In this document: one piece after another, positions 1-64,000 of the stretch
How the letters are laid out: each line of letters starts with the position of its first letter
Numbering within the stretch: position 1 is the first letter of the stretch
From: Eledone cirrhosa
Taxonomy: Eukaryota
NCBI GenBank assembly: GCA_964016885.1
Contig: OZ024740.1
Coordinates: 102,920,001 to 102,984,000 of the forward strand
Length of the DNA: 64,000 bases
Direction of reading: 5' to 3'
Notes under the pieces: model-generated
Database searches by the model: none
The model's input: only the letters and a program-made list of their open reading frames with translations
What the model was told of the DNA's origin: nothing
Translations under genes and position numbers: made by a program

Positions 1-83
1 ACCGACTCTCGTGTCTGGTGGTAGTTGATCAGAGAAAAAAAGAAAAAGAAAACCTGACCAAAGATTTACTAAATATAAGAGCA

Positions 84-1290
84 GTGGTGGTCATGGTGAC
101 TGAGGTGGTGGTTTATGTAGTAGCGTTGGTTTATATGGTAGCGGTGGTGACTGGTTGTAGCTGTGGTGGTGGTAGTGGTTTATGTGGTAGTGGTGGTTGT
201 TGTGGTAGTGGTGGTGACTGTGTTTGTAGCTGTGGTGGTGGTGGTGGTGGTAGTGGTTTATGTGGTAGTGGTGGTGACTGTGGTGGTGGTGGTGGTAGTG
301 GTGATGGTGGTGGTGGTAGTGGTTTATGTGGTAGTGGTGGTTGTTGTGGTAGTGGTGGTGACTGTGTTTGTAGCTGTGGTGGTGGTGGTGGTGGTAGTGG
401 TGGTGACTGTGGTGGTGGTGGTAGTGGTGGTGGTGGTAGTGGTTTATGTGGTAGTGGTGGCGACTGTGGTGGTGGTGGTGGTGGTGGTGGTAGTGGTTTA
501 TGTGGTAGTGGTGGTTGTTGTGGTAATGGTGGTGCCTGTGTTTGTAGCTGTGGTGGTGGTGGTGGTAGTGGTTTATGTGGTAGTGGTGGTGACTGTGGTG
601 GTGGTGGTGGTAGTGGTGATGGTGGTGGTGGTAGTGGTTTATGTGGTAGTGGTGGTGACTATAAGGGTGTTGTTGGCTGCTGTGATGTTGGTGTTGTTTG
701 TGGTGGTTGCGGTGGCAGTGACAGTGGTGGTGTTGGTGTTGGTGGAGTGGTGCTGGTAATGGTGTTGGTATTGTTAGTCTTGGTGGTGAGCTGATGCTGG
801 TAATGGAGTTAGTTGTGGTGGTGGCGGTGGTGGTGGTGGTGGTGGTAAGGTGGTGCTGGTAATGGTGTTGTTGATAGTGTTGGTGGGGTGGTGCTGGAAA
901 TTGTGTTGTTGTTGTTGTTGTTAGTGGTGGTGGTGGTGGTATTAGTGGGGTGGTGTTGATAATGGTGTTGATATTGCTTATACCCTTCCCCAAGTTGTAC
1001 AGCCATAAGCTGAAAGGTGTGGCATATCAAGGACTATATTGTCTGATATTTATTCCTTTATTAAAACAATAAAGTATGATAATTTGAGAGAGATTCTGCT
1101 ATCATTTCTAGCAGGGTTAGTGGTGTCTACGTAGAGGTTGCCCTCTTTGACATATGGCTGTGTTTATCTTGGAGGTAACAGTAGTAGCAGTAACAGCAGC
1201 AGTAGTAGTCGTAGTAGTAGTCGTCGTAGTAGTAGTGGTGGTGGTTGTAGTAGTAGTGGTAGTGGTGGTGGTGGTGGTGGTGGTAGTATC
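84..1290. repeat. Compound (GGT/AGT/TGT)n trinucleotide array with recurring unit TAGTGGTTTATGTGGTAGTGGTGGT
   Basis: Seen directly. A unique or repeat-fragment stretch interrupts it at about 975-1175. It explains the Gly/Cys, poly-Val and poly-His ORFs. Confidence 0.9.
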
Positions 1291-1511
1291 ATGACAATGC
1301 AGCTGCATTGCATATTTTTCACCAAACTATTACAAGACTGCAGCACAAAGTGCAGAACAGCAAATGGTGTGGTCTGTTGCTATGAAATGGGCAGCATAAA
1401 CAGCTAGTGGTAATGGCGGTGGTGGTATTTATCTATATGCATGCATGATAGATAAATAGATGGACTAACAGTTGGTCAGACAGACGAACAGATAGATAAG
1501 TAGATAGATAT

Positions 1512-2208
1512 ATTTCTTTATTTGCCACAAAGGCGCACAAGAAAAGGGGACAATACAAAGACATATGCCGGGGATTTTACATACAATCGTGTAAAAATAT
1601 TTTTAAAACAAACAAATTCAACAATCGAAATCCCCAATAGAAGGGAGGCGTTACAAATGGTTTGTTTAATACCCCGTCGATAGAACAACCCTCAACTCCA
1701 GGAGCATGCTGTGAAAGTGCTCCTTTCTTCCTTTTGCTCTCTTCTTCAACCTACAGGTTTATATACAAAGAAGGCCCAATCACTCGGGTTATTTTTGCTG
1801 CATTCACCCACCTTTTAGTAAATTTACTGGGGTGCAGTGCCTCTCTCTCCACTCTGACTCTCCTTCTAAAGTGGTACCTAGAGAAGGGAATAGGTTGTTG
1901 TCCGGAGAGAACGGCATCTGTCCTCAAGTCCTCTCAATCTCGTCCACCATATAACCTCTTTTACCATAGCCACTCTACAGAGGAAAACCGCCTCTCTTTC
2001 GTTTTTGTAAGAAGGTGGCGGTTTGATCCTTACTATGGACTCGGCAGTCAACTGGATTTGTCCCATACGCCTCAGCAGTTGTCCTGCGTAGTTCCACAGG
2101 TCGGTTACGCCCGGGCGTGCAGGACGGTTTCAATGTTCTGTTCGCATCTTGGACACGTCCTCTTGGAAGGATCCATTCCGGGGCGTCCGTGCCTATAGAT
2201 CTTGTCAC
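1512..2208 (-). mobile_element. 5'-truncated, decayed Tx1-like LINE (ORF2 C-terminus plus 3' UTR)
   Basis: Translates to YRHGRPGMDPSKRTCPRC and LTAESIVRIKPPPSYKNEREAVFLCRVAMVKEVIWWTRLRGL, matching the C-terminus of ORF 5259-8696. The 3' UTR is near-identical to 47114-47393 and 50290-50550. It ends AATAAAGAAATA|TATCTATCT. Confidence 0.93.
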
Positions 2209-2847
2209 TATTTGTTTATATATATATATATAGCTCAAAAAATATATAGTACAAATAGTCCTATTAGTTTCATGCTTTATAGCTTTATATGGAAAAGGGG
2301 CAACAAAGTTCGATGGGCTTTAACTCTTCTTTGGGAGTACCAAAAATAGAGACAGGAACACAAAAGATAGGTGCAGAAAATAAAAGGTAGTCCGTAGTAA
2401 AAAAAAACACGAAAACAATGAGAGTACAGGAGGATATATATATATATATGTGTGTGTGTGTGTTCAAAATTGGGGCACACAGAACAAAGACAATCGAAAA
2501 AACAACGAAAAGATGGATAGTCCCGTCTCATCAGGTAACTTCTGGAAATAACTACGGTTTCTATATTTAAGGTTGATATCGTTCATTCCTGTGCATATTG
2601 GAGCATAAGTTAACAGGTGGAGATGAGTTATGCATTTAGGCAAATTACACAAATATAGAGTATGCAAGGGCTTAGTCAAAGGAACATAGATAGAGAGAGT
2701 AGTGAAGTCTAATAAAGTTACATAACACGAGTGGCAACAGGACAGTCTGCTGTTGCCCGGATGTTTGTGTTGTACGTTGTATTATTGTTGTGGACAATGT
2801 CTATATATACTGTGACATTAATATTTGTCTTGCAGTTGTGTTCTTTT

Positions 2848-2895
<48 letters not shown>

Positions 2896-2970
2896 TCACG
2901 TACATATACACACACACACATACACAAGCACACACACGGAGGCTCGCGCAAACATATGATATATATATGG

Positions 2971-3330
2971 CTGTCTCCTGAGGTGTGTGTATGTGTGTTC
3001 TGAGATGTGTGTGTCTGTATGTGTGTTCTGAGATGTGTGTGTCTGTATGTGTGTCCTGTGAGGTGTGGGTGGGTGTATATATGTCTCCTGCGAGATGTAT
3101 ATTTATGTATGTGTGTCCTGCGAGGTGTGTGTGTATGTATATGTCTCCTGCGAGGTCTATGTTTATGTATGTGTGAAATGTGTGTGTATATATGTCTCCT
3201 GAGCGGTGTGTGTGTATGTATGTGTGTCGTGTGAGCGGTGTGTGTATGTATGTGTCCTGTGAGGTGTGTGTGTATGTGTGTCATGTGAGGTGCGTCTGTA
3301 TATATGTGTGTCCTGTGAGGTGTGTATGTC
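2971..3330. repeat. Minisatellite with GTCTCCTG(C/T)GAGGT core separated by (GT/AT)n spacers
   Basis: About a dozen imperfect units of roughly 26-32 bp are visible. Confidence 0.8.
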
Positions 3331-3842
3331 TATATGTGAGAATTTACGTTCGTATGTTCCGTATATGCGTATGGGTGAGATATGTATGTATGGAGAGGAA
3401 GAGAATTTCCCACCATAATCGTTATAACAGCTTTGAATTGTGTTGAATATGCAGCGATGAGATGGGGTAGGGGGAGAAAGAGACATACAGAGACAAGGAA
3501 GATATAGAGAGACGAAAAGAGAGATAAAATACAGAGAAAGAGATAGAGGGGGAGAGAGAAAAGAGAGAGGAATAGAGAAACAGAGACAGGGAGGGGGAGG
3601 GAGAAAGAATGAGTATAAAAATTAAATACAGCAACATCATAGAAAGTGGTCCAAGATTGTACGGAATGAACATTCTAGATGTTTATGGTCACTTTTGATC
3701 GATCAAAATCGAAGACAAGAAGGCAGTTGCTTAAATGACGTAGCGAGACCTAAGAGAAAGCTTCTGTACGATCGATCACCCTCCTAAAATTAGCAGAAAA
3801 ATCTCCAAATGTTACCCTATCGTCTTAAGTTTTGTGTTAGAT

Positions 3843-4365
3843 GCGGAACGAAAAACTGATTGATGGATATAAACATGAGTTTGTTGTCGGTCCGACAAGA
3901 CTCTGTTAGGATCTTTCCTGCGATGGACAAGAGGGAGATTCTATGATAATTGTCACAGGATTGCCTTGCCTATTTCCTTTCATCTTATAGAGATGGGTGA
4001 CGGAGGAATCCATTAGATCCCGAGGTATCTTTTGATTTCACATTTCACATCAGAGCTCGGTGAGACTGTCAAACAACTGTGGGCCTTCTCGCAATGAAGA
4101 GAATCTAGGCATGGTAATTTGCCACTGGACAGACTCGAGTTGGCCTTTCGTAGCTAAGTAGGACCCGTGGTTGATGGGGGGAGGGGGAGTTCGAAACGAT
4201 CAATTACCTGCCTTATCGTTGATGGTGGATGGGCAGTTGAGGACAGTGTTAACATGTTCAACTACAACGTTCGAGGATTTTGTCCCTTTTGTAGTATTTC
4301 TATCAGAACTGAGCAAAGACAAAGAACCAGAGGATTGAGTGTTGCGTACTGTTTTAAATGAAGGA
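3843..4365 (-). mobile_element. Decayed RTE-clade (BovB-like) LINE, pre-RT/RT N-terminal fragment
   Basis: Frameshifted minus-strand peptides KTVRNTQSSGSLSLLSSD, EHVNTVLNCPSTINDKA, LSSGKLPCLDS, IPRDLMDSSVTHLYK, CDNYHRISLLSIAGKIL and QSVFR follow the order of the RTE consensus (EHFNSVLNRPS, GKAPG, CDNHRGISLLSIAGKIL, QCGFR). Confidence 0.85.
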
Positions 4366-4531
4366 AAACACACATACATATTGCGTGCGTGTGTGTGCAT
4401 GTATACACAGAGTGAGGAAGAGTACTTTTTTTGTTTGTTTTGTAAGGATGAAAGGCAGAGTAGAGTGAGAGCCGAAATGAATACCACAAAGCATTCTAGT
4501 CGACGTTCTCACGACACTGCCAATTCGTCGC

Positions 4532-4940
4532 CATAGTCACTACTTAAAAATTCATAGAGAATGGTCTTCAAAATGTTTTTAATTAAACATACAGTATATT
4601 ATCAAATATACTATACATACATTCATATATACATCGCTATTTCAGAGCACCAATATTAATACCTAATTTTTGCTGGACCGGCAACCGTTCAGTTTAATCA
4701 GCTCTTAAACAGTGCTGGAATTCTATAAGAATCCAGCTTCTATAATTCTCGGCAGAAGCGAAGGAGTAAGTAGTTTTGATAACCGCTAACGAGCGAGACA
4801 GAACTGTTGATTATTCCCCTTTGTTTTTGCCGGGAATAAGTGACATAGTCACTAAAATTCATAGCGAATCGTCTTCAAATTGTATTTAATTAAACATACA
4901 GTATATTATCAAATATACTATACATACATTCATATATATA
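4532..4940. repeat. Direct repeat of about 100 bp (4532-4630 and 4844-4940)
   Basis: CATAGTCACTA...TAATTAAACATACAGTATATTATCAAATATACTATACATACATTCATATAT occurs twice. Confidence 0.85.
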
Positions 4941-5258
4941 TATATATGCGTGTGTGTGTATACAGAAAGAGAGAGAGAGAGAAATATATAGATATGTTTC
5001 TTTTATTTGCCACTAGGGCATCAAAAGTGGGACAAGTACAAAGGGGGGAGTTTACACAAAAAGGCGTCCTCAATAAGGAGGAGGCAATAACAAAATATAA
5101 AAATAAAATAAGATATAACAAAAAATAAAATTTTTAACAAAATCCTCAATAGAGAGGAGGCGCCTTGGGGGGTCGCACACACCCCCGAAAAAAGTGTGCA
5201 ACCCTTCTCCTCAAGAGCACAGAGAAGGGGTGCTCCCTTGGTCTTTCATCTTCCTCAC

Positions 5259-8200
5259 CTATAGTCTGATGTAGAGTGAAGGCCCATTCACACGGGCCAT
5301 TCTCGCCACTTTCACCCATCTTTCATAGAAACGGCTGGGGTGCAGCACCTCTCTCTCCATCCTGATCCTTCTTCCGAAATGATATCGGAAGAAACGAACC
5401 AGTTGTTGGCCAGAGAGAAAGGTGCCTGACCTCAGTCCTTTCAGACGCGTCCACCATACAACCTCTTTCGCCATGGCTATTACGCACAGAAACACCGCCT
5501 CTGCTTCATCTTTGAAGGGGGGAGGCGGCTTGATCATTACAATAGACTCGGTGGTCAACCGGATCGGTCCCACCCTTGACAGCAGTTGTTCGACATAGCC
5601 CCACAGATCGGCTACGCCCGAGCAGTGTACCAATGCGTGTGCAACGGTTTCCTCGTCGCACACGCATCTGGGACAGATCTTTTTGGCGGGGTCCCTACCC
5701 GGGCGCCCGTGTCTGTAGAGCCTTTCTCGAACGGGTAAAGCCCCTCGGTAGCACTGCCAGGCCAGGGACTTCTGGAAGTTGTCCATAGGTCCCGGGCTGA
5801 ATGTCCTACCGAACAGGCTGGCCAGTTCGTCCTCCTCCATGTCTAGGGCTTCTCCGAGGGCGTCGTCGCACCTGCTGCGTACCAGCCCTCTATAGAATGT
5901 TGCGGTGGAGTCTCCACTGATAACCGGATCCGCCTGCCAGAGGGCGGTGAGCGCCTGGGCACACTCGGTGTGCCAGGCGCCCAGTTTTCTCGGTCTTTGC
6001 TTGACCCAGGATTGCAACTCGGTGAGTGAGACGAGTCTGGGAAAGGTTCGTCTCACAAACGAGGCCCACACCGGTTGTCCGGTGAGGAATACGTAGAGGT
6101 GCCGTAGCCTTAATGCGTGTTTACGCATCATTAGCCACAGCATCCCCAGCCCTCCTTTCGAAGGGTGTTGACAGCAGATGGATCTCCTCACCATAGGAGC
6201 CCGCCTCTTCCAAAGGAATTGGAAGAGCGCGCGCTCCATCTTGGTGAGGGTTTCCCTTGGGCAGGGCACTACGGTCAGGCGGTAGTAGATGACGGACGCT
6301 ATGTAGGTGTTCGCCACCTCCGCCCGACCTTTCAGGGATAGTTTGCAACTGGCCCACTTCTGGGTCAGTGCAAACACCCTGTTCGTAACCTCCGCCCAGT
6401 TTTTCTCCACCTGGAGGTCCGGTCCGAACCAGACCCCGAGCAACTTCACCGGGCCCTCCGTCCAGCGTCCGACGACGCCATCGGAGGGCATCGGTCTGCC
6501 CCTCCACGTGCCGAGTTGCAAACCGATCGACTTGTCCCGGTTCAGCTTAGCCCCTGTGAACTTTTCGTACTCCTCCAGTAAGGTGCCGACCGCCTCGATT
6601 TCGGAGGCCGTCGACACCATTACTGTCACGTCATCGGCGTAGGCCGACACCGCTTTCCGCAATCCCGGTTCCAAAGGGATGCCCTGCAACAACTCCAACT
6701 TCCGCAGTAGTGGCTCGAGAGTCAACACATACAGAAGGGAGGAGAGAGGGCACCCTTGTCGGATGGACCGCGCGATTTTGAACGGCTCCGAGAGGTAGCC
6801 GTTCACCTTGACCCTAGAGCAGATGCGGCTGCTGTGCATAGCAGTGATCCAGCCCCTGAAAACGGGTCCGAAGCCTGCCGCCGCTAGCACCGCATCCAGG
6901 TAACCATGGTCGACCCTATCGAACGCCTTAGATTGATCCAAGTTGATCAGAGCCCCACCAAAGCCGGGTTCGTTCCCAACCCTCTCTATGATGTATCGCA
7001 TGAGGTGGAGGTTGTCATGGATGGACCTGGACGGGATAGCGCATGTCTGCGCATCTCCCACCAGGTTGCCCACGACAAGCGCCAACCTCTTTGTTAGCAC
7101 CTTGGCCAAAATCTGTAACTCTGTATTTAGCAGTGTTATGGGCCTGAAGTTACTTATTTCGTCCCCCTTGTTCTCGTCCTTCCTCACTAGCGTGACTACG
7201 CCCTTGGTCACAGTACAGGGAATTCTCCCGTTCTGTTGCCAGTTGCAGTAGACCGCCTCGAGGAGATCGGGGAACAAGTCCGGCATAGCTAGATATAATT
7301 CGTAAGGAAGACCATCGAGACCCGGGGATTTGTGTTTGCCGCATTGGCTCAGCACGTCCTCTATCTCAGCGGCCGAAATCGGCTCCTCGCAGGACTTCGC
7401 CTCCCTGTCCGAGAGGCGCGGCAGGCCGTCGAGGTATGGACCGAAGTCCACGTTCCCAACCGGCTCCCCGCCCCTCCCGAACAGTCGGGCAAAGTGCCTT
7501 TGAAAGGCCTCACACATCTGCTTAGGCTCAAGAATCGCCCGTCCATCCAGGTCTCGCAAAGACCGGATGGTGGATTTAGTTCCACTGTTGGCCTCTGTCA
7601 CGCGGGCCCAGCTAACAGCTTTGGTCCCCTCGTTCCCTAGAGCACGTATTTTACTTCGGACAACGCAGCCTTCGTGCTTCGCGTCGAAAAACTGGCTCAA
7701 AGCCGTTCTCGACGCTAGCACTCTGGCCACGTCGCCGCTTCTAATTGCCTCTTCTACTCTATCTATTAGCTCCCTTTCCTTCCTATTCCTATCCGCAGCT
7801 AGAACCTTACTAAATTCTATCGAGACTACTCTAATCTCTCTCTTTAGAGATACCCACCACCTGCTGTTGACGATCGCTCCAGTCAACCGTTCCTTAACTA
7901 ACGTACTAATCCGATTCCTGTAGGCTCTACTTGCCGGCAAGGACAAGTTGAGCTTCCAGTAACCGGGGCCCTGTCTATGAGTTCTGTCAAGGTTGACCCT
8001 GCAGGTCACTAATTTGTGGTCTGAATAGCCAACCATGCGCATTTTTGGACAACTTAAAAAGTCCTTATCCTTAATTCTAACTAAGAACCTATCTAGGTAC
8101 GACCTAGATGATCCGCTACGATTTGCCCAAGTCCAGGTTGGCGCAGTCGGAAAATCTAGTCGATATCTATCGGCCAGGTCAAATCGACCGATTAACCCTT

Positions 8201-8696
8201 TGAGGCTATTACACCCCTCTCTATCGGGGCAGGCCCCTACGTAGTCCCAGCGTGCATCTAGGATACCATTCCAGTCCCCCACTAATAGCAAGGAGCGGGA
8301 CGTCCCTAGAAAAGTCTCCAGACGATGGAAGAAGTCCGGCCGTATTGACCCGAAAGGGCCGTAGGCGGCTACCAACCTAAACGCTCCGCCTTTACCACTG
8401 CCAAGGTCCAGAACCACTAGTCGACCCTCCGGGTTCAAATGTACCATCTGTGTTGCGAGACCCAGATGTTTTTGCAGCAGAACGACAACTCCACCCCCAC
8501 CTCCGGGCTGACAGAGAGATGCGTGCATCTCAAAGTCATCAAAGGTGGGGGCCAGCTGTCGCACGTTGCTGATCCGGGCCTCGCAAATAACCATCACATC
8601 TATACGTTGTGACCTGAGGTCATTTAGAAGCATTGCTTGCTTCCAAGTTGAGCCCAGGTCACGCGCATTTAAACAGCCTACTCTTAGCATAGCCAT
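5259..8696 (-). CDS. LINE ORF2 polyprotein (APE endonuclease, reverse transcriptase, C-terminal CCHC zinc knuckle), 1145 aa from ATG at 8696
   Basis: APE motifs CLNAR, ICE, GDWN, YLDR, SDH. Tx1-typical GPGYWKLN. RT motifs KSPGLDG, NFRPITLLN, LDQSKAFDRV, RQGCPLS, AYADDV, LLG. Knuckle CPRC..ETVAHALVHC. No stops. Confidence 0.97.
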   Translation of the reverse strand: MAMLRVGCLNARDLGSTWKQAMLLNDLRSQRIDVMVICEARISNVRQLAPTFDDFEMHASLCQPGGGGGVVVLLQKHLGLATQMVHLNPEGRLVVLDLGSGKGGAFRLVAAYGPFGSIRPDFFHRLETFLGTSRSLLLVGDWNGILDARWDYVGACPDREGCNSLKGLIGRFDLADRYRLDFPTAPTWTWANRSGSSRSYLDRFLVRIKDKDFLSCPKMRMVGYSDHKLVTCRVNLDRTHRQGPGYWKLNLSLPASRAYRNRISTLVKERLTGAIVNSRWWVSLKREIRVVSIEFSKVLAADRNRKERELIDRVEEAIRSGDVARVLASRTALSQFFDAKHEGCVVRSKIRALGNEGTKAVSWARVTEANSGTKSTIRSLRDLDGRAILEPKQMCEAFQRHFARLFGRGGEPVGNVDFGPYLDGLPRLSDREAKSCEEPISAAEIEDVLSQCGKHKSPGLDGLPYELYLAMPDLFPDLLEAVYCNWQQNGRIPCTVTKGVVTLVRKDENKGDEISNFRPITLLNTELQILAKVLTKRLALVVGNLVGDAQTCAIPSRSIHDNLHLMRYIIERVGNEPGFGGALINLDQSKAFDRVDHGYLDAVLAAAGFGPVFRGWITAMHSSRICSRVKVNGYLSEPFKIARSIRQGCPLSSLLYVLTLEPLLRKLELLQGIPLEPGLRKAVSAYADDVTVMVSTASEIEAVGTLLEEYEKFTGAKLNRDKSIGLQLGTWRGRPMPSDGVVGRWTEGPVKLLGVWFGPDLQVEKNWAEVTNRVFALTQKWASCKLSLKGRAEVANTYIASVIYYRLTVVPCPRETLTKMERALFQFLWKRRAPMVRRSICCQHPSKGGLGMLWLMMRKHALRLRHLYVFLTGQPVWASFVRRTFPRLVSLTELQSWVKQRPRKLGAWHTECAQALTALWQADPVISGDSTATFYRGLVRSRCDDALGEALDMEEDELASLFGRTFSPGPMDNFQKSLAWQCYRGALPVRERLYRHGRPGRDPAKKICPRCVCDEETVAHALVHCSGVADLWGYVEQLLSRVGPIRLTTESIVMIKPPPPFKDEAEAVFLCVIAMAKEVVWWTRLKGLRSGTFLSGQQLVRFFRYHFGRRIRMEREVLHPSRFYERWVKVARMARVNGPSLYIRL

Positions 8697-8720
8697 GTTG
8701 GTGGTGAAGAGAAAAGGCAC

Positions 8721-9000
8721 TTACCTCTCTGCGTCCCGGGTATCGGGCTGCACAATTTCCATTAGGGTGGGGGATGGGTTGTTGGGTGGGGTGGTGGTTT
8801 GTGGAAGTGTGGGGGCATCAGTGTGTTGTGTGGTTGGGGAGCTTGGAGTTGTGTGGGTGTTTGGGGAGGGGGTGGGATAGTTTTTTAGGAGGACGCGGTT
8901 AATGGGCCCGACGCAGGGGGGACCCACGTCCTCTTTAAAATTGTTTTTTAAAGTTTTATAGGTGTCCTGTGGGGCCTTAATCATTTTGAGGTGGGGGAAA
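8721..9000 (-). pseudogene. C-terminal remnant of Tx1 ORF1
   Basis: PHLKMIKAPQDTYKTLKNNFKEDVGPPCVGPINRVLLKNYPTP aligns with PHLKLIRVSMETYSQLKTNFPQDVGNPCQKPINRVLLKCFPTP near 49153-49280. Confidence 0.85.
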
Positions 9001-9358
9001 TCCCCAGGTAGGTAGCTTGCTTTCGTACATCTGTTAGATATTTCACTGATCTCTATTTATCAAATTGATAAGTTAACGAATTGTTACCAAATTTGGACCA
9101 TTGATGGATTACACCTATGCAATGGCCAGTCAGGTGTTAAAGGTGTCCCCAGAGTTAATATCCGGTACCACCAACCCTCTTTTAACCAAACCCTAGAATC
9201 AGTCTAATTAAAAAGTTTTAAAAATTCAAAATAGCTTACAGCACTTTCGGGGCCGCATCTGTATTGGTTACCCCCCCCCCCCCCCATCTCACTAATCCAT
9301 TAAAAATATTCTTTCACCTCTCTTTTTTTTTTTAGCATTACACCACTACTGTTTATAA

Positions 9359-9409
<51 letters not shown>

Positions 9410-9661
9410 CGTGTGTGTGTGGTTGACGGCTGTGTGTGTGTTTGTGTGTGTTTTACTATGAGAACTCAATAAAATATGCATGCATAATTATTATAAATAA
9501 ACAAGTAATTTATTTTATTGATAGAAGCTTGGCAGCTAATAATAAATGTCCCCATTACTGGGTATTGTACTTATAAAAACTAATAATAATAAATAAACAA
9601 ATAATCCCTTGAACTTGTGAAGTAGATATACGCCTATATATATGCCTATACATATAAATAT

Positions 9662-10618
9662 ACTAGACATGAAAAATGCGCAAGCTCAAAAGTGCCACAG
9701 AATGTTATAATAAACCTTCAAAAGTGTGGGACTAGAGTTGTTGCTAAAAAATATTGTAATCATTATATATCGTACATTCTGTGGCATCCTTTATAAAAAT
9801 AGCTTAAACCAACGAAGCCTTTATTTTTACGCTATTTCACTTAGTTAATTCTTAGAGTGTAACATATAAAAATATGATTTACAACTATAAAATAAATTAA
9901 TTAATATAATAACAGAGCTGCGGAGCTGAAATTTAGGAAATAATGGAGTATCGGATCCTGAGTTGGAGCCAGTCAATTTTTGACCGACTCCGCAGCCCTG
10001 TATAATACATTTCATATTAAAGTTATTAATAAACCTATTTTACACTTCATGCAAATTACCACGAGATATTGATATTAGATATAAGATACAGCGCAATATC
10101 TACAGCTGTAAAAGTACGAAAGCGAAGTAATAATAAGTGGCTTAAGGTAATTCCAATATGAAAGTTTGTAGTGATAAAAATTTGATAATGCAATACGATT
10201 GTTAATATTATAGTTCTATGAAAATGTAACAATAGATAACTAAATTATTTTACTATTAGTATATTTAAGAAATTATCATTATAGATTTGATCGTTCATAT
10301 AAGCATCATATTAAGTTTCAACACAATTATTTTGTTACTATGAGTATATGATAATAATATTACGTAATTATTTATAGCTGTTATTACATTAAACATAGAT
10401 GTATTTATTTTTATATGTTACACTCTAAGAATTAACTAAGTGAAATAGCGTAAAAATAAAGGCTTCGTTGGTTTAAGCTATTTTTATAAAGGATGCCACA
10501 GAATGTACGATATATAATGATTACAATATTTTTTAGCAACAACTCTAGTCCCACACTTTTGAAGGTTTATTATAACATTCTGTGGCACTTTTGAGCTTGC
10601 GCATTTTTCATGTCTAGT
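9662..10618. repeat. Inverted repeat of about 213 bp (9662-9874 / 10406-10618) around a spacer of about 530 bp
   Basis: Arms are reverse complements with no mismatch seen (ACTAGACATGAAAAATGCG ... CGCATTTTTCATGTCTAGT). Confidence 0.95.
9913..10000. mobile_element. 88-bp hAT-type MITE
   Basis: TIRs CAGAGCTGCGGAG / CTCCGCAGCCCTG. 8-bp flanks TATAATAA / TATAATAC match at 7/8. Confidence 0.8.
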
Positions 10619-11179
10619 TTAATATTTTTTTAAGGCAACGCTTGTAATAACTCTAGTTAAACAGGATATATATTAATAATAAATTATCGTTGTAATGTAA
10701 TTAGATTATGTAATTGTTATTATAAATTATCTTATAAATATTAGTGTAAGATGTATAAAAATATTTTCAGACTTTTAATATAAACAACTACAAAAAACAA
10801 TCAATATTAAATCAATATATTATACATAATAGAAAACAAAATATACAATACAAAAACAAAATATTTACATACATTTGCAATTATCAGTGTATATACATTT
10901 TCTTTATATTCCCTGAGCAAATTAATAAGATTTGTTTTTATTGTACATAATTTGATGACTTGTTGGAGTGTATTAAAAGATAGCAACAATTTGTGATTAA
11001 ATTGTTATCTTAAGCAACTCACTTTTTAATAGTTGTTGGCTGAGCGAAATTGTAAAAGCCTATGAGCAAATATAAAAAAAAATACACAAACAACATTTCC
11101 TTGTGTTATTACAACATTAGATAAAATAATTGAGCAATGTCGTTATATTTTGCTCTTATTGCACATTAATAGTGTTTCT

Positions 11180-11340
11180 ATTTTTCGGCACAAATCCATT
11201 ACGGCAGTCCATTACTGGTACTTTATTTTATCGAATTAGTAAGTATGAAAGTCGAAGTTAACCTCGGCAGGATTTGAACTTAGAATGCAAAGGACCATAA
11301 CAATACTGCAAAGCATGGTGTCTGACGCTCTACCAATACT
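11180..11340 (-). mobile_element. tRNA-derived SINE, family 1
   Basis: Shares TACTGGTACTTTATTTTATCGA...AACCTCGGC.GGATTTGAACTC (B-box GAGTTCAAAT on minus) with more than 8 copies in the window. Confidence 0.8.
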
Positions 11341-11733
11341 TGTGTTGAGCTGGTCATTAATTTATGGTGGTCGTGCGTGGAGTAGAGCAATCGCTAGTTG
11401 AAATATTATGAACAAAACATTTTTATTTGCCGAAGAACATATTTTCAATACTGTTTGTGAATGTGACGAAGGAAATACATTCTGATATGGAACAGTGTAC
11501 AAAGTGTGTCTGTGAATAACATAATGTTACCTCATGTTGTTGTCAAGACATAATGGATTTCGTTTATCCAGTTAGAAGATGAAACCTAGCCATCTCGGAT
11601 TAGTTATATTTCATGCCATGTGTAAACGTGTTTGAGGATAGCAAAATATGCGCGTTAATTATAATAATTAGTTAATAATATTACAAAATATACCTAATTA
11701 AACTCTTTGCTTGAAATTTTATCATTCTTCGTT

Positions 11734-11781
<48 letters not shown>

Positions 11782-13119
11782 TCTAGTCCTTCGCTCAAGA
11801 TTAATCTATAAGTTTAGATGTTTGCCTTCGTTTAAGTAAATATTACAGTAAGATTTTTAATATAAACAACTACAAAAAACAATTAATATTAAAACGAAAA
11901 AATTATCAATGATAAAAGAAGCGGATGCAACTTTTTTTTTTATAAAGTTATATTCCTGTTTCTTTAAAGAACATTTCATTTTTGTTCTATTGTAGGCGAA
12001 ATAATGCAATGGTTTAATAGGGAAGATATAACTTACGAATTATGTCTCTAACCGTGTAACGCTTTTTAAGTAGATAACTACAATTGAAAATACTAAAGAA
12101 ATGGAACCAACAATTCAATTTGAAAGTCGTCTAGTGACAGTGTATTACTGGTACTTTATTTTATCGACCCCGTAACGATGAAAGGCAAAAATGCAAATGC
12201 TTAAAATTTAAATTGCCTTAATTCTATCGTCTGCTGTTTCATTAAAGGGAGATTCTCGTCTGTATTTAATTCTATCGTCTACTGTTCCACTAAACAGATA
12301 TACCTCCACTATCGTCTCTATTTATACATTTTAACTTATAACTTATACACATTTGATTTGAAATATTTTATCTAGTCCCCCCCCCTCTCAATATTATGAT
12401 GATTTCTTTCGAATGAAACAGTTCTAGTCCTGTAGAAGCCATTTATATATATAATTGAACTGAGTTAAAAATTCACAATATTTATAATTAAATAAGCTCA
12501 TATATATATGTGTGTATTTATCTGTTTATTGTATTATATATAATGTGTGTATATACAGGATGTCCCCCAAAAATATATACACACTTCAACAGCATTCTAA
12601 TAACTATTGCCTGTACAGGTAATCAAAGTGTCAATCGAATGTTAGTTTCGTGTTTTAACAGTACAAATTTACAATACACACATAAAACCAGTGTATATAC
12701 ATACATGAATGTGTATACACATACATGAATGTGTATATACAATATATATGTATATATATATAGACACATATATTCACGGTGCAACGGTACATTAAAATAT
12801 AGATGCGGGAGAGGGGGGTGTATATATAGGGGCGCTGGGGATAAAGGAGTGTAAAGCGTGTGTAATTGATATATTGAAGGAGAGGAGCGTGCAGCGATAG
12901 AGTAACAAATATATAGAGAGGGGGAGAGATGGTATTGAAGGGGAGGAGTGCAAAGCGAAAGAGTAAGAGATATAAATAGAGACGGAACAGATAGAGAGAA
13001 ACAGGCGTAAGTAACAGTGGAAGAGATATAGAGAGAGGTACTCTGATTGGTTGAAAATTAGCCAATGACATACGATCACCACCACGGCTATCCCCGAAAA
13101 ATTTTTAAAGAAGCTAGGC

Positions 13120-13185
13120 ATATATGTTAGAACACGAAAAGTGAACATTCTGTGTTTCACACTTTTCGTGTTCTAACAGATATAT
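13120..13185. repeat. Short foldback hairpin next to a microsatellite
   Basis: TGTTAGAACACGAAAAGTG pairs with CACTTTTCGTGTTCTAACA. Confidence 0.85.
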
Positions 13186-13202
13186 ATATGTGTGTGTGTG
13201 CG

Positions 13203-13283
<81 letters not shown>

Positions 13284-13539
13284 CAGTAGTACTAGTGAAA
13301 ATACCACGGTCATTTTGGAAATTATAAAATTGTTTGTTGGAAATTTATGGAGAATCATGAAATGCATTATTCATATTATTTTTTTTAAAACTGTATTTGT
13401 TGTGAAGGTTTGGTTCTTGAGGTGTGAAAGTTCACATAGGTATTACTGGAGATGCAATTTTAGGAGAGAGCGTCTTTGAAAACTCCCTTCTTTGATATAC
13501 ACTTGTTCCCCAATTTTTGTTTACCTTGGTGTACGAAGC

Positions 13540-13880
13540 TTGGCTGAATGGCGTGATCGTTCGCTTCGCAATCATTAATTCACGGGTTCGATCCCACAGT
13601 GTGACATCTTAGCCATATGTGATTCACCATACCCTCGGATAAACCCATGTCTTGAGAATGAAATTGAATCCACGGAAACTGTTTGTAAAACCGCCGGATC
13701 GACTGTACTTGTAATTCAAAGGTCAACCTTGTCACACATTGTGTCTCGCTGAATCTTTCAGAGATTTACGTTAAGAGTACACGTGTCTGTGGAATTCTCA
13801 ACCACTTATACGTCGATTTTATGAGCATGCTGTTGATTGTAGAACTGAAACACTCATCGCCGAAAGCGACGGAGGTCCAT
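13540..13880 (+). mobile_element. tRNA-derived SINE(s), family 2 (composite)
   Basis: A-box-like TGGCTGAATGG and B-box GGTTCGATCCC. The 3' body matches 16330-16575, 17560-17765 and 43235-43525. Confidence 0.75.
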
Positions 13881-14146
13881 TTTTTTACCGTTGTTATCTA
13901 ATATTGATATCTTCACGTCAGTACCGAGACATTTGAACGCTCTTAGTTCAAATCCCACCGAAGTCAACATTGCCTTCTATCTCACCAGGATCCTTAAAAT
14001 AAAGTCCCAGTCTAGCAGAATTGCTAGAGCGTCAGAGATACCTTGTGATATTTCTTTCTGTTCTTTGTGTCCTCAGTTCAAATCCCACCGTAGTCTATTT
14101 GGATGATGAATCTAATCCATTACCCAGTTTAACACTACTACTTGAT

Positions 14147-14316
14147 AAGTGCCGGATTTATACAAATGAGGTCATGTGCTAGTTAAGTTATGAGGCCCCT
14201 TATTTGAGCCCTGAAAAAGGTAATTTTTTTTTTTGTAGGAATATGCCCCCACCCCCCACCCGGTCAACGGGTCTTGTGCTTAAGCGCACCTAAGCACAAT
14301 GGTAAATCCGGCACTA
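14147..14316. mobile_element. hAT-type MITE, CAGTGCCGGATTTA family
   Basis: TIRs AGTGCCGGATTTA / TAAATCCGGCACT. 8-bp flanks TACTTGAT / CACTTGAC. Homologous to 16864-16992 and 20635-20791. Confidence 0.8.
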
Positions 14317-14352
14317 CACTTGACCCTTGGATGACTTTAGTAGTGTCTAAAC

Positions 14353-14513
14353 CAGCGTTTCTCAACATTTTTACCCTTGTGGAACCCTTGAAATAATTTT
14401 CATGTCTCAGGGAAACCCTGCATTAAAATTATTTTATCTAAATGGATTAGCTTATTTATCACTATTTCTGGCGGAAGACTAGGGTTCCAGGTAACACCGT
14501 TTGAGAAACGCTG
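14353..14513. mobile_element. hAT/Charlie-type MITE
   Basis: TIRs CAGCGTTTCTCAA / TTGAGAAACGCTG. Flanks GTCTAAAC / GTCTACTC resemble the Charlie NTCTAGAN target. Confidence 0.85.
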
Positions 14514-14830
14514 GTCTACTCTGTAGCAAGCATTTGGGCCAGGTGTCTGGTTTCAAGATACTTTCTATTCAGCGTAAATACTTTCATTAAACTTTGTTCA
14601 TGTTTTTGTGCATATTTTTTGTCAGCCAGATGTATTTGTTATTTGCTTTTAGTTTAGTTTATCTTAAGCTCCCCCACTTTCCTCCCACCTGTTTTGCAAG
14701 CCCTGAATAGGGTTATGTGCATTACCGTTACCTCTGATTAAAGAATAAAAAAAAAGCAAAGAAAAGAAAAAAAAAAGCAAGCCATCTTAACTATGGAACG
14801 AAATCGAAGACATAATCTATCAATGATACT

Positions 14831-14913
<83 letters not shown>

Positions 14914-15090
14914 GACGTTGATTTTCGTTAATTCCTGAGCTGAAAACGATTCTCGCTAATTTATATTTGTATATATATATATATATATATATTCATATCA
15001 GAGAAACGTTCATATGGTTGAATTTGAATCCACCGTGAAAAGAATACAAGAGCAAACCCATTGAGCAGTGGATTCTAAAAATGATGTGAG

Positions 15091-15167
<77 letters not shown>

Positions 15168-15384
15168 CACACTTGTGTTATAGGATGTTTCCTAATTGAT
15201 AGCTGGAGTTGTGATTGTGTCGCTCCAATCAGCAAATCATGGTGTAATAAATAAAAAGCACTTGACGTTATGTGTATTCTACAAATTTTGATGTAGTATC
15301 GCATGGGTAGCAATGGACGGAGATAAATACATGAATAATTCAACACGAAGGCTATCTTTCCATAATTTCGTTTATTATATCCAT

Positions 15385-15644
15385 AATACGTATTTCTGAG
15401 GTGAAATGGTTACGTCATGATACCATGGTGCAATCTATGACACGGCGTCTTCAGATGGCTCATTAAGTATGTCTCCACACGGAGACAGACCTTTGGCATA
15501 ACAACATCAAACGTAGGTCTGTCTCCATATCAAAACATTACAGTGCCTTCGAAATTTATTACCTAATGGGCCATCTGAAAGCGTCGTGTCATGGATAACC
15601 TCATGATATCATGACATAACTATTTCACTACAGAAATACGTATT
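15385..15644. repeat. Imperfect foldback element (MITE-like), arms of about 95 bp plus inner GGAGACAGACCT/AGGTCTGTCTCC stem
   Basis: AATACGTATTTCTG...GTGAAAT pairs with ATTTCAC...CAGAAATACGTATT. Confidence 0.8.
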
Positions 15645-15659
15645 GTAGCTTTACATAAT

Positions 15660-15830
15660 AATTGTTTCTACTTTTGGCACAAGCAATACTGGGGCTTTAT
15701 TTTATCGACCTCGTAAGGATGAAAAGACAAAGTTAACCTCGGCAGAATTTGAACTCAAAACATAAAGGGCCATAACTCTATGCTGCAAAGCATGGTGTCT
15801 GACGCTCTACCAATACTGTCAATCCGACGT
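15660..15830 (-). mobile_element. tRNA-derived SINE, family 1
   Basis: Same conserved body as the other family-1 copies. Confidence 0.8.
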
Positions 15831-15911
15831 TATGGAAATCTAGCATTCATTTGGTATATATATATATATAGTGTATTTTGCAATACAATGTATGCTTAAT
15901 TAAAAGCATTT

Positions 15912-16091
15912 TGAAGACCTTACGCTATTGTTTTAGAGTAGTGACAGTTTCACTTACTTTAAATTTTCAGCAAACAGGGTTAAGTACCAAATAGTACGAA
16001 ACAGAGCTCTGTCAGCTTTATCTCCCCGTTTGCAGAAAATTTAAAGTAAGTGAGACTGTCACGACTCTAAAACAATAGCATAAGGCCTTCA
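15912..16091. repeat. Foldback with arms of about 67 bp
   Basis: TGAAGACCTTACGCTATTGTTTTAGAGT... pairs with ...ACTCTAAAACAATAGCATAAGGCCTTCA. Confidence 0.85.
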
Positions 16092-16329
16092 CTATATATA
16101 CATTCATATATATATCGCTATTTCAGAGCACCAATTCTAATATATATATATATAAGGGATAACAAAATATCGTTATAGGTAATCCAGTTAGAGGTTGTGA
16201 ATACTTATTATGGATAGTTTTAGCGTACGGCGTTGTTTGACTCAAATCCCTTTTCTTGTACTGTTTACCATGTTATTCTTCACTTTTTCAATTTTATATA
16301 TATATATATATATTTCTGTGTGGGGTGCA

Positions 16330-16575
16330 CCTCCAGCCTGCTCGTGAAACTGATGTGTAGGTAGCTGAGCATTGCACAGACACGTGCACCCAGGAGGATT
16401 CAACGTAAAACAGGATGGGACAAGGCTAGCCATTTGTATAACAAATACAACTCACTTTTGCCAGCTGAGTGGACTGGAGCAACGTGAAATAAAGTCCCTT
16501 GTTTAAGGACACAACGGGAGTCGTACACACGAACATACGATCCTAAGCCGAACACCCCTAACTTGCTAAGTCACA
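16330..16575 (-). mobile_element. SINE family 2 copy
   Basis: TTGCCAGCTGAGTGGACTGGAGCAACGTGAAATAAAGT is shared with 43410-43450. Confidence 0.75.
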
Positions 16576-16863
16576 CGCTTTCATACACACACATATATAT
16601 ATACATATGCATGTATGTATGTGTACATGCATATACATATATATATAAAAGTTTATGTATGTATGTATCTCCTTCTGGTTTCATTACTTTATGAATTTTT
16701 ACCACTAGAGAGCGAGGGCCGGTTTCTAACATAGACACAAGACTCTATCATTAGACATCAACTAGGTAAATATGTATGTATGTCTGCGTGCGTGTGTGTG
16801 TGCGTGTATTTGTATGCTTTAGTTATATGTGTACCCTGAATATGTTATATACATGCGTATATA

Positions 16864-16992
16864 CAGTGTCGAATTTACCATTGTGTTTAGGTGTGGCACA
16901 GGGCCCCGTTGGCCAGCGGACCCTGTCCTCCAAAATGTTTACCTCCTTCAGAGCCCAAGTAAGGGGCCTCATTTGTCCTAAATCCGGCACTG
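16864..16992. mobile_element. hAT-type MITE, CAGTGCCGGATTTA family
   Basis: TIRs CAGTGTCGAATTTA / TAAATCCGGCACTG. Flanks CGTATATA / TGTATATG. Confidence 0.75.
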
Positions 16993-17341
16993 TGTATATG
17001 TAGCTATTACATGCAGAATTTTTGGAATGTTTTACATATTTTTACAGTTCCAGATCGTACTTGTAACTTTCTAACTATGTATGTATGTACGGTATGTATG
17101 TATGTATGTAACAGACTAAATTTAAAATATTTTAATTATCAGTCAACTGTCATAAGAAAAATCTGAATGTCGTGTGTGAAGTAGATTCTATCTTCGAATT
17201 CATTGCATAGTTAAAACGTTACATATATGTAGACTGAGGCTGAATAATATATAATATTATATGTTTCGGTGCGTGTGTGTATGTGTGTTGTGAATGAGGT
17301 CATGATTTCAATTTCCAGCTGTGCATTGTGTACTTAAGAAA

Positions 17342-17543
17342 TACGGGGGCCGGCTGAAACGTTTATAGAGTGACTATGGAAGATTGATGTTGGAGCTGTG
17401 AAATTTTGCATGCATTAATTTAAACTATTCTTATTAATAACCGCATTGTTTATTTCCGGGGGCGATGTTGAAAAATGAACCTCATTTGGTCATTCCATGA
17501 CAGTATCTTGGTCAGCCTATGAATTTTTTAGTCGACCCTCATA
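17342..17543. mobile_element. Tc1/mariner-type MITE
   Basis: TA-CGGGGGCCGGCTGAAA ... TTTTTAGTCGACCCTCA-TA. The internal sequence is shared with 18415-18635 and 21216-21499. Confidence 0.8.
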
Positions 17544-18056
17544 CACTTAATTTCACTCTACATCTGTCCATTACCTGGCAAAAGCAAGTGGTACCTGTAA
17601 TTCATAGGGCCACCCTTGTCTTGCACTGTCTCGCGTTGAATCTCTTCGAGAACTACGTTATCGGAACACGTTCTTATGGAATGCTCAGCCACATGCACAA
17701 TAATTTCATGACCTGGCCGTTTTGTTGATCGAACAACTGAAACACCCATCGTCCTAACAGTCTGAGGTCAAACGCACCCCAACACATACTTTTGAATGTG
17801 TGCATATGTGTGCGTGTGTATGTGTGTGTGTGTGTGCGTCCGTGAATAAGGCAGTCAATATGGCAGAGTTAAAGAGTGTTTCCAGCCTAAATCCATCAAT
17901 AAAAGCATGGGACATGCTACGAAGTCATCCTTGATTTCCAGTGACGGCAGTTGTTTTTTTACACACTCACACACATACATACATACTCACACACACTCAT
18001 ACACACACACATTCACTGACAGGCAGAGACATAAAAGCATAATCTTATGATGTATA

Positions 18057-18148
<92 letters not shown>

Positions 18149-18414
18149 AGAGTGTGTTTGTGTGTATTTATATACATATACACAGTACAAATGAACGCGG
18201 GTAGGAAGTTGCAGTGCCAAAGACTGAAATGTGTTGGTAATAGAATATTTGACAATCAGTTTGTATGGCTTTCTTTTTGATGTTTCTGTGGGAAACAGCA
18301 GCACTGTGCCATGAATGTTAAGAGTACTTTGGAACTCAGCACTGTTCGGATTGAAGTATTACTTGGCTCCGAAGAAGCGCCCTAGTGTTTGTAATCAGTT
18401 TTGGAGATGTTATA

Positions 18415-18635
18415 TACGAGGGTCGGAAGAAAAGTTCAAAGGAGTGATGCTAGGGCTGTGAAATCTTGTTTGCATAAATTCTAACTCTCCTTATTAATAA
18501 TTGCATTGTTTCTTTCCAGTGACTATGTTGAAAAATAAACTTCATTTGGTCATTCCATGAGAGTATCATGGTCAGTCTATGAACTTTTCAGCCTATGAAC
18601 TTTTCAGTCCACGAACTTTTTAGCCGTTCCGCGTA
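18415..18635. mobile_element. Tc1/mariner-type MITE with triplicated subterminal 16-mer
   Basis: TACGAGGGTCGGAAGAAAAGTTC ... (GCCTATGAACTTTTCA)x about 3 ... CGCGTA. Confidence 0.8.
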
Positions 18636-18641
18636 GAATGA

Positions 18642-18800
18642 AGGCGGTGAATTGGCAGAATCGTTAGAAAAGTCGGATAGCATGTTTCGTGGCATCCATT
18701 CTGGCTCTCTGCGTTCTGAGTTCAAAACCGTCCGAAGTCAACTTTTGGCTTTCATCTGTTCGAGGTCAATAAAAAAAAAAATAGTGCCTGTCCAGAACCG
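18642..18800 (+). mobile_element. tRNA-derived SINE, family 1
   Basis: 5' head GGCGGTGAATTGGCAGAATCGTTAG and B-box GAGTTCAAA. Confidence 0.8.
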
Positions 18801-19204
18801 GGGCCAATTTTTCCTCTGTATCTCTTTCTCATTTCTTCTCTATCACTTTCTCTCCTTCTCTAGAAGAAATCCTGTGTTCAGACCTGGAGAAGGGTTAGGT
18901 TCATCTTCATACCAACCATGTTCTTGGCGCATACATTCAGATCAACAAAAAAAAATATATGTATGTATATATATATATGTGTGTATGTGTGTGTGTGTGT
19001 GTGTGTGTGTACGTACATACACACGCACACGTGTATATATTAATATATGTATATATACACATACACAAATATATAATGGTTACAACAGGTGTTACGGGTT
19101 CATACAACCATACAGGGTGAGATAAAAGTCACTTTCTAATTACACACATTTTTTTTTATTAAACATATTATTTACAGTGACAACAATAATAATGATTTCT
19201 TGTA

Positions 19205-19410
19205 TAGGCACAAGGTCAATAATTGGGGGGGGGGGGGTCGATTAAATCGACGCCAGTACGTTACTGGTGCTTTATTTTATCGACCCCGTAAGGATGAAAG
19301 GCAAAGTTAACCTCGGCGAGATTTGAACTCAGACCGTAAATGACCGTAACTCTATGCTGCAAAGCATGGTGACCGAGACTCTCTACCAATATTGCCATCC
19401 ACCGCCCTTA
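19205..19410 (-). mobile_element. tRNA-derived SINE, family 1 (near full length)
   Basis: Full head-to-tail similarity to 27124-27309. Confidence 0.85.
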
Positions 19411-20227
19411 TGTGACAACAATAATAATAATGCTATAATAATTGTTTCTACTATTGGCACAAGGCCAGCAATTATTTCAGTGTATCACTGGTACTTTATT
19501 TTATAAGAGCAAAATATTTTTAAAAAAAGAAACAAAAGGAAAGAAAGAATAGGTAAATATAGAGAAAAAAGAGAAAAAGAAAGAAGAAAAAGAACGGGAA
19601 GGGGAGGGGATAGCATGAGCTCTGGTGTCGAAGAAGAGAGATGAGGAGAAAGGGGAGGGTTATTGGGCTTTGGGCCTAGGGCAAGAGAGCAGAAGTCCTG
19701 CGCCCCGCGGACAAGACGGCAAAAGCATTTCCGCTGCAACAGCCACCCAACCTCGCTGCCCCCCCCCCCCCCCCCGATTTGACCGCTCCCGATATTTTTT
19801 CCAAGGAAACTGATTTCTGCTACAGTGCATAATTTCTTTGTTGTGTCCATTTGATCACACCTGTTAAGTTTTACTGAGGTCTCGACGCGAACATTCCATC
19901 ATTCTTTTAAATTACGAGTGGTTATGCCCTCCACATCAATGTTACTTCTTATATTTTAAAATATTATTTATATTTTCAAACAATTAATTGTATATATATA
20001 AAAAGCCAGTAATTTGAAGGGATAGGGAAAGTTGATTAAATCGACCCCAATGCGTTACTGCTACTTACTTTAATTTATCAACCTCAAAAGAATGAAAAGT
20101 AAACCTTGGTGGGGTTTGAAATTAGAACATAAAAGGACGTAACTAGAAGCCGGCCTTTTACATTTTGAGTTAAAATCCCGCCGAGGAAAATAATATAAGA
20201 AAAAAATACGCGAGATGAACCGCACAG

Positions 20228-21200
20228 TCAATCACACGTCACAATAAAGTGTGATGGAGTTTCCTTGTATAAATTTTCGAGGCAAGTCGATCCACTGGCA
20301 ACATTGCCTCGGGTGATATCTTCAGGACTACGTTTTCTGTGAATTACATTACATAATGTTTTAGCCACGATATCATCCCTTATAGGTAAACAATATTTTG
20401 AGAACAATTTTCGGACAGATGCTTTCATGTAGTGATAATTCCCATAATCTGTATAGGTTATCACATCTATCCCGTCTGTACATCAGGTATTTCGTTGATA
20501 TTTCTTGTGCCTGGATTACAAATACATACCCTTTGAAATGAGAGATAATATACCAGTCGCTGGTCAAAAAGAGACTACTTTGGTTATCGATGTTACTGTA
20601 ATTTCGAATCATTCTGATAAAATAACATAAGCCTCAATACCAGATTTAGGACAAATGAGGCTCTGTGCTAGTTAAATTATAAGGCCCCTTACTTGGGCCC
20701 TGGAGGAGTTAAAAAATGGGGGGGGGGGGAAACCCGGCCAACTGGGCCCTGTGCTAAAGCACACATAAGCATAATGATAAATCCAGCACTGATAACCCTC
20801 CACGGCTTTCTGCTGCTAGGCATACATCTTTTCATTCGATAACCTGCTTCGGTAGAATTGGGTAACATTCTCTGGTTATATATCCTTGGTCATTTGGCGG
20901 GGAATACTTTTTGAACAGCCACAGTGTTATTTGCTTCATTCATGCATATTTGATTCATCGATGCAATTCGACGTCTGGTAGTTAGTAGTAGATATTGTTG
21001 GTGGGGTGTGATGCAACTTTCAAAAACTGCTTCAATACATATTAAGCTTATGCCTCCGTGTTTTCATTTTAGGTAGAGGCGTTCTATATCACTGGCATCC
21101 AATCCAGTAGCCTAATTGTTGATGAGTACTGGTAGAGCAAACATATTGTGGTTTGCCGATTTCTTGTATGCAGTGAAATCTGAGAACAGTATGTATTCCA
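20228..21200 (-). mobile_element. Decayed R4/Dong-like LINE fragment (post-RT region and zinc-knuckle region), interrupted by a MITE
   Basis: Peptides SDIERLYLK*KHGGISLICIEAVFESCI, GYVFVIQAQEISTKYL and KYCLPIRDDIVAK resemble the R4-clade motifs SDxxRLYxxRxxGGRGL, G.xxAxQEQ.I.T..Y and YxxRHDxVAK. Confidence 0.75.
20635..20791. mobile_element. hAT-type MITE, CAGTGCCGGATTTA family
   Basis: TIRs CAATACCAGATTTA / TAAATCCAGCACTG. 8-bp TSD ATAAGCCT / ATAACCCT. Confidence 0.85.
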
Positions 21201-21215
21201 TGCAAGTACATATTA

Positions 21216-21499
21216 TACGAGGGTAAACTGAAAAGGTTGACTTTGAAGGAGTGATATACGAGGGACGGAAGAAAAGTTTAAAAAGTTTAATTCCTCATAT
21301 TTTCTGATGAAAAGCTAGCGTCTGAAAGGTTAAAACTCCTTTCCTACTATATCAATGAAATCTGGCATGCATTAATTTCAACTTTTCTTATTAATAACTG
21401 CATTGTTTCTTTCCAGGGACTATGTTGAAAAATAAACCTTATTTGGTCATTCCGTGAGAGTATCTTATCAGCCTATGCACTTTTCCTCCTACACTCGTA
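21216..21499. mobile_element. Mariner-type MITE with a duplicated left end and a captured segment of about 67 bp containing a hammerhead-like motif
   Basis: TACGAGGG at 21216 and 21257, right end CTCGTA. The insert 21287-21353 matches 21889-21955. Confidence 0.75.
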
Positions 21500-21827
21500 C
21501 TGCTTAGTAAGGCGTTCCTTGCTACAAATTCCATCGTCAATATATTTTTATTCATCCCTAAGCATTTTTCTTCGGATGTCGGATAAATAGTTCGGCCATT
21601 GATCGACTAGCTATTGTTTGTTCGACTACTCTGACTGCTGATAATTCTCACTCATTTTACAATCATGGCTTTGTATCCTGACCAAACTTCCTCCTTTGTA
21701 TCCTTAAGAGAATGTTGCAATCAGCCCAAGGCTCATCTTCAGTGCATTCATCGAATTCAGATCGATAACTATGTGTGTGTGTGTGTGCACGTGTGCGCGC
21801 ACACATACACTCTCACACACATGTATG

Positions 21828-21891
<64 letters not shown>

Positions 21892-21901
21892 ATTCCTCAT
21901 A

Positions 21902-21937
21902 TTTTCTGATGAAAAGCTAGCGTCCGAAAGGTTAAAA
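21902..21937 (+). ncRNA. Degenerate minimal hammerhead motif (second copy at 21300-21335)
   Basis: TTTT-CTGATGA-AAAGCTAGCGTCC-GAAA-GG-TT-AAAA is a decayed relative of 24940-24975. Confidence 0.55.
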
Positions 21938-22084
21938 CTCCTTTCCTACTATATCAAGCGTAAAACTAATATATTTCTTCATTGTACTGTGTCGTTTGCT
22001 TTATTATTTTGATTTGCCTTTTGCATATATATAAAGGTCCCGTCCAACATATGTCAACATGAAGAGGCGAGCATTAAAACTATA

Positions 22085-22262
22085 ATTGTTTCTACTTTTG
22101 GCACAATGCCAGCAATTACCCCAGTACATTACTGGTGCTTTATCTTATCGATCCCGTAAGGATGAAAGGCAAAGTTAACCTCGGTGGGATTTGAACTCAG
22201 AACGTAAAGGGCCATAACTATGCTGCAAAGCATGGTCGGTCTACCGATACTGCCAATCCACT
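22085..22262 (-). mobile_element. tRNA-derived SINE, family 1
   Basis: Conserved family body. Confidence 0.8.
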
Positions 22263-22440
22263 AAAACTATAATAATGAATATACGTGCTTGTGTTTGTGT
22301 GCGTGCGTGTGAATAATGTAGGTACTTATACATGTACTTATCTGACACATTCAGATACACACACACTCACAAACCACGCGTACACACACTCACACACACA
22401 TGTACACACACTCACTCGCAAAAACGCATGCACGCCCACA

Positions 22441-23153
22441 TTGAGCCCTCTGCCACGCATGTCGGATATTGTTTATCGTGATTTCGTGGGCTGATATTCC
22501 TATTCTCGATTATTCTACTATATTTAGCTCTAGACCTTAGCTATTGACCAGTTAATTTTATTGATGATTTTTTTTTTGTTGATCTTATTGACTGATGAAT
22601 AGCTCTTGTTTATTTTAACACGTCTGTTGAGCACTCTGATTCGATATGTGATATTTTGTATTCTTACATAATTTACACATCACCGAATTCTTTCGCTAAT
22701 ATAGGGGTTCCCTCCCTTGCTGAATACCATGTGCGTTTTTGGCCTTGGGTCCCCTCTGTATTATTGGACGAAAACTCGTTGACGAAGCCTTTCCTCGTTC
22801 GTCCCTTCTCTAGAAAGTCTTATATATTTTTTATGCGGGCTGATAGTGATTGGATTAAGGAATTGCAGAAACCCAAGAAGCTAGATTTAACATCTTTCTA
22901 GCGGGTCCGGGTGAGTTTTTTACATTCATTTAATTTATTAATTTATTGATATTTTATTTGAGTGACCCGAATCTTCCTGGTCGTTCTTTTTCGGCTGCAT
23001 GGGTGATTTTAGGCATGTTCTCTATGTGTTGGTATTTTAACGATAGTTATAGCTCTGATTTATCCAAATTATTGAGCCCTCTGCCACGCATGTCGGATAT
23101 TGTTTTTCGTGATTTCGTGGGCTGATATTCCGATTCTCGATTATTCTACTATA
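22441..23153. repeat. Segment of about 710 bp bounded by direct repeats of about 80 bp (22441-22522 / 23072-23153)
   Basis: TTGAGCCCTCTGCCACGCATGTCGGATATTGTTT...ATTCTCGATTATTCTACTATAT occurs twice. Confidence 0.85.
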
Positions 23154-23519
23154 TAATTTGTTATATATAATGCGTTTAAGATGAGGTTTGTTATTATTCT
23201 CTTCTGAGAATAATACACACATACATACACACACACATACATACACATATATATATTCACCTATATTGTATGCATGCATATATGTATGTATTTTATGTAT
23301 TATGTATGTGTGCATGTATTCTATGTATTATGTATGTATGTATTTTCTGTATTATGTATGTATGTATTATGCATGTATGTATTATTTATGTGTATGTATG
23401 TATTTTATGTATTATGTATGTATGTATTATGCATGTATGTATTATTTATGTGTATGTATGTATTTTATGTATTATGTATTATGTATGTATGTGTGCGTAT
23501 GCATAAATAAATATAGAGG

Positions 23520-24050
23520 TGTTTATGTGTAAACAATAAACATTAACTGAACAAAGAAGTTGATATGAATTAGGCATAAATATCTTAAAACACGGCTAAG
23601 TTTCTATTTCTTTTTATTAACTCGGTTAACTGACTTTATTCATGTATGTACGCATGGAAGAAAATCAAATCCATATGTCACCACAATAATTGAAACTTAA
23701 GGGCCAGTTAGCCTCGTGATCCTGGCCGACAGGATGGAGAAGTCATTGCCATAGAATGATGGTGAGGCAGACGCGCAGGAACATTCAGTCCACCTCATGG
23801 AGCTCACACCTGTGGGCAGCTAACTCTGCTCCGATAGTAGTGAGCAGGGATGTGGTCCAGAGAGGACTAATAACGCCTGAAGACTCCACTGTCACAGGTT
23901 CTATCGCAAATCCTATCAGAGTGTGGCCGATATTTTGATAGTTTTCCCTCTTCGGGCTGGCAGACAGCGACATCTGGGCTGGTACCCGAAAGCACCAGGT
24001 TACCGCAAGAGAACGTACCACATGATGTAACCCGTGACGTAGCTAGAGTG
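23520..24050 (-). mobile_element. 3' fragment of a CRE-like (restriction-like endonuclease) LINE
   Basis: KRENY...FAIEPVTVESSGVISP..TSLLTTIG...E.HEVD*MFLRVCLTII resembles the CRE-clade C-terminus KxxKY..FxPxAxETxGxxGP..LLxxIG..WLxQRISxAI. It is followed by a 3' UTR and an (ATAC)n-rich tract. Confidence 0.65.
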
Positions 24051-24142
24051 TGTGCCGCCCGGGGAAGCCCTTCAGTTTGCTGCCCCCCCCCCCCCCCCCC
24101 CCAAAAAAAAAAACATTTTGCTCAGTGACTGACTCTTAAAGT

Positions 24143-24187
<45 letters not shown>

Positions 24188-24257
24188 AGATTTAGGACCC
24201 AGACGGCTGAGCTCCGGCCGTTTCAACAGCTAGATCCGAACTATATATATATATTTG

Positions 24258-24460
24258 GGTTTCCTCGATTATAGTGTTTAACCAGAGTTCAGTGTCTAAT
24301 ACAGGTAATCTATTGTTAGGGTGTTTGGAAGGGTAGTCGATAGTTACTGTTATGCTCTGGTGTTTGGAATTAGCTAACTGATGGATGCTCTCCATTGTGT
24401 TATTTTCTAAATCGGGTTTATTGGTACTCTCTTGTGGGGGTGTTTCAACCCATGGCTTTA
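24258..24460 (-). mobile_element. Penelope-like element RT fragment
   Basis: LANSKHQSITVTIDYPSKHPNNRLPVLDTELW resembles the Penelope-like RT motif LNSxHPxIxFTxE...LPFLD. Confidence 0.7.
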
Positions 24461-24939
24461 TAACAGGACACTGGGTTGTATGTACAATGTTTATTTAACA
24501 AGGTTGAGTTATGTAGAGCAGAATAGTTGACATGCCAAGAGAGATGAAAGGATGAATTAAAGTTAGTTGTTTACCGTTTTGAAGTCAGCACGCAAGAGAC
24601 CAGGAGGTCTTTACATTACCATGTTCAGGTTGCCAGAGAGTATACTCTCGGCGGAACGCGTCTGGCCAAAGGCCAGCAGCCGAAAGGTGGAATGAGAGAG
24701 AGTTAGCTTTCGGCTCTCTCTTTTATAGTTCCCTCGTACGGAAGTCCCTAACAAGGTTCTGTAACCTCAACGGGAAGTAACTCCAGCTACTTCCTGTCTA
24801 GAGAGCGCTACAGCCTCCATATATATATATATAAGAGATAACAACATGAATGGACCTGTTACTTTTATCTAAAGACATTTTTTCCATTTTTCCAATTCCA
24901 TCCCGCCCGTCCCCTCAATCTATCTTATTTCTCATTCTT

Positions 24940-24975
24940 TCTTCTGATGAAGGACTAGCGTCCGAAACGTTAAGA
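24940..24975 (+). ncRNA. Minimal type-I hammerhead ribozyme motif in a Penelope-like pLTR remnant (about 24860-25060)
   Basis: TCTT-CTGATGA-A-GGAC-TAGC-GTCC-GAAA-CG-TT-AAGA: 4-bp stem I, 4-bp stem II, palindromic ACGT stem III. Confidence 0.8.
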
Positions 24976-25062
24976 CCCTCTTCTTACTGTATCAAGCGTT
25001 AACCTAATATATCCCTTCCATATACTGTACCGATTGTGTTGTTATTTCTGTTAATTTTTACA

Positions 25063-25893
25063 TTTCTGTTGCCTCACCATTTTGTTTGTTTACCCTCGCG
25101 TCCCCTTTATTTACGTGTCCCAACGACTTTTTTTAGCCGTTACTCGCACCAACCGGAGGTATATGGTCTTTAAAGCGATGAAATACCTATGATAGTTGGA
25201 AGATCACTGATGAAGGACAAACTTTTTTCATATGTAACCCATTTGCAACTCCTCAGCGCCCTTATTATCATATTTACACATATTTTTTCCTCTGCTGCTA
25301 CACCGTCTTTTTCGTTCTATGTATCTTTACCCTTTCTAGCAGTCTCTCTCTCTGTTAGCCTCTTCCTCACCTCACCCTTCACTCACTCATTCTCTGTCAC
25401 TACCTCTCCTCTTCCTCCTCTTTCTTCCCGTTTGACCTGTGAGTAACTCTTTTCTCTCACATTCTCGGCCAAGCTGGTCGGAATTTTTTCTCTCTCGTCT
25501 ACGATTTCACAGAACTTATGTTTACCGAATTCGCAGACCAGACCCCTTCTTCCTCCCGTTAGACCTGTGCGAAATTCCTTCCTTGCTCACATTTCAACCA
25601 GGTTTGATGGTCTTTATTCTCTCGTTCACGATTTCACCGAACTTAAATTCATAGAAATCTGGGACTTGTCTCCTTCTTCCTCACTTTCTGTTGCCTCACC
25701 ATTTTGTTTGTTTACCCTCGCGTCCCCTTTATTTACGTGTCCCAACGACTTTTTTTAGCCGTTGCTCGCACCAACCGGAGGTATATGGTCCTTAAAGCGA
25801 TGAAATACCTATGATAGTTGGAAGATCACTGATGGAGGACAAACTTTTTTCATATGTAACCCATTTGCAACTCCGCAGCGCCCTTATTATCAT
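25063..25893. repeat. Element with terminal direct repeats of about 208 bp (25063-25271 / 25685-25893)
   Basis: Repeats differ at about 4 positions. The interior of about 410 bp is pyrimidine-rich, and the element ends in (TA)n. Confidence 0.9.
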
Positions 25894-25919
25894 TATTATA
25901 TATATATATATATATATAT

Positions 25920-26528
25920 AAATGTAATCTGAGTTTTTCGAATATTAATAACATTCGATTCGTTTGCAATTATGCAAACAAGCCTAATTTTTATAGCCAT
26001 GTCAGTAGAATGAACTCTTCATTCTTGCTCTAGTGTTGGCATGTAAACAGAACTACAGACACTAATGTTTCTGGGTATCACCCTCCATCAGTACAGCTCA
26101 CTGTTCACCTGCCAACTGTCAGAGCTAGTGAAAATATATGCTATTTTAAAAAATATACAGTGACTGACCGGCATGACTTGCATATTAGCATACTGGCTGA
26201 TCAGTCAGATCTGCACATTAGCAGATCCACTGATCAGCCAGATTTGCATATCAGCAGACTGGCCAGTCAGTTTCTTGTATACGAGCGATAAATGGCCGGC
26301 TTTGCCAAATTCATTAGTGTCTGCAGTTCTGTTTACATGCGAACACAAGAGCAAGAATGAAGAGTTCTTTCTACTGACATGGGTATAAAAATGAGGCTTG
26401 TTTGCATAATTGCAAACGAATCGATACGGGGTCGATAAAATAAAGTACCAGTAATACACTGGGTAATTGTGGGCCTTGTGCCAAAAGTAGAAACAATTAT
26501 TAATATTCGAAAAACTCAGATTACATTT
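25920..26528. repeat. Foldback element with arms of about 150 bp and a SINE 3' fragment (about 26425-26500) inserted in the right arm
   Basis: AAATGTAATCTGAGTTTTTCGAATATTAATAA pairs with TTATTAATATTCGAAAAACTCAGATTACATTT, and 25955-26067 pairs with 26312-26424. Confidence 0.9.
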
Positions 26529-26566
26529 ATTGTATTCAATTCAGCCATGTAGAGCGAAATTTTTCT

Positions 26567-26627
<61 letters not shown>

Positions 26628-26750
26628 AATTAAAATGAAGAATTAGAAATAGAAGCCAGGACTATCCATCATCAGTGGTCTACTAGCCATCATAGGCATT
26701 TCTTCGCATTATATATATATATTATATTATACATTAATTATATATATATA

Positions 26751-26871
26751 TAATATAGAAATGGCTTCTACATGACTAGAACTGTTTCATTCGGGAGAAA
26801 GCCCCGTGGCTTTCCTGATGATTTCTCCCGAATGAAACAGTTCTAGTCCTGTAGAAGCCATTTCTATATTA
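26751..26871. repeat. Hairpin of a recurrent terminal module containing a CTGATGA..GAAA hammerhead-like motif
   Basis: 50-bp arms. The same module occurs at 12396-12445 (+), 32133-32187 (+, also folded back) and 51493-51547 (-). Confidence 0.85.
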
Positions 26872-26939
26872 AATATTTATACTCTGTTACGTATTGAGTA
26901 CCTTACATACTGTGGTTACCCCCGATTTAACCCGGGATA

Positions 26940-27013
<74 letters not shown>

Positions 27014-27123
27014 TTAGTTAAGCAAAACAAGACCACAAATTTCACAAGGAAGACATTATTAAAAGATTGTCAACATATTTTAGTTTGATGTAAGGAATGT
27101 AGAGAATAATAATAATAATATTA

Positions 27124-27309
27124 ATTTCTACTTTAGGCACAAGGCCAGCAATTACCCAGTGCATTACTGGTACTTTATTTTATCGATCCGTAAGGATGAA
27201 AGGCAAAGTCAATCTCGGCGGGATTTGAACTCAGATCGTAAAGGGACGTAACTATGCTGGAAAGCATGGCGTCCGACCCTCTACCGATACTGCCAATCCA
27301 CCGCCCTTA
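27124..27309 (-). mobile_element. SINE family 1 in the left palindrome arm
   Basis: Family consensus; mirror copy at 28598-28775. Confidence 0.85.
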
Positions 27310-28469
27310 ATAATATTAATAATAATAATGTCCGTTTACAATTGTTTCGCTACTCCATATAATATTTCTGGATCAGATGACTATATATCATTATTGATCT
27401 GGTTCAGTTGAAAATAATTAACATATTTAAAAACACCGGCTCATCGGAACTTCAAAGGAATATAAATTAAAATATGGAGAGAATGGTACATAATGTAATG
27501 TTCCATATATTGGTATTTCACTATGGTGTCCTGGTTGTATCAGTTGTCAGCCATAATCAAGCAGTATTCATCTGTCGAGGCTGCATTGTGTGAGATCTGC
27601 CTATGGGTAACAAGATGGCTGCCAAAGGACATATTTACCTTACTAATTAGAGGGTGGTTTCAGGGGAAGTAACTCCTCGAGAGATTAGAAATTCTGGCTA
27701 GTTTATAGTTAAGTGCTAATTCTTAAATTTTTTAATTGAGAGACAATGTAGGGGAGGTAACTTATAATTATCTAAGTTAGTTATAGCTATTTAACTTATA
27801 AGCTACAAGTAAAAATGGGGCTAGATGACTATGTTAGGTTAAATATTCTATTGGCGAAGGAATTAGCCCTTCGATGTTGACAGCTAATAGTTACCTCCGT
27901 TCTATCGTTAATCGGTAGAGGTCGTGATAGAGTAGCTAGGGCCCAACCGTTAAATGGACGAAGAAAATCTTGTGATCTATGTATTACCGAAGCATATTAC
28001 ATAACTCTATCACGACCTCTACCGATTAACGATAGAACAGGTAACTATTAGCTGTCAATATCGAAGGGCTAATTCCTTCGCCAATAGAATATTTGACCCA
28101 ACATAGTCATCTAGCCCCATTTTTACTTGTAGCTAATAAGTTAAATAGCTATAACTAACTTAGATAATTATAAGTTACCTCCCCTACATGTCTCTCAATT
28201 AAAAAAATTTTAAATTACCACTTAACTATAAACTAGCCACAATTTCTAATCTCTCGAGGAGTTACTTCCCCTGAAAGTAAGGTAAATATGTCCTTTGGCA
28301 GCCATATTGTTACCCATAGGCAGATCTCACACAATGCAGCCTCGACAGATGAATACTGCTTGATTATGGCTGACAACTGATACAACCAGGACACCATAGT
28401 GAAATACAAATATATGGAACATTACATTATGTACCATTCTCTCCTTATTTTAATTTATATTCCTTTGAA

Positions 28470-28588
28470 GTTCCGATGAGCCGCTCTGTTTTTAAATATG
28501 TTAATTATTTTCAACTGAACCAGATCAATAATGATATATAGTCATCTGATCCAGAAATATTATATGGAGTAGCGAAACAATTGTAAAC
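28470..28588 (+). ncRNA. Type-I hammerhead-like motif with a long stem-II loop (mirror copy at 27334-27450, minus)
   Basis: GTT-CCGATGA-GCCGCTCTGT...ATGGAGTAGC-GAAA-CAATTG-TA-AAC. Loop III is palindromic. The core has C in place of U4. Confidence 0.65.
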
Positions 28589-28597
28589 GGACATTAT

Positions 28598-28775
28598 TTG
28601 GCAGTATAAGTAGAGGGTCGGACGCCATGCTTTCCAGCATAGTTACGTCCCTTTACGATCTGAGTTCAAATCCCGCCGAGGTTGACTTTGCCTTTCATCC
28701 TTACGGGGTCGATAAAATAAAGTACCAGTAATGCACTGGGTTTTTGCTGGCCTTGTGCCTAAAGTAGAAACAATT
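28598..28775 (+). mobile_element. SINE family 1 in the right palindrome arm
   Basis: Mirror of 27124-27309, with about 30 bp deleted at the head and flank. Confidence 0.85.
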
Positions 28776-29269
28776 ATTATTAATATTATTATTATTCTCT
28801 ACATTCCTTACATCAAACTAAAATATGTTGACAATCTTTTAATAATGTCTTCCTTGTGAAATTTGTGGTCTTGTTTTGCTTAACTAATGAATATTTCCAG
28901 CTGTGCGCGCCTAACTTCTGCATGAACCCAGCCACCTAGCTGCTTTCTACTGCATATTGCACATTGAGCACATGCCTTTACGCTTTAGCTTCTAACTAAT
29001 TCACCAATCTCTCCTCTCCTATCTCCATCTCTCTCTTTAAGATTGGTTACTCTTGAACTGTGTATATATATATATATAACAGTAAAGGGAGAACACATGT
29101 ATACACATATATACATATGTGATCAAATAATAAGGGATATATATATATATATATATATATAGAAAGATTTGAATGGATACAGTTTAGTTGAAAGGAATTT
29201 ATTGACACGTGTTTCTATAACAGTTACATAACCTAAAACAGCTATCTACAAACTTTTAGTTATGCAGAC

Positions 29270-29314
29270 ATTCAATATTTCAATGTTATTGTTTACTGTC
29301 ATTTCATCAGAATA
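29270..29314 (-). ncRNA. Minimal hammerhead-like motif
   Basis: Minus strand reads CTGATGA-AATG-(14 nt)-CATT-GAAA-TA-TT. Stem I is weak. Confidence 0.5.
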
Positions 29315-29580
29315 ATATTACTGAGGACCTATTTAGTTTTTATAGAGAATTACTTTTGGAACTACAACTGGAACCGTCGAGCAAACTCTACGTGAGCTGA
29401 TAATCTACTGTGTGTAATATTTATATTACAACACAACGGAAAAAAACTGTATATATATATATATATATATATATATTTAAACTCGGAATTTTTCCTAGAG
29501 TGCTTAAAATTATTTGTGACTAATCCCGGTCTTTTTTAAAAAAAAAAACCGCGATAATATTGCTATTTTGCTGAACTTAC

Positions 29581-29737
29581 ATTTTGTAGAGTTTTTTCGG
29601 AATGTTTTTGACTGCTGTTTCTTGTAAACAGACATTCGTCTCATTCTGACGTCACCAGCCATGTTTTTCCATGTGTGTTTATTTTCATAATTCCGCACGA
29701 GGTGAACTAGCCTGCTTTTAAATACCCTTTCTGACAT
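29581..29737 (-). CDS. Candidate alternative first coding exon (52 codons plus 1 nt)
   Basis: Non-repetitive ATG-initiated ORF, MSERVFKSRL...KTFRKNSTK, cut by a GTAAGT donor at 29580-29575 on the same strand as the SH3 exon. No recognisable domain. Confidence 0.3.
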
Positions 29738-30185
29738 ATTTAGGCAGTATTATTTGGTTATCGTGTTGAGCTATACTGAGGAACGATGCCAACCGTGACT
29801 AATCCCACTGAAAAGTTTCGTGAAATAGTCTTTTTAAGACTATATAGAGCATTTGTAGTTTTTCCAAATTGAAGGATGAGTATTTAAACTTTATTTTATT
29901 CTGAGTTAAGACTCTATTGCTTTTTTTCCCTGGATTTCACAAAATCTGTGGATTTTTTTAATTGAGTTTGAATTATTTCCCCATATCTTACGTTAATTAT
30001 TTTCCATTTTGACGTTATAGTCACTTATATATTATGAAATACTGTTGACTTCTTGCTCACATAAATTTCTCTATTTTCATTTATATATATATAGTAATAA
30101 TAATAAATGTAAAGACTAAAATCCGAAGAAGATCCCGTTAATGGTGAAAGCACCGATTCATTGCTTAAACTTTAATGTTATTTTA

Positions 30186-30269
<84 letters not shown>

Positions 30270-30340
30270 ATTTCATTCGCACCGTTTCCTTTCGCTATAT
30301 GTCTCTCACACCCTTTGAACTCTGTTCCCACACACTTCTC

Positions 30341-30372
30341 ACCTGAGGAAGGGTTTATGCCCGAAACGTCGT
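30341..30372 (+). ncRNA. Minimal type-I hammerhead motif in a pLTR remnant (about 30268-30462) between (TA)n tracts
   Basis: AC-CTGAGGA-A-GGGT-TTAT-GCCC-GAAA-CG-TC-GT, with a GUC cleavage triplet. Stem I is only 2 bp. Confidence 0.7.
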
Positions 30373-30727
30373 TCCCCACCACCACCCCACTCTCCAGAGC
30401 GTGAAATTAATAAACATTCGTTGTACTGCCTCTCCGTTTTGATCCTGTTCAAATTTTTCCATTATATATATATATATATATATATAACTTCAGTTCCAGA
30501 ATCAGACAGATCCATACAATGATCGTGTCTCGAGCTGTCTGCCGGCGAAACAATTGTAACACACAATAAATTGAGTCCAGATGCATCACTGATTTTTCGT
30601 TTTATATTATATCACACTCTGCTCTGTAAGAACATAGAGTGCTTAACTAGCATACCAACTATGGAAGCACCTTAGCTACCATTAAACACACACACACATA
30701 CACACACATATATATATATATAAATGG

Positions 30728-30795
<68 letters not shown>

Positions 30796-31350
30796 CCGAT
30801 TGTGTTGTTGTTTTGTTTACCTTTTACATACATATATATTAACTCGTCTGTGTACAATTATAATATTATGCTGTAACATTAAAAGAACGCTTATAGCCTA
30901 GTGCTTCCCTCATAAAAGTGACGCCCGAGACGGACCGCCTCTCTCGCGCCTCTCTAGCTACGCTACATAATGTAGCATCCCAAATGAGGGGCCTCTCCCT
31001 TCTGGACGGGAAGATTATCATGCTCTTATGGCATGTCAAACCTTAACTATGTATGTATGTATGTGACTGCGTGTGTTTATATTTATATAATTTGCTAAAA
31101 CTGTTGTTGTTTACGTTATGTCCCTTAACTTAACAGTTCAACAAATAGGGGCCGATAAGTACTGGGATAGATATGATCGATTGAATTTGTGAATGCAGTG
31201 TCCCAGCATGGCCGAAGTTCAATGACCGAAACCAACCAAAGAATAAAACATACAAATCGATAAATCGGATCCCGCATTCGGGATTTTATCCATCTCTCCT
31301 TCCATCTATACCTCTCTCCATCCATATATGCATACACACACATGCGTATG

Positions 31351-31425
<75 letters not shown>

Positions 31426-31603
31426 TAAGCGTTGAAATATCCGAGACCCCCAGTAGACAACTGATGATGATGAAGAAAACTCCCTCTCCCCCTCCCCCCG
31501 TTCTTGCTTTCTTCTTCTTATTCTTATTTTTAAGTCTACCTTAACTACCAACTACACAGCCATCCTATACTCCCCACACATTAAAGAAAGTAAAGTGTGT
31601 GTG

Positions 31604-31706
<103 letters not shown>

Positions 31707-32192
31707 CGTGTGTGTGTATGTGTGTGTGTGTACACGTGTGTATTATGTGCTTGGGTGTGTGTACAAAGAGAAAGTGATAGAGAGAGGGAGATGGAGAGGG
31801 GGAGAGAGTCTAATATGCAGATATCGAGAGAAATCAATAGTTTATATAAACAAATGGGGCATATAGAGGAAAACTGTGCGAAATAGGCGAGGGAGTGAAG
31901 GCAGTAAGACTGGGATAAACAAATAAGAGAGAGACAGAGTGACAGATATGATTGAGAGAGAAAGATGTACGGATAGACAACCCCTCTCTCTATATTATCT
32001 CTCACTCTCTCATATATATATATAAATGAAAAGTATAGAAATTATTGTGAGCAAGAAGCCAACAGCATTTCATAATATATATATATATATATATATAGTT
32101 TCATTCGTAAGATATCACCAGGAAAGGACTTTCCTGATGATATCTTACGAATGAAATAGTTCTAGTCCTGTAGAAGTCATTTCTATAATAAA

Positions 32193-32240
<48 letters not shown>

Positions 32241-32241
<1 letters not shown>

Positions 32242-33232
32242 AACGGAAAAAATGAAACGAAATTTCATTTCCCACTCTTAGTACGGCTGTTACTTAAATA
32301 TAAGTATGTACACGTACATACATATATGTATACAGACGTACAGTAGTATGTATATATATATACATACATGCACACACATATATATATGTACGTATGGATT
32401 CACCGAACATTTATGATAATGCTCGGTGTGTTTGTAAACAAACATCCCGTATTAAGCCGTAGTGTCTAGCAATCATCATTGCTCGTTTGTTCAACACTGA
32501 CAAAGGAACGCTGTCCTAGTTTCAAGCTTATTAGCTATCGTCAGCAACGTATACTTTCCTGCCAGATTGTTGAACGTATATACTTACCTTATGCATATTA
32601 ACGGCTGAGTAGCCCAATTTGCATATCGAGTGGGTTAATCGGCCGGGTGCACTGAAAACGATAAACAGAAAAAATGAAACGAAATTTCATTTCCCACTCT
32701 TAGTACGGGTGTTACTTAAATATAAGTATGTACACGTACATACATATATGTATATATATATATACATACTACTGTACGTGTACATACATATATGTATGTA
32801 CGTGTACATACTTATATTTAAGTAACAGCCGTACTAAGAGTGGGAAATGAAATTTCGTTTCATCTTTTCCGTTTATCGTTTTCGGTGCACCCGGCCGATT
32901 AACCCACTCGATATGCAAATTGGGCTACTCAGCCGTAAATATGCATAAGGTAAGTATATACGTTCAACAATCTGGCAGGAAAGTATACGTTGCTGACGAT
33001 AGCTAATAAGTTTGAAACTAGTACAGCGTTCCTTTGTCAGTGTTGAACAAACGAGCAATGATGATTGCTAGACACTACGGCTTAATACGGGATGTTTGTT
33101 TACAAACACACCGAGCATTATCATAAATGTTCGGTGAATCCATACGTACATATATATATGTGTGTGCATGTATGTATATATATATACATACTACTGTACG
33201 TCTGTATACATATATGTATGTACGTGTACATA

Positions 33233-33238
<6 letters not shown>
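32241..33238. repeat. Direct-plus-inverted duplication: unit of about 420 bp, partial tandem copy, then inverted copy (palindrome 32299-33238)
   Basis: 32241-32330 repeats at 32663-32750, and 32775-33238 is the reverse complement of the left unit. Confidence 0.95.
32987..33029 (+). ncRNA. Minimal type-I hammerhead motif with palindromic CUAG loop III (mirror copy at 32508-32550, minus)
   Basis: ACGTTG-CTGACGA-T-AGCT-AATA-AGTT-T-GAAA-CTAG-TA-CAGCGT: 6-bp stem I, 4-bp stem II, GUA cleavage triplet. Confidence 0.8.
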
Positions 33239-33271
<33 letters not shown>

Positions 33272-33294
33272 TTCTCTCGATATATTATATGTGT

Positions 33295-34494
<1,200 letters not shown>

Positions 34495-34501
<7 letters not shown>

Positions 34502-35090
34502 TTGGACTCACCAACCCACACCCAGATTACTACCCAACACCCAGAATCACCAACCCACACCCGGACTAACAACTCACAACCAGACACAGCAAACCACATC
34601 CGGACACACCAAACTACACCTGGCCACACCAACCCAGACAACCAACCTACACCCAGACACACCAAACCACACCCGGACTCACCAAACCACATCCGGACAC
34701 ACCAAACTACACCTGGCCACACCAACCCAGACAACCAACCTACACCCAGACACACCAAACCACACCCGGACTCACCAAATCACACCCGGACACATCAAAC
34801 TACACCTGGCCACACCAACCCAGACAACCAACCTACACCCAGACACACCAAACCACACCCGGACTCACCAAACCACACCCGGACTCACCAAATCACACCC
34901 GGACACATCAAACTACACCTGGACACACCAACCCAGACAACCAACCTACACCCGGACTCACCAAATCACACCCGGACACATCAAACTACACCTGGACACA
35001 CCAACCCAGACAACCAACCTACACCCAGACACACCAAACCACACCCGGACTCACCAAATCACACCCAGACTCACCAACCGACACTCGACC
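34495..35090. repeat. Minisatellite with 93-bp higher-order unit built from CACACCCGGACTCACCAAAC-like monomers of about 20 bp
   Basis: 31-aa periodicity in ORF 34427-35284, and the repeats are visible directly. Confidence 0.9.
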
Positions 35091-35186
35091 AGACAAGACA
35101 AACATATAAGCCAATCTTGTCTGAGTTGGGGCCATCCCCGACAGGGAGAACAACAACCTGCGTAGATAAATATATTATATACCAAT

Positions 35187-35259
<73 letters not shown>

Positions 35260-35462
35260 TGTATATATACATATATATATTTGAGACACGCTACATAATA
35301 TACATAACTGACTAGGATAAACACGTGTATACAAACATACATGCATATAAACACATATGCAGCATACTCATTGCACATATATACATACATACATTACACA
35401 CACACACACACACATACACACGCGCGCACACACACACATACACACGCGCACACACACATATT

Positions 35463-35519
<57 letters not shown>

Positions 35520-35531
35520 ATGTGTGTGTGT

Positions 35532-35730
35532 GATAAAAAGCATCCTGTTAACACTGTAAATGTGGTTGACGTTGGGAAGGGCACCCAGCCGTAGAAACCA
35601 AGCCAGAAACAATTTTGTATGAGCAAGACACGGTCATCTGATCTGACTTGCCACACAACGGGACAACTCGTCTAACCCATGCTACCGTGGAAAAATGGAC
35701 ATTAAACGGCGATGATGATGACGATGATTG
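35532..35730 (+). mobile_element. SINE/LINE 3' tail ending in (GAT)n
   Basis: GGAAGGGCACCCAGCCGTAGAAACC...AACCCATGCTACCGTGGAAAAATGGACATTAAACGGCGATGATGAT, an RTE-type tail. Confidence 0.6.
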
Positions 35731-35893
35731 TGATGTTTGTGTACATACATACAAAAAAATATTTTGTGAAATTATAAAACCAGAAGAACATACATACACA
35801 TATACATACATATATATATAGTAAAACAGTAGAATGAGTGGACAATGGTGATGTTTTGTGTCAGCAAATAGTAGTCGCGAGAAAGCAGAAAAT

Positions 35894-35926
35894 GTTGACG
35901 TTTCGGGTAGAACCCATCGTCGGATA
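35894..35926 (-). ncRNA. Degenerate minimal hammerhead motif
   Basis: Minus strand reads CCGACGA-T-GGGT-TCT-ACCC-GAAA-CG-TC. A more decayed relative lies at 36349-36381 (-). Confidence 0.55.
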
Positions 35927-35974
35927 GTAACATTGTTTTTACAAACACATCTATATTATATGAGTGTGAGTGTG

Positions 35975-36089
<115 letters not shown>

Positions 36090-36160
36090 ATATTATATAT
36101 ATGTAATATATATATATTATATATATATATATTATATATATGTAATATATATATATTATA

Positions 36161-36251
<91 letters not shown>

Positions 36252-36948
36252 ATGTATATACATTATATAGTTCAAGAATAAATAAGACAAACAGATGTAA
36301 AAATACAAAGTTCTATTAGGTCCACGCTTTGGAAGAAGTAAATGAGGGTTTCAACGTATCGGGCATGAGTCCTTCGGGAAATGACAACGTTCGGAGAAAA
36401 TGAAAAGGTGGTTGGGGGATGGCATGGCATGGGCATTCGATCTTGAGGGTGTTTACTGACCTCAAATACTTTGTCTTTTTACCTTGTTGCATTTCTTGTA
36501 AGTACCCCGTGTACACTGCATGTACATGTATAATATACCCATATCTCATAGTTAATGAGAAGTCCGAAATAGAGCCTATATTTCACATCTGGTCTGTACC
36601 TTTTTACCAGTTTAGCACGGTTCTGTATAAAACATACACATCACCGTACACATACATACACATATGCATACACACATAAACACATATATGCACACAAACC
36701 GAACACGCATACATATACACATACTCATACATACATACGTCTTTTAGACAAACCCTATTAAGTCCATTTGAAGTCATGGCTTCTTCCCCGTATAAAGTCT
36801 ACAAACATTTTGTTTTTGGAATGACCAATACATTAAATTTGAGTAAAATGCTACTCCTCTTCCCTTGGTGCCCTAAACATGTGCTTATTTTGTTTAATGA
36901 TTAATCCAGTCCAGCTGTAAGATATGACGAAACTATATGGTAACTTAC

Positions 36949-37152
36949 CTGAATATACGAGGCTGGTATATATCCAATTTGGTTGTCCTTCAGTGCCCTA
37001 GCACCCACCCACTGTCCATCGGTCAAACTTGCATAGTCGCCACTAGGACAAGAGACGGGTACAAACTTGTCCCCGGCATAAAACGTCAGGACGTTCCTTA
37101 AAGCATCGTCTATATTCGGGGTAAAATCCGCAATTGCTTCGTAAACTTCCAT
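36949..37152 (-). CDS. First coding exon of a host gene: N-terminal SH3 domain (68 aa)
   Basis: MEVYEAIADF...LTFYAGDKF...GQWVGAR...QIGYIPASYIQ fits the SH3 consensus (ALYDY, LSF..GD, W.G, G.IP.NYV). Kozak-like GAGATGG, donor CAG|GTAAGT (phase 0), and likely acceptor TCTTTCTCTACAG at 37359, giving exon 36949-37358. Confidence 0.88.
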
Positions 37153-38789
37153 CTCGGCACTAGGTTTTTTAGACAAGCATAAACACATACATCAGAATGA
37201 CGGGTATATCTATCAATCTAACTAGCTATATTAGTTTAATCACAACAGGGTGTAGAACCCTTTTTTTTTTCTTCTTTTTTTCACATACGTATACCCATGT
37301 GTAGACATTACATGGTCATTGAAAAAGATGCTGACGGCGAAAACACACTATGTAAGATCTGTAGAGAAAGATTCGTAAACCCTGGGTGAAGAACAGAGGT
37401 TGACACAGCAAAATCAAGTTTTATGTCACCTTATAAAAAGACACCTCATTAACGAGAATCTACGTAGGATAGATGTGCATGTGTGTTTATGTATGTATGT
37501 TTGTATGTATGTAATCGGATTATGTTTTTTTTTAAAGCAGTGTGTTAGTGTGTATGTGTTTGAACGTGTACTAGTGTGTGTGAGTGTGTTTATGTATGTT
37601 TGAGTGCTTGTGTCTGTTTGACAATGATAGGCGATTACGATGACGACAACAATGTTGATAATGATACTGAAATGAAATGTGTAGATATTACAGTGGTGGC
37701 GTTAATGGTCGGTCGTTGATCTCTGTGTTGTCAGCACTGTTGAATAACTAATATGTGAAATGTGGTCGAATTCGTAAGAGGGAGAGAGAACACAAGTGAA
37801 TGTGTGTGTTTGTATATATGGGTGTGCACATGTATATATTGTCTTGTGTCTGTATGTTTGTGTGTTGTGTGTTCGAGGGAGAGCTTGGTGTATGTGTGTG
37901 TTATGTTGTATATGTGTGTGTGTGTGTGTGAGAGAGAGATGTGTGTATTGTGCTGTTGTATGTGTGTGTGATAGAGAGAACTGTGTGTGTTGTATATGTG
38001 AGAGAGAAAGAGAGAGAGAACAGCGTGTATGTGTATAGAGAGCTGTGTGATAGAGAGCTGTGTGTATGTGTATGTAGTGTTGTGTGTGTGTGCGTGTGCG
38101 TGTGTGAAAGAGACGAGAGAGAGAGTAGCAACTTTACCCGTCTCGATCTCAAAAAAGCGCTCAGCTGTGTTGAGAGTGAAAGAATAAACAAGGAGACAGA
38201 AAGGGGGAGAGAGTGAGAACGTTAGAATTAGTGAGTGAGTGGCCGAAAGAAAAAGGCGAATGGGAAAAAGTGGGGAAGGAGGAGTGTCGGACGCCTGGGG
38301 AGGAGGAGGAAGAGGGGGAAGAGGAGTGTCAGTGATAGAGTTACATACATATGCACACATAGGGTGTGTATGAGTCTACAAGTCTTACAAGTCTCAGTCT
38401 TTCTCTCTCCCCTTTCTCTCTCTCTCCTTCTCTCTCTCCTCTCTCTCGCTCGCAATTACAACCACTGACTGACTCCCTTTCGCCCAAACTCCATCGCTCC
38501 CTACCCCTGACGTAACACGAGACCTGATGCCAACTCCTGGCTCGGGTGTGTCCTCCTGTGCTTTTGAAATTTACTGTAAAGTCAGACGTTTTTTCTTCAT
38601 TTCTTTCTCCTCTCATTTTCCTTCGGTTGATAGACAGAAAGTTAAATCGATAGAAAGAAAGAAAGGCAGACTGACGGAGTGTGGACAAACAAGTGGATAG
38701 ATATAGTGATAGCTTGATAGTTAAATGGATTGATAGATAGATAGATAGATATAAAAGACACGCGTGCGCTCACACACATATATATGTAC

Positions 38790-38829
<40 letters not shown>

Positions 38830-38961
38830 AGGGTGCTGGGTGGATGTACAATAGTATTTTCTTAATATTATCTTATTGAATCCCTTACTGTGCACTTTAT
38901 TAAATCGCCAACCTCACGATATATAAATCACTCACACACACACACACATCATACACACACT

Positions 38962-39107
38962 CGCACAATTACATTCATATAACCAATACCCCGGCCCAAC
39001 ACACACAATTACAGTCATATAACCAATACCCCGGCCCAACACACACAATTACAGTCATATAACCAATACCCCGGCCCAACACACACAATTACAGTCATAT
39101 AACCAAT
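38962..39107. repeat. Tandem repeat of about 40 bp, about 3.6 copies
   Basis: ACACACAATTACAGTCATATAACCAATACCCCGGCCCAAC. Confidence 0.9.
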
Positions 39108-39203
39108 GCAACACTCCATTACATTACACCATCACGATACTAAGATCACCCTCATAAACATACAAACACATACAATCTTATAACCATTATACACCCCATT
39201 TCA

Positions 39204-39241
<38 letters not shown>

Positions 39242-39528
39242 CGATATAACACACACATTACACTACACCATCTCCGCCACTGCCGATAGTACCAACATGA
39301 CTACCGGCAAGAAACCAATACCGCCAAGTGCACAAACTGCACAATTTATGGCCTCTGTTGCTGCAGAAGTGTTGGTGCAGCTAATCAGACAGCTACAATA
39401 CACACACACACACACACACACGCCCACTCTCCCCATATAAATAGACAGACACACAGAGACTCAAATGTATCTAACGTGTGTTATGTGTGTATGTGTGTGT
39501 GTTCTATTAGGTTTTTACCACACACTCC

Positions 39529-39581
<53 letters not shown>

Positions 39582-40128
39582 TGCACACACACACGCATAT
39601 ATATTCTCATATATATCTAATAAATATGTGGGTGTGTACACGAGTATGTTTTAGGTGTCTGATAAAAGTCCTCTCATCAACTTAGTTTGTTACACCCTAC
39701 ATACCTTTCACTGATCATCACTTTACCCAATCCTTTCTACCCGAAAGACCAACCCTTCAGATTCCTTCCTCGCCCATAATTCTCCTCTAGGAAAACGTTC
39801 CTGTCGAATATAAACCGCATCAATCGCACAAGTCAAGGTGGGTGTGAGACGGTCGTGGGTACTCGATCTTTCTCGCCCTAGCGAAGGCAGCCTTTCTAGG
39901 AGAGCAGTTACGCTGAAAAAATATTGATGCAGGGTAAAGAGGTCTCCTAAGTCCTGACAGACAATTTCCCTTGTGCTGGTGACATAAAAAAAATGCGCTC
40001 AGCCAGAAAACTTTTGCCCCAAAACAAAACTCTGACTAGCACAGTATTAAACATAATTGTGGTCCGAACATAAATAGATAATATATCAGCTCTCACATTA
40101 GATCCTTGTTCACATATATCTAATATAT

Positions 40129-40176
<48 letters not shown>

Positions 40177-40602
40177 TCGTAAACACGCGCACACGTACGT
40201 AAACTGGCGCGACACATACCCGCACATATACGAACGTATACACTAAATCCACACATATATATGTATATGTGTGTGTGTGTATACATATAATTATATATAC
40301 ATATATAAATATACCCGCATAAATGCGTATATAACGCACACACACACATACCTACAGGTAGATAAACATATGTTCACCAAACGTGCATGTACCAAAACCC
40401 TATGTACACATATACACAACATACATGCGTGCAATCACACATACATACTCATACATACCCATATACATACATATATAAAAAAAAAATACATACATATATA
40501 AAAAAAAAAAATACCAACATACCTTCCATATACTGTACCGATTGTGTTGTTATTTCTGTTTACCTTTTACATACATATACATATATACATATACACTCAC
40601 CC

Positions 40603-41253
<651 letters not shown>

Positions 41254-41390
41254 ACCAAAAGAAAACATGAAGACATTCTGTTGTGATGAGCGAAATATAT
41301 GCTAGGATAATTACAATATTATGTGAAGCGAGAACAACTTTTTGCTATGAAAAATCATAAAGTATATAATCAGCACATTGTCCGTTAGGA

Positions 41391-41720
41391 CAGAAGTTCT
41401 CAGAAGTAGGTGCTACAGTACCCACCCATCCCCACGCCACCCAGGGGGGGGGGGGCATTAAGAAGGTCCAGGGGACGCTGGGGTATAAGGGGCGGTGGGG
41501 GAGTGGTAGAAATGATATAATAGTATATTAAATATCAAATGATACATATATATAAATATAGTAAAATGAAAAAAATATGTGTATATTTATACATAGTATA
41601 TATTATATTATTTACAATTTGCATGTAGGCAGGTCTCTCTTGAAATATGAGTGGGAGGCGCTGACGGTATTACGTGGCCGTGACGGAGGGGGGGGGGGGC
41701 AAAAGGTTTGAGAACCTCTG
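41391..41720. mobile_element. hAT/Charlie-type MITE
   Basis: TIRs CAGAAGTTCTCA / TGAGAACCTCTG with a perfect 8-bp TSD CGTTAGGA. Confidence 0.92.
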
Positions 41721-42071
41721 CGTTAGGATATGATGTAGGGCTGTAATAAAAAAAAGTTGTATACAGTTTATGCTTACAAGCTGATATTGCCTCAGAATTT
41801 TTGTTCGTTGGCGTAAAGTATTTCCAGGGCTTCGGCGACGTAAAGATCACACGGTCTTTTATTTCCATTATCGGATCTATCTTTAACTAAGATCCCCCAG
41901 TGTAACCTATATTGGGTGTGATTATCTTTAAAACTGCAGATATAGGCTGAAAGTGAAGTCATATTCCTTCTTAAAGGTTACAATGTGTATGTCTGTGTGC
42001 GTGTGGTATAATCTATATATCATCATCATCGTTTTTACGTTCGTTTTTGCATGCTTACATATGTATGTATA

Positions 42072-42403
42072 TCTATATATTACTAAAACTCCGTGATTGT
42101 GTGCTTGTCTGTAATTTAATACAGCCAAAACGGCGTATAATGGGAAAATATTTGAAAGGAAGTTGCCTCTGAAATGAGAATACAAATGGAATAAAATAAG
42201 TTTCGCGTAAATCGGAGCACGGGTTCCCGAGATACGGACTTTTTCCGGGTACCTTTATAAATAGAGAGAAAGAGATAGTGGTTGTGAGAGAGTAGATTGA
42301 AAAAGAGAGAGACAGAGGGAGATAGGGAGAGAGGAAGAGAGAGAGAGAGAGGGAGAGAGAGAGAGAGAGAGGAAGAGAGAGAGAGAGAGGGAGAGAGAGA
42401 GAT

Positions 42404-42483
<80 letters not shown>

Positions 42484-42775
42484 GGTGTTGTTGTTGAATG
42501 AAATAATAACAGGTGACTTCAAAGAATCGAATATAGCATTACTGTATCTAGATCGAATTTGGTGACTGAATAAAAGTCATATGTATCATATAACTTGTGA
42601 TAGGACAGGATGTGTATAGCGAATATTTCCTGCTAAATAGGAAGAGTTTCTAAGTGTGTGTATGTATATGTGTGCCTGTATATATATATATATATTTGTG
42701 TGTGTGTGTGTGAGTGTGTGTGAGTGTGTGTGTGTGTACGTTTGTGTCTGTGACCAGTGTATATAGGTCACAGGC

Positions 42776-42815
<40 letters not shown>

Positions 42816-42958
42816 CCACACATATATATGTATATACACACACATACATATATATATATACACGCACACACATTTATATATACATGTCTGTGTAGTATAT
42901 TTTAATTATTTAAAAATTATCTTAAAGTAAACGTGACCCAACGGGTCACGGGTGTCCT
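42072..42958 (+). mobile_element. Non-autonomous Helitron-like element, copy 1
   Basis: 5' end A|TCTATATATTACTAAAAC and 3' hairpin CGTGACCC-AAC-GGGTCACG. Colinear with 50606-51383. The terminal CTAG is decayed. Confidence 0.7.
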
Positions 42959-43051
42959 TCTGTATCTCTCTGTACATATATATGTATGTTTGAATACACA
43001 CACACACACACACATATAGATATATATTTATACATACATATATATATATTT

Positions 43052-43100
<49 letters not shown>

Positions 43101-43143
43101 CATACATACATATATATATATATATACATACATATATATATTT

Positions 43144-43184
<41 letters not shown>

Positions 43185-43234
43185 GACACACATATATATA
43201 TATATAAACACACCCACACATATAAATGGAGTTA

Positions 43235-43525
43235 CTCCGTCGGTTATGACGACGAGTATTCTATCAACTGAACAGCCTACTCGTGAAATTAACGTGAAAG
43301 TGGCTGAGCATTCCTCACAACTGCGTATCCTTGGCGTAGTTCTAAGAGAGATTCAGTGTGACACAGTATGTGACAAGGTTGGTCCTTCGAATTACAGGTA
43401 CAATTCATCTTTGCCAGCTGAGTAGACTGGAGCAATGTGAAATAAAGTGTTTTACTCAAGGACACAACGCGCCGCTGGGAATCCAACTCATGACCTTACG
43501 ATTGTGAGCCAAATACCCAAAGCAC
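43235..43525 (-). mobile_element. SINE family 2, near full length
   Basis: Homologous to 16330-16575 and 13700-13880. Confidence 0.75.
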
Positions 43526-43566
43526 GCACTCTCACACACATAAGTGCATATAGAAACACGCACACA

Positions 43567-43627
<61 letters not shown>

Positions 43628-43756
43628 GTATATATATATATATTAATAAACACACACATATATATATATATACACGCGCACACACACGCACACGCACACA
43701 CGCGCACACACACACACACACACACATACACACACACACACAGATATATATATATA

Positions 43757-43791
<35 letters not shown>

Positions 43792-44649
43792 ATATATGAT
43801 GGCTGCCCCCTCGTTATCGAGTATGGCCATTGCGCGATATACCATTATTAATAATTATCAATTAATGCTATCGTGCAATGCCTGTGCGTGAAGATATTTT
43901 TTAAAGTGAGGAAAGACTGTGCACTGAGCCAATCCCTCTCTCTGAGTGACAGTAGCTATAACCCGAAAAGAAGAAAAGATCAACATCATCGGTAACTACT
44001 GAGCCGCAGGTTTTATATCGGAGTTATCCCAGTTTCCTGAGTTGCCTTCTCCTAGAAGAATGCCCTGAGAAAGGCTAGGGGTCCTTCATTCCCAGTGGTT
44101 TAACCACACGATCGAGTGTCCAGCCCGACTATTTCTATGTCCCCGCGCATATACATACACATATACATATACATACATATGTACATATACATATATATGT
44201 ACATATACATACATATGTACATGTGTATAGACATATTTACACACTTTTGGATGGCCGTTGACTCTTATGAGTTCTTCAGCCCTTTGTCGGGTTTTGTTTT
44301 TTGTTCTGCAGGGTGTCCAAAATCACCCTCCTCACCAAGTAAACTTGGTGGGGTTGCCGGTTTAGTCGCCAACGACCCGACCATGCGACAGGTTGTACTG
44401 GGTTACATATTACCAGTAGCACTCAAGAGTAACCCGACATATACACACATACACATATACATATAAACACACACACTCATATACATATAAACACACACAC
44501 TCATATACATATAAACACACACACTCATATACACAGCCACTTTACTGTGAAACCCAATATTAAAACATATTTCTTCCCTCCTACAATTATTTTGTTACTC
44601 TCTCCCAATATATTACCCCTCTCTCACTAAAATATTATACTTTTTTCAC

Positions 44650-46840
44650 GCTCTCTATATACCAGTACATGCCTCACTCTCTCTCTCACTCTCTCACACT
44701 AGACCACAAAACTCTCCCCCACTCTATATATCCCACTACATAACTCACTTTCTCTCACTCTCACAATACCCCCTCTCTCATTACACCGCACAAAATTCTC
44801 CTCCTCTTTATATACCACTACATACCTCACTCTCTATCATTCTCACAATTCCTCCTCTCTCAATAAACCACCAAACTCTCTACCACCCTCTATATCCCGC
44901 TACATACCTCACTCTCTCACAATTCACCCGCTCATACTAGATCACCAAATTCTCTCCCTCACTCTCTATCACACTCCTAATTCCCACTCTCTCACTAGCC
45001 CACCAAACTCTCTCCTCACTATATTCCACTATATGCTTCACTCTCTATCGCTTTCAAAATTACACCTCTCTCACAATACCCCCTCTCTCACTAGGCCAAT
45101 AAAGTCTCAATCCTCTCTATAACCCACTATATACCTCACTCTCTCTCATAATTCCTTCTCTCTCACTAGACCAACAAATTATCTTCCCCTCTCTATATAC
45201 CACTGCATACCTCACTCTCTTTTGCTCTCTTAAATCCCCCTCTCTCATTAAACCAATAAATTCTCTCCCGTTCTCTATATCCCAATACATATCTCACTCT
45301 CTCTCTCACAATTCCCCTTCTCTCACGAGACTACCAAATTCTCTCCCTCTCTCTATAATCCACTACATACCTCACTTTATCTCATTCTCACAACACCACC
45401 TCTCTCACTAAACCAACAAATTCTCTCCCCCTCTCTATATCCCACTACACACTTCACTTTCTCTCATAATTCCCCCTCTCTCACTAGACCACAAAATTCC
45501 CTCCCTCTCTCTATAACCCACTACATCTCTCATTCTCTCTCACTCTTACAATACCCTCTCTCTCACTAAACCCACAAATTCTTTTCCCCTGTCTATATTT
45601 CACTACATGCCACACTCTCTCTCACAATTCCCCCTCTCTCACTCAAACAACACTCTCCCCCTCACTACATACCTCTACATACCTCACTCTCTCACAATTC
45701 CCCCTCTCACACTGTACCACTAATCTATCTCCCCCTCTCTATATCCTACTACATACCTCACTCTCTTTCACAATTCCCCCTCTCTCACCCAGCCACCAAA
45801 TTCTCTTCCCCTCTCTATATACCACTATATACCCTACTCTCTCTCACTTTCTTAATTTCTCCTCTCTCATTAAACCAACAAACATTATCCCTCTCTCTCT
45901 ATCCTACAACCTATCTCACTCTCTCTCACAATTCCTCCTCTCTCACTAGACCAACAAATTCACCCACCCCCATTTCTCTATATCTTACTACATACCTCAC
46001 TCTCTCTACCTATTCCCGCTCTCACTAAAACAATAAACTCTCTCTCCCTCACTCTATACCATTACATACTTCACTCTTTCTCAAGCCCCTCTTTCACTAG
46101 ACCACTAATCTCTCTCCCCCACTCTATATCGCACTACATACCTCACTCTCTCTCACAATTCCCTCTCTCTCACTAGACCACCAAATTCACGCCTCATCTC
46201 TATATTCCACGACATAACTTTCTCTCTTTAATGCTCTTAATTCCCCCTCTCTCACTAAACCAACAAATACTCTCCTGCTCTCTATAACCCACTACATATC
46301 TCACTCCCTCTCACTCTTACAATATCCTCTCTCTCACTAAACCCACACATTCTCTCCCCCTGTCTATATTTCACTACATGCCACACTCTCTCATAATTCC
46401 CCTCTCACTCAAACAACACTCTCCCCCTCACTATATACCACTACATACCTCACTTTCTCACAATTTCCCCTCTCATACTAGACCACTAATCTATCTCCCC
46501 CTCTCTATATCCTACTACATACCTCACTCTCTTTCACAATTCCCCCTCTCTCATTCAGCCACCAAATTCTCTTCCCCTCTCTATATGCCACTATCTACCC
46601 TACACTCTCTCACTCTCTTAATTTCTCCTCTCTAATTAATCTAACAAACGCTCTCCCTCACTCTCTATCCTATTACCTATCTCACTCTCTCTCACTCTCA
46701 CAATACCCTCTCACTAAACCAACAAATTCTCTCCCGCTCTCTATATTCCCAATACATATCCCACTCTCTCTCTCTCTCACAATTCCCCCCTCTCTCACTA
46801 GACCACCATATTCTCTTTCCCTCTCTATATCCCACTACAA
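44650..46840. repeat. Degenerate strand-asymmetric minisatellite, unit about 75-85 bp, almost G-free on the plus strand
   Basis: Consensus approximately CACTACATACCTCACTCTCTCTCACAATTCCCCCTCTCTCACTAGACCACCAAATTCTCTCCCCCTCTCTATATCC. Confidence 0.9.
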
Positions 46841-47113
46841 TATGTTTTACTTTGAAACAACAAATGTCTTCATCTTCTGTAAAGAACGACAAAGTACTCC
46901 ATCACTTCACCCACCGTCTGAATCACTGGGGTGTGGGGGAGTTATTTCTTTTTTTTTTCTAGTGTACAGGGATTTGACAGGGATTTAAAATATTTGGTGT
47001 TGGCCGGTGGTAGTGGTGATGTGATGGTGTTGGTAGTAGTGTGGTGGTGGTGGTAGTGCCGTGCTGTTGGTGGCGTTTGTTTATTTCGAATCTATCTATC
47101 TATCTATCTCAGA

Positions 47114-47393
47114 AAATGGTCCGAGTAATTGGGCCTTCTCTGTTTATAAGCCTGTAGGTTGAAGAAGAGAGCAAAAGGAAGAAAGGAGCACTTGCACAAC
47201 ACGCTCCTGGAGTTGAGGGTTGTTCTATCGACGGGGTATTAAACAACCCATTTGTGCCCCCCCCCCCCTATTGGGGATTTCGATTGTTGTAATTGTTTGT
47301 TTTTATATTTTTTACACGACTGTATGTAAAATCCCCGGCATGTCTTTGTATTGTCCCCTTTTCTTGTGCGCTCTTGTGGCTAATAAAGAAATA
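47114..47393 (+). mobile_element. 280-bp 5'-truncated Tx1 copy with 13-bp TSD
   Basis: Last ORF2 codons plus 3' UTR, flanked by TATCTATCTCAGA at 47101-47113 and 47394-47406. Confidence 0.9.
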
Positions 47394-47596
47394 TATCTAT
47401 CTCAGATAGTCTGGACGTGTACCACTTTGCTGGTAAGTTTTTTGTTTATTTTTGTATGCAAAAAACAGGAACTTTTTGTTAAAAAATACATTGTTTCGCT
47501 GAATTGTCAGCTGGGCCGTAATCTCATTTTTCGCCCAACGGGGGAGGAAATTTAATTTGAAAAATTTTCAAAAAATTGAATATTTTGCTATCGATA

Positions 47597-49346
47597 ATGG
47601 CTAGCTTAGTAGAAGGAACGCTAGCTGACGACAAAAGTAGAGAGAGAAAGGCAGAGAGTAATGTTGCTGCAACCTCTGCCTGTATAGACGTTACTATGGT
47701 GACAAATAGTGACAACAAAGTTTTGTTTCGCCAAGAAGCCGAAAAATGCAACTTACAAGATGGACCACACAGCTTACAACAGACATCAAAAACCACAAAA
47801 AATGAAACAATTTACACAACCACGACAACCACAACAACACCAAAAAAAAAAATAACATTTGCACAAACAGAATCTTGATATCTCCAATGCGAGGGAAATT
47901 TGTAATTTTCGAAGAGAAGGGTGGGTTTAAGATACCCCCCCCCCCCCCGGAAATCAGATTTGAAACACTTCGAAGGACGGTTACCTTCAGAACTGTTTCA
48001 AATGAGACAAGAAAGTCGGGATTCGTCAGTCGGGGGGAAATAGAAACAACGTTGAAGGAGGTTTTGCCGGATATAGACTTTATGCAGAGGGCCAGATAGT
48101 ATGGAAGCATTTCGGTGCTCCTCAAAAGCGAAGCCCTCGCACAGAAATATTCAGAAATGCCAATAAGTTCCAATAAATACACCTTTTTCCCGACCTACCT
48201 GGGAAAAAGGACCCCAAAAAAATCAAAATTTCGAATATACCACCAAATATTAATATTTGGTGGATTTTTGGCAGGATTTTTAGAGGAGGGAGAGGACACC
48301 ATCCTCTCCATAAAACAATTAACCAGACACACGTGGTCTGGTACAAATTTGGAGATTCTGGTGCAAATGAGGCCGGAGAGAATATCCAAAATACCTGAAA
48401 GAGTACTGATGGATAACAACAGCCACATAAACATTTCAACAGATAAGGAGGCCACACTGCTTTCGATGTGACAGAACATCACATTTAAAGGCCTCCTACC
48501 ATTTACAGAGAAACTTAAAAAAACAAGCCAAAAAAATACTCTTGCCAACACCAACACCAAAACCACCACCACGACAACAACAACAACACCACACAAAACA
48601 AGCAAACACACCAAAACAAACAACCACTCTACCAAGAACAACAACAAAAAACACAGACAACTCCCCTGAAGTACACAGTCCCACCCATCCCACTCCATCC
48701 AACACTACCACAAACACACGCACAAAAATACCATCACCACACAACATACCCCCACCGCACACTCCTGATGACGATTACTCATCAACAGACGAAGATACTT
48801 CTCCATACCCAAGCGAGGATGAAGGAGAGCATCCGAAATAAAAACAAAAACAAAAAGAGAAACACCGCAAAGCCACAAAACCACCAATCACCAACACAAA
48901 CACACAACCACCGACACAAACAACAACACAAACAACACCACAATCAAACATCCCTCTACCAGCAAAACAAACACCAACACCACCCCAAACACAAACACCT
49001 ACCATAAAAAGAAAACTCCCAATAAACAACAAACAAAAACACAAACAACAGTACGCATACATCAACACCAGCAACAAAAATTTGATGGAGGCCATCTCCA
49101 AAAACCCAAGGTGGAGACCGAGGGGAAAACTTTCGTAAAATCGGAATCAGAACCACACCTCAAACTAATAAGAGTTTCCATGGAAACTTACAGCCAACTA
49201 AAAACGAATTTTCGCAGGACGTCGGCAACCCCTGTCAAAAACCTATTAACCGCGTCCTATTAAAATGTTTCCCCACCCCACCCAACACCACCACCAGCAC
49301 CCAAATGGAGATTAAACAACCCGATCTCTAGGAAACGAAAAGGTAA
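47597..49346 (+). pseudogene. Tx1 ORF1 (Gag-like), frameshifted
   Basis: MASLVEG start, a zinc-knuckle remnant CFRCDRTSHLKASY at about 48457-48498, a Thr/Pro/Gln-rich linker, and a C-terminus homologous to 8721-9000. Confidence 0.8.
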
Positions 49347-49387
49347 GTGCATCTTTTCGTCCTTTTTCGCCAACTCTTCTCCACCAA

Positions 49388-50330
49388 CATAGCTAATTTA
49401 CGAGTTGGAAGTGTGAATGTGCGTGGCCTAGGGATGCCCTGGAAACAGAGCCAACCTTTAAACGACCTTAGGTCACACGGTATGGATGTGATAGCCATCA
49501 CCGAGTCCAGGATCCACAACAGGCAGCAACTAACCCCCATCTTCAATGACTTTGAGATCTACGCATCTCTCTGTCAGCCAGGAGGTGGAGGGGGAGTGGC
49601 TGTCATGTTTCGGAAAAACCTGGACCTCGAAATACAGCAAGTACACTTGGACCCGGAGGGTAGGCTGGTAGTCCTAGACGTGAACGGTGTTGGAGGTGGA
49701 GCCTTCAGACTGGTGGCCGTTTATGCCCGGACTGGGCAATCGCGGTCAGACTTCTTTAAGCGTCTAGAGTCTTTTCTGGGAACGTCTCGCTCCTTGCTTT
49801 TAGTGGGGGACTGGAATGGTATCCTAGACGTACGATGGGACTATGTAGCAACATGTCCCAGTAGAGGGAGGTGCAACAGCCTCAAAAATTTAATCGGCCA
49901 ATTCCAACTGGCCGATAGGTATCGACTAGATTCCCGACTGCACCACAGTGGACGTGGACAAACCGCAACAGGACATTTAGATCGTATTTAGATAGGTTCT
50001 TTATTAGAGAGAGAGAGACAAGAAGATGTTAAACTGTCCACAAATGTACATGGTTGCCTATTCAGACCACAAACTAGTCACCTGCATAGTCAACCATGAT
50101 AGAACACATAGACAAGGACCCGGATACTGGAAGCTGAACATGTCGTTACCGACCCGTAAAGCCTACAGTGAACGGTAAGTAGATTAGTTAAGCAACAGTT
50201 GACGGGAGCCATCGTCAACAATAGATGCTGGTACTCTCTCAAGAGAGCAATTAGGTGAAAGGTGGGTGAATGTAGCAAGAATGGCCTGAGTGATTGGGCC
50301 TTCTCTGTATATAAACATGTGGGTTGAAGA
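49388..50330 (+). pseudogene. Tx1 ORF2 remnant (APE endonuclease; RT deleted)
   Basis: LRVGSVNVRGL, ITESR, SLCQPGGGGGV, LLLVGDWNGILD, YSDHKLV and GPGYWKLN, then SLKRAIR joined to ERWVNVARMA. The start ATG is mutated to ATA. Confidence 0.92.
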
Positions 50331-50548
50331 AGAGAGCAAAACGAAGAAAGGAGCACTTGCACAACACGCTCCTGGAGTTGTTCTATTGACGGAGTATTAA
50401 GCAACCCATTTGTAACGCCTCCCCTCTATTGGGGATTTCGATTGTTAAATTTGTTTTAATAATATTTTTACACGACTGTATTTAAAATCCCCCGCATGTG
50501 TCTTTGTATTGTCCCCTTTTCTTGTGCGCCCTTGTGGCAAATAAAGAA

Positions 50549-50605
<57 letters not shown>

Positions 50606-50610
<5 letters not shown>

Positions 50611-51151
50611 ATACTACTAAAACTCTGTGATTGTGTACTTGTCTGTAATTTAATACAGCCAAAACTGTGCATAATGGGAACATACTTTGAAAGGAAGTTG
50701 CTCCTGAAATGGGAATACAAACGTAATAAAACAATTTTCGCGTAAATCGGAGCACGGTTTCCCGAGACACGAGGTTTTTCCAGGTACCTTCATAAATAGA
50801 GAGAACGAGATAGTGGTTGTGAGAGAGTAGAATGAAAGAGAGACAGAGAGAGGGAGAGAGAAGGAGACAGAGAAGGAAAATGAAAGAGAGAGAGAGATGG
50901 TGGTGTTATTGAATGAAATTATAACAGTTGACTCCAAAGAATCGAATACAGCATTACTGTATCTAACTAAAATTTGGTGACTGAATATTAAGTCATATGT
51001 ATCATATAACTTGTGTTAGGACAGGATGTGTGTAGTAAATATTTCATGCTAAATAGGAAGGGTTTCTAAGTTTGTGTGTGTGTGTATATATATATATGTG
51101 TGTGTGTCTGTGACCAGTGTATATAGGTCACAGACACCCACATATATATAT

Positions 51152-51232
<81 letters not shown>

Positions 51233-51383
51233 TATATATATATATGTGGGTCTTCCAATTTCATTTTACATTATATACACGTCTGTGTATATTTTGATTA
51301 TCTAAAAATTATTTGTAAGTAATCATGATTTCAAAAAAATTATTTTTAAGTGAACGCAACCCAACAGATCACGGGTGGTCTAG
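50606..51383 (+). mobile_element. Non-autonomous Helitron-like element, copy 2
   Basis: 5' end TCTATATACTACTAAAAC and 3' end ...ATCACGGGTGGTCTAG|T. Colinear with 42072-42958. Confidence 0.75.
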
Positions 51384-51512
51384 TATATATATATACATGT
51401 TCAGAATTGTATTGGAGGGTAACCACTGCTAAAAAAAAAAGGTACTCAATACGTACATTGGTAGACTATAGGCATCTTTATTTTATATACAGTAGAAATG
51501 ACTTCTACAGGG

Positions 51513-51547
51513 CTAGAACTGTTTCATTTGTATGAAATCATCAGTAG
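51513..51547 (-). ncRNA. Minimal hammerhead-like motif (26751-family module)
   Basis: Minus strand reads CTA-CTGATGA-TTTCATACAAAT-GAAA-CAGT-TC-TAG, with a 3-bp stem I. Confidence 0.55.
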
Positions 51548-51798
51548 ATATATCTATCTACTAAAACTCTCATATGTCTGTTTGTGACTTTCTTAAATGT
51601 AGCCTAAACAGTCAATTGTTGCATAAAAGTGTTTTGATTTATGTAAATCTTAGACATACCTTTTTGCCCAATATAACTTCCAACATATTTCATGGACTGG
51701 AACTCTCAAAACAAAAGGATTTTTTTTTTCTTATATAAAACAATAATGGAAAAAGTCATTTGCAGCCATTGGTGGGAAAAGAAGGCTCTCCCAAAGAA

Positions 51799-52612
51799 AC
51801 ACACACGAGCACAAGTACTTGACAGACACATATTAAACACACACACACACACACAAGTACTTGACAGACACATATTAAACACACACACACACACACAAGT
51901 ACTTGACAGACACATATTAAACACACAAACACAAGTACTTGACAGACACATATTAAACACACACACACACACAAGTACTTGACAGACACATATTAAACAC
52001 ACACACACACACACACAAGTACTTGACAGACACATATTAAACACACACACACACACAAGTACTTGACAGACACATATTAAACACACACACGAGCACAAGT
52101 ACTTGATAGACACATATTAAACACACACACGAGCACAAGTACTTGATAGACACATATTAAACACACACACACACACACACAAGTACTTGACAGACACATA
52201 TTAAACACACACACGAGCACAAGTACTTGATAGACACATATTAAACACACACACACACACACACACAAGTACTTGACAGACACATTAAACACACACACGA
52301 GCACAAGTACTTGACAGACACATATTAAACACAAGCACACACAAGTACTTGACAGACACATATTAAACACACACACACACAAGTACTTGACAGCCACATA
52401 TTAAACACACACACACACAAGTACTTGACAGACACATATTAAACACACACACACACACACAAGTACTTGACAGACACATATTAAACACACACACACAAGT
52501 ACTTGACAGACACATATTAAACACACACACACACACACATACACACAAGTACTTGACAGACACATATTAAACACACACACACACACATACAAGTACTTGA
52601 CAGACACATATT

Positions 52613-52648
<36 letters not shown>

Positions 52649-52668
52649 GTGCTTGTCAGACACATATT

Positions 52669-52704
<36 letters not shown>

Positions 52705-54878
52705 GTACTTGACAGACACATATTAAACACACACACACACACACAAGTACTTGACAGACACATATTAAACACACACACACACACACAAGTACTTGACAGA
52801 CACATATTAAACACACACACACACACAGGTACTTGACAGACACATATTAAACACACACACACACACACAAGTACTTGACAGACACATATTAAACACACAC
52901 ACACACACACAAGTACTTGACAGACACATATTAAACACACACACACACACACACAAGTAGTTGACAGACACATATTAAACACACACACACACAAGTACTT
53001 GACAGACATATTAAACACACACACACACACAAGTACTTGACAGACACATATTAAACACACACACACACACACACACAAGTACTAGACAGACACATATTAA
53101 ACACACACACACACACACAAGTACTTGACAGACACATATTAAACACACACACACACACAAGTACTTGACAGACACATATTAAACACACACACATACACAA
53201 GTACTTGACAGACACATATTAAACACACACACACACACACAAGTACTTGACAGACACATATTAAACACACAAACACAAGTACTTGACAGACACATATTAA
53301 ACACACACACACACACACAAGTACTTGACAGACACATATTAAACACACACACACACACACAAGTACTTGACACACATATTAAACACACACACACACACAC
53401 ACACAAGTACTTGACAGACACATATTGAACACACACACACACACACACAAGTTCTTGACAGATACATATTAAACACACACACACACACACAAGTACTTGA
53501 CAAACACATATTAAACACACACACACACACGAGCACAAGTACTTGACAGACACATATTAAACACACACACACACACACGAGCACAAGTACTTGACAGACA
53601 CATATTAAACACACACACACACGCACAAGTACTTGACAGACACATATTAAACACACACACACACAGACACAAGTACTTGACAGACACATATTAAACACAC
53701 ACACAAGTACTTGACAGACACATATTAAACACACACACACACACACAAGTACTTGACAGACACATATTAAACACACACACACAAGTACTTGACAGACACA
53801 TATTAAACACACAAACACAAGTACTTGACAGACACATATTAAACACACACACACACACAAGTACTTGACAGACACATATTAAACACACACACACACACAC
53901 AAGTACTTGACAGACACATATTAAACACACACACACACACAAGTACTTGACAGACACATATTAAACACACACACACAAGTACTTGACAGACACATATTAA
54001 ACACACACACACACACACACGAGCACAAGTACTTGATAGACACATATTAAACACACACACACACAAGTACTTGACAGACACATATTAAACACACACACGC
54101 ACACACAAGTACTTGACAGACACATTAAACACACACACACACACACAAGTACTTGACTGACACATATTAAACACACACACACAAGTACTTGACAGACACA
54201 TATTAAACACACACACACACACACAGGTACTTGACAGACACATATTAAACACACACACACAAGTACTTGACAGACACATATTAAACACACACACACACAA
54301 GTACGTGACAGACACATATTAAACACACACACACACACACACAAGTACTTGACAGACACATATTAAAAAAACACACACACACACACACAGACACAAGTAC
54401 TTGACAGACACATATTAAACACACACACACACACACACACAAACACAAGTACTTGACAGACACATATTAAAGACACACACGAGCACAAGTACTTGATAGA
54501 CACATATTAAACACACACACACACACACACACAAGTACTTGACAGACACATTAAACACACACACGAGCACAAGTACTTGACAGACACATATTAAACACAA
54601 GCACACACAAGTACTTGACAGACACATATTAAACACACACACACACAAGTACTTGACAGCCACATATTAAACACACACACACACAAGTACTTGACAGACA
54701 CATATTAAACACACACACACACACACAAGTACTTGACAGACACATATTAAACACACACACACAAGTACTTGACAGACACATATTAAACACACACACACAC
54801 ACACATACACACAAGTACTTGACAGACACATATTAAACACACACACACACACATACAAGTACTTGACAGACACATATT

Positions 54879-54914
<36 letters not shown>

Positions 54915-54934
54915 GTGCTTGTCAGACACATATT

Positions 54935-54970
<36 letters not shown>

Positions 54971-56688
54971 GTACTTGACAGACACATATTAAACACACAC
55001 ACACACACACAAGTACTTGACAGACACATATTAAACACACACACACACACACAAGTACTTGACAGACACATATTAAACACACACACACACACAGGTACTT
55101 GACAGACACATATTAAACACACACACACACACACAAGTACTTGACAGACACATATTAAACACACACACACACACACAAGTACTTGACAGACACATATTAA
55201 ACACACACACACACACACACACAAGTAGTTGACAGACACATATTAAACACACACACACACAAGTACTTGACAGACATATTAAACACACACACACACACAA
55301 GTACTTGACAGACACATATTAAACACACACACACACACACACACAAGTACTAGACAGACACATATTAAACACACACACACACACACAAGTACTTGACAGA
55401 CACATATTAAACACACACACACACACAAGTACTTGACAGACACATATTAAACACACACACATACACAAGTACTTGACAGACACATATTAAACACACACAC
55501 ACACACACAAGTACTTGACAGACACATATTAAACACACAAACACAAGTACTTGACAGACACATATTAAACACACACACACACACACAAGTACTTGACAGA
55601 CACATATTAAACACACACACACACACACAAGTACTTGACACACATATTAAACACACACACACACACACACACAAGTACTTGACAGACACATATTGAACAC
55701 ACACACACACACACACAAGTTCTTGACAGATACATATTAAACACACACACACACACACAAGTACTTGACAAACACATATTAAACACACACACACACACGA
55801 GCACAAGTACTTGACAGACACATATTAAACACACACACACACACACGAGCACAAGTACTTGACAGACACATATTAAACACACACACACACGCACAAGTAC
55901 TTGACAGACACATATTAAACACACACACACACAGACACAAGTACTTGACAGACACATATTAAACACACACACAAGTACTTGACAGACACATATTAAACAC
56001 ACACACACACACACACAAGTACTTGACAGACACATATTAAACACACACACACAAGTACTTGACAGACACATATTAAACACACAAACACAAGTACTTGACA
56101 GACACATATTAAACACACACACACACACAAGTACTTGACAGACACATATTAAACACACACACACACACACAAGTACTTGACAGACACATATTAAACACAC
56201 ACACACACACAAGTACTTGACAGACACATATTAAACACACACACACAAGTACTTGACAGACACATATTAAACACACACACACACACACACGAGCACAAGT
56301 ACTTGATAGACACATATTAAACACACACACACACAAGTACTTGACAGACACATATTAAACACACACACGCACACACAAGTACTTGACAGACACATTAAAC
56401 ACACACACACACACACAAGTACTTGACTGACACATATTAAACACACACACACAAGTACTTGACAGACACATATTAAACACACACACACACACACAGGTAC
56501 TTGACAGACACATATTAAACACACACACACAAGTACTTGACAGACACATATTAAACACACACACACACAAGTACGTGACAGACACATATTAAACACACAC
56601 ACACACACACACAAGTACTTGACAGACACATATTAAAAAAACACACACACACACACACAGACACAAGTACTTGACAGACACATATTAA

Positions 56689-56719
<31 letters not shown>

Positions 56720-56743
56720 AGTACTTGACAGACACATATTAAA

Positions 56744-56800
<57 letters not shown>

Positions 56801-59800
56801 GTACTTGACAGACACATATTAAACACACACACACACACAAGTACTTGACAGACACATATTAAACACACACACACACACAAGTACTTGACAGACACATATT
56901 AAACACACACACACACACAAGTACTTGACAGACACATGTTAAACACACACACACACACACACACAAGTACTTGACAGACACATATTAAACACACACACAC
57001 ACACACACAAGTAGTTGACAGACACATATTAAACACACACACACAAATACTTGACAGACACATATTAAACACACACACACACACACAAGTACTTGACAGA
57101 CACATATTAAACACACACACACACACAAGTACTTGACAGACACATATTAAACACACACACATACACAAGTACTTGACAGACACATATTAAACACACACAC
57201 ACACACACAAGTACTTGACAGACACATATTAAACACACACACACACACGAGCACAAGTACTTGACAGACACATATTAAACACACACACACACACACACAC
57301 ACACAAGTACTTGACAGACACATATTAAACACACACACACACACACAAGTACTTGACAGACACATATTAAACACACACAGACACACGAGCACAAGTACTT
57401 GACAGACACATATTAAACACACACACACACACGAGCACAAGTACTTGACAGACACATAATAAACACACATACACACAAGTACTTGACAGACACATATTAA
57501 ACACACACACACACAGACACAAGTACTTGACAGACACATATTAAACACACACACACACACACACACAAGTACTTGACAGACACATATTAAACACACACAC
57601 ACACGAGCACAAGTACTTGACCGACACATATTAAACACACACACACACACACAAGTACTTGACAGACACATATTAAACACACACACACACACACAAGTAC
57701 TTGACAGACACATATTAAACACACACACATACACACAAGTACTTGACAGACACATATTAAACACACACACACAAGTAGTTGACAGACACATATTAAACAC
57801 ACACACACACACGAGCACAAGTACTTGACAGACACATATTAAACACACACACACACACACAAGTACTTGACAGACACATATTAAACACACACACACACAA
57901 GTACTTGACAGACACATATTAAACACACACACACACACGAGCACAAGTACTTGACAGACACATATTAAACACACACACACACACACAAGTACTTGACAGA
58001 CACATATTAAACACACACACACACACGAGCACAAGTACTTGACAGACACATATTAAACACACACACACACACACAAGTACTTGACAGACACATATTAAAC
58101 ACACACACACAAGTACTTGACAGACACATATTAAACACACACACACACAAGTACTTGACAGACACATATTAAACACACACACAAGTACTTGACAGACACA
58201 TATTAAACACACACACACACACACACAAGTACTTGACAGACACATATTAAACACACACACACAAGTACTTGACAGACACATATTAAACACACACACACAC
58301 ACACACAAGTAGTTGACAGACACATATTAAACACACAAACACACAAGTACTTGACAGACATATTAAACACACACGCACACACACAAGTACTTGACAGACA
58401 CATATTAAACACACACACACACAAGTACTTGACAGACACATATTAAACACACACACACACACACAAGTACTTGACAGACACATATTAAACACACACACAC
58501 GAGCACAAGTACTTGACAGACACATATTAAACACACACACACACACAAGTACTTGACAGACACATATTAAACACACACACACACACAAGTACTTGACAGA
58601 CACATATTAAACACACACACACACACACACAAGTACTTGACAGACACATATTAAACACACACACACACACGCAAGTACTTGACAGACACATATTAAACAC
58701 ACACACACGAGCACAAGTACTTGACAGACACATATTAAACACACACACACACACACACACCCACACACACACACACACAAGTACTTGACAGACACATATT
58801 AAACACACACACACACAAGTACTTGACAGACACATGTTAAACACACACACACGAGCACAAGTACTTGACAGACACATATTAAACACACACACACACAAGT
58901 ACTTGACAGACACATATTAAACACACACACACACACAAGTACTTGACAGACACATATTAAACACACACACGAGCACAAGTACTTGACAGACACATATTAA
59001 ACACACACAAGTACTTGACAGACACATATTAAACACACACACACACACAAGTACTTGACAGACACATATTAAACACACACACGAGCACAAGTACTTGACA
59101 GACACATATTAAACACACACACACACACACAAGTACTTGACAGACACATATTAAACACACACACACACACAAGTACTTGACAGACACATATTAAACACAC
59201 ACACACACACAAGTACTTGACAGACACATATTAAACACACACGAGCACAAGTACCTGACAGACACATATTAAACACACACGAGCACAAGTACCTGACAGA
59301 CACATATTAAACACACACACACACACACACAAGTACTTGACAGACACATATTAAACACACACACACACACACACACACACAAGTACTTGACAGACACATA
59401 TTAAACACACCAACACGAGCACAAGTACTTGACAGACACATATTAAACACACACACAAGTACTTGACAGACACATATTAAACACACACACACACACAAGT
59501 ACTTGACAGACACATATTAAACACACACACACACACACAAGTACTTGACAGACACATATTAAACACACACACACGAGCACAAGCACTTGACAGACACATA
59601 TTAAACACACACACACACACACACACAAGTACTTGACAGACACATATTAAACACACACACACACACACAAGTACTTGACAGACACATATTAAACACACAC
59701 ACACAAACACAAGTACTTGACAGACACATATCAATCACACACACACACACAAGTACTTGACAGACACATATTAAACACACACACACGAGCAAAGCACTTG

Positions 59801-59997
59801 ACAGACACATATTAAACACACACACACACACACACACAAGTACTTGACAGACACATATTAAACACACACACACACAAGTACTTGACAGACACATATTAAA
59901 CACACACACACACACACACACACACAAGTACTTGACAGACACATATTAAACACACACACACACACACACACACACAAGTACTTGACAGACACATATT

Positions 59998-60031
<34 letters not shown>

Positions 60032-60807
60032 GTACTTGACAGACACATATTAAACACACACACACACACACAAGTACTTGACAGACACATATTAAACACA
60101 CACACACACACACAAGTACTTGACAGAAACATATTAAACACACACACACACAAGTACTTGACAGACACATATTAAACACACACACACACACACACAAGTA
60201 CTTGACAGACACATATTAAACACACACACACACACAAGTACTTGACAGACACATATTAAACACACACACACACAAGCACTTGACAGACACATATTAAACA
60301 CACACACACACACACACACACAAGTACTTGACAGACACATATTAAACACACACACACACAAGTACTTGACAGACACATATTAAACAGACACACACACACA
60401 CAAGTACTTGACAGACACATATTAAACACACACACACACAAGTACTTGACAGACACATATTAAACACACACACACGAGCACAAGCACTTGACAGACACAT
60501 ATTAAACACACACACACACACACACACAAGTACTTGACAGACACATATTAAACACACACACACACACACACAAGTACTTGACAGACACATATTAAACACA
60601 CACACACAAACACAAGTACTTGACAGACACATATTAAACACACACACACACACACAAGTACTTGACAGACACATATTAAACACACACACACGAGCACAAG
60701 CACTTGACAGACACATATTAAACACACACACACACACACACACAAGTACTTGACAGACACATATTAAACACACACACACACACACAAGTACTTGACAGAC
60801 ACATATT

Positions 60808-60845
<38 letters not shown>

Positions 60846-62976
60846 GTACTTGACAGACACATATTAAACACACACACACACAAGTACTTGACAGACACAT
60901 ATTAAACACACACACACACACACAAGTACTTGACAGACACATATTAAACACACACACACACACAAGTACTTGACAGACACATATTAAACACACACACACA
61001 CGAGCACAAGTACTTGACAGACACATATTAAACACACACACACACACACAAGTACTTGACAGACACATATTAAACACACACACACACAAGTACTTGACAG
61101 ACACATATTAAACACACACACACACACGAGCACAAGTACTTGACAGACACATATTAAACACACACACACACACACAAGTACTTGACAGACACATATTAAA
61201 CACACACACACACACGAGCACAAGTACTTGACAGACACATATTAAACACACACACACACACACAAGTACTTGACAGACACATATTAAACACACACACACA
61301 AGTACTTGACAGACACATATTAAACACACACACACACAAGTACTTGACAGACACATATTAAACACACACACAAGTACTTGACAGACACATATTAAACACA
61401 CACACACACACACACAAGTACTTGACAGACACATATTAAACACACACACACAAGTACTTGACAGACACATATTAAACACACACACACACACACACAAGTA
61501 GTTGACAGACACATATTAAACACACAAACACACAAGTACTTGACAGACATATTAAACACACACACACACACACAAGTACTTGACAGACACATATTAAACA
61601 CACACACACACAAGTACTTGACAGACACATATTAAACACACACACACGAGCACAAGTACTTGACAGACACATATTAAACACACACACACACACAAGTACT
61701 TGACAGACACATATTAAACACACACACACACACAAGTACTTGACAGACACATATTAAACACACACACACACACACACAAGTACTTGACAGACACATATTA
61801 AACACACACACACACACGCAAGTACTTGACAGACACATATTAAACACACACACACGAGCACAAGTACTTGACAGACACATATTAAACACACACACACACA
61901 CACACACCCACACACACACACACACAAGTACTTGACAGACACATATTAAACACACACACACACACAAGTACTTGACAGACACATATTAAACACACACACG
62001 AGCACAAGTACTTGACAGACACATATTAAACACACACAAGTACTTGACAGACACATATTAAACACACACACACACACAAGTACTTGACAGACACATATTA
62101 AACACACACACGAGCACAAGTACTTGACAGACACATATTAAACACACACACACACACACAAGTACTTGACAGACACATATTAAACACACACACACACACA
62201 AGTACTTGACAGACACATATTAAACACACACACACACACAAGTACTTGACAGACACATATTAAACACACACGAGCACAAGTACCTGACAGACACATATTA
62301 AACACACACGAGCACAAGTACCTGACAGACACATATTAAACACACACACACACACACACAAGTACTTGACAGACACATATTAAACACACACACACACACA
62401 CACACACACAAGTACTTGACAGACACATATTAAACACACCAACACGAGCACAAGTACTTGACAGACACATATTAAACACACACACAAGTACTTGACAGAC
62501 ACATATTAAACACACACACACACACAAGTACTTGACAGACACATATTAAACACACACACACACACACAAGTACTTGACAGACACATATTAAACACACACA
62601 CACGAGCACAAGCACTTGACAGACACATATTAAACACACACACACACACACACACAAGTACTTGACAGACACATATTAAACACACACACACACACACAAG
62701 TACTTGACAGACACATATTAAACACACACACACAAACACAAGTACTTGACAGACACATATCAATCACACACACACACACAAGTACTTGACAGACACATAT
62801 TAAACACACACACACGAGCAAAGCACTTGACAGACACATATTAAACACACACACACACACACACACAAGTACTTGACAGACACATATTAAACACACACAC
62901 ACACAAGTACTTGACAGACACATATTAAACACACACACACACACACACACACACAAGTACTTGACAGACACATATT

Positions 62977-63014
<38 letters not shown>

Positions 63015-63118
63015 GTACTTGACAGACACATATTAAACACACACACACACACACAAGTACTTGACAGACACATATTAAACACACACACACACACACAAGT
63101 ACTTGACAGACACATATT

Positions 63119-63154
<36 letters not shown>

Positions 63155-63174
63155 GTGCTTGTCAGACACATATT

Positions 63175-63210
<36 letters not shown>

Positions 63211-64000
63211 GTACTTGACAGACACATATTAAACACACACACACACACACAAGTACTTGACAGACACATATTAAACACACACACACACACACAAGTACTT
63301 GACAGACACATATTAAACACACACACACACACAGGTACTTGACAGACACATATTAAACACACACACACACACACAAGTACTTGACAGACACATATTAAAC
63401 ACACACACACACACACAAGTACTTGACAGACACATATTAAACACACACACACACACACACAAGTAGTTGACAGACACATATTAAACACACACACACACAA
63501 GTACTTGACAGACATATTAAACACACACACACACACAAGTACTTGACAGACACATATTAAACACACACACACACACACACACAAGTACTAGACAGACACA
63601 TATTAAACACACACACACACACACAAGTACTTGACAGACACATATTAAACACACACACACACAAGTACTTGACAGACACATATTAAACACACACACATAC
63701 ACAAGTACTTGACAGACACATATTAAACACACACACACACACACAAGTACTTGACAGACACATATTAAACACACAAACACAAGTACTTGACAGACACATA
63801 TTAAACACACACACACACACACAAGTACTTGACAGACACATATTAAACACACACACACACACACAAGTACTTGACACACATATTAAACACACACACACAC
63901 ACACACACAAGTACTTGACAGACACATATTGAACACACACACACACACACACAAGTTCTTGACAGATACATATTAAACACACACACACACACACAAGTAC
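51799..64000. repeat. Tandem satellite: constant CAAGTACTTGACAGACACATATTAAA plus variable (CA)n, roughly 300 units, running off the window end
   Basis: Seen directly. Units are mostly 36-50 bp and vary in 2-bp steps. Higher-order blocks are present. Confidence 0.98.

What the first reader, a model, noticed from the sequence alone, without database searches (positions are those of the whole stretch)
32241..33238. Tandem-plus-inverted unit with the best-formed hammerhead; one arm has lost the cleavage site
A terminally redundant unit of about 420 bp is followed by its inverted copy, the classic direct-plus-inverted pLTR layout, but with no ORF. The plus-strand motif has CTAG-TA (GUA site). The minus-strand mirror has CTAG-GA, losing the essential U. 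The minus strand is the host gene's sense strand, so loss of cleavage there could reflect selection, though a single base proves little. This is the second independent example of the palindrome-with-ribozymes architecture.
Basis: partly seen in the sequence, partly recalled or inferred. Interest (0 to 1): 0.75.

Follow-up and report, generated by a model that had tools for sequence, protein, structure and literature searches.

The report
Ordinary decay in mirrored ribozyme repeat
This is one of about ten thousand copies of a small protein-free repeat with a predicted self-cutting RNA motif, likely pasted in back-to-back by a Penelope-type jumping gene; the broken cutting site on the host gene's strand occurs no more often than ordinary mutation predicts.

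Summary
The layout is real. Two arms of a 422-bp unit point outwards (453 of 462 bases complementary), each with one type I hammerhead, no ORF, between (TA)n tracts. The minus arm reads GGA where the family has GTA, and the minus strand is the sense strand of a host gene.

The selection idea is not supported. Genome-wide, this U is changed in 106 of 10,065 exact-context copies (1.05%), against 81 of 7,581 (1.07%) for a control T outside the ribozyme. In 634 kb of 18 gene bodies, broken cores are 6 of 27 on the sense strand and 11 of 46 antisense (p=1.0). The plus arm carries its own weakening stem change.

The element is a non-LTR retrozyme-like, non-autonomous repeat with a Penelope insertion footprint. 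21 of 45 sampled loci are back-to-back pairs, and 18 of 19 pairs with standard ends have one short and one long end, 59 nt apart; a young autonomous Penelope family here has a 60-nt tail. Cleavage, circles and expression are untested. The scan noted this kind of element before on other DNA of this genome.

The parts
32241..33242 (.). Whole insertion: two outward-pointing arms of a 422-bp non-coding unit, joined at their 5' ends
32241..32754 (-). Left arm (host sense): partial unit 32754-32663 plus a full unit 32662-32241, ending at the long 3' end (unit position 422)
32747..33242 (+). Right arm (host antisense): partial unit to 32874 plus unit positions 1-368, ending at the short 3' end. The centre junction overlaps in a short TA-rich palindrome near 32747-32754 (boundary approximate)
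32241..32299 (-). 59-nt 'tail' present only at this end of the insertion
   Evidence: 60-nt tail in autonomous family PLE-A
32508..32550 (-). Type I hammerhead motif with U16.1>G at 32515, predicted inactive (NUH rule recalled)
32987..33029 (+). Type I hammerhead motif with intact core and GUA site (predicted cut after 33023), palindromic helix III hexamer, private stem II C>T at 33011
32218..32240 (.). (TA)n tract at the left end (target site)
33243..33269 (.). (TA)n tract at the right end (target site)
36951..37152 (-). First coding exon (SH3-like) of the host gene, followed by a GT donor; the element lies in the intron after it
33575..33627 (-). Control: hammerhead of another repeat family with an intact core on the host's sense strand

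Best explanation
This is one back-to-back insertion of an abundant, protein-free 422-bp hammerhead repeat (non-LTR retrozyme type) that was likely written into a (TA)n tract by a Penelope-type reverse transcriptase, and its broken cleavage site is most likely a neutral mutation after insertion. Proposed steps: (1) a source copy is transcribed, and the hammerhead, probably acting as a dimer through its palindromic helix III, cuts unit-length RNA that may circularise (inferred). (2) A Penelope RT/GIY-YIG protein cuts both strands of (TA)n and primes from both, starting at two fixed sites 59 nt apart (fixed ends shown; enzyme inferred). (3) Both cDNAs run past one unit length, through the cleavage site, and join at their ends, giving two outward-pointing arms (layout shown; route inferred). 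(4) Each arm then collects random changes, one of which hit U16.1 (rate shown to match a control). In a host pre-mRNA the antisense arm is made first and would pair with the sense arm, so the sense hammerhead would be masked whether mutated or not (order shown; masking predicted).
For: Copy number: 9,959 exact intact cleavage-site 18-mers and 7,500 of an unrelated 18-mer. Sample of 46 loci chosen by the non-ribozyme 18-mer, one dropped as a duplicate: 21 of 45 hold back-to-back pairs (25 pairs), and 57 of 81 arms end exactly at unit position 368 or 422. Of 19 pairs with both ends standard, 18 are short+long and 1 is long+long; the other 6 pairs have one end cut elsewhere. Ends run into (TA)n. 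Autonomous PLE-A (open frames to about 1,240 aa, C-terminal GIY-YIG, 32,180 first-look candidates) has the same two ends, a 60-nt tail and the same four letters after its long end, and 2 of 2 full loci examined are short+long. Arms of one locus agree at 92 of 99 subfamily sites versus 63% between loci. The window's arms share four alleles, of which no other fetched copy carries more than one. Arms cross the cleavage site and reach 11 or more chained pieces. Fold: 9 of 14 pairs change on both sides in 6 sequences, and 0 of 500 shuffles reach this. Neutrality. Host-sense transcript folds as one long hairpin, -821 kcal/mol; all 16 paired sense copies in gene bodies have their complement upstream. 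Literature: PMC8557442 (passages), PMC11167929 (parts 1-2 of 4), PMC7229834 (passages).
Against: The unit shares no sequence beyond microsatellite with the ends of the two autonomous families examined, so the driver is matched by footprint only. Shared alleles between arms could come from arm-to-arm gene conversion rather than one template. Core sites vary slightly less than other non-CpG sites (12 of 1,312 vs 437 of 30,473), but post-insertion decay masks any strong signal. In PMC11167929 ribozyme cleavage was not needed for insertion in vitro and the two strands showed no difference in start site. In the 2026 preprint 8 of 9 tested dimers did not cleave. The intron test is small (73 copies, 11 of 18 gene spans with any hit) and would miss a modest bias. 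Solo copies lean antisense, 23 to 11 (p=0.058).
Confidence: 0.8

Rival explanations
1. Selection fixed the U16.1>G change because a self-cleaving site on the sense strand harmed the host pre-mRNA.
For: The change hits an essential position and lies on the host's sense strand. It is one of only two private changes in that arm's full unit outside the microsatellite-like part, about 9% by chance.
Against: Neutral rate genome-wide. No strand difference in 73 intronic copies, and 14 of 16 paired sense copies are intact. Intact sense hammerheads occur in the same intron. The motif would be paired with its complement.
Confidence: 0.07
2. The palindrome arose after a single-arm insertion, by DNA fold-back or recombination, or from two separate insertions into one (TA)n tract, later homogenised by gene conversion.
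For: Arms share locus-private alleles, which conversion or fold-back also gives. Three sampled loci have both arms starting at the same unit position (L176, L183, L186). (TA)n tracts are reused by other elements (L096).
Against: Fold-back gives equal outer ends, and two independent insertions would pair ends at random, yet 18 of 19 pairs are short+long. The same asymmetry occurs in PLE-A.
Confidence: 0.08
3. The unit is the orphaned terminal repeat (pLTR) of an autonomous Penelope element not yet found, copied from linear read-through RNA. The hammerhead is a passenger and no RNA circle is involved.
For: All layout features are Penelope features. Uncleaved RNA was the main template in vitro. 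Only 2 autonomous families were examined.
Against: None of the fetched loci showed the whole unit flanking an ORF. The two unit/ORF fusions seen (L005, L030) break inside the unit and the ORF. Long arrays from apparently one template fit a circle or a long tandem source.
Confidence: 0.2

Closest known systems
Animal non-LTR retrozymes (PMC7229834, passages seen; bioRxiv 10.64898/2026.07.22.740005, parts 1-3 of 5 read)
   Same: Non-coding tandem unit of a few hundred bp, low GC, type I hammerhead, thousands of copies. Weak palindromic helix III and a U.U mismatch at the base of helix II, as in the two axolotl motifs that need dimers.
   Different: Here about half of the sampled loci are back-to-back pairs with fixed short and long ends; the word 'inverted' does not occur in the main text of PMC7229834. 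This locus has one hammerhead per strand, so it fails the preprint's 'two consecutive hammerheads' definition of active. RNA and cleavage are not shown here.
Endonuclease-positive Penelope-like elements (PMC8557442, passages; Poseidon of Anolis, PMC11167929, parts 1-2 of 4)
   Same: Partial tandem, inverted 5'-truncated copy, tail at one end only, (TA)n targets, hammerhead in the repeat. Both-strand extension from two internal start sites was shown in vitro for Poseidon.
   Different: No ORF. The tail is 59 nt rather than 30-40 nt. No sequence match to the repeats of the two autonomous families examined in this genome.
Non-autonomous Chlamys derivatives such as MRC1 (PMC8557442, passage)
   Same: Non-coding element with pLTR-like, multicopy head-to-tail insertions, mobilised in trans.
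   Different: Those usually resemble their autonomous partner at the 3' end, and Naiad/Chlamys lack canonical hammerheads. This unit has a hammerhead and no identified sequence partner.

Membership tests
Animal non-LTR retrozyme | Type I hammerhead motif in the unit | tested here: met
   Core motif in both arms; covariation in 9 of 14 pairs across 6 sequences from about three families. No Rfam match.
Animal non-LTR retrozyme | Tandem units of about 150-450 bp, low GC, many copies | tested here: met
   422-bp unit; multi-unit arrays; about 10,000 site copies; 29.5% GC over 32001-34000.
Animal non-LTR retrozyme | No protein coding, no LTR/PBS/PPT | tested here: met
   No ORF of 100 aa or more; no Pfam match for 4 short frames in the element. 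PBS/PPT were not searched separately.
Animal non-LTR retrozyme | Two consecutive units with complete hammerheads at the locus ('active' in the 2026 preprint) | tested here: not met
   One hammerhead per strand here; met at other loci, e.g. L184, L186.
Animal non-LTR retrozyme | Self-cleavage of the RNA | not testable with these tools
   Needs in vitro transcription.
Animal non-LTR retrozyme | Linear and circular unit-length RNA in tissues | not testable with these tools
   No RNA holder listed.
Animal non-LTR retrozyme | Target-site duplication when present | tested here: inconclusive
   Both ends run into (TA)n.
Autonomous Penelope-like element | RT plus GIY-YIG ORF | tested here: not met
Penelope-mobilised element | Partial tandem plus inverted 5'-truncated copy | tested here: met
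   21 of 45 sampled loci are back-to-back pairs
Penelope-mobilised element | Tail at one end only (two fixed 3' ends) | tested here: met
   18 of 19 pairs with standard ends; 59 nt vs 60 nt in PLE-A
Penelope-mobilised element | (TA)n target preference | tested here: met
Penelope-mobilised element | Sequence homology to the pLTR of an autonomous partner | tested here: inconclusive
   None for the 2 families examined; other families were not examined.

The most novel reading that the evidence does not exclude
A Penelope RT dimer (PLE-A) copies one retrozyme RNA circle from both strands of a cut, and the back-to-back product silences itself. In any host transcript the complement is made first and zips up the sense ribozyme, so mirrored copies are tolerated in introns while unshielded sense copies are purged (solo copies 11 sense to 23 antisense). 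The ribozyme is then neutralised by layout, not by point mutation.
Probability: 0.2. Interest if true: 0.65.

Novelty: new member of a known kind. Interest (0 to 1): 0.32.

Why it matters
The single-base story is ordinary decay, and showing that removes a tempting selection claim. What remains of value is at family level. That animal retrozymes ride on Penelope enzymes is proposed from co-occurrence and phylogeny (2026 preprint). Here a retrozyme-like family shows the Penelope footprint itself (two arms, fixed short and long ends, tail length matching a young autonomous family), which names a candidate enzyme and RNA for a direct in vitro test. If mirrored layout also masks the ribozyme in introns, it would explain how a genome carries many thousands of self-cleaving motifs inside genes.

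Tried and rejected
Rfam: no hammerhead family among the listed matches; the miRNA-like hits are generic hairpin or TA-repeat matches below gathering score. Monomer folding of the 66-mers was uninformative (z=+1.18 and -0.09). Expression: no RNA holder listed; laying the three listed contig sets showed only that the family is very deep and which alleles are rare. Autonomous partner by sequence: not found in PLE-A or PLE-B loci. The two fusions with PLE ORFs (L030/L082, L005/L083) fit either template switching or nested insertion in TA tracts, so I give them little weight. Arm ends at the cleavage site: a few were seen in biased loci, but no arm end was tallied at unit positions 147-151 in the unbiased sample, so this was dropped. 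Palindromic versus other copies did not differ in core damage (9 of 70 vs 3 of 49, p=0.36). An apparent antisense excess in the host intron did not hold for inactivation once 17 myosin gene spans were added. I left out the widely spaced C3 myosin pair (exons 314 kb apart) as uncertain. One 'broken' sense copy (m11) is probably a mirror-junction artefact, and broken copies of families with no intact member are missed. A coding-like frame at 20231-20482 (-) found no homologue. Literature searches listed no paper on cephalopod hammerhead repeats or on strand bias of intronic hammerheads. PMC13282606 has no 'ribozyme' or 'hammerhead' in its main text. No supplements were read, and repeat libraries there may already hold this family. 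Earlier-finding look-ups near the locus and by sequence returned nothing.

Full report
Observation. The element spans 32241-33242 between (TA)n tracts. Arms 32295-32756 and 32781-33242 are complementary at 453 of 462 positions, and a 422-bp direct repeat marks the unit length. Both arms point outwards. The minus arm is a partial plus a full unit ending at unit position 422; the plus arm is a partial unit plus positions 1-368. Each arm has one hammerhead core. The plus arm keeps GTA, and the minus arm has G for the essential U at 32515 (hammerhead numbering and the NUH rule are recalled knowledge). There is no ORF of 100 aa or more.

Host gene. A minus-strand exon at 36951-37152 encodes an SH3-like peptide 86% identical to the start of P0001, a protein its source names as an uncharacterised octopus protein with DUF1151. 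The last exon is about 82 kb left of the window on the same strand. The middle exons are on unplaced contig C411, and the last-exon stretch holds a 200-N gap. So the minus strand is sense, with the intron inferred across a gap. The genome is 3.0 Gb and, by that homologue, probably an octopod (inference).

Is it a hammerhead? Rfam found none and monomer folding is weak. But an alignment of 6 natural sequences from about three related families in this genome shows changes on both sides in 9 of 14 pairs, 94% of cells paired, and no shuffle or slid control near it; the sample is small. Helix III is a self-complementary hexamer that stays palindromic when it changes. PMC7229834 (passages) describes axolotl motifs with a palindromic helix III loop or a U.U at the base of helix II that cleave much better as dimers. 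The plus arm is not the family's best form: it has a private G-C to G.U change in stem II at 33011.

Family. The intact cleavage-site 18-mer occurs 9,959 times and an unrelated 18-mer 7,500 times; the best copies are 96-98% identical. I fetched the 46 loci behind the first 100 listed hits of the non-ribozyme 18-mer on C1 and dropped L170 as a duplicate. 21 of 45 loci hold back-to-back pairs (25 pairs; the four in L156 look like two duplicated pairs). 57 of 81 arms end exactly at unit position 368 or 422, and these ends run into (TA)n (one arm of L185 continues instead). Of 19 pairs with two standard ends, 18 are short+long. Arms of one locus agree at 92 of 99 subfamily sites against 63% between loci. 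The window's arms share four alleles, of which no other fetched copy has more than one. This fits one template per insertion, or later conversion between arms.

Driver. Two abundant autonomous Penelope families were found through ORF fragments beside family copies. Neither shares repeat sequence with the unit. PLE-A has its own hammerhead, the same two-end system with a 60-nt tail (59 nt here), the same four letters after the long end, and short+long ends in 2 of 2 full loci. I compared these ends after an earlier scan note pointed to shared end features. PMC8557442 (passages) describes the tandem, inverted and one-sided tail layout as standard for Penelope elements. PMC11167929 (parts 1-2 of 4) shows both-strand extension from two internal start sites in vitro, with ribozyme cleavage not required. 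The 2026 preprint (parts 1-3 of 5) argues that retrozymes derive from Penelope repeats and found cleavage in 1 of 9 dimers.

Selection test. (a) U16.1 is substituted in 106 of 10,065 exact-context copies (17 of them to G), and a control T in 81 of 7,581 (p=0.94). (b) In the locus sample 12 of 119 complete hammerheads have a core change, with no significant excess in palindromes (9 of 70 vs 3 of 49), and 12 of 15 pairs with hammerheads in both arms keep an intact one on both strands; whether those loci are intronic is unknown. (c) I fetched 634 kb inside the host gene and 17 myosin gene spans whose strand comes from collinear Pfam exon hits. A structure-based scan with no hits in 5 shuffles, extended by homology, gave 73 hammerheads of many families: sense 21 intact and 6 broken (the focal copy among them), antisense 35 and 11, p=1.0; 14 of 16 paired sense copies are intact. 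Nested opposite-strand genes were not excluded and power is modest. (d) An intact sense-strand hammerhead lies at 33575-33627. (e) The chance of a core hit is 9% for one arm and 17% for either.

Why loss is not needed. On the host's strand the antisense arm is transcribed first, and the transcript folds as one hairpin of -821 kcal/mol that includes the ribozyme. All 16 paired sense copies have their complement upstream. The sense arm also has only one hammerhead, so it lacks a partner for dimer cleavage in cis. One result leans towards selection of another kind: solo copies are 11 sense to 23 antisense (p=0.058), equally for intact (7:15) and broken (4:8) cores. This could reflect removal of unshielded sense insertions or a general orientation bias, and is a lead only.

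Verdict. The selection reading is not supported. The element is a new member of a known kind; its cleavage, circular RNA and enzyme remain inferred. Earlier notes of this scan describe the same kind of element on other DNA of this genome; they are unchecked and not counted as support. No paper supplements were seen.

Noticed in passing
window 12390-12445, 21304, 21906, 24944, 26815, 30343, 32134, 33627, 51544: Hammerhead cores of several other repeat families; some sit in small palindromes (26757-26870, 32100-32190). Intronic hammerheads average about one per 9 kb in the 634 kb scanned.
   Followed up: partly
window 27007-28894: A 1.9-kb inverted repeat (90% identity) with SINE-like pieces in its arms and no complete hammerhead core in the scan.
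   Followed up: no
window 5259-8720 (-): Open 1,153-aa non-LTR retrotransposon frame with endonuclease, RT and zf-RVT domains; a diverged relative lies near 49273-50254.
   Followed up: partly
window 51799-64000: 42-bp satellite, about 293 copies, running off the window's end.
   Followed up: no
window 20231-20633 (-): Coding-looking frames inside the host intron with no Pfam match; the one frame searched further found no homologue.
   Followed up: partly
L030:359-1982 (G000:C3:333616333-333619658): A 5'-truncated PLE-A copy with the short end is fused to a unit fragment in one arm, while the other arm is the unit with the long end: a possible template switch between the two RNAs, or a nested insertion.
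   Followed up: partly
G000:C411 and L194: The middle exons of the host gene are on an unplaced contig, and a 200-N gap lies in the stretch holding the last exon: probably an assembly gap.
   Followed up: partly
18 gene spans: Solo hammerhead copies lean antisense to the host gene, 23 to 11 (p=0.058).
   Followed up: partly
window 32241-33242 and family: About half of the sampled loci form long near-perfect hairpins in any transcript. In cephalopods these would be ADAR editing substrates (recalled knowledge, untested).
   Followed up: no
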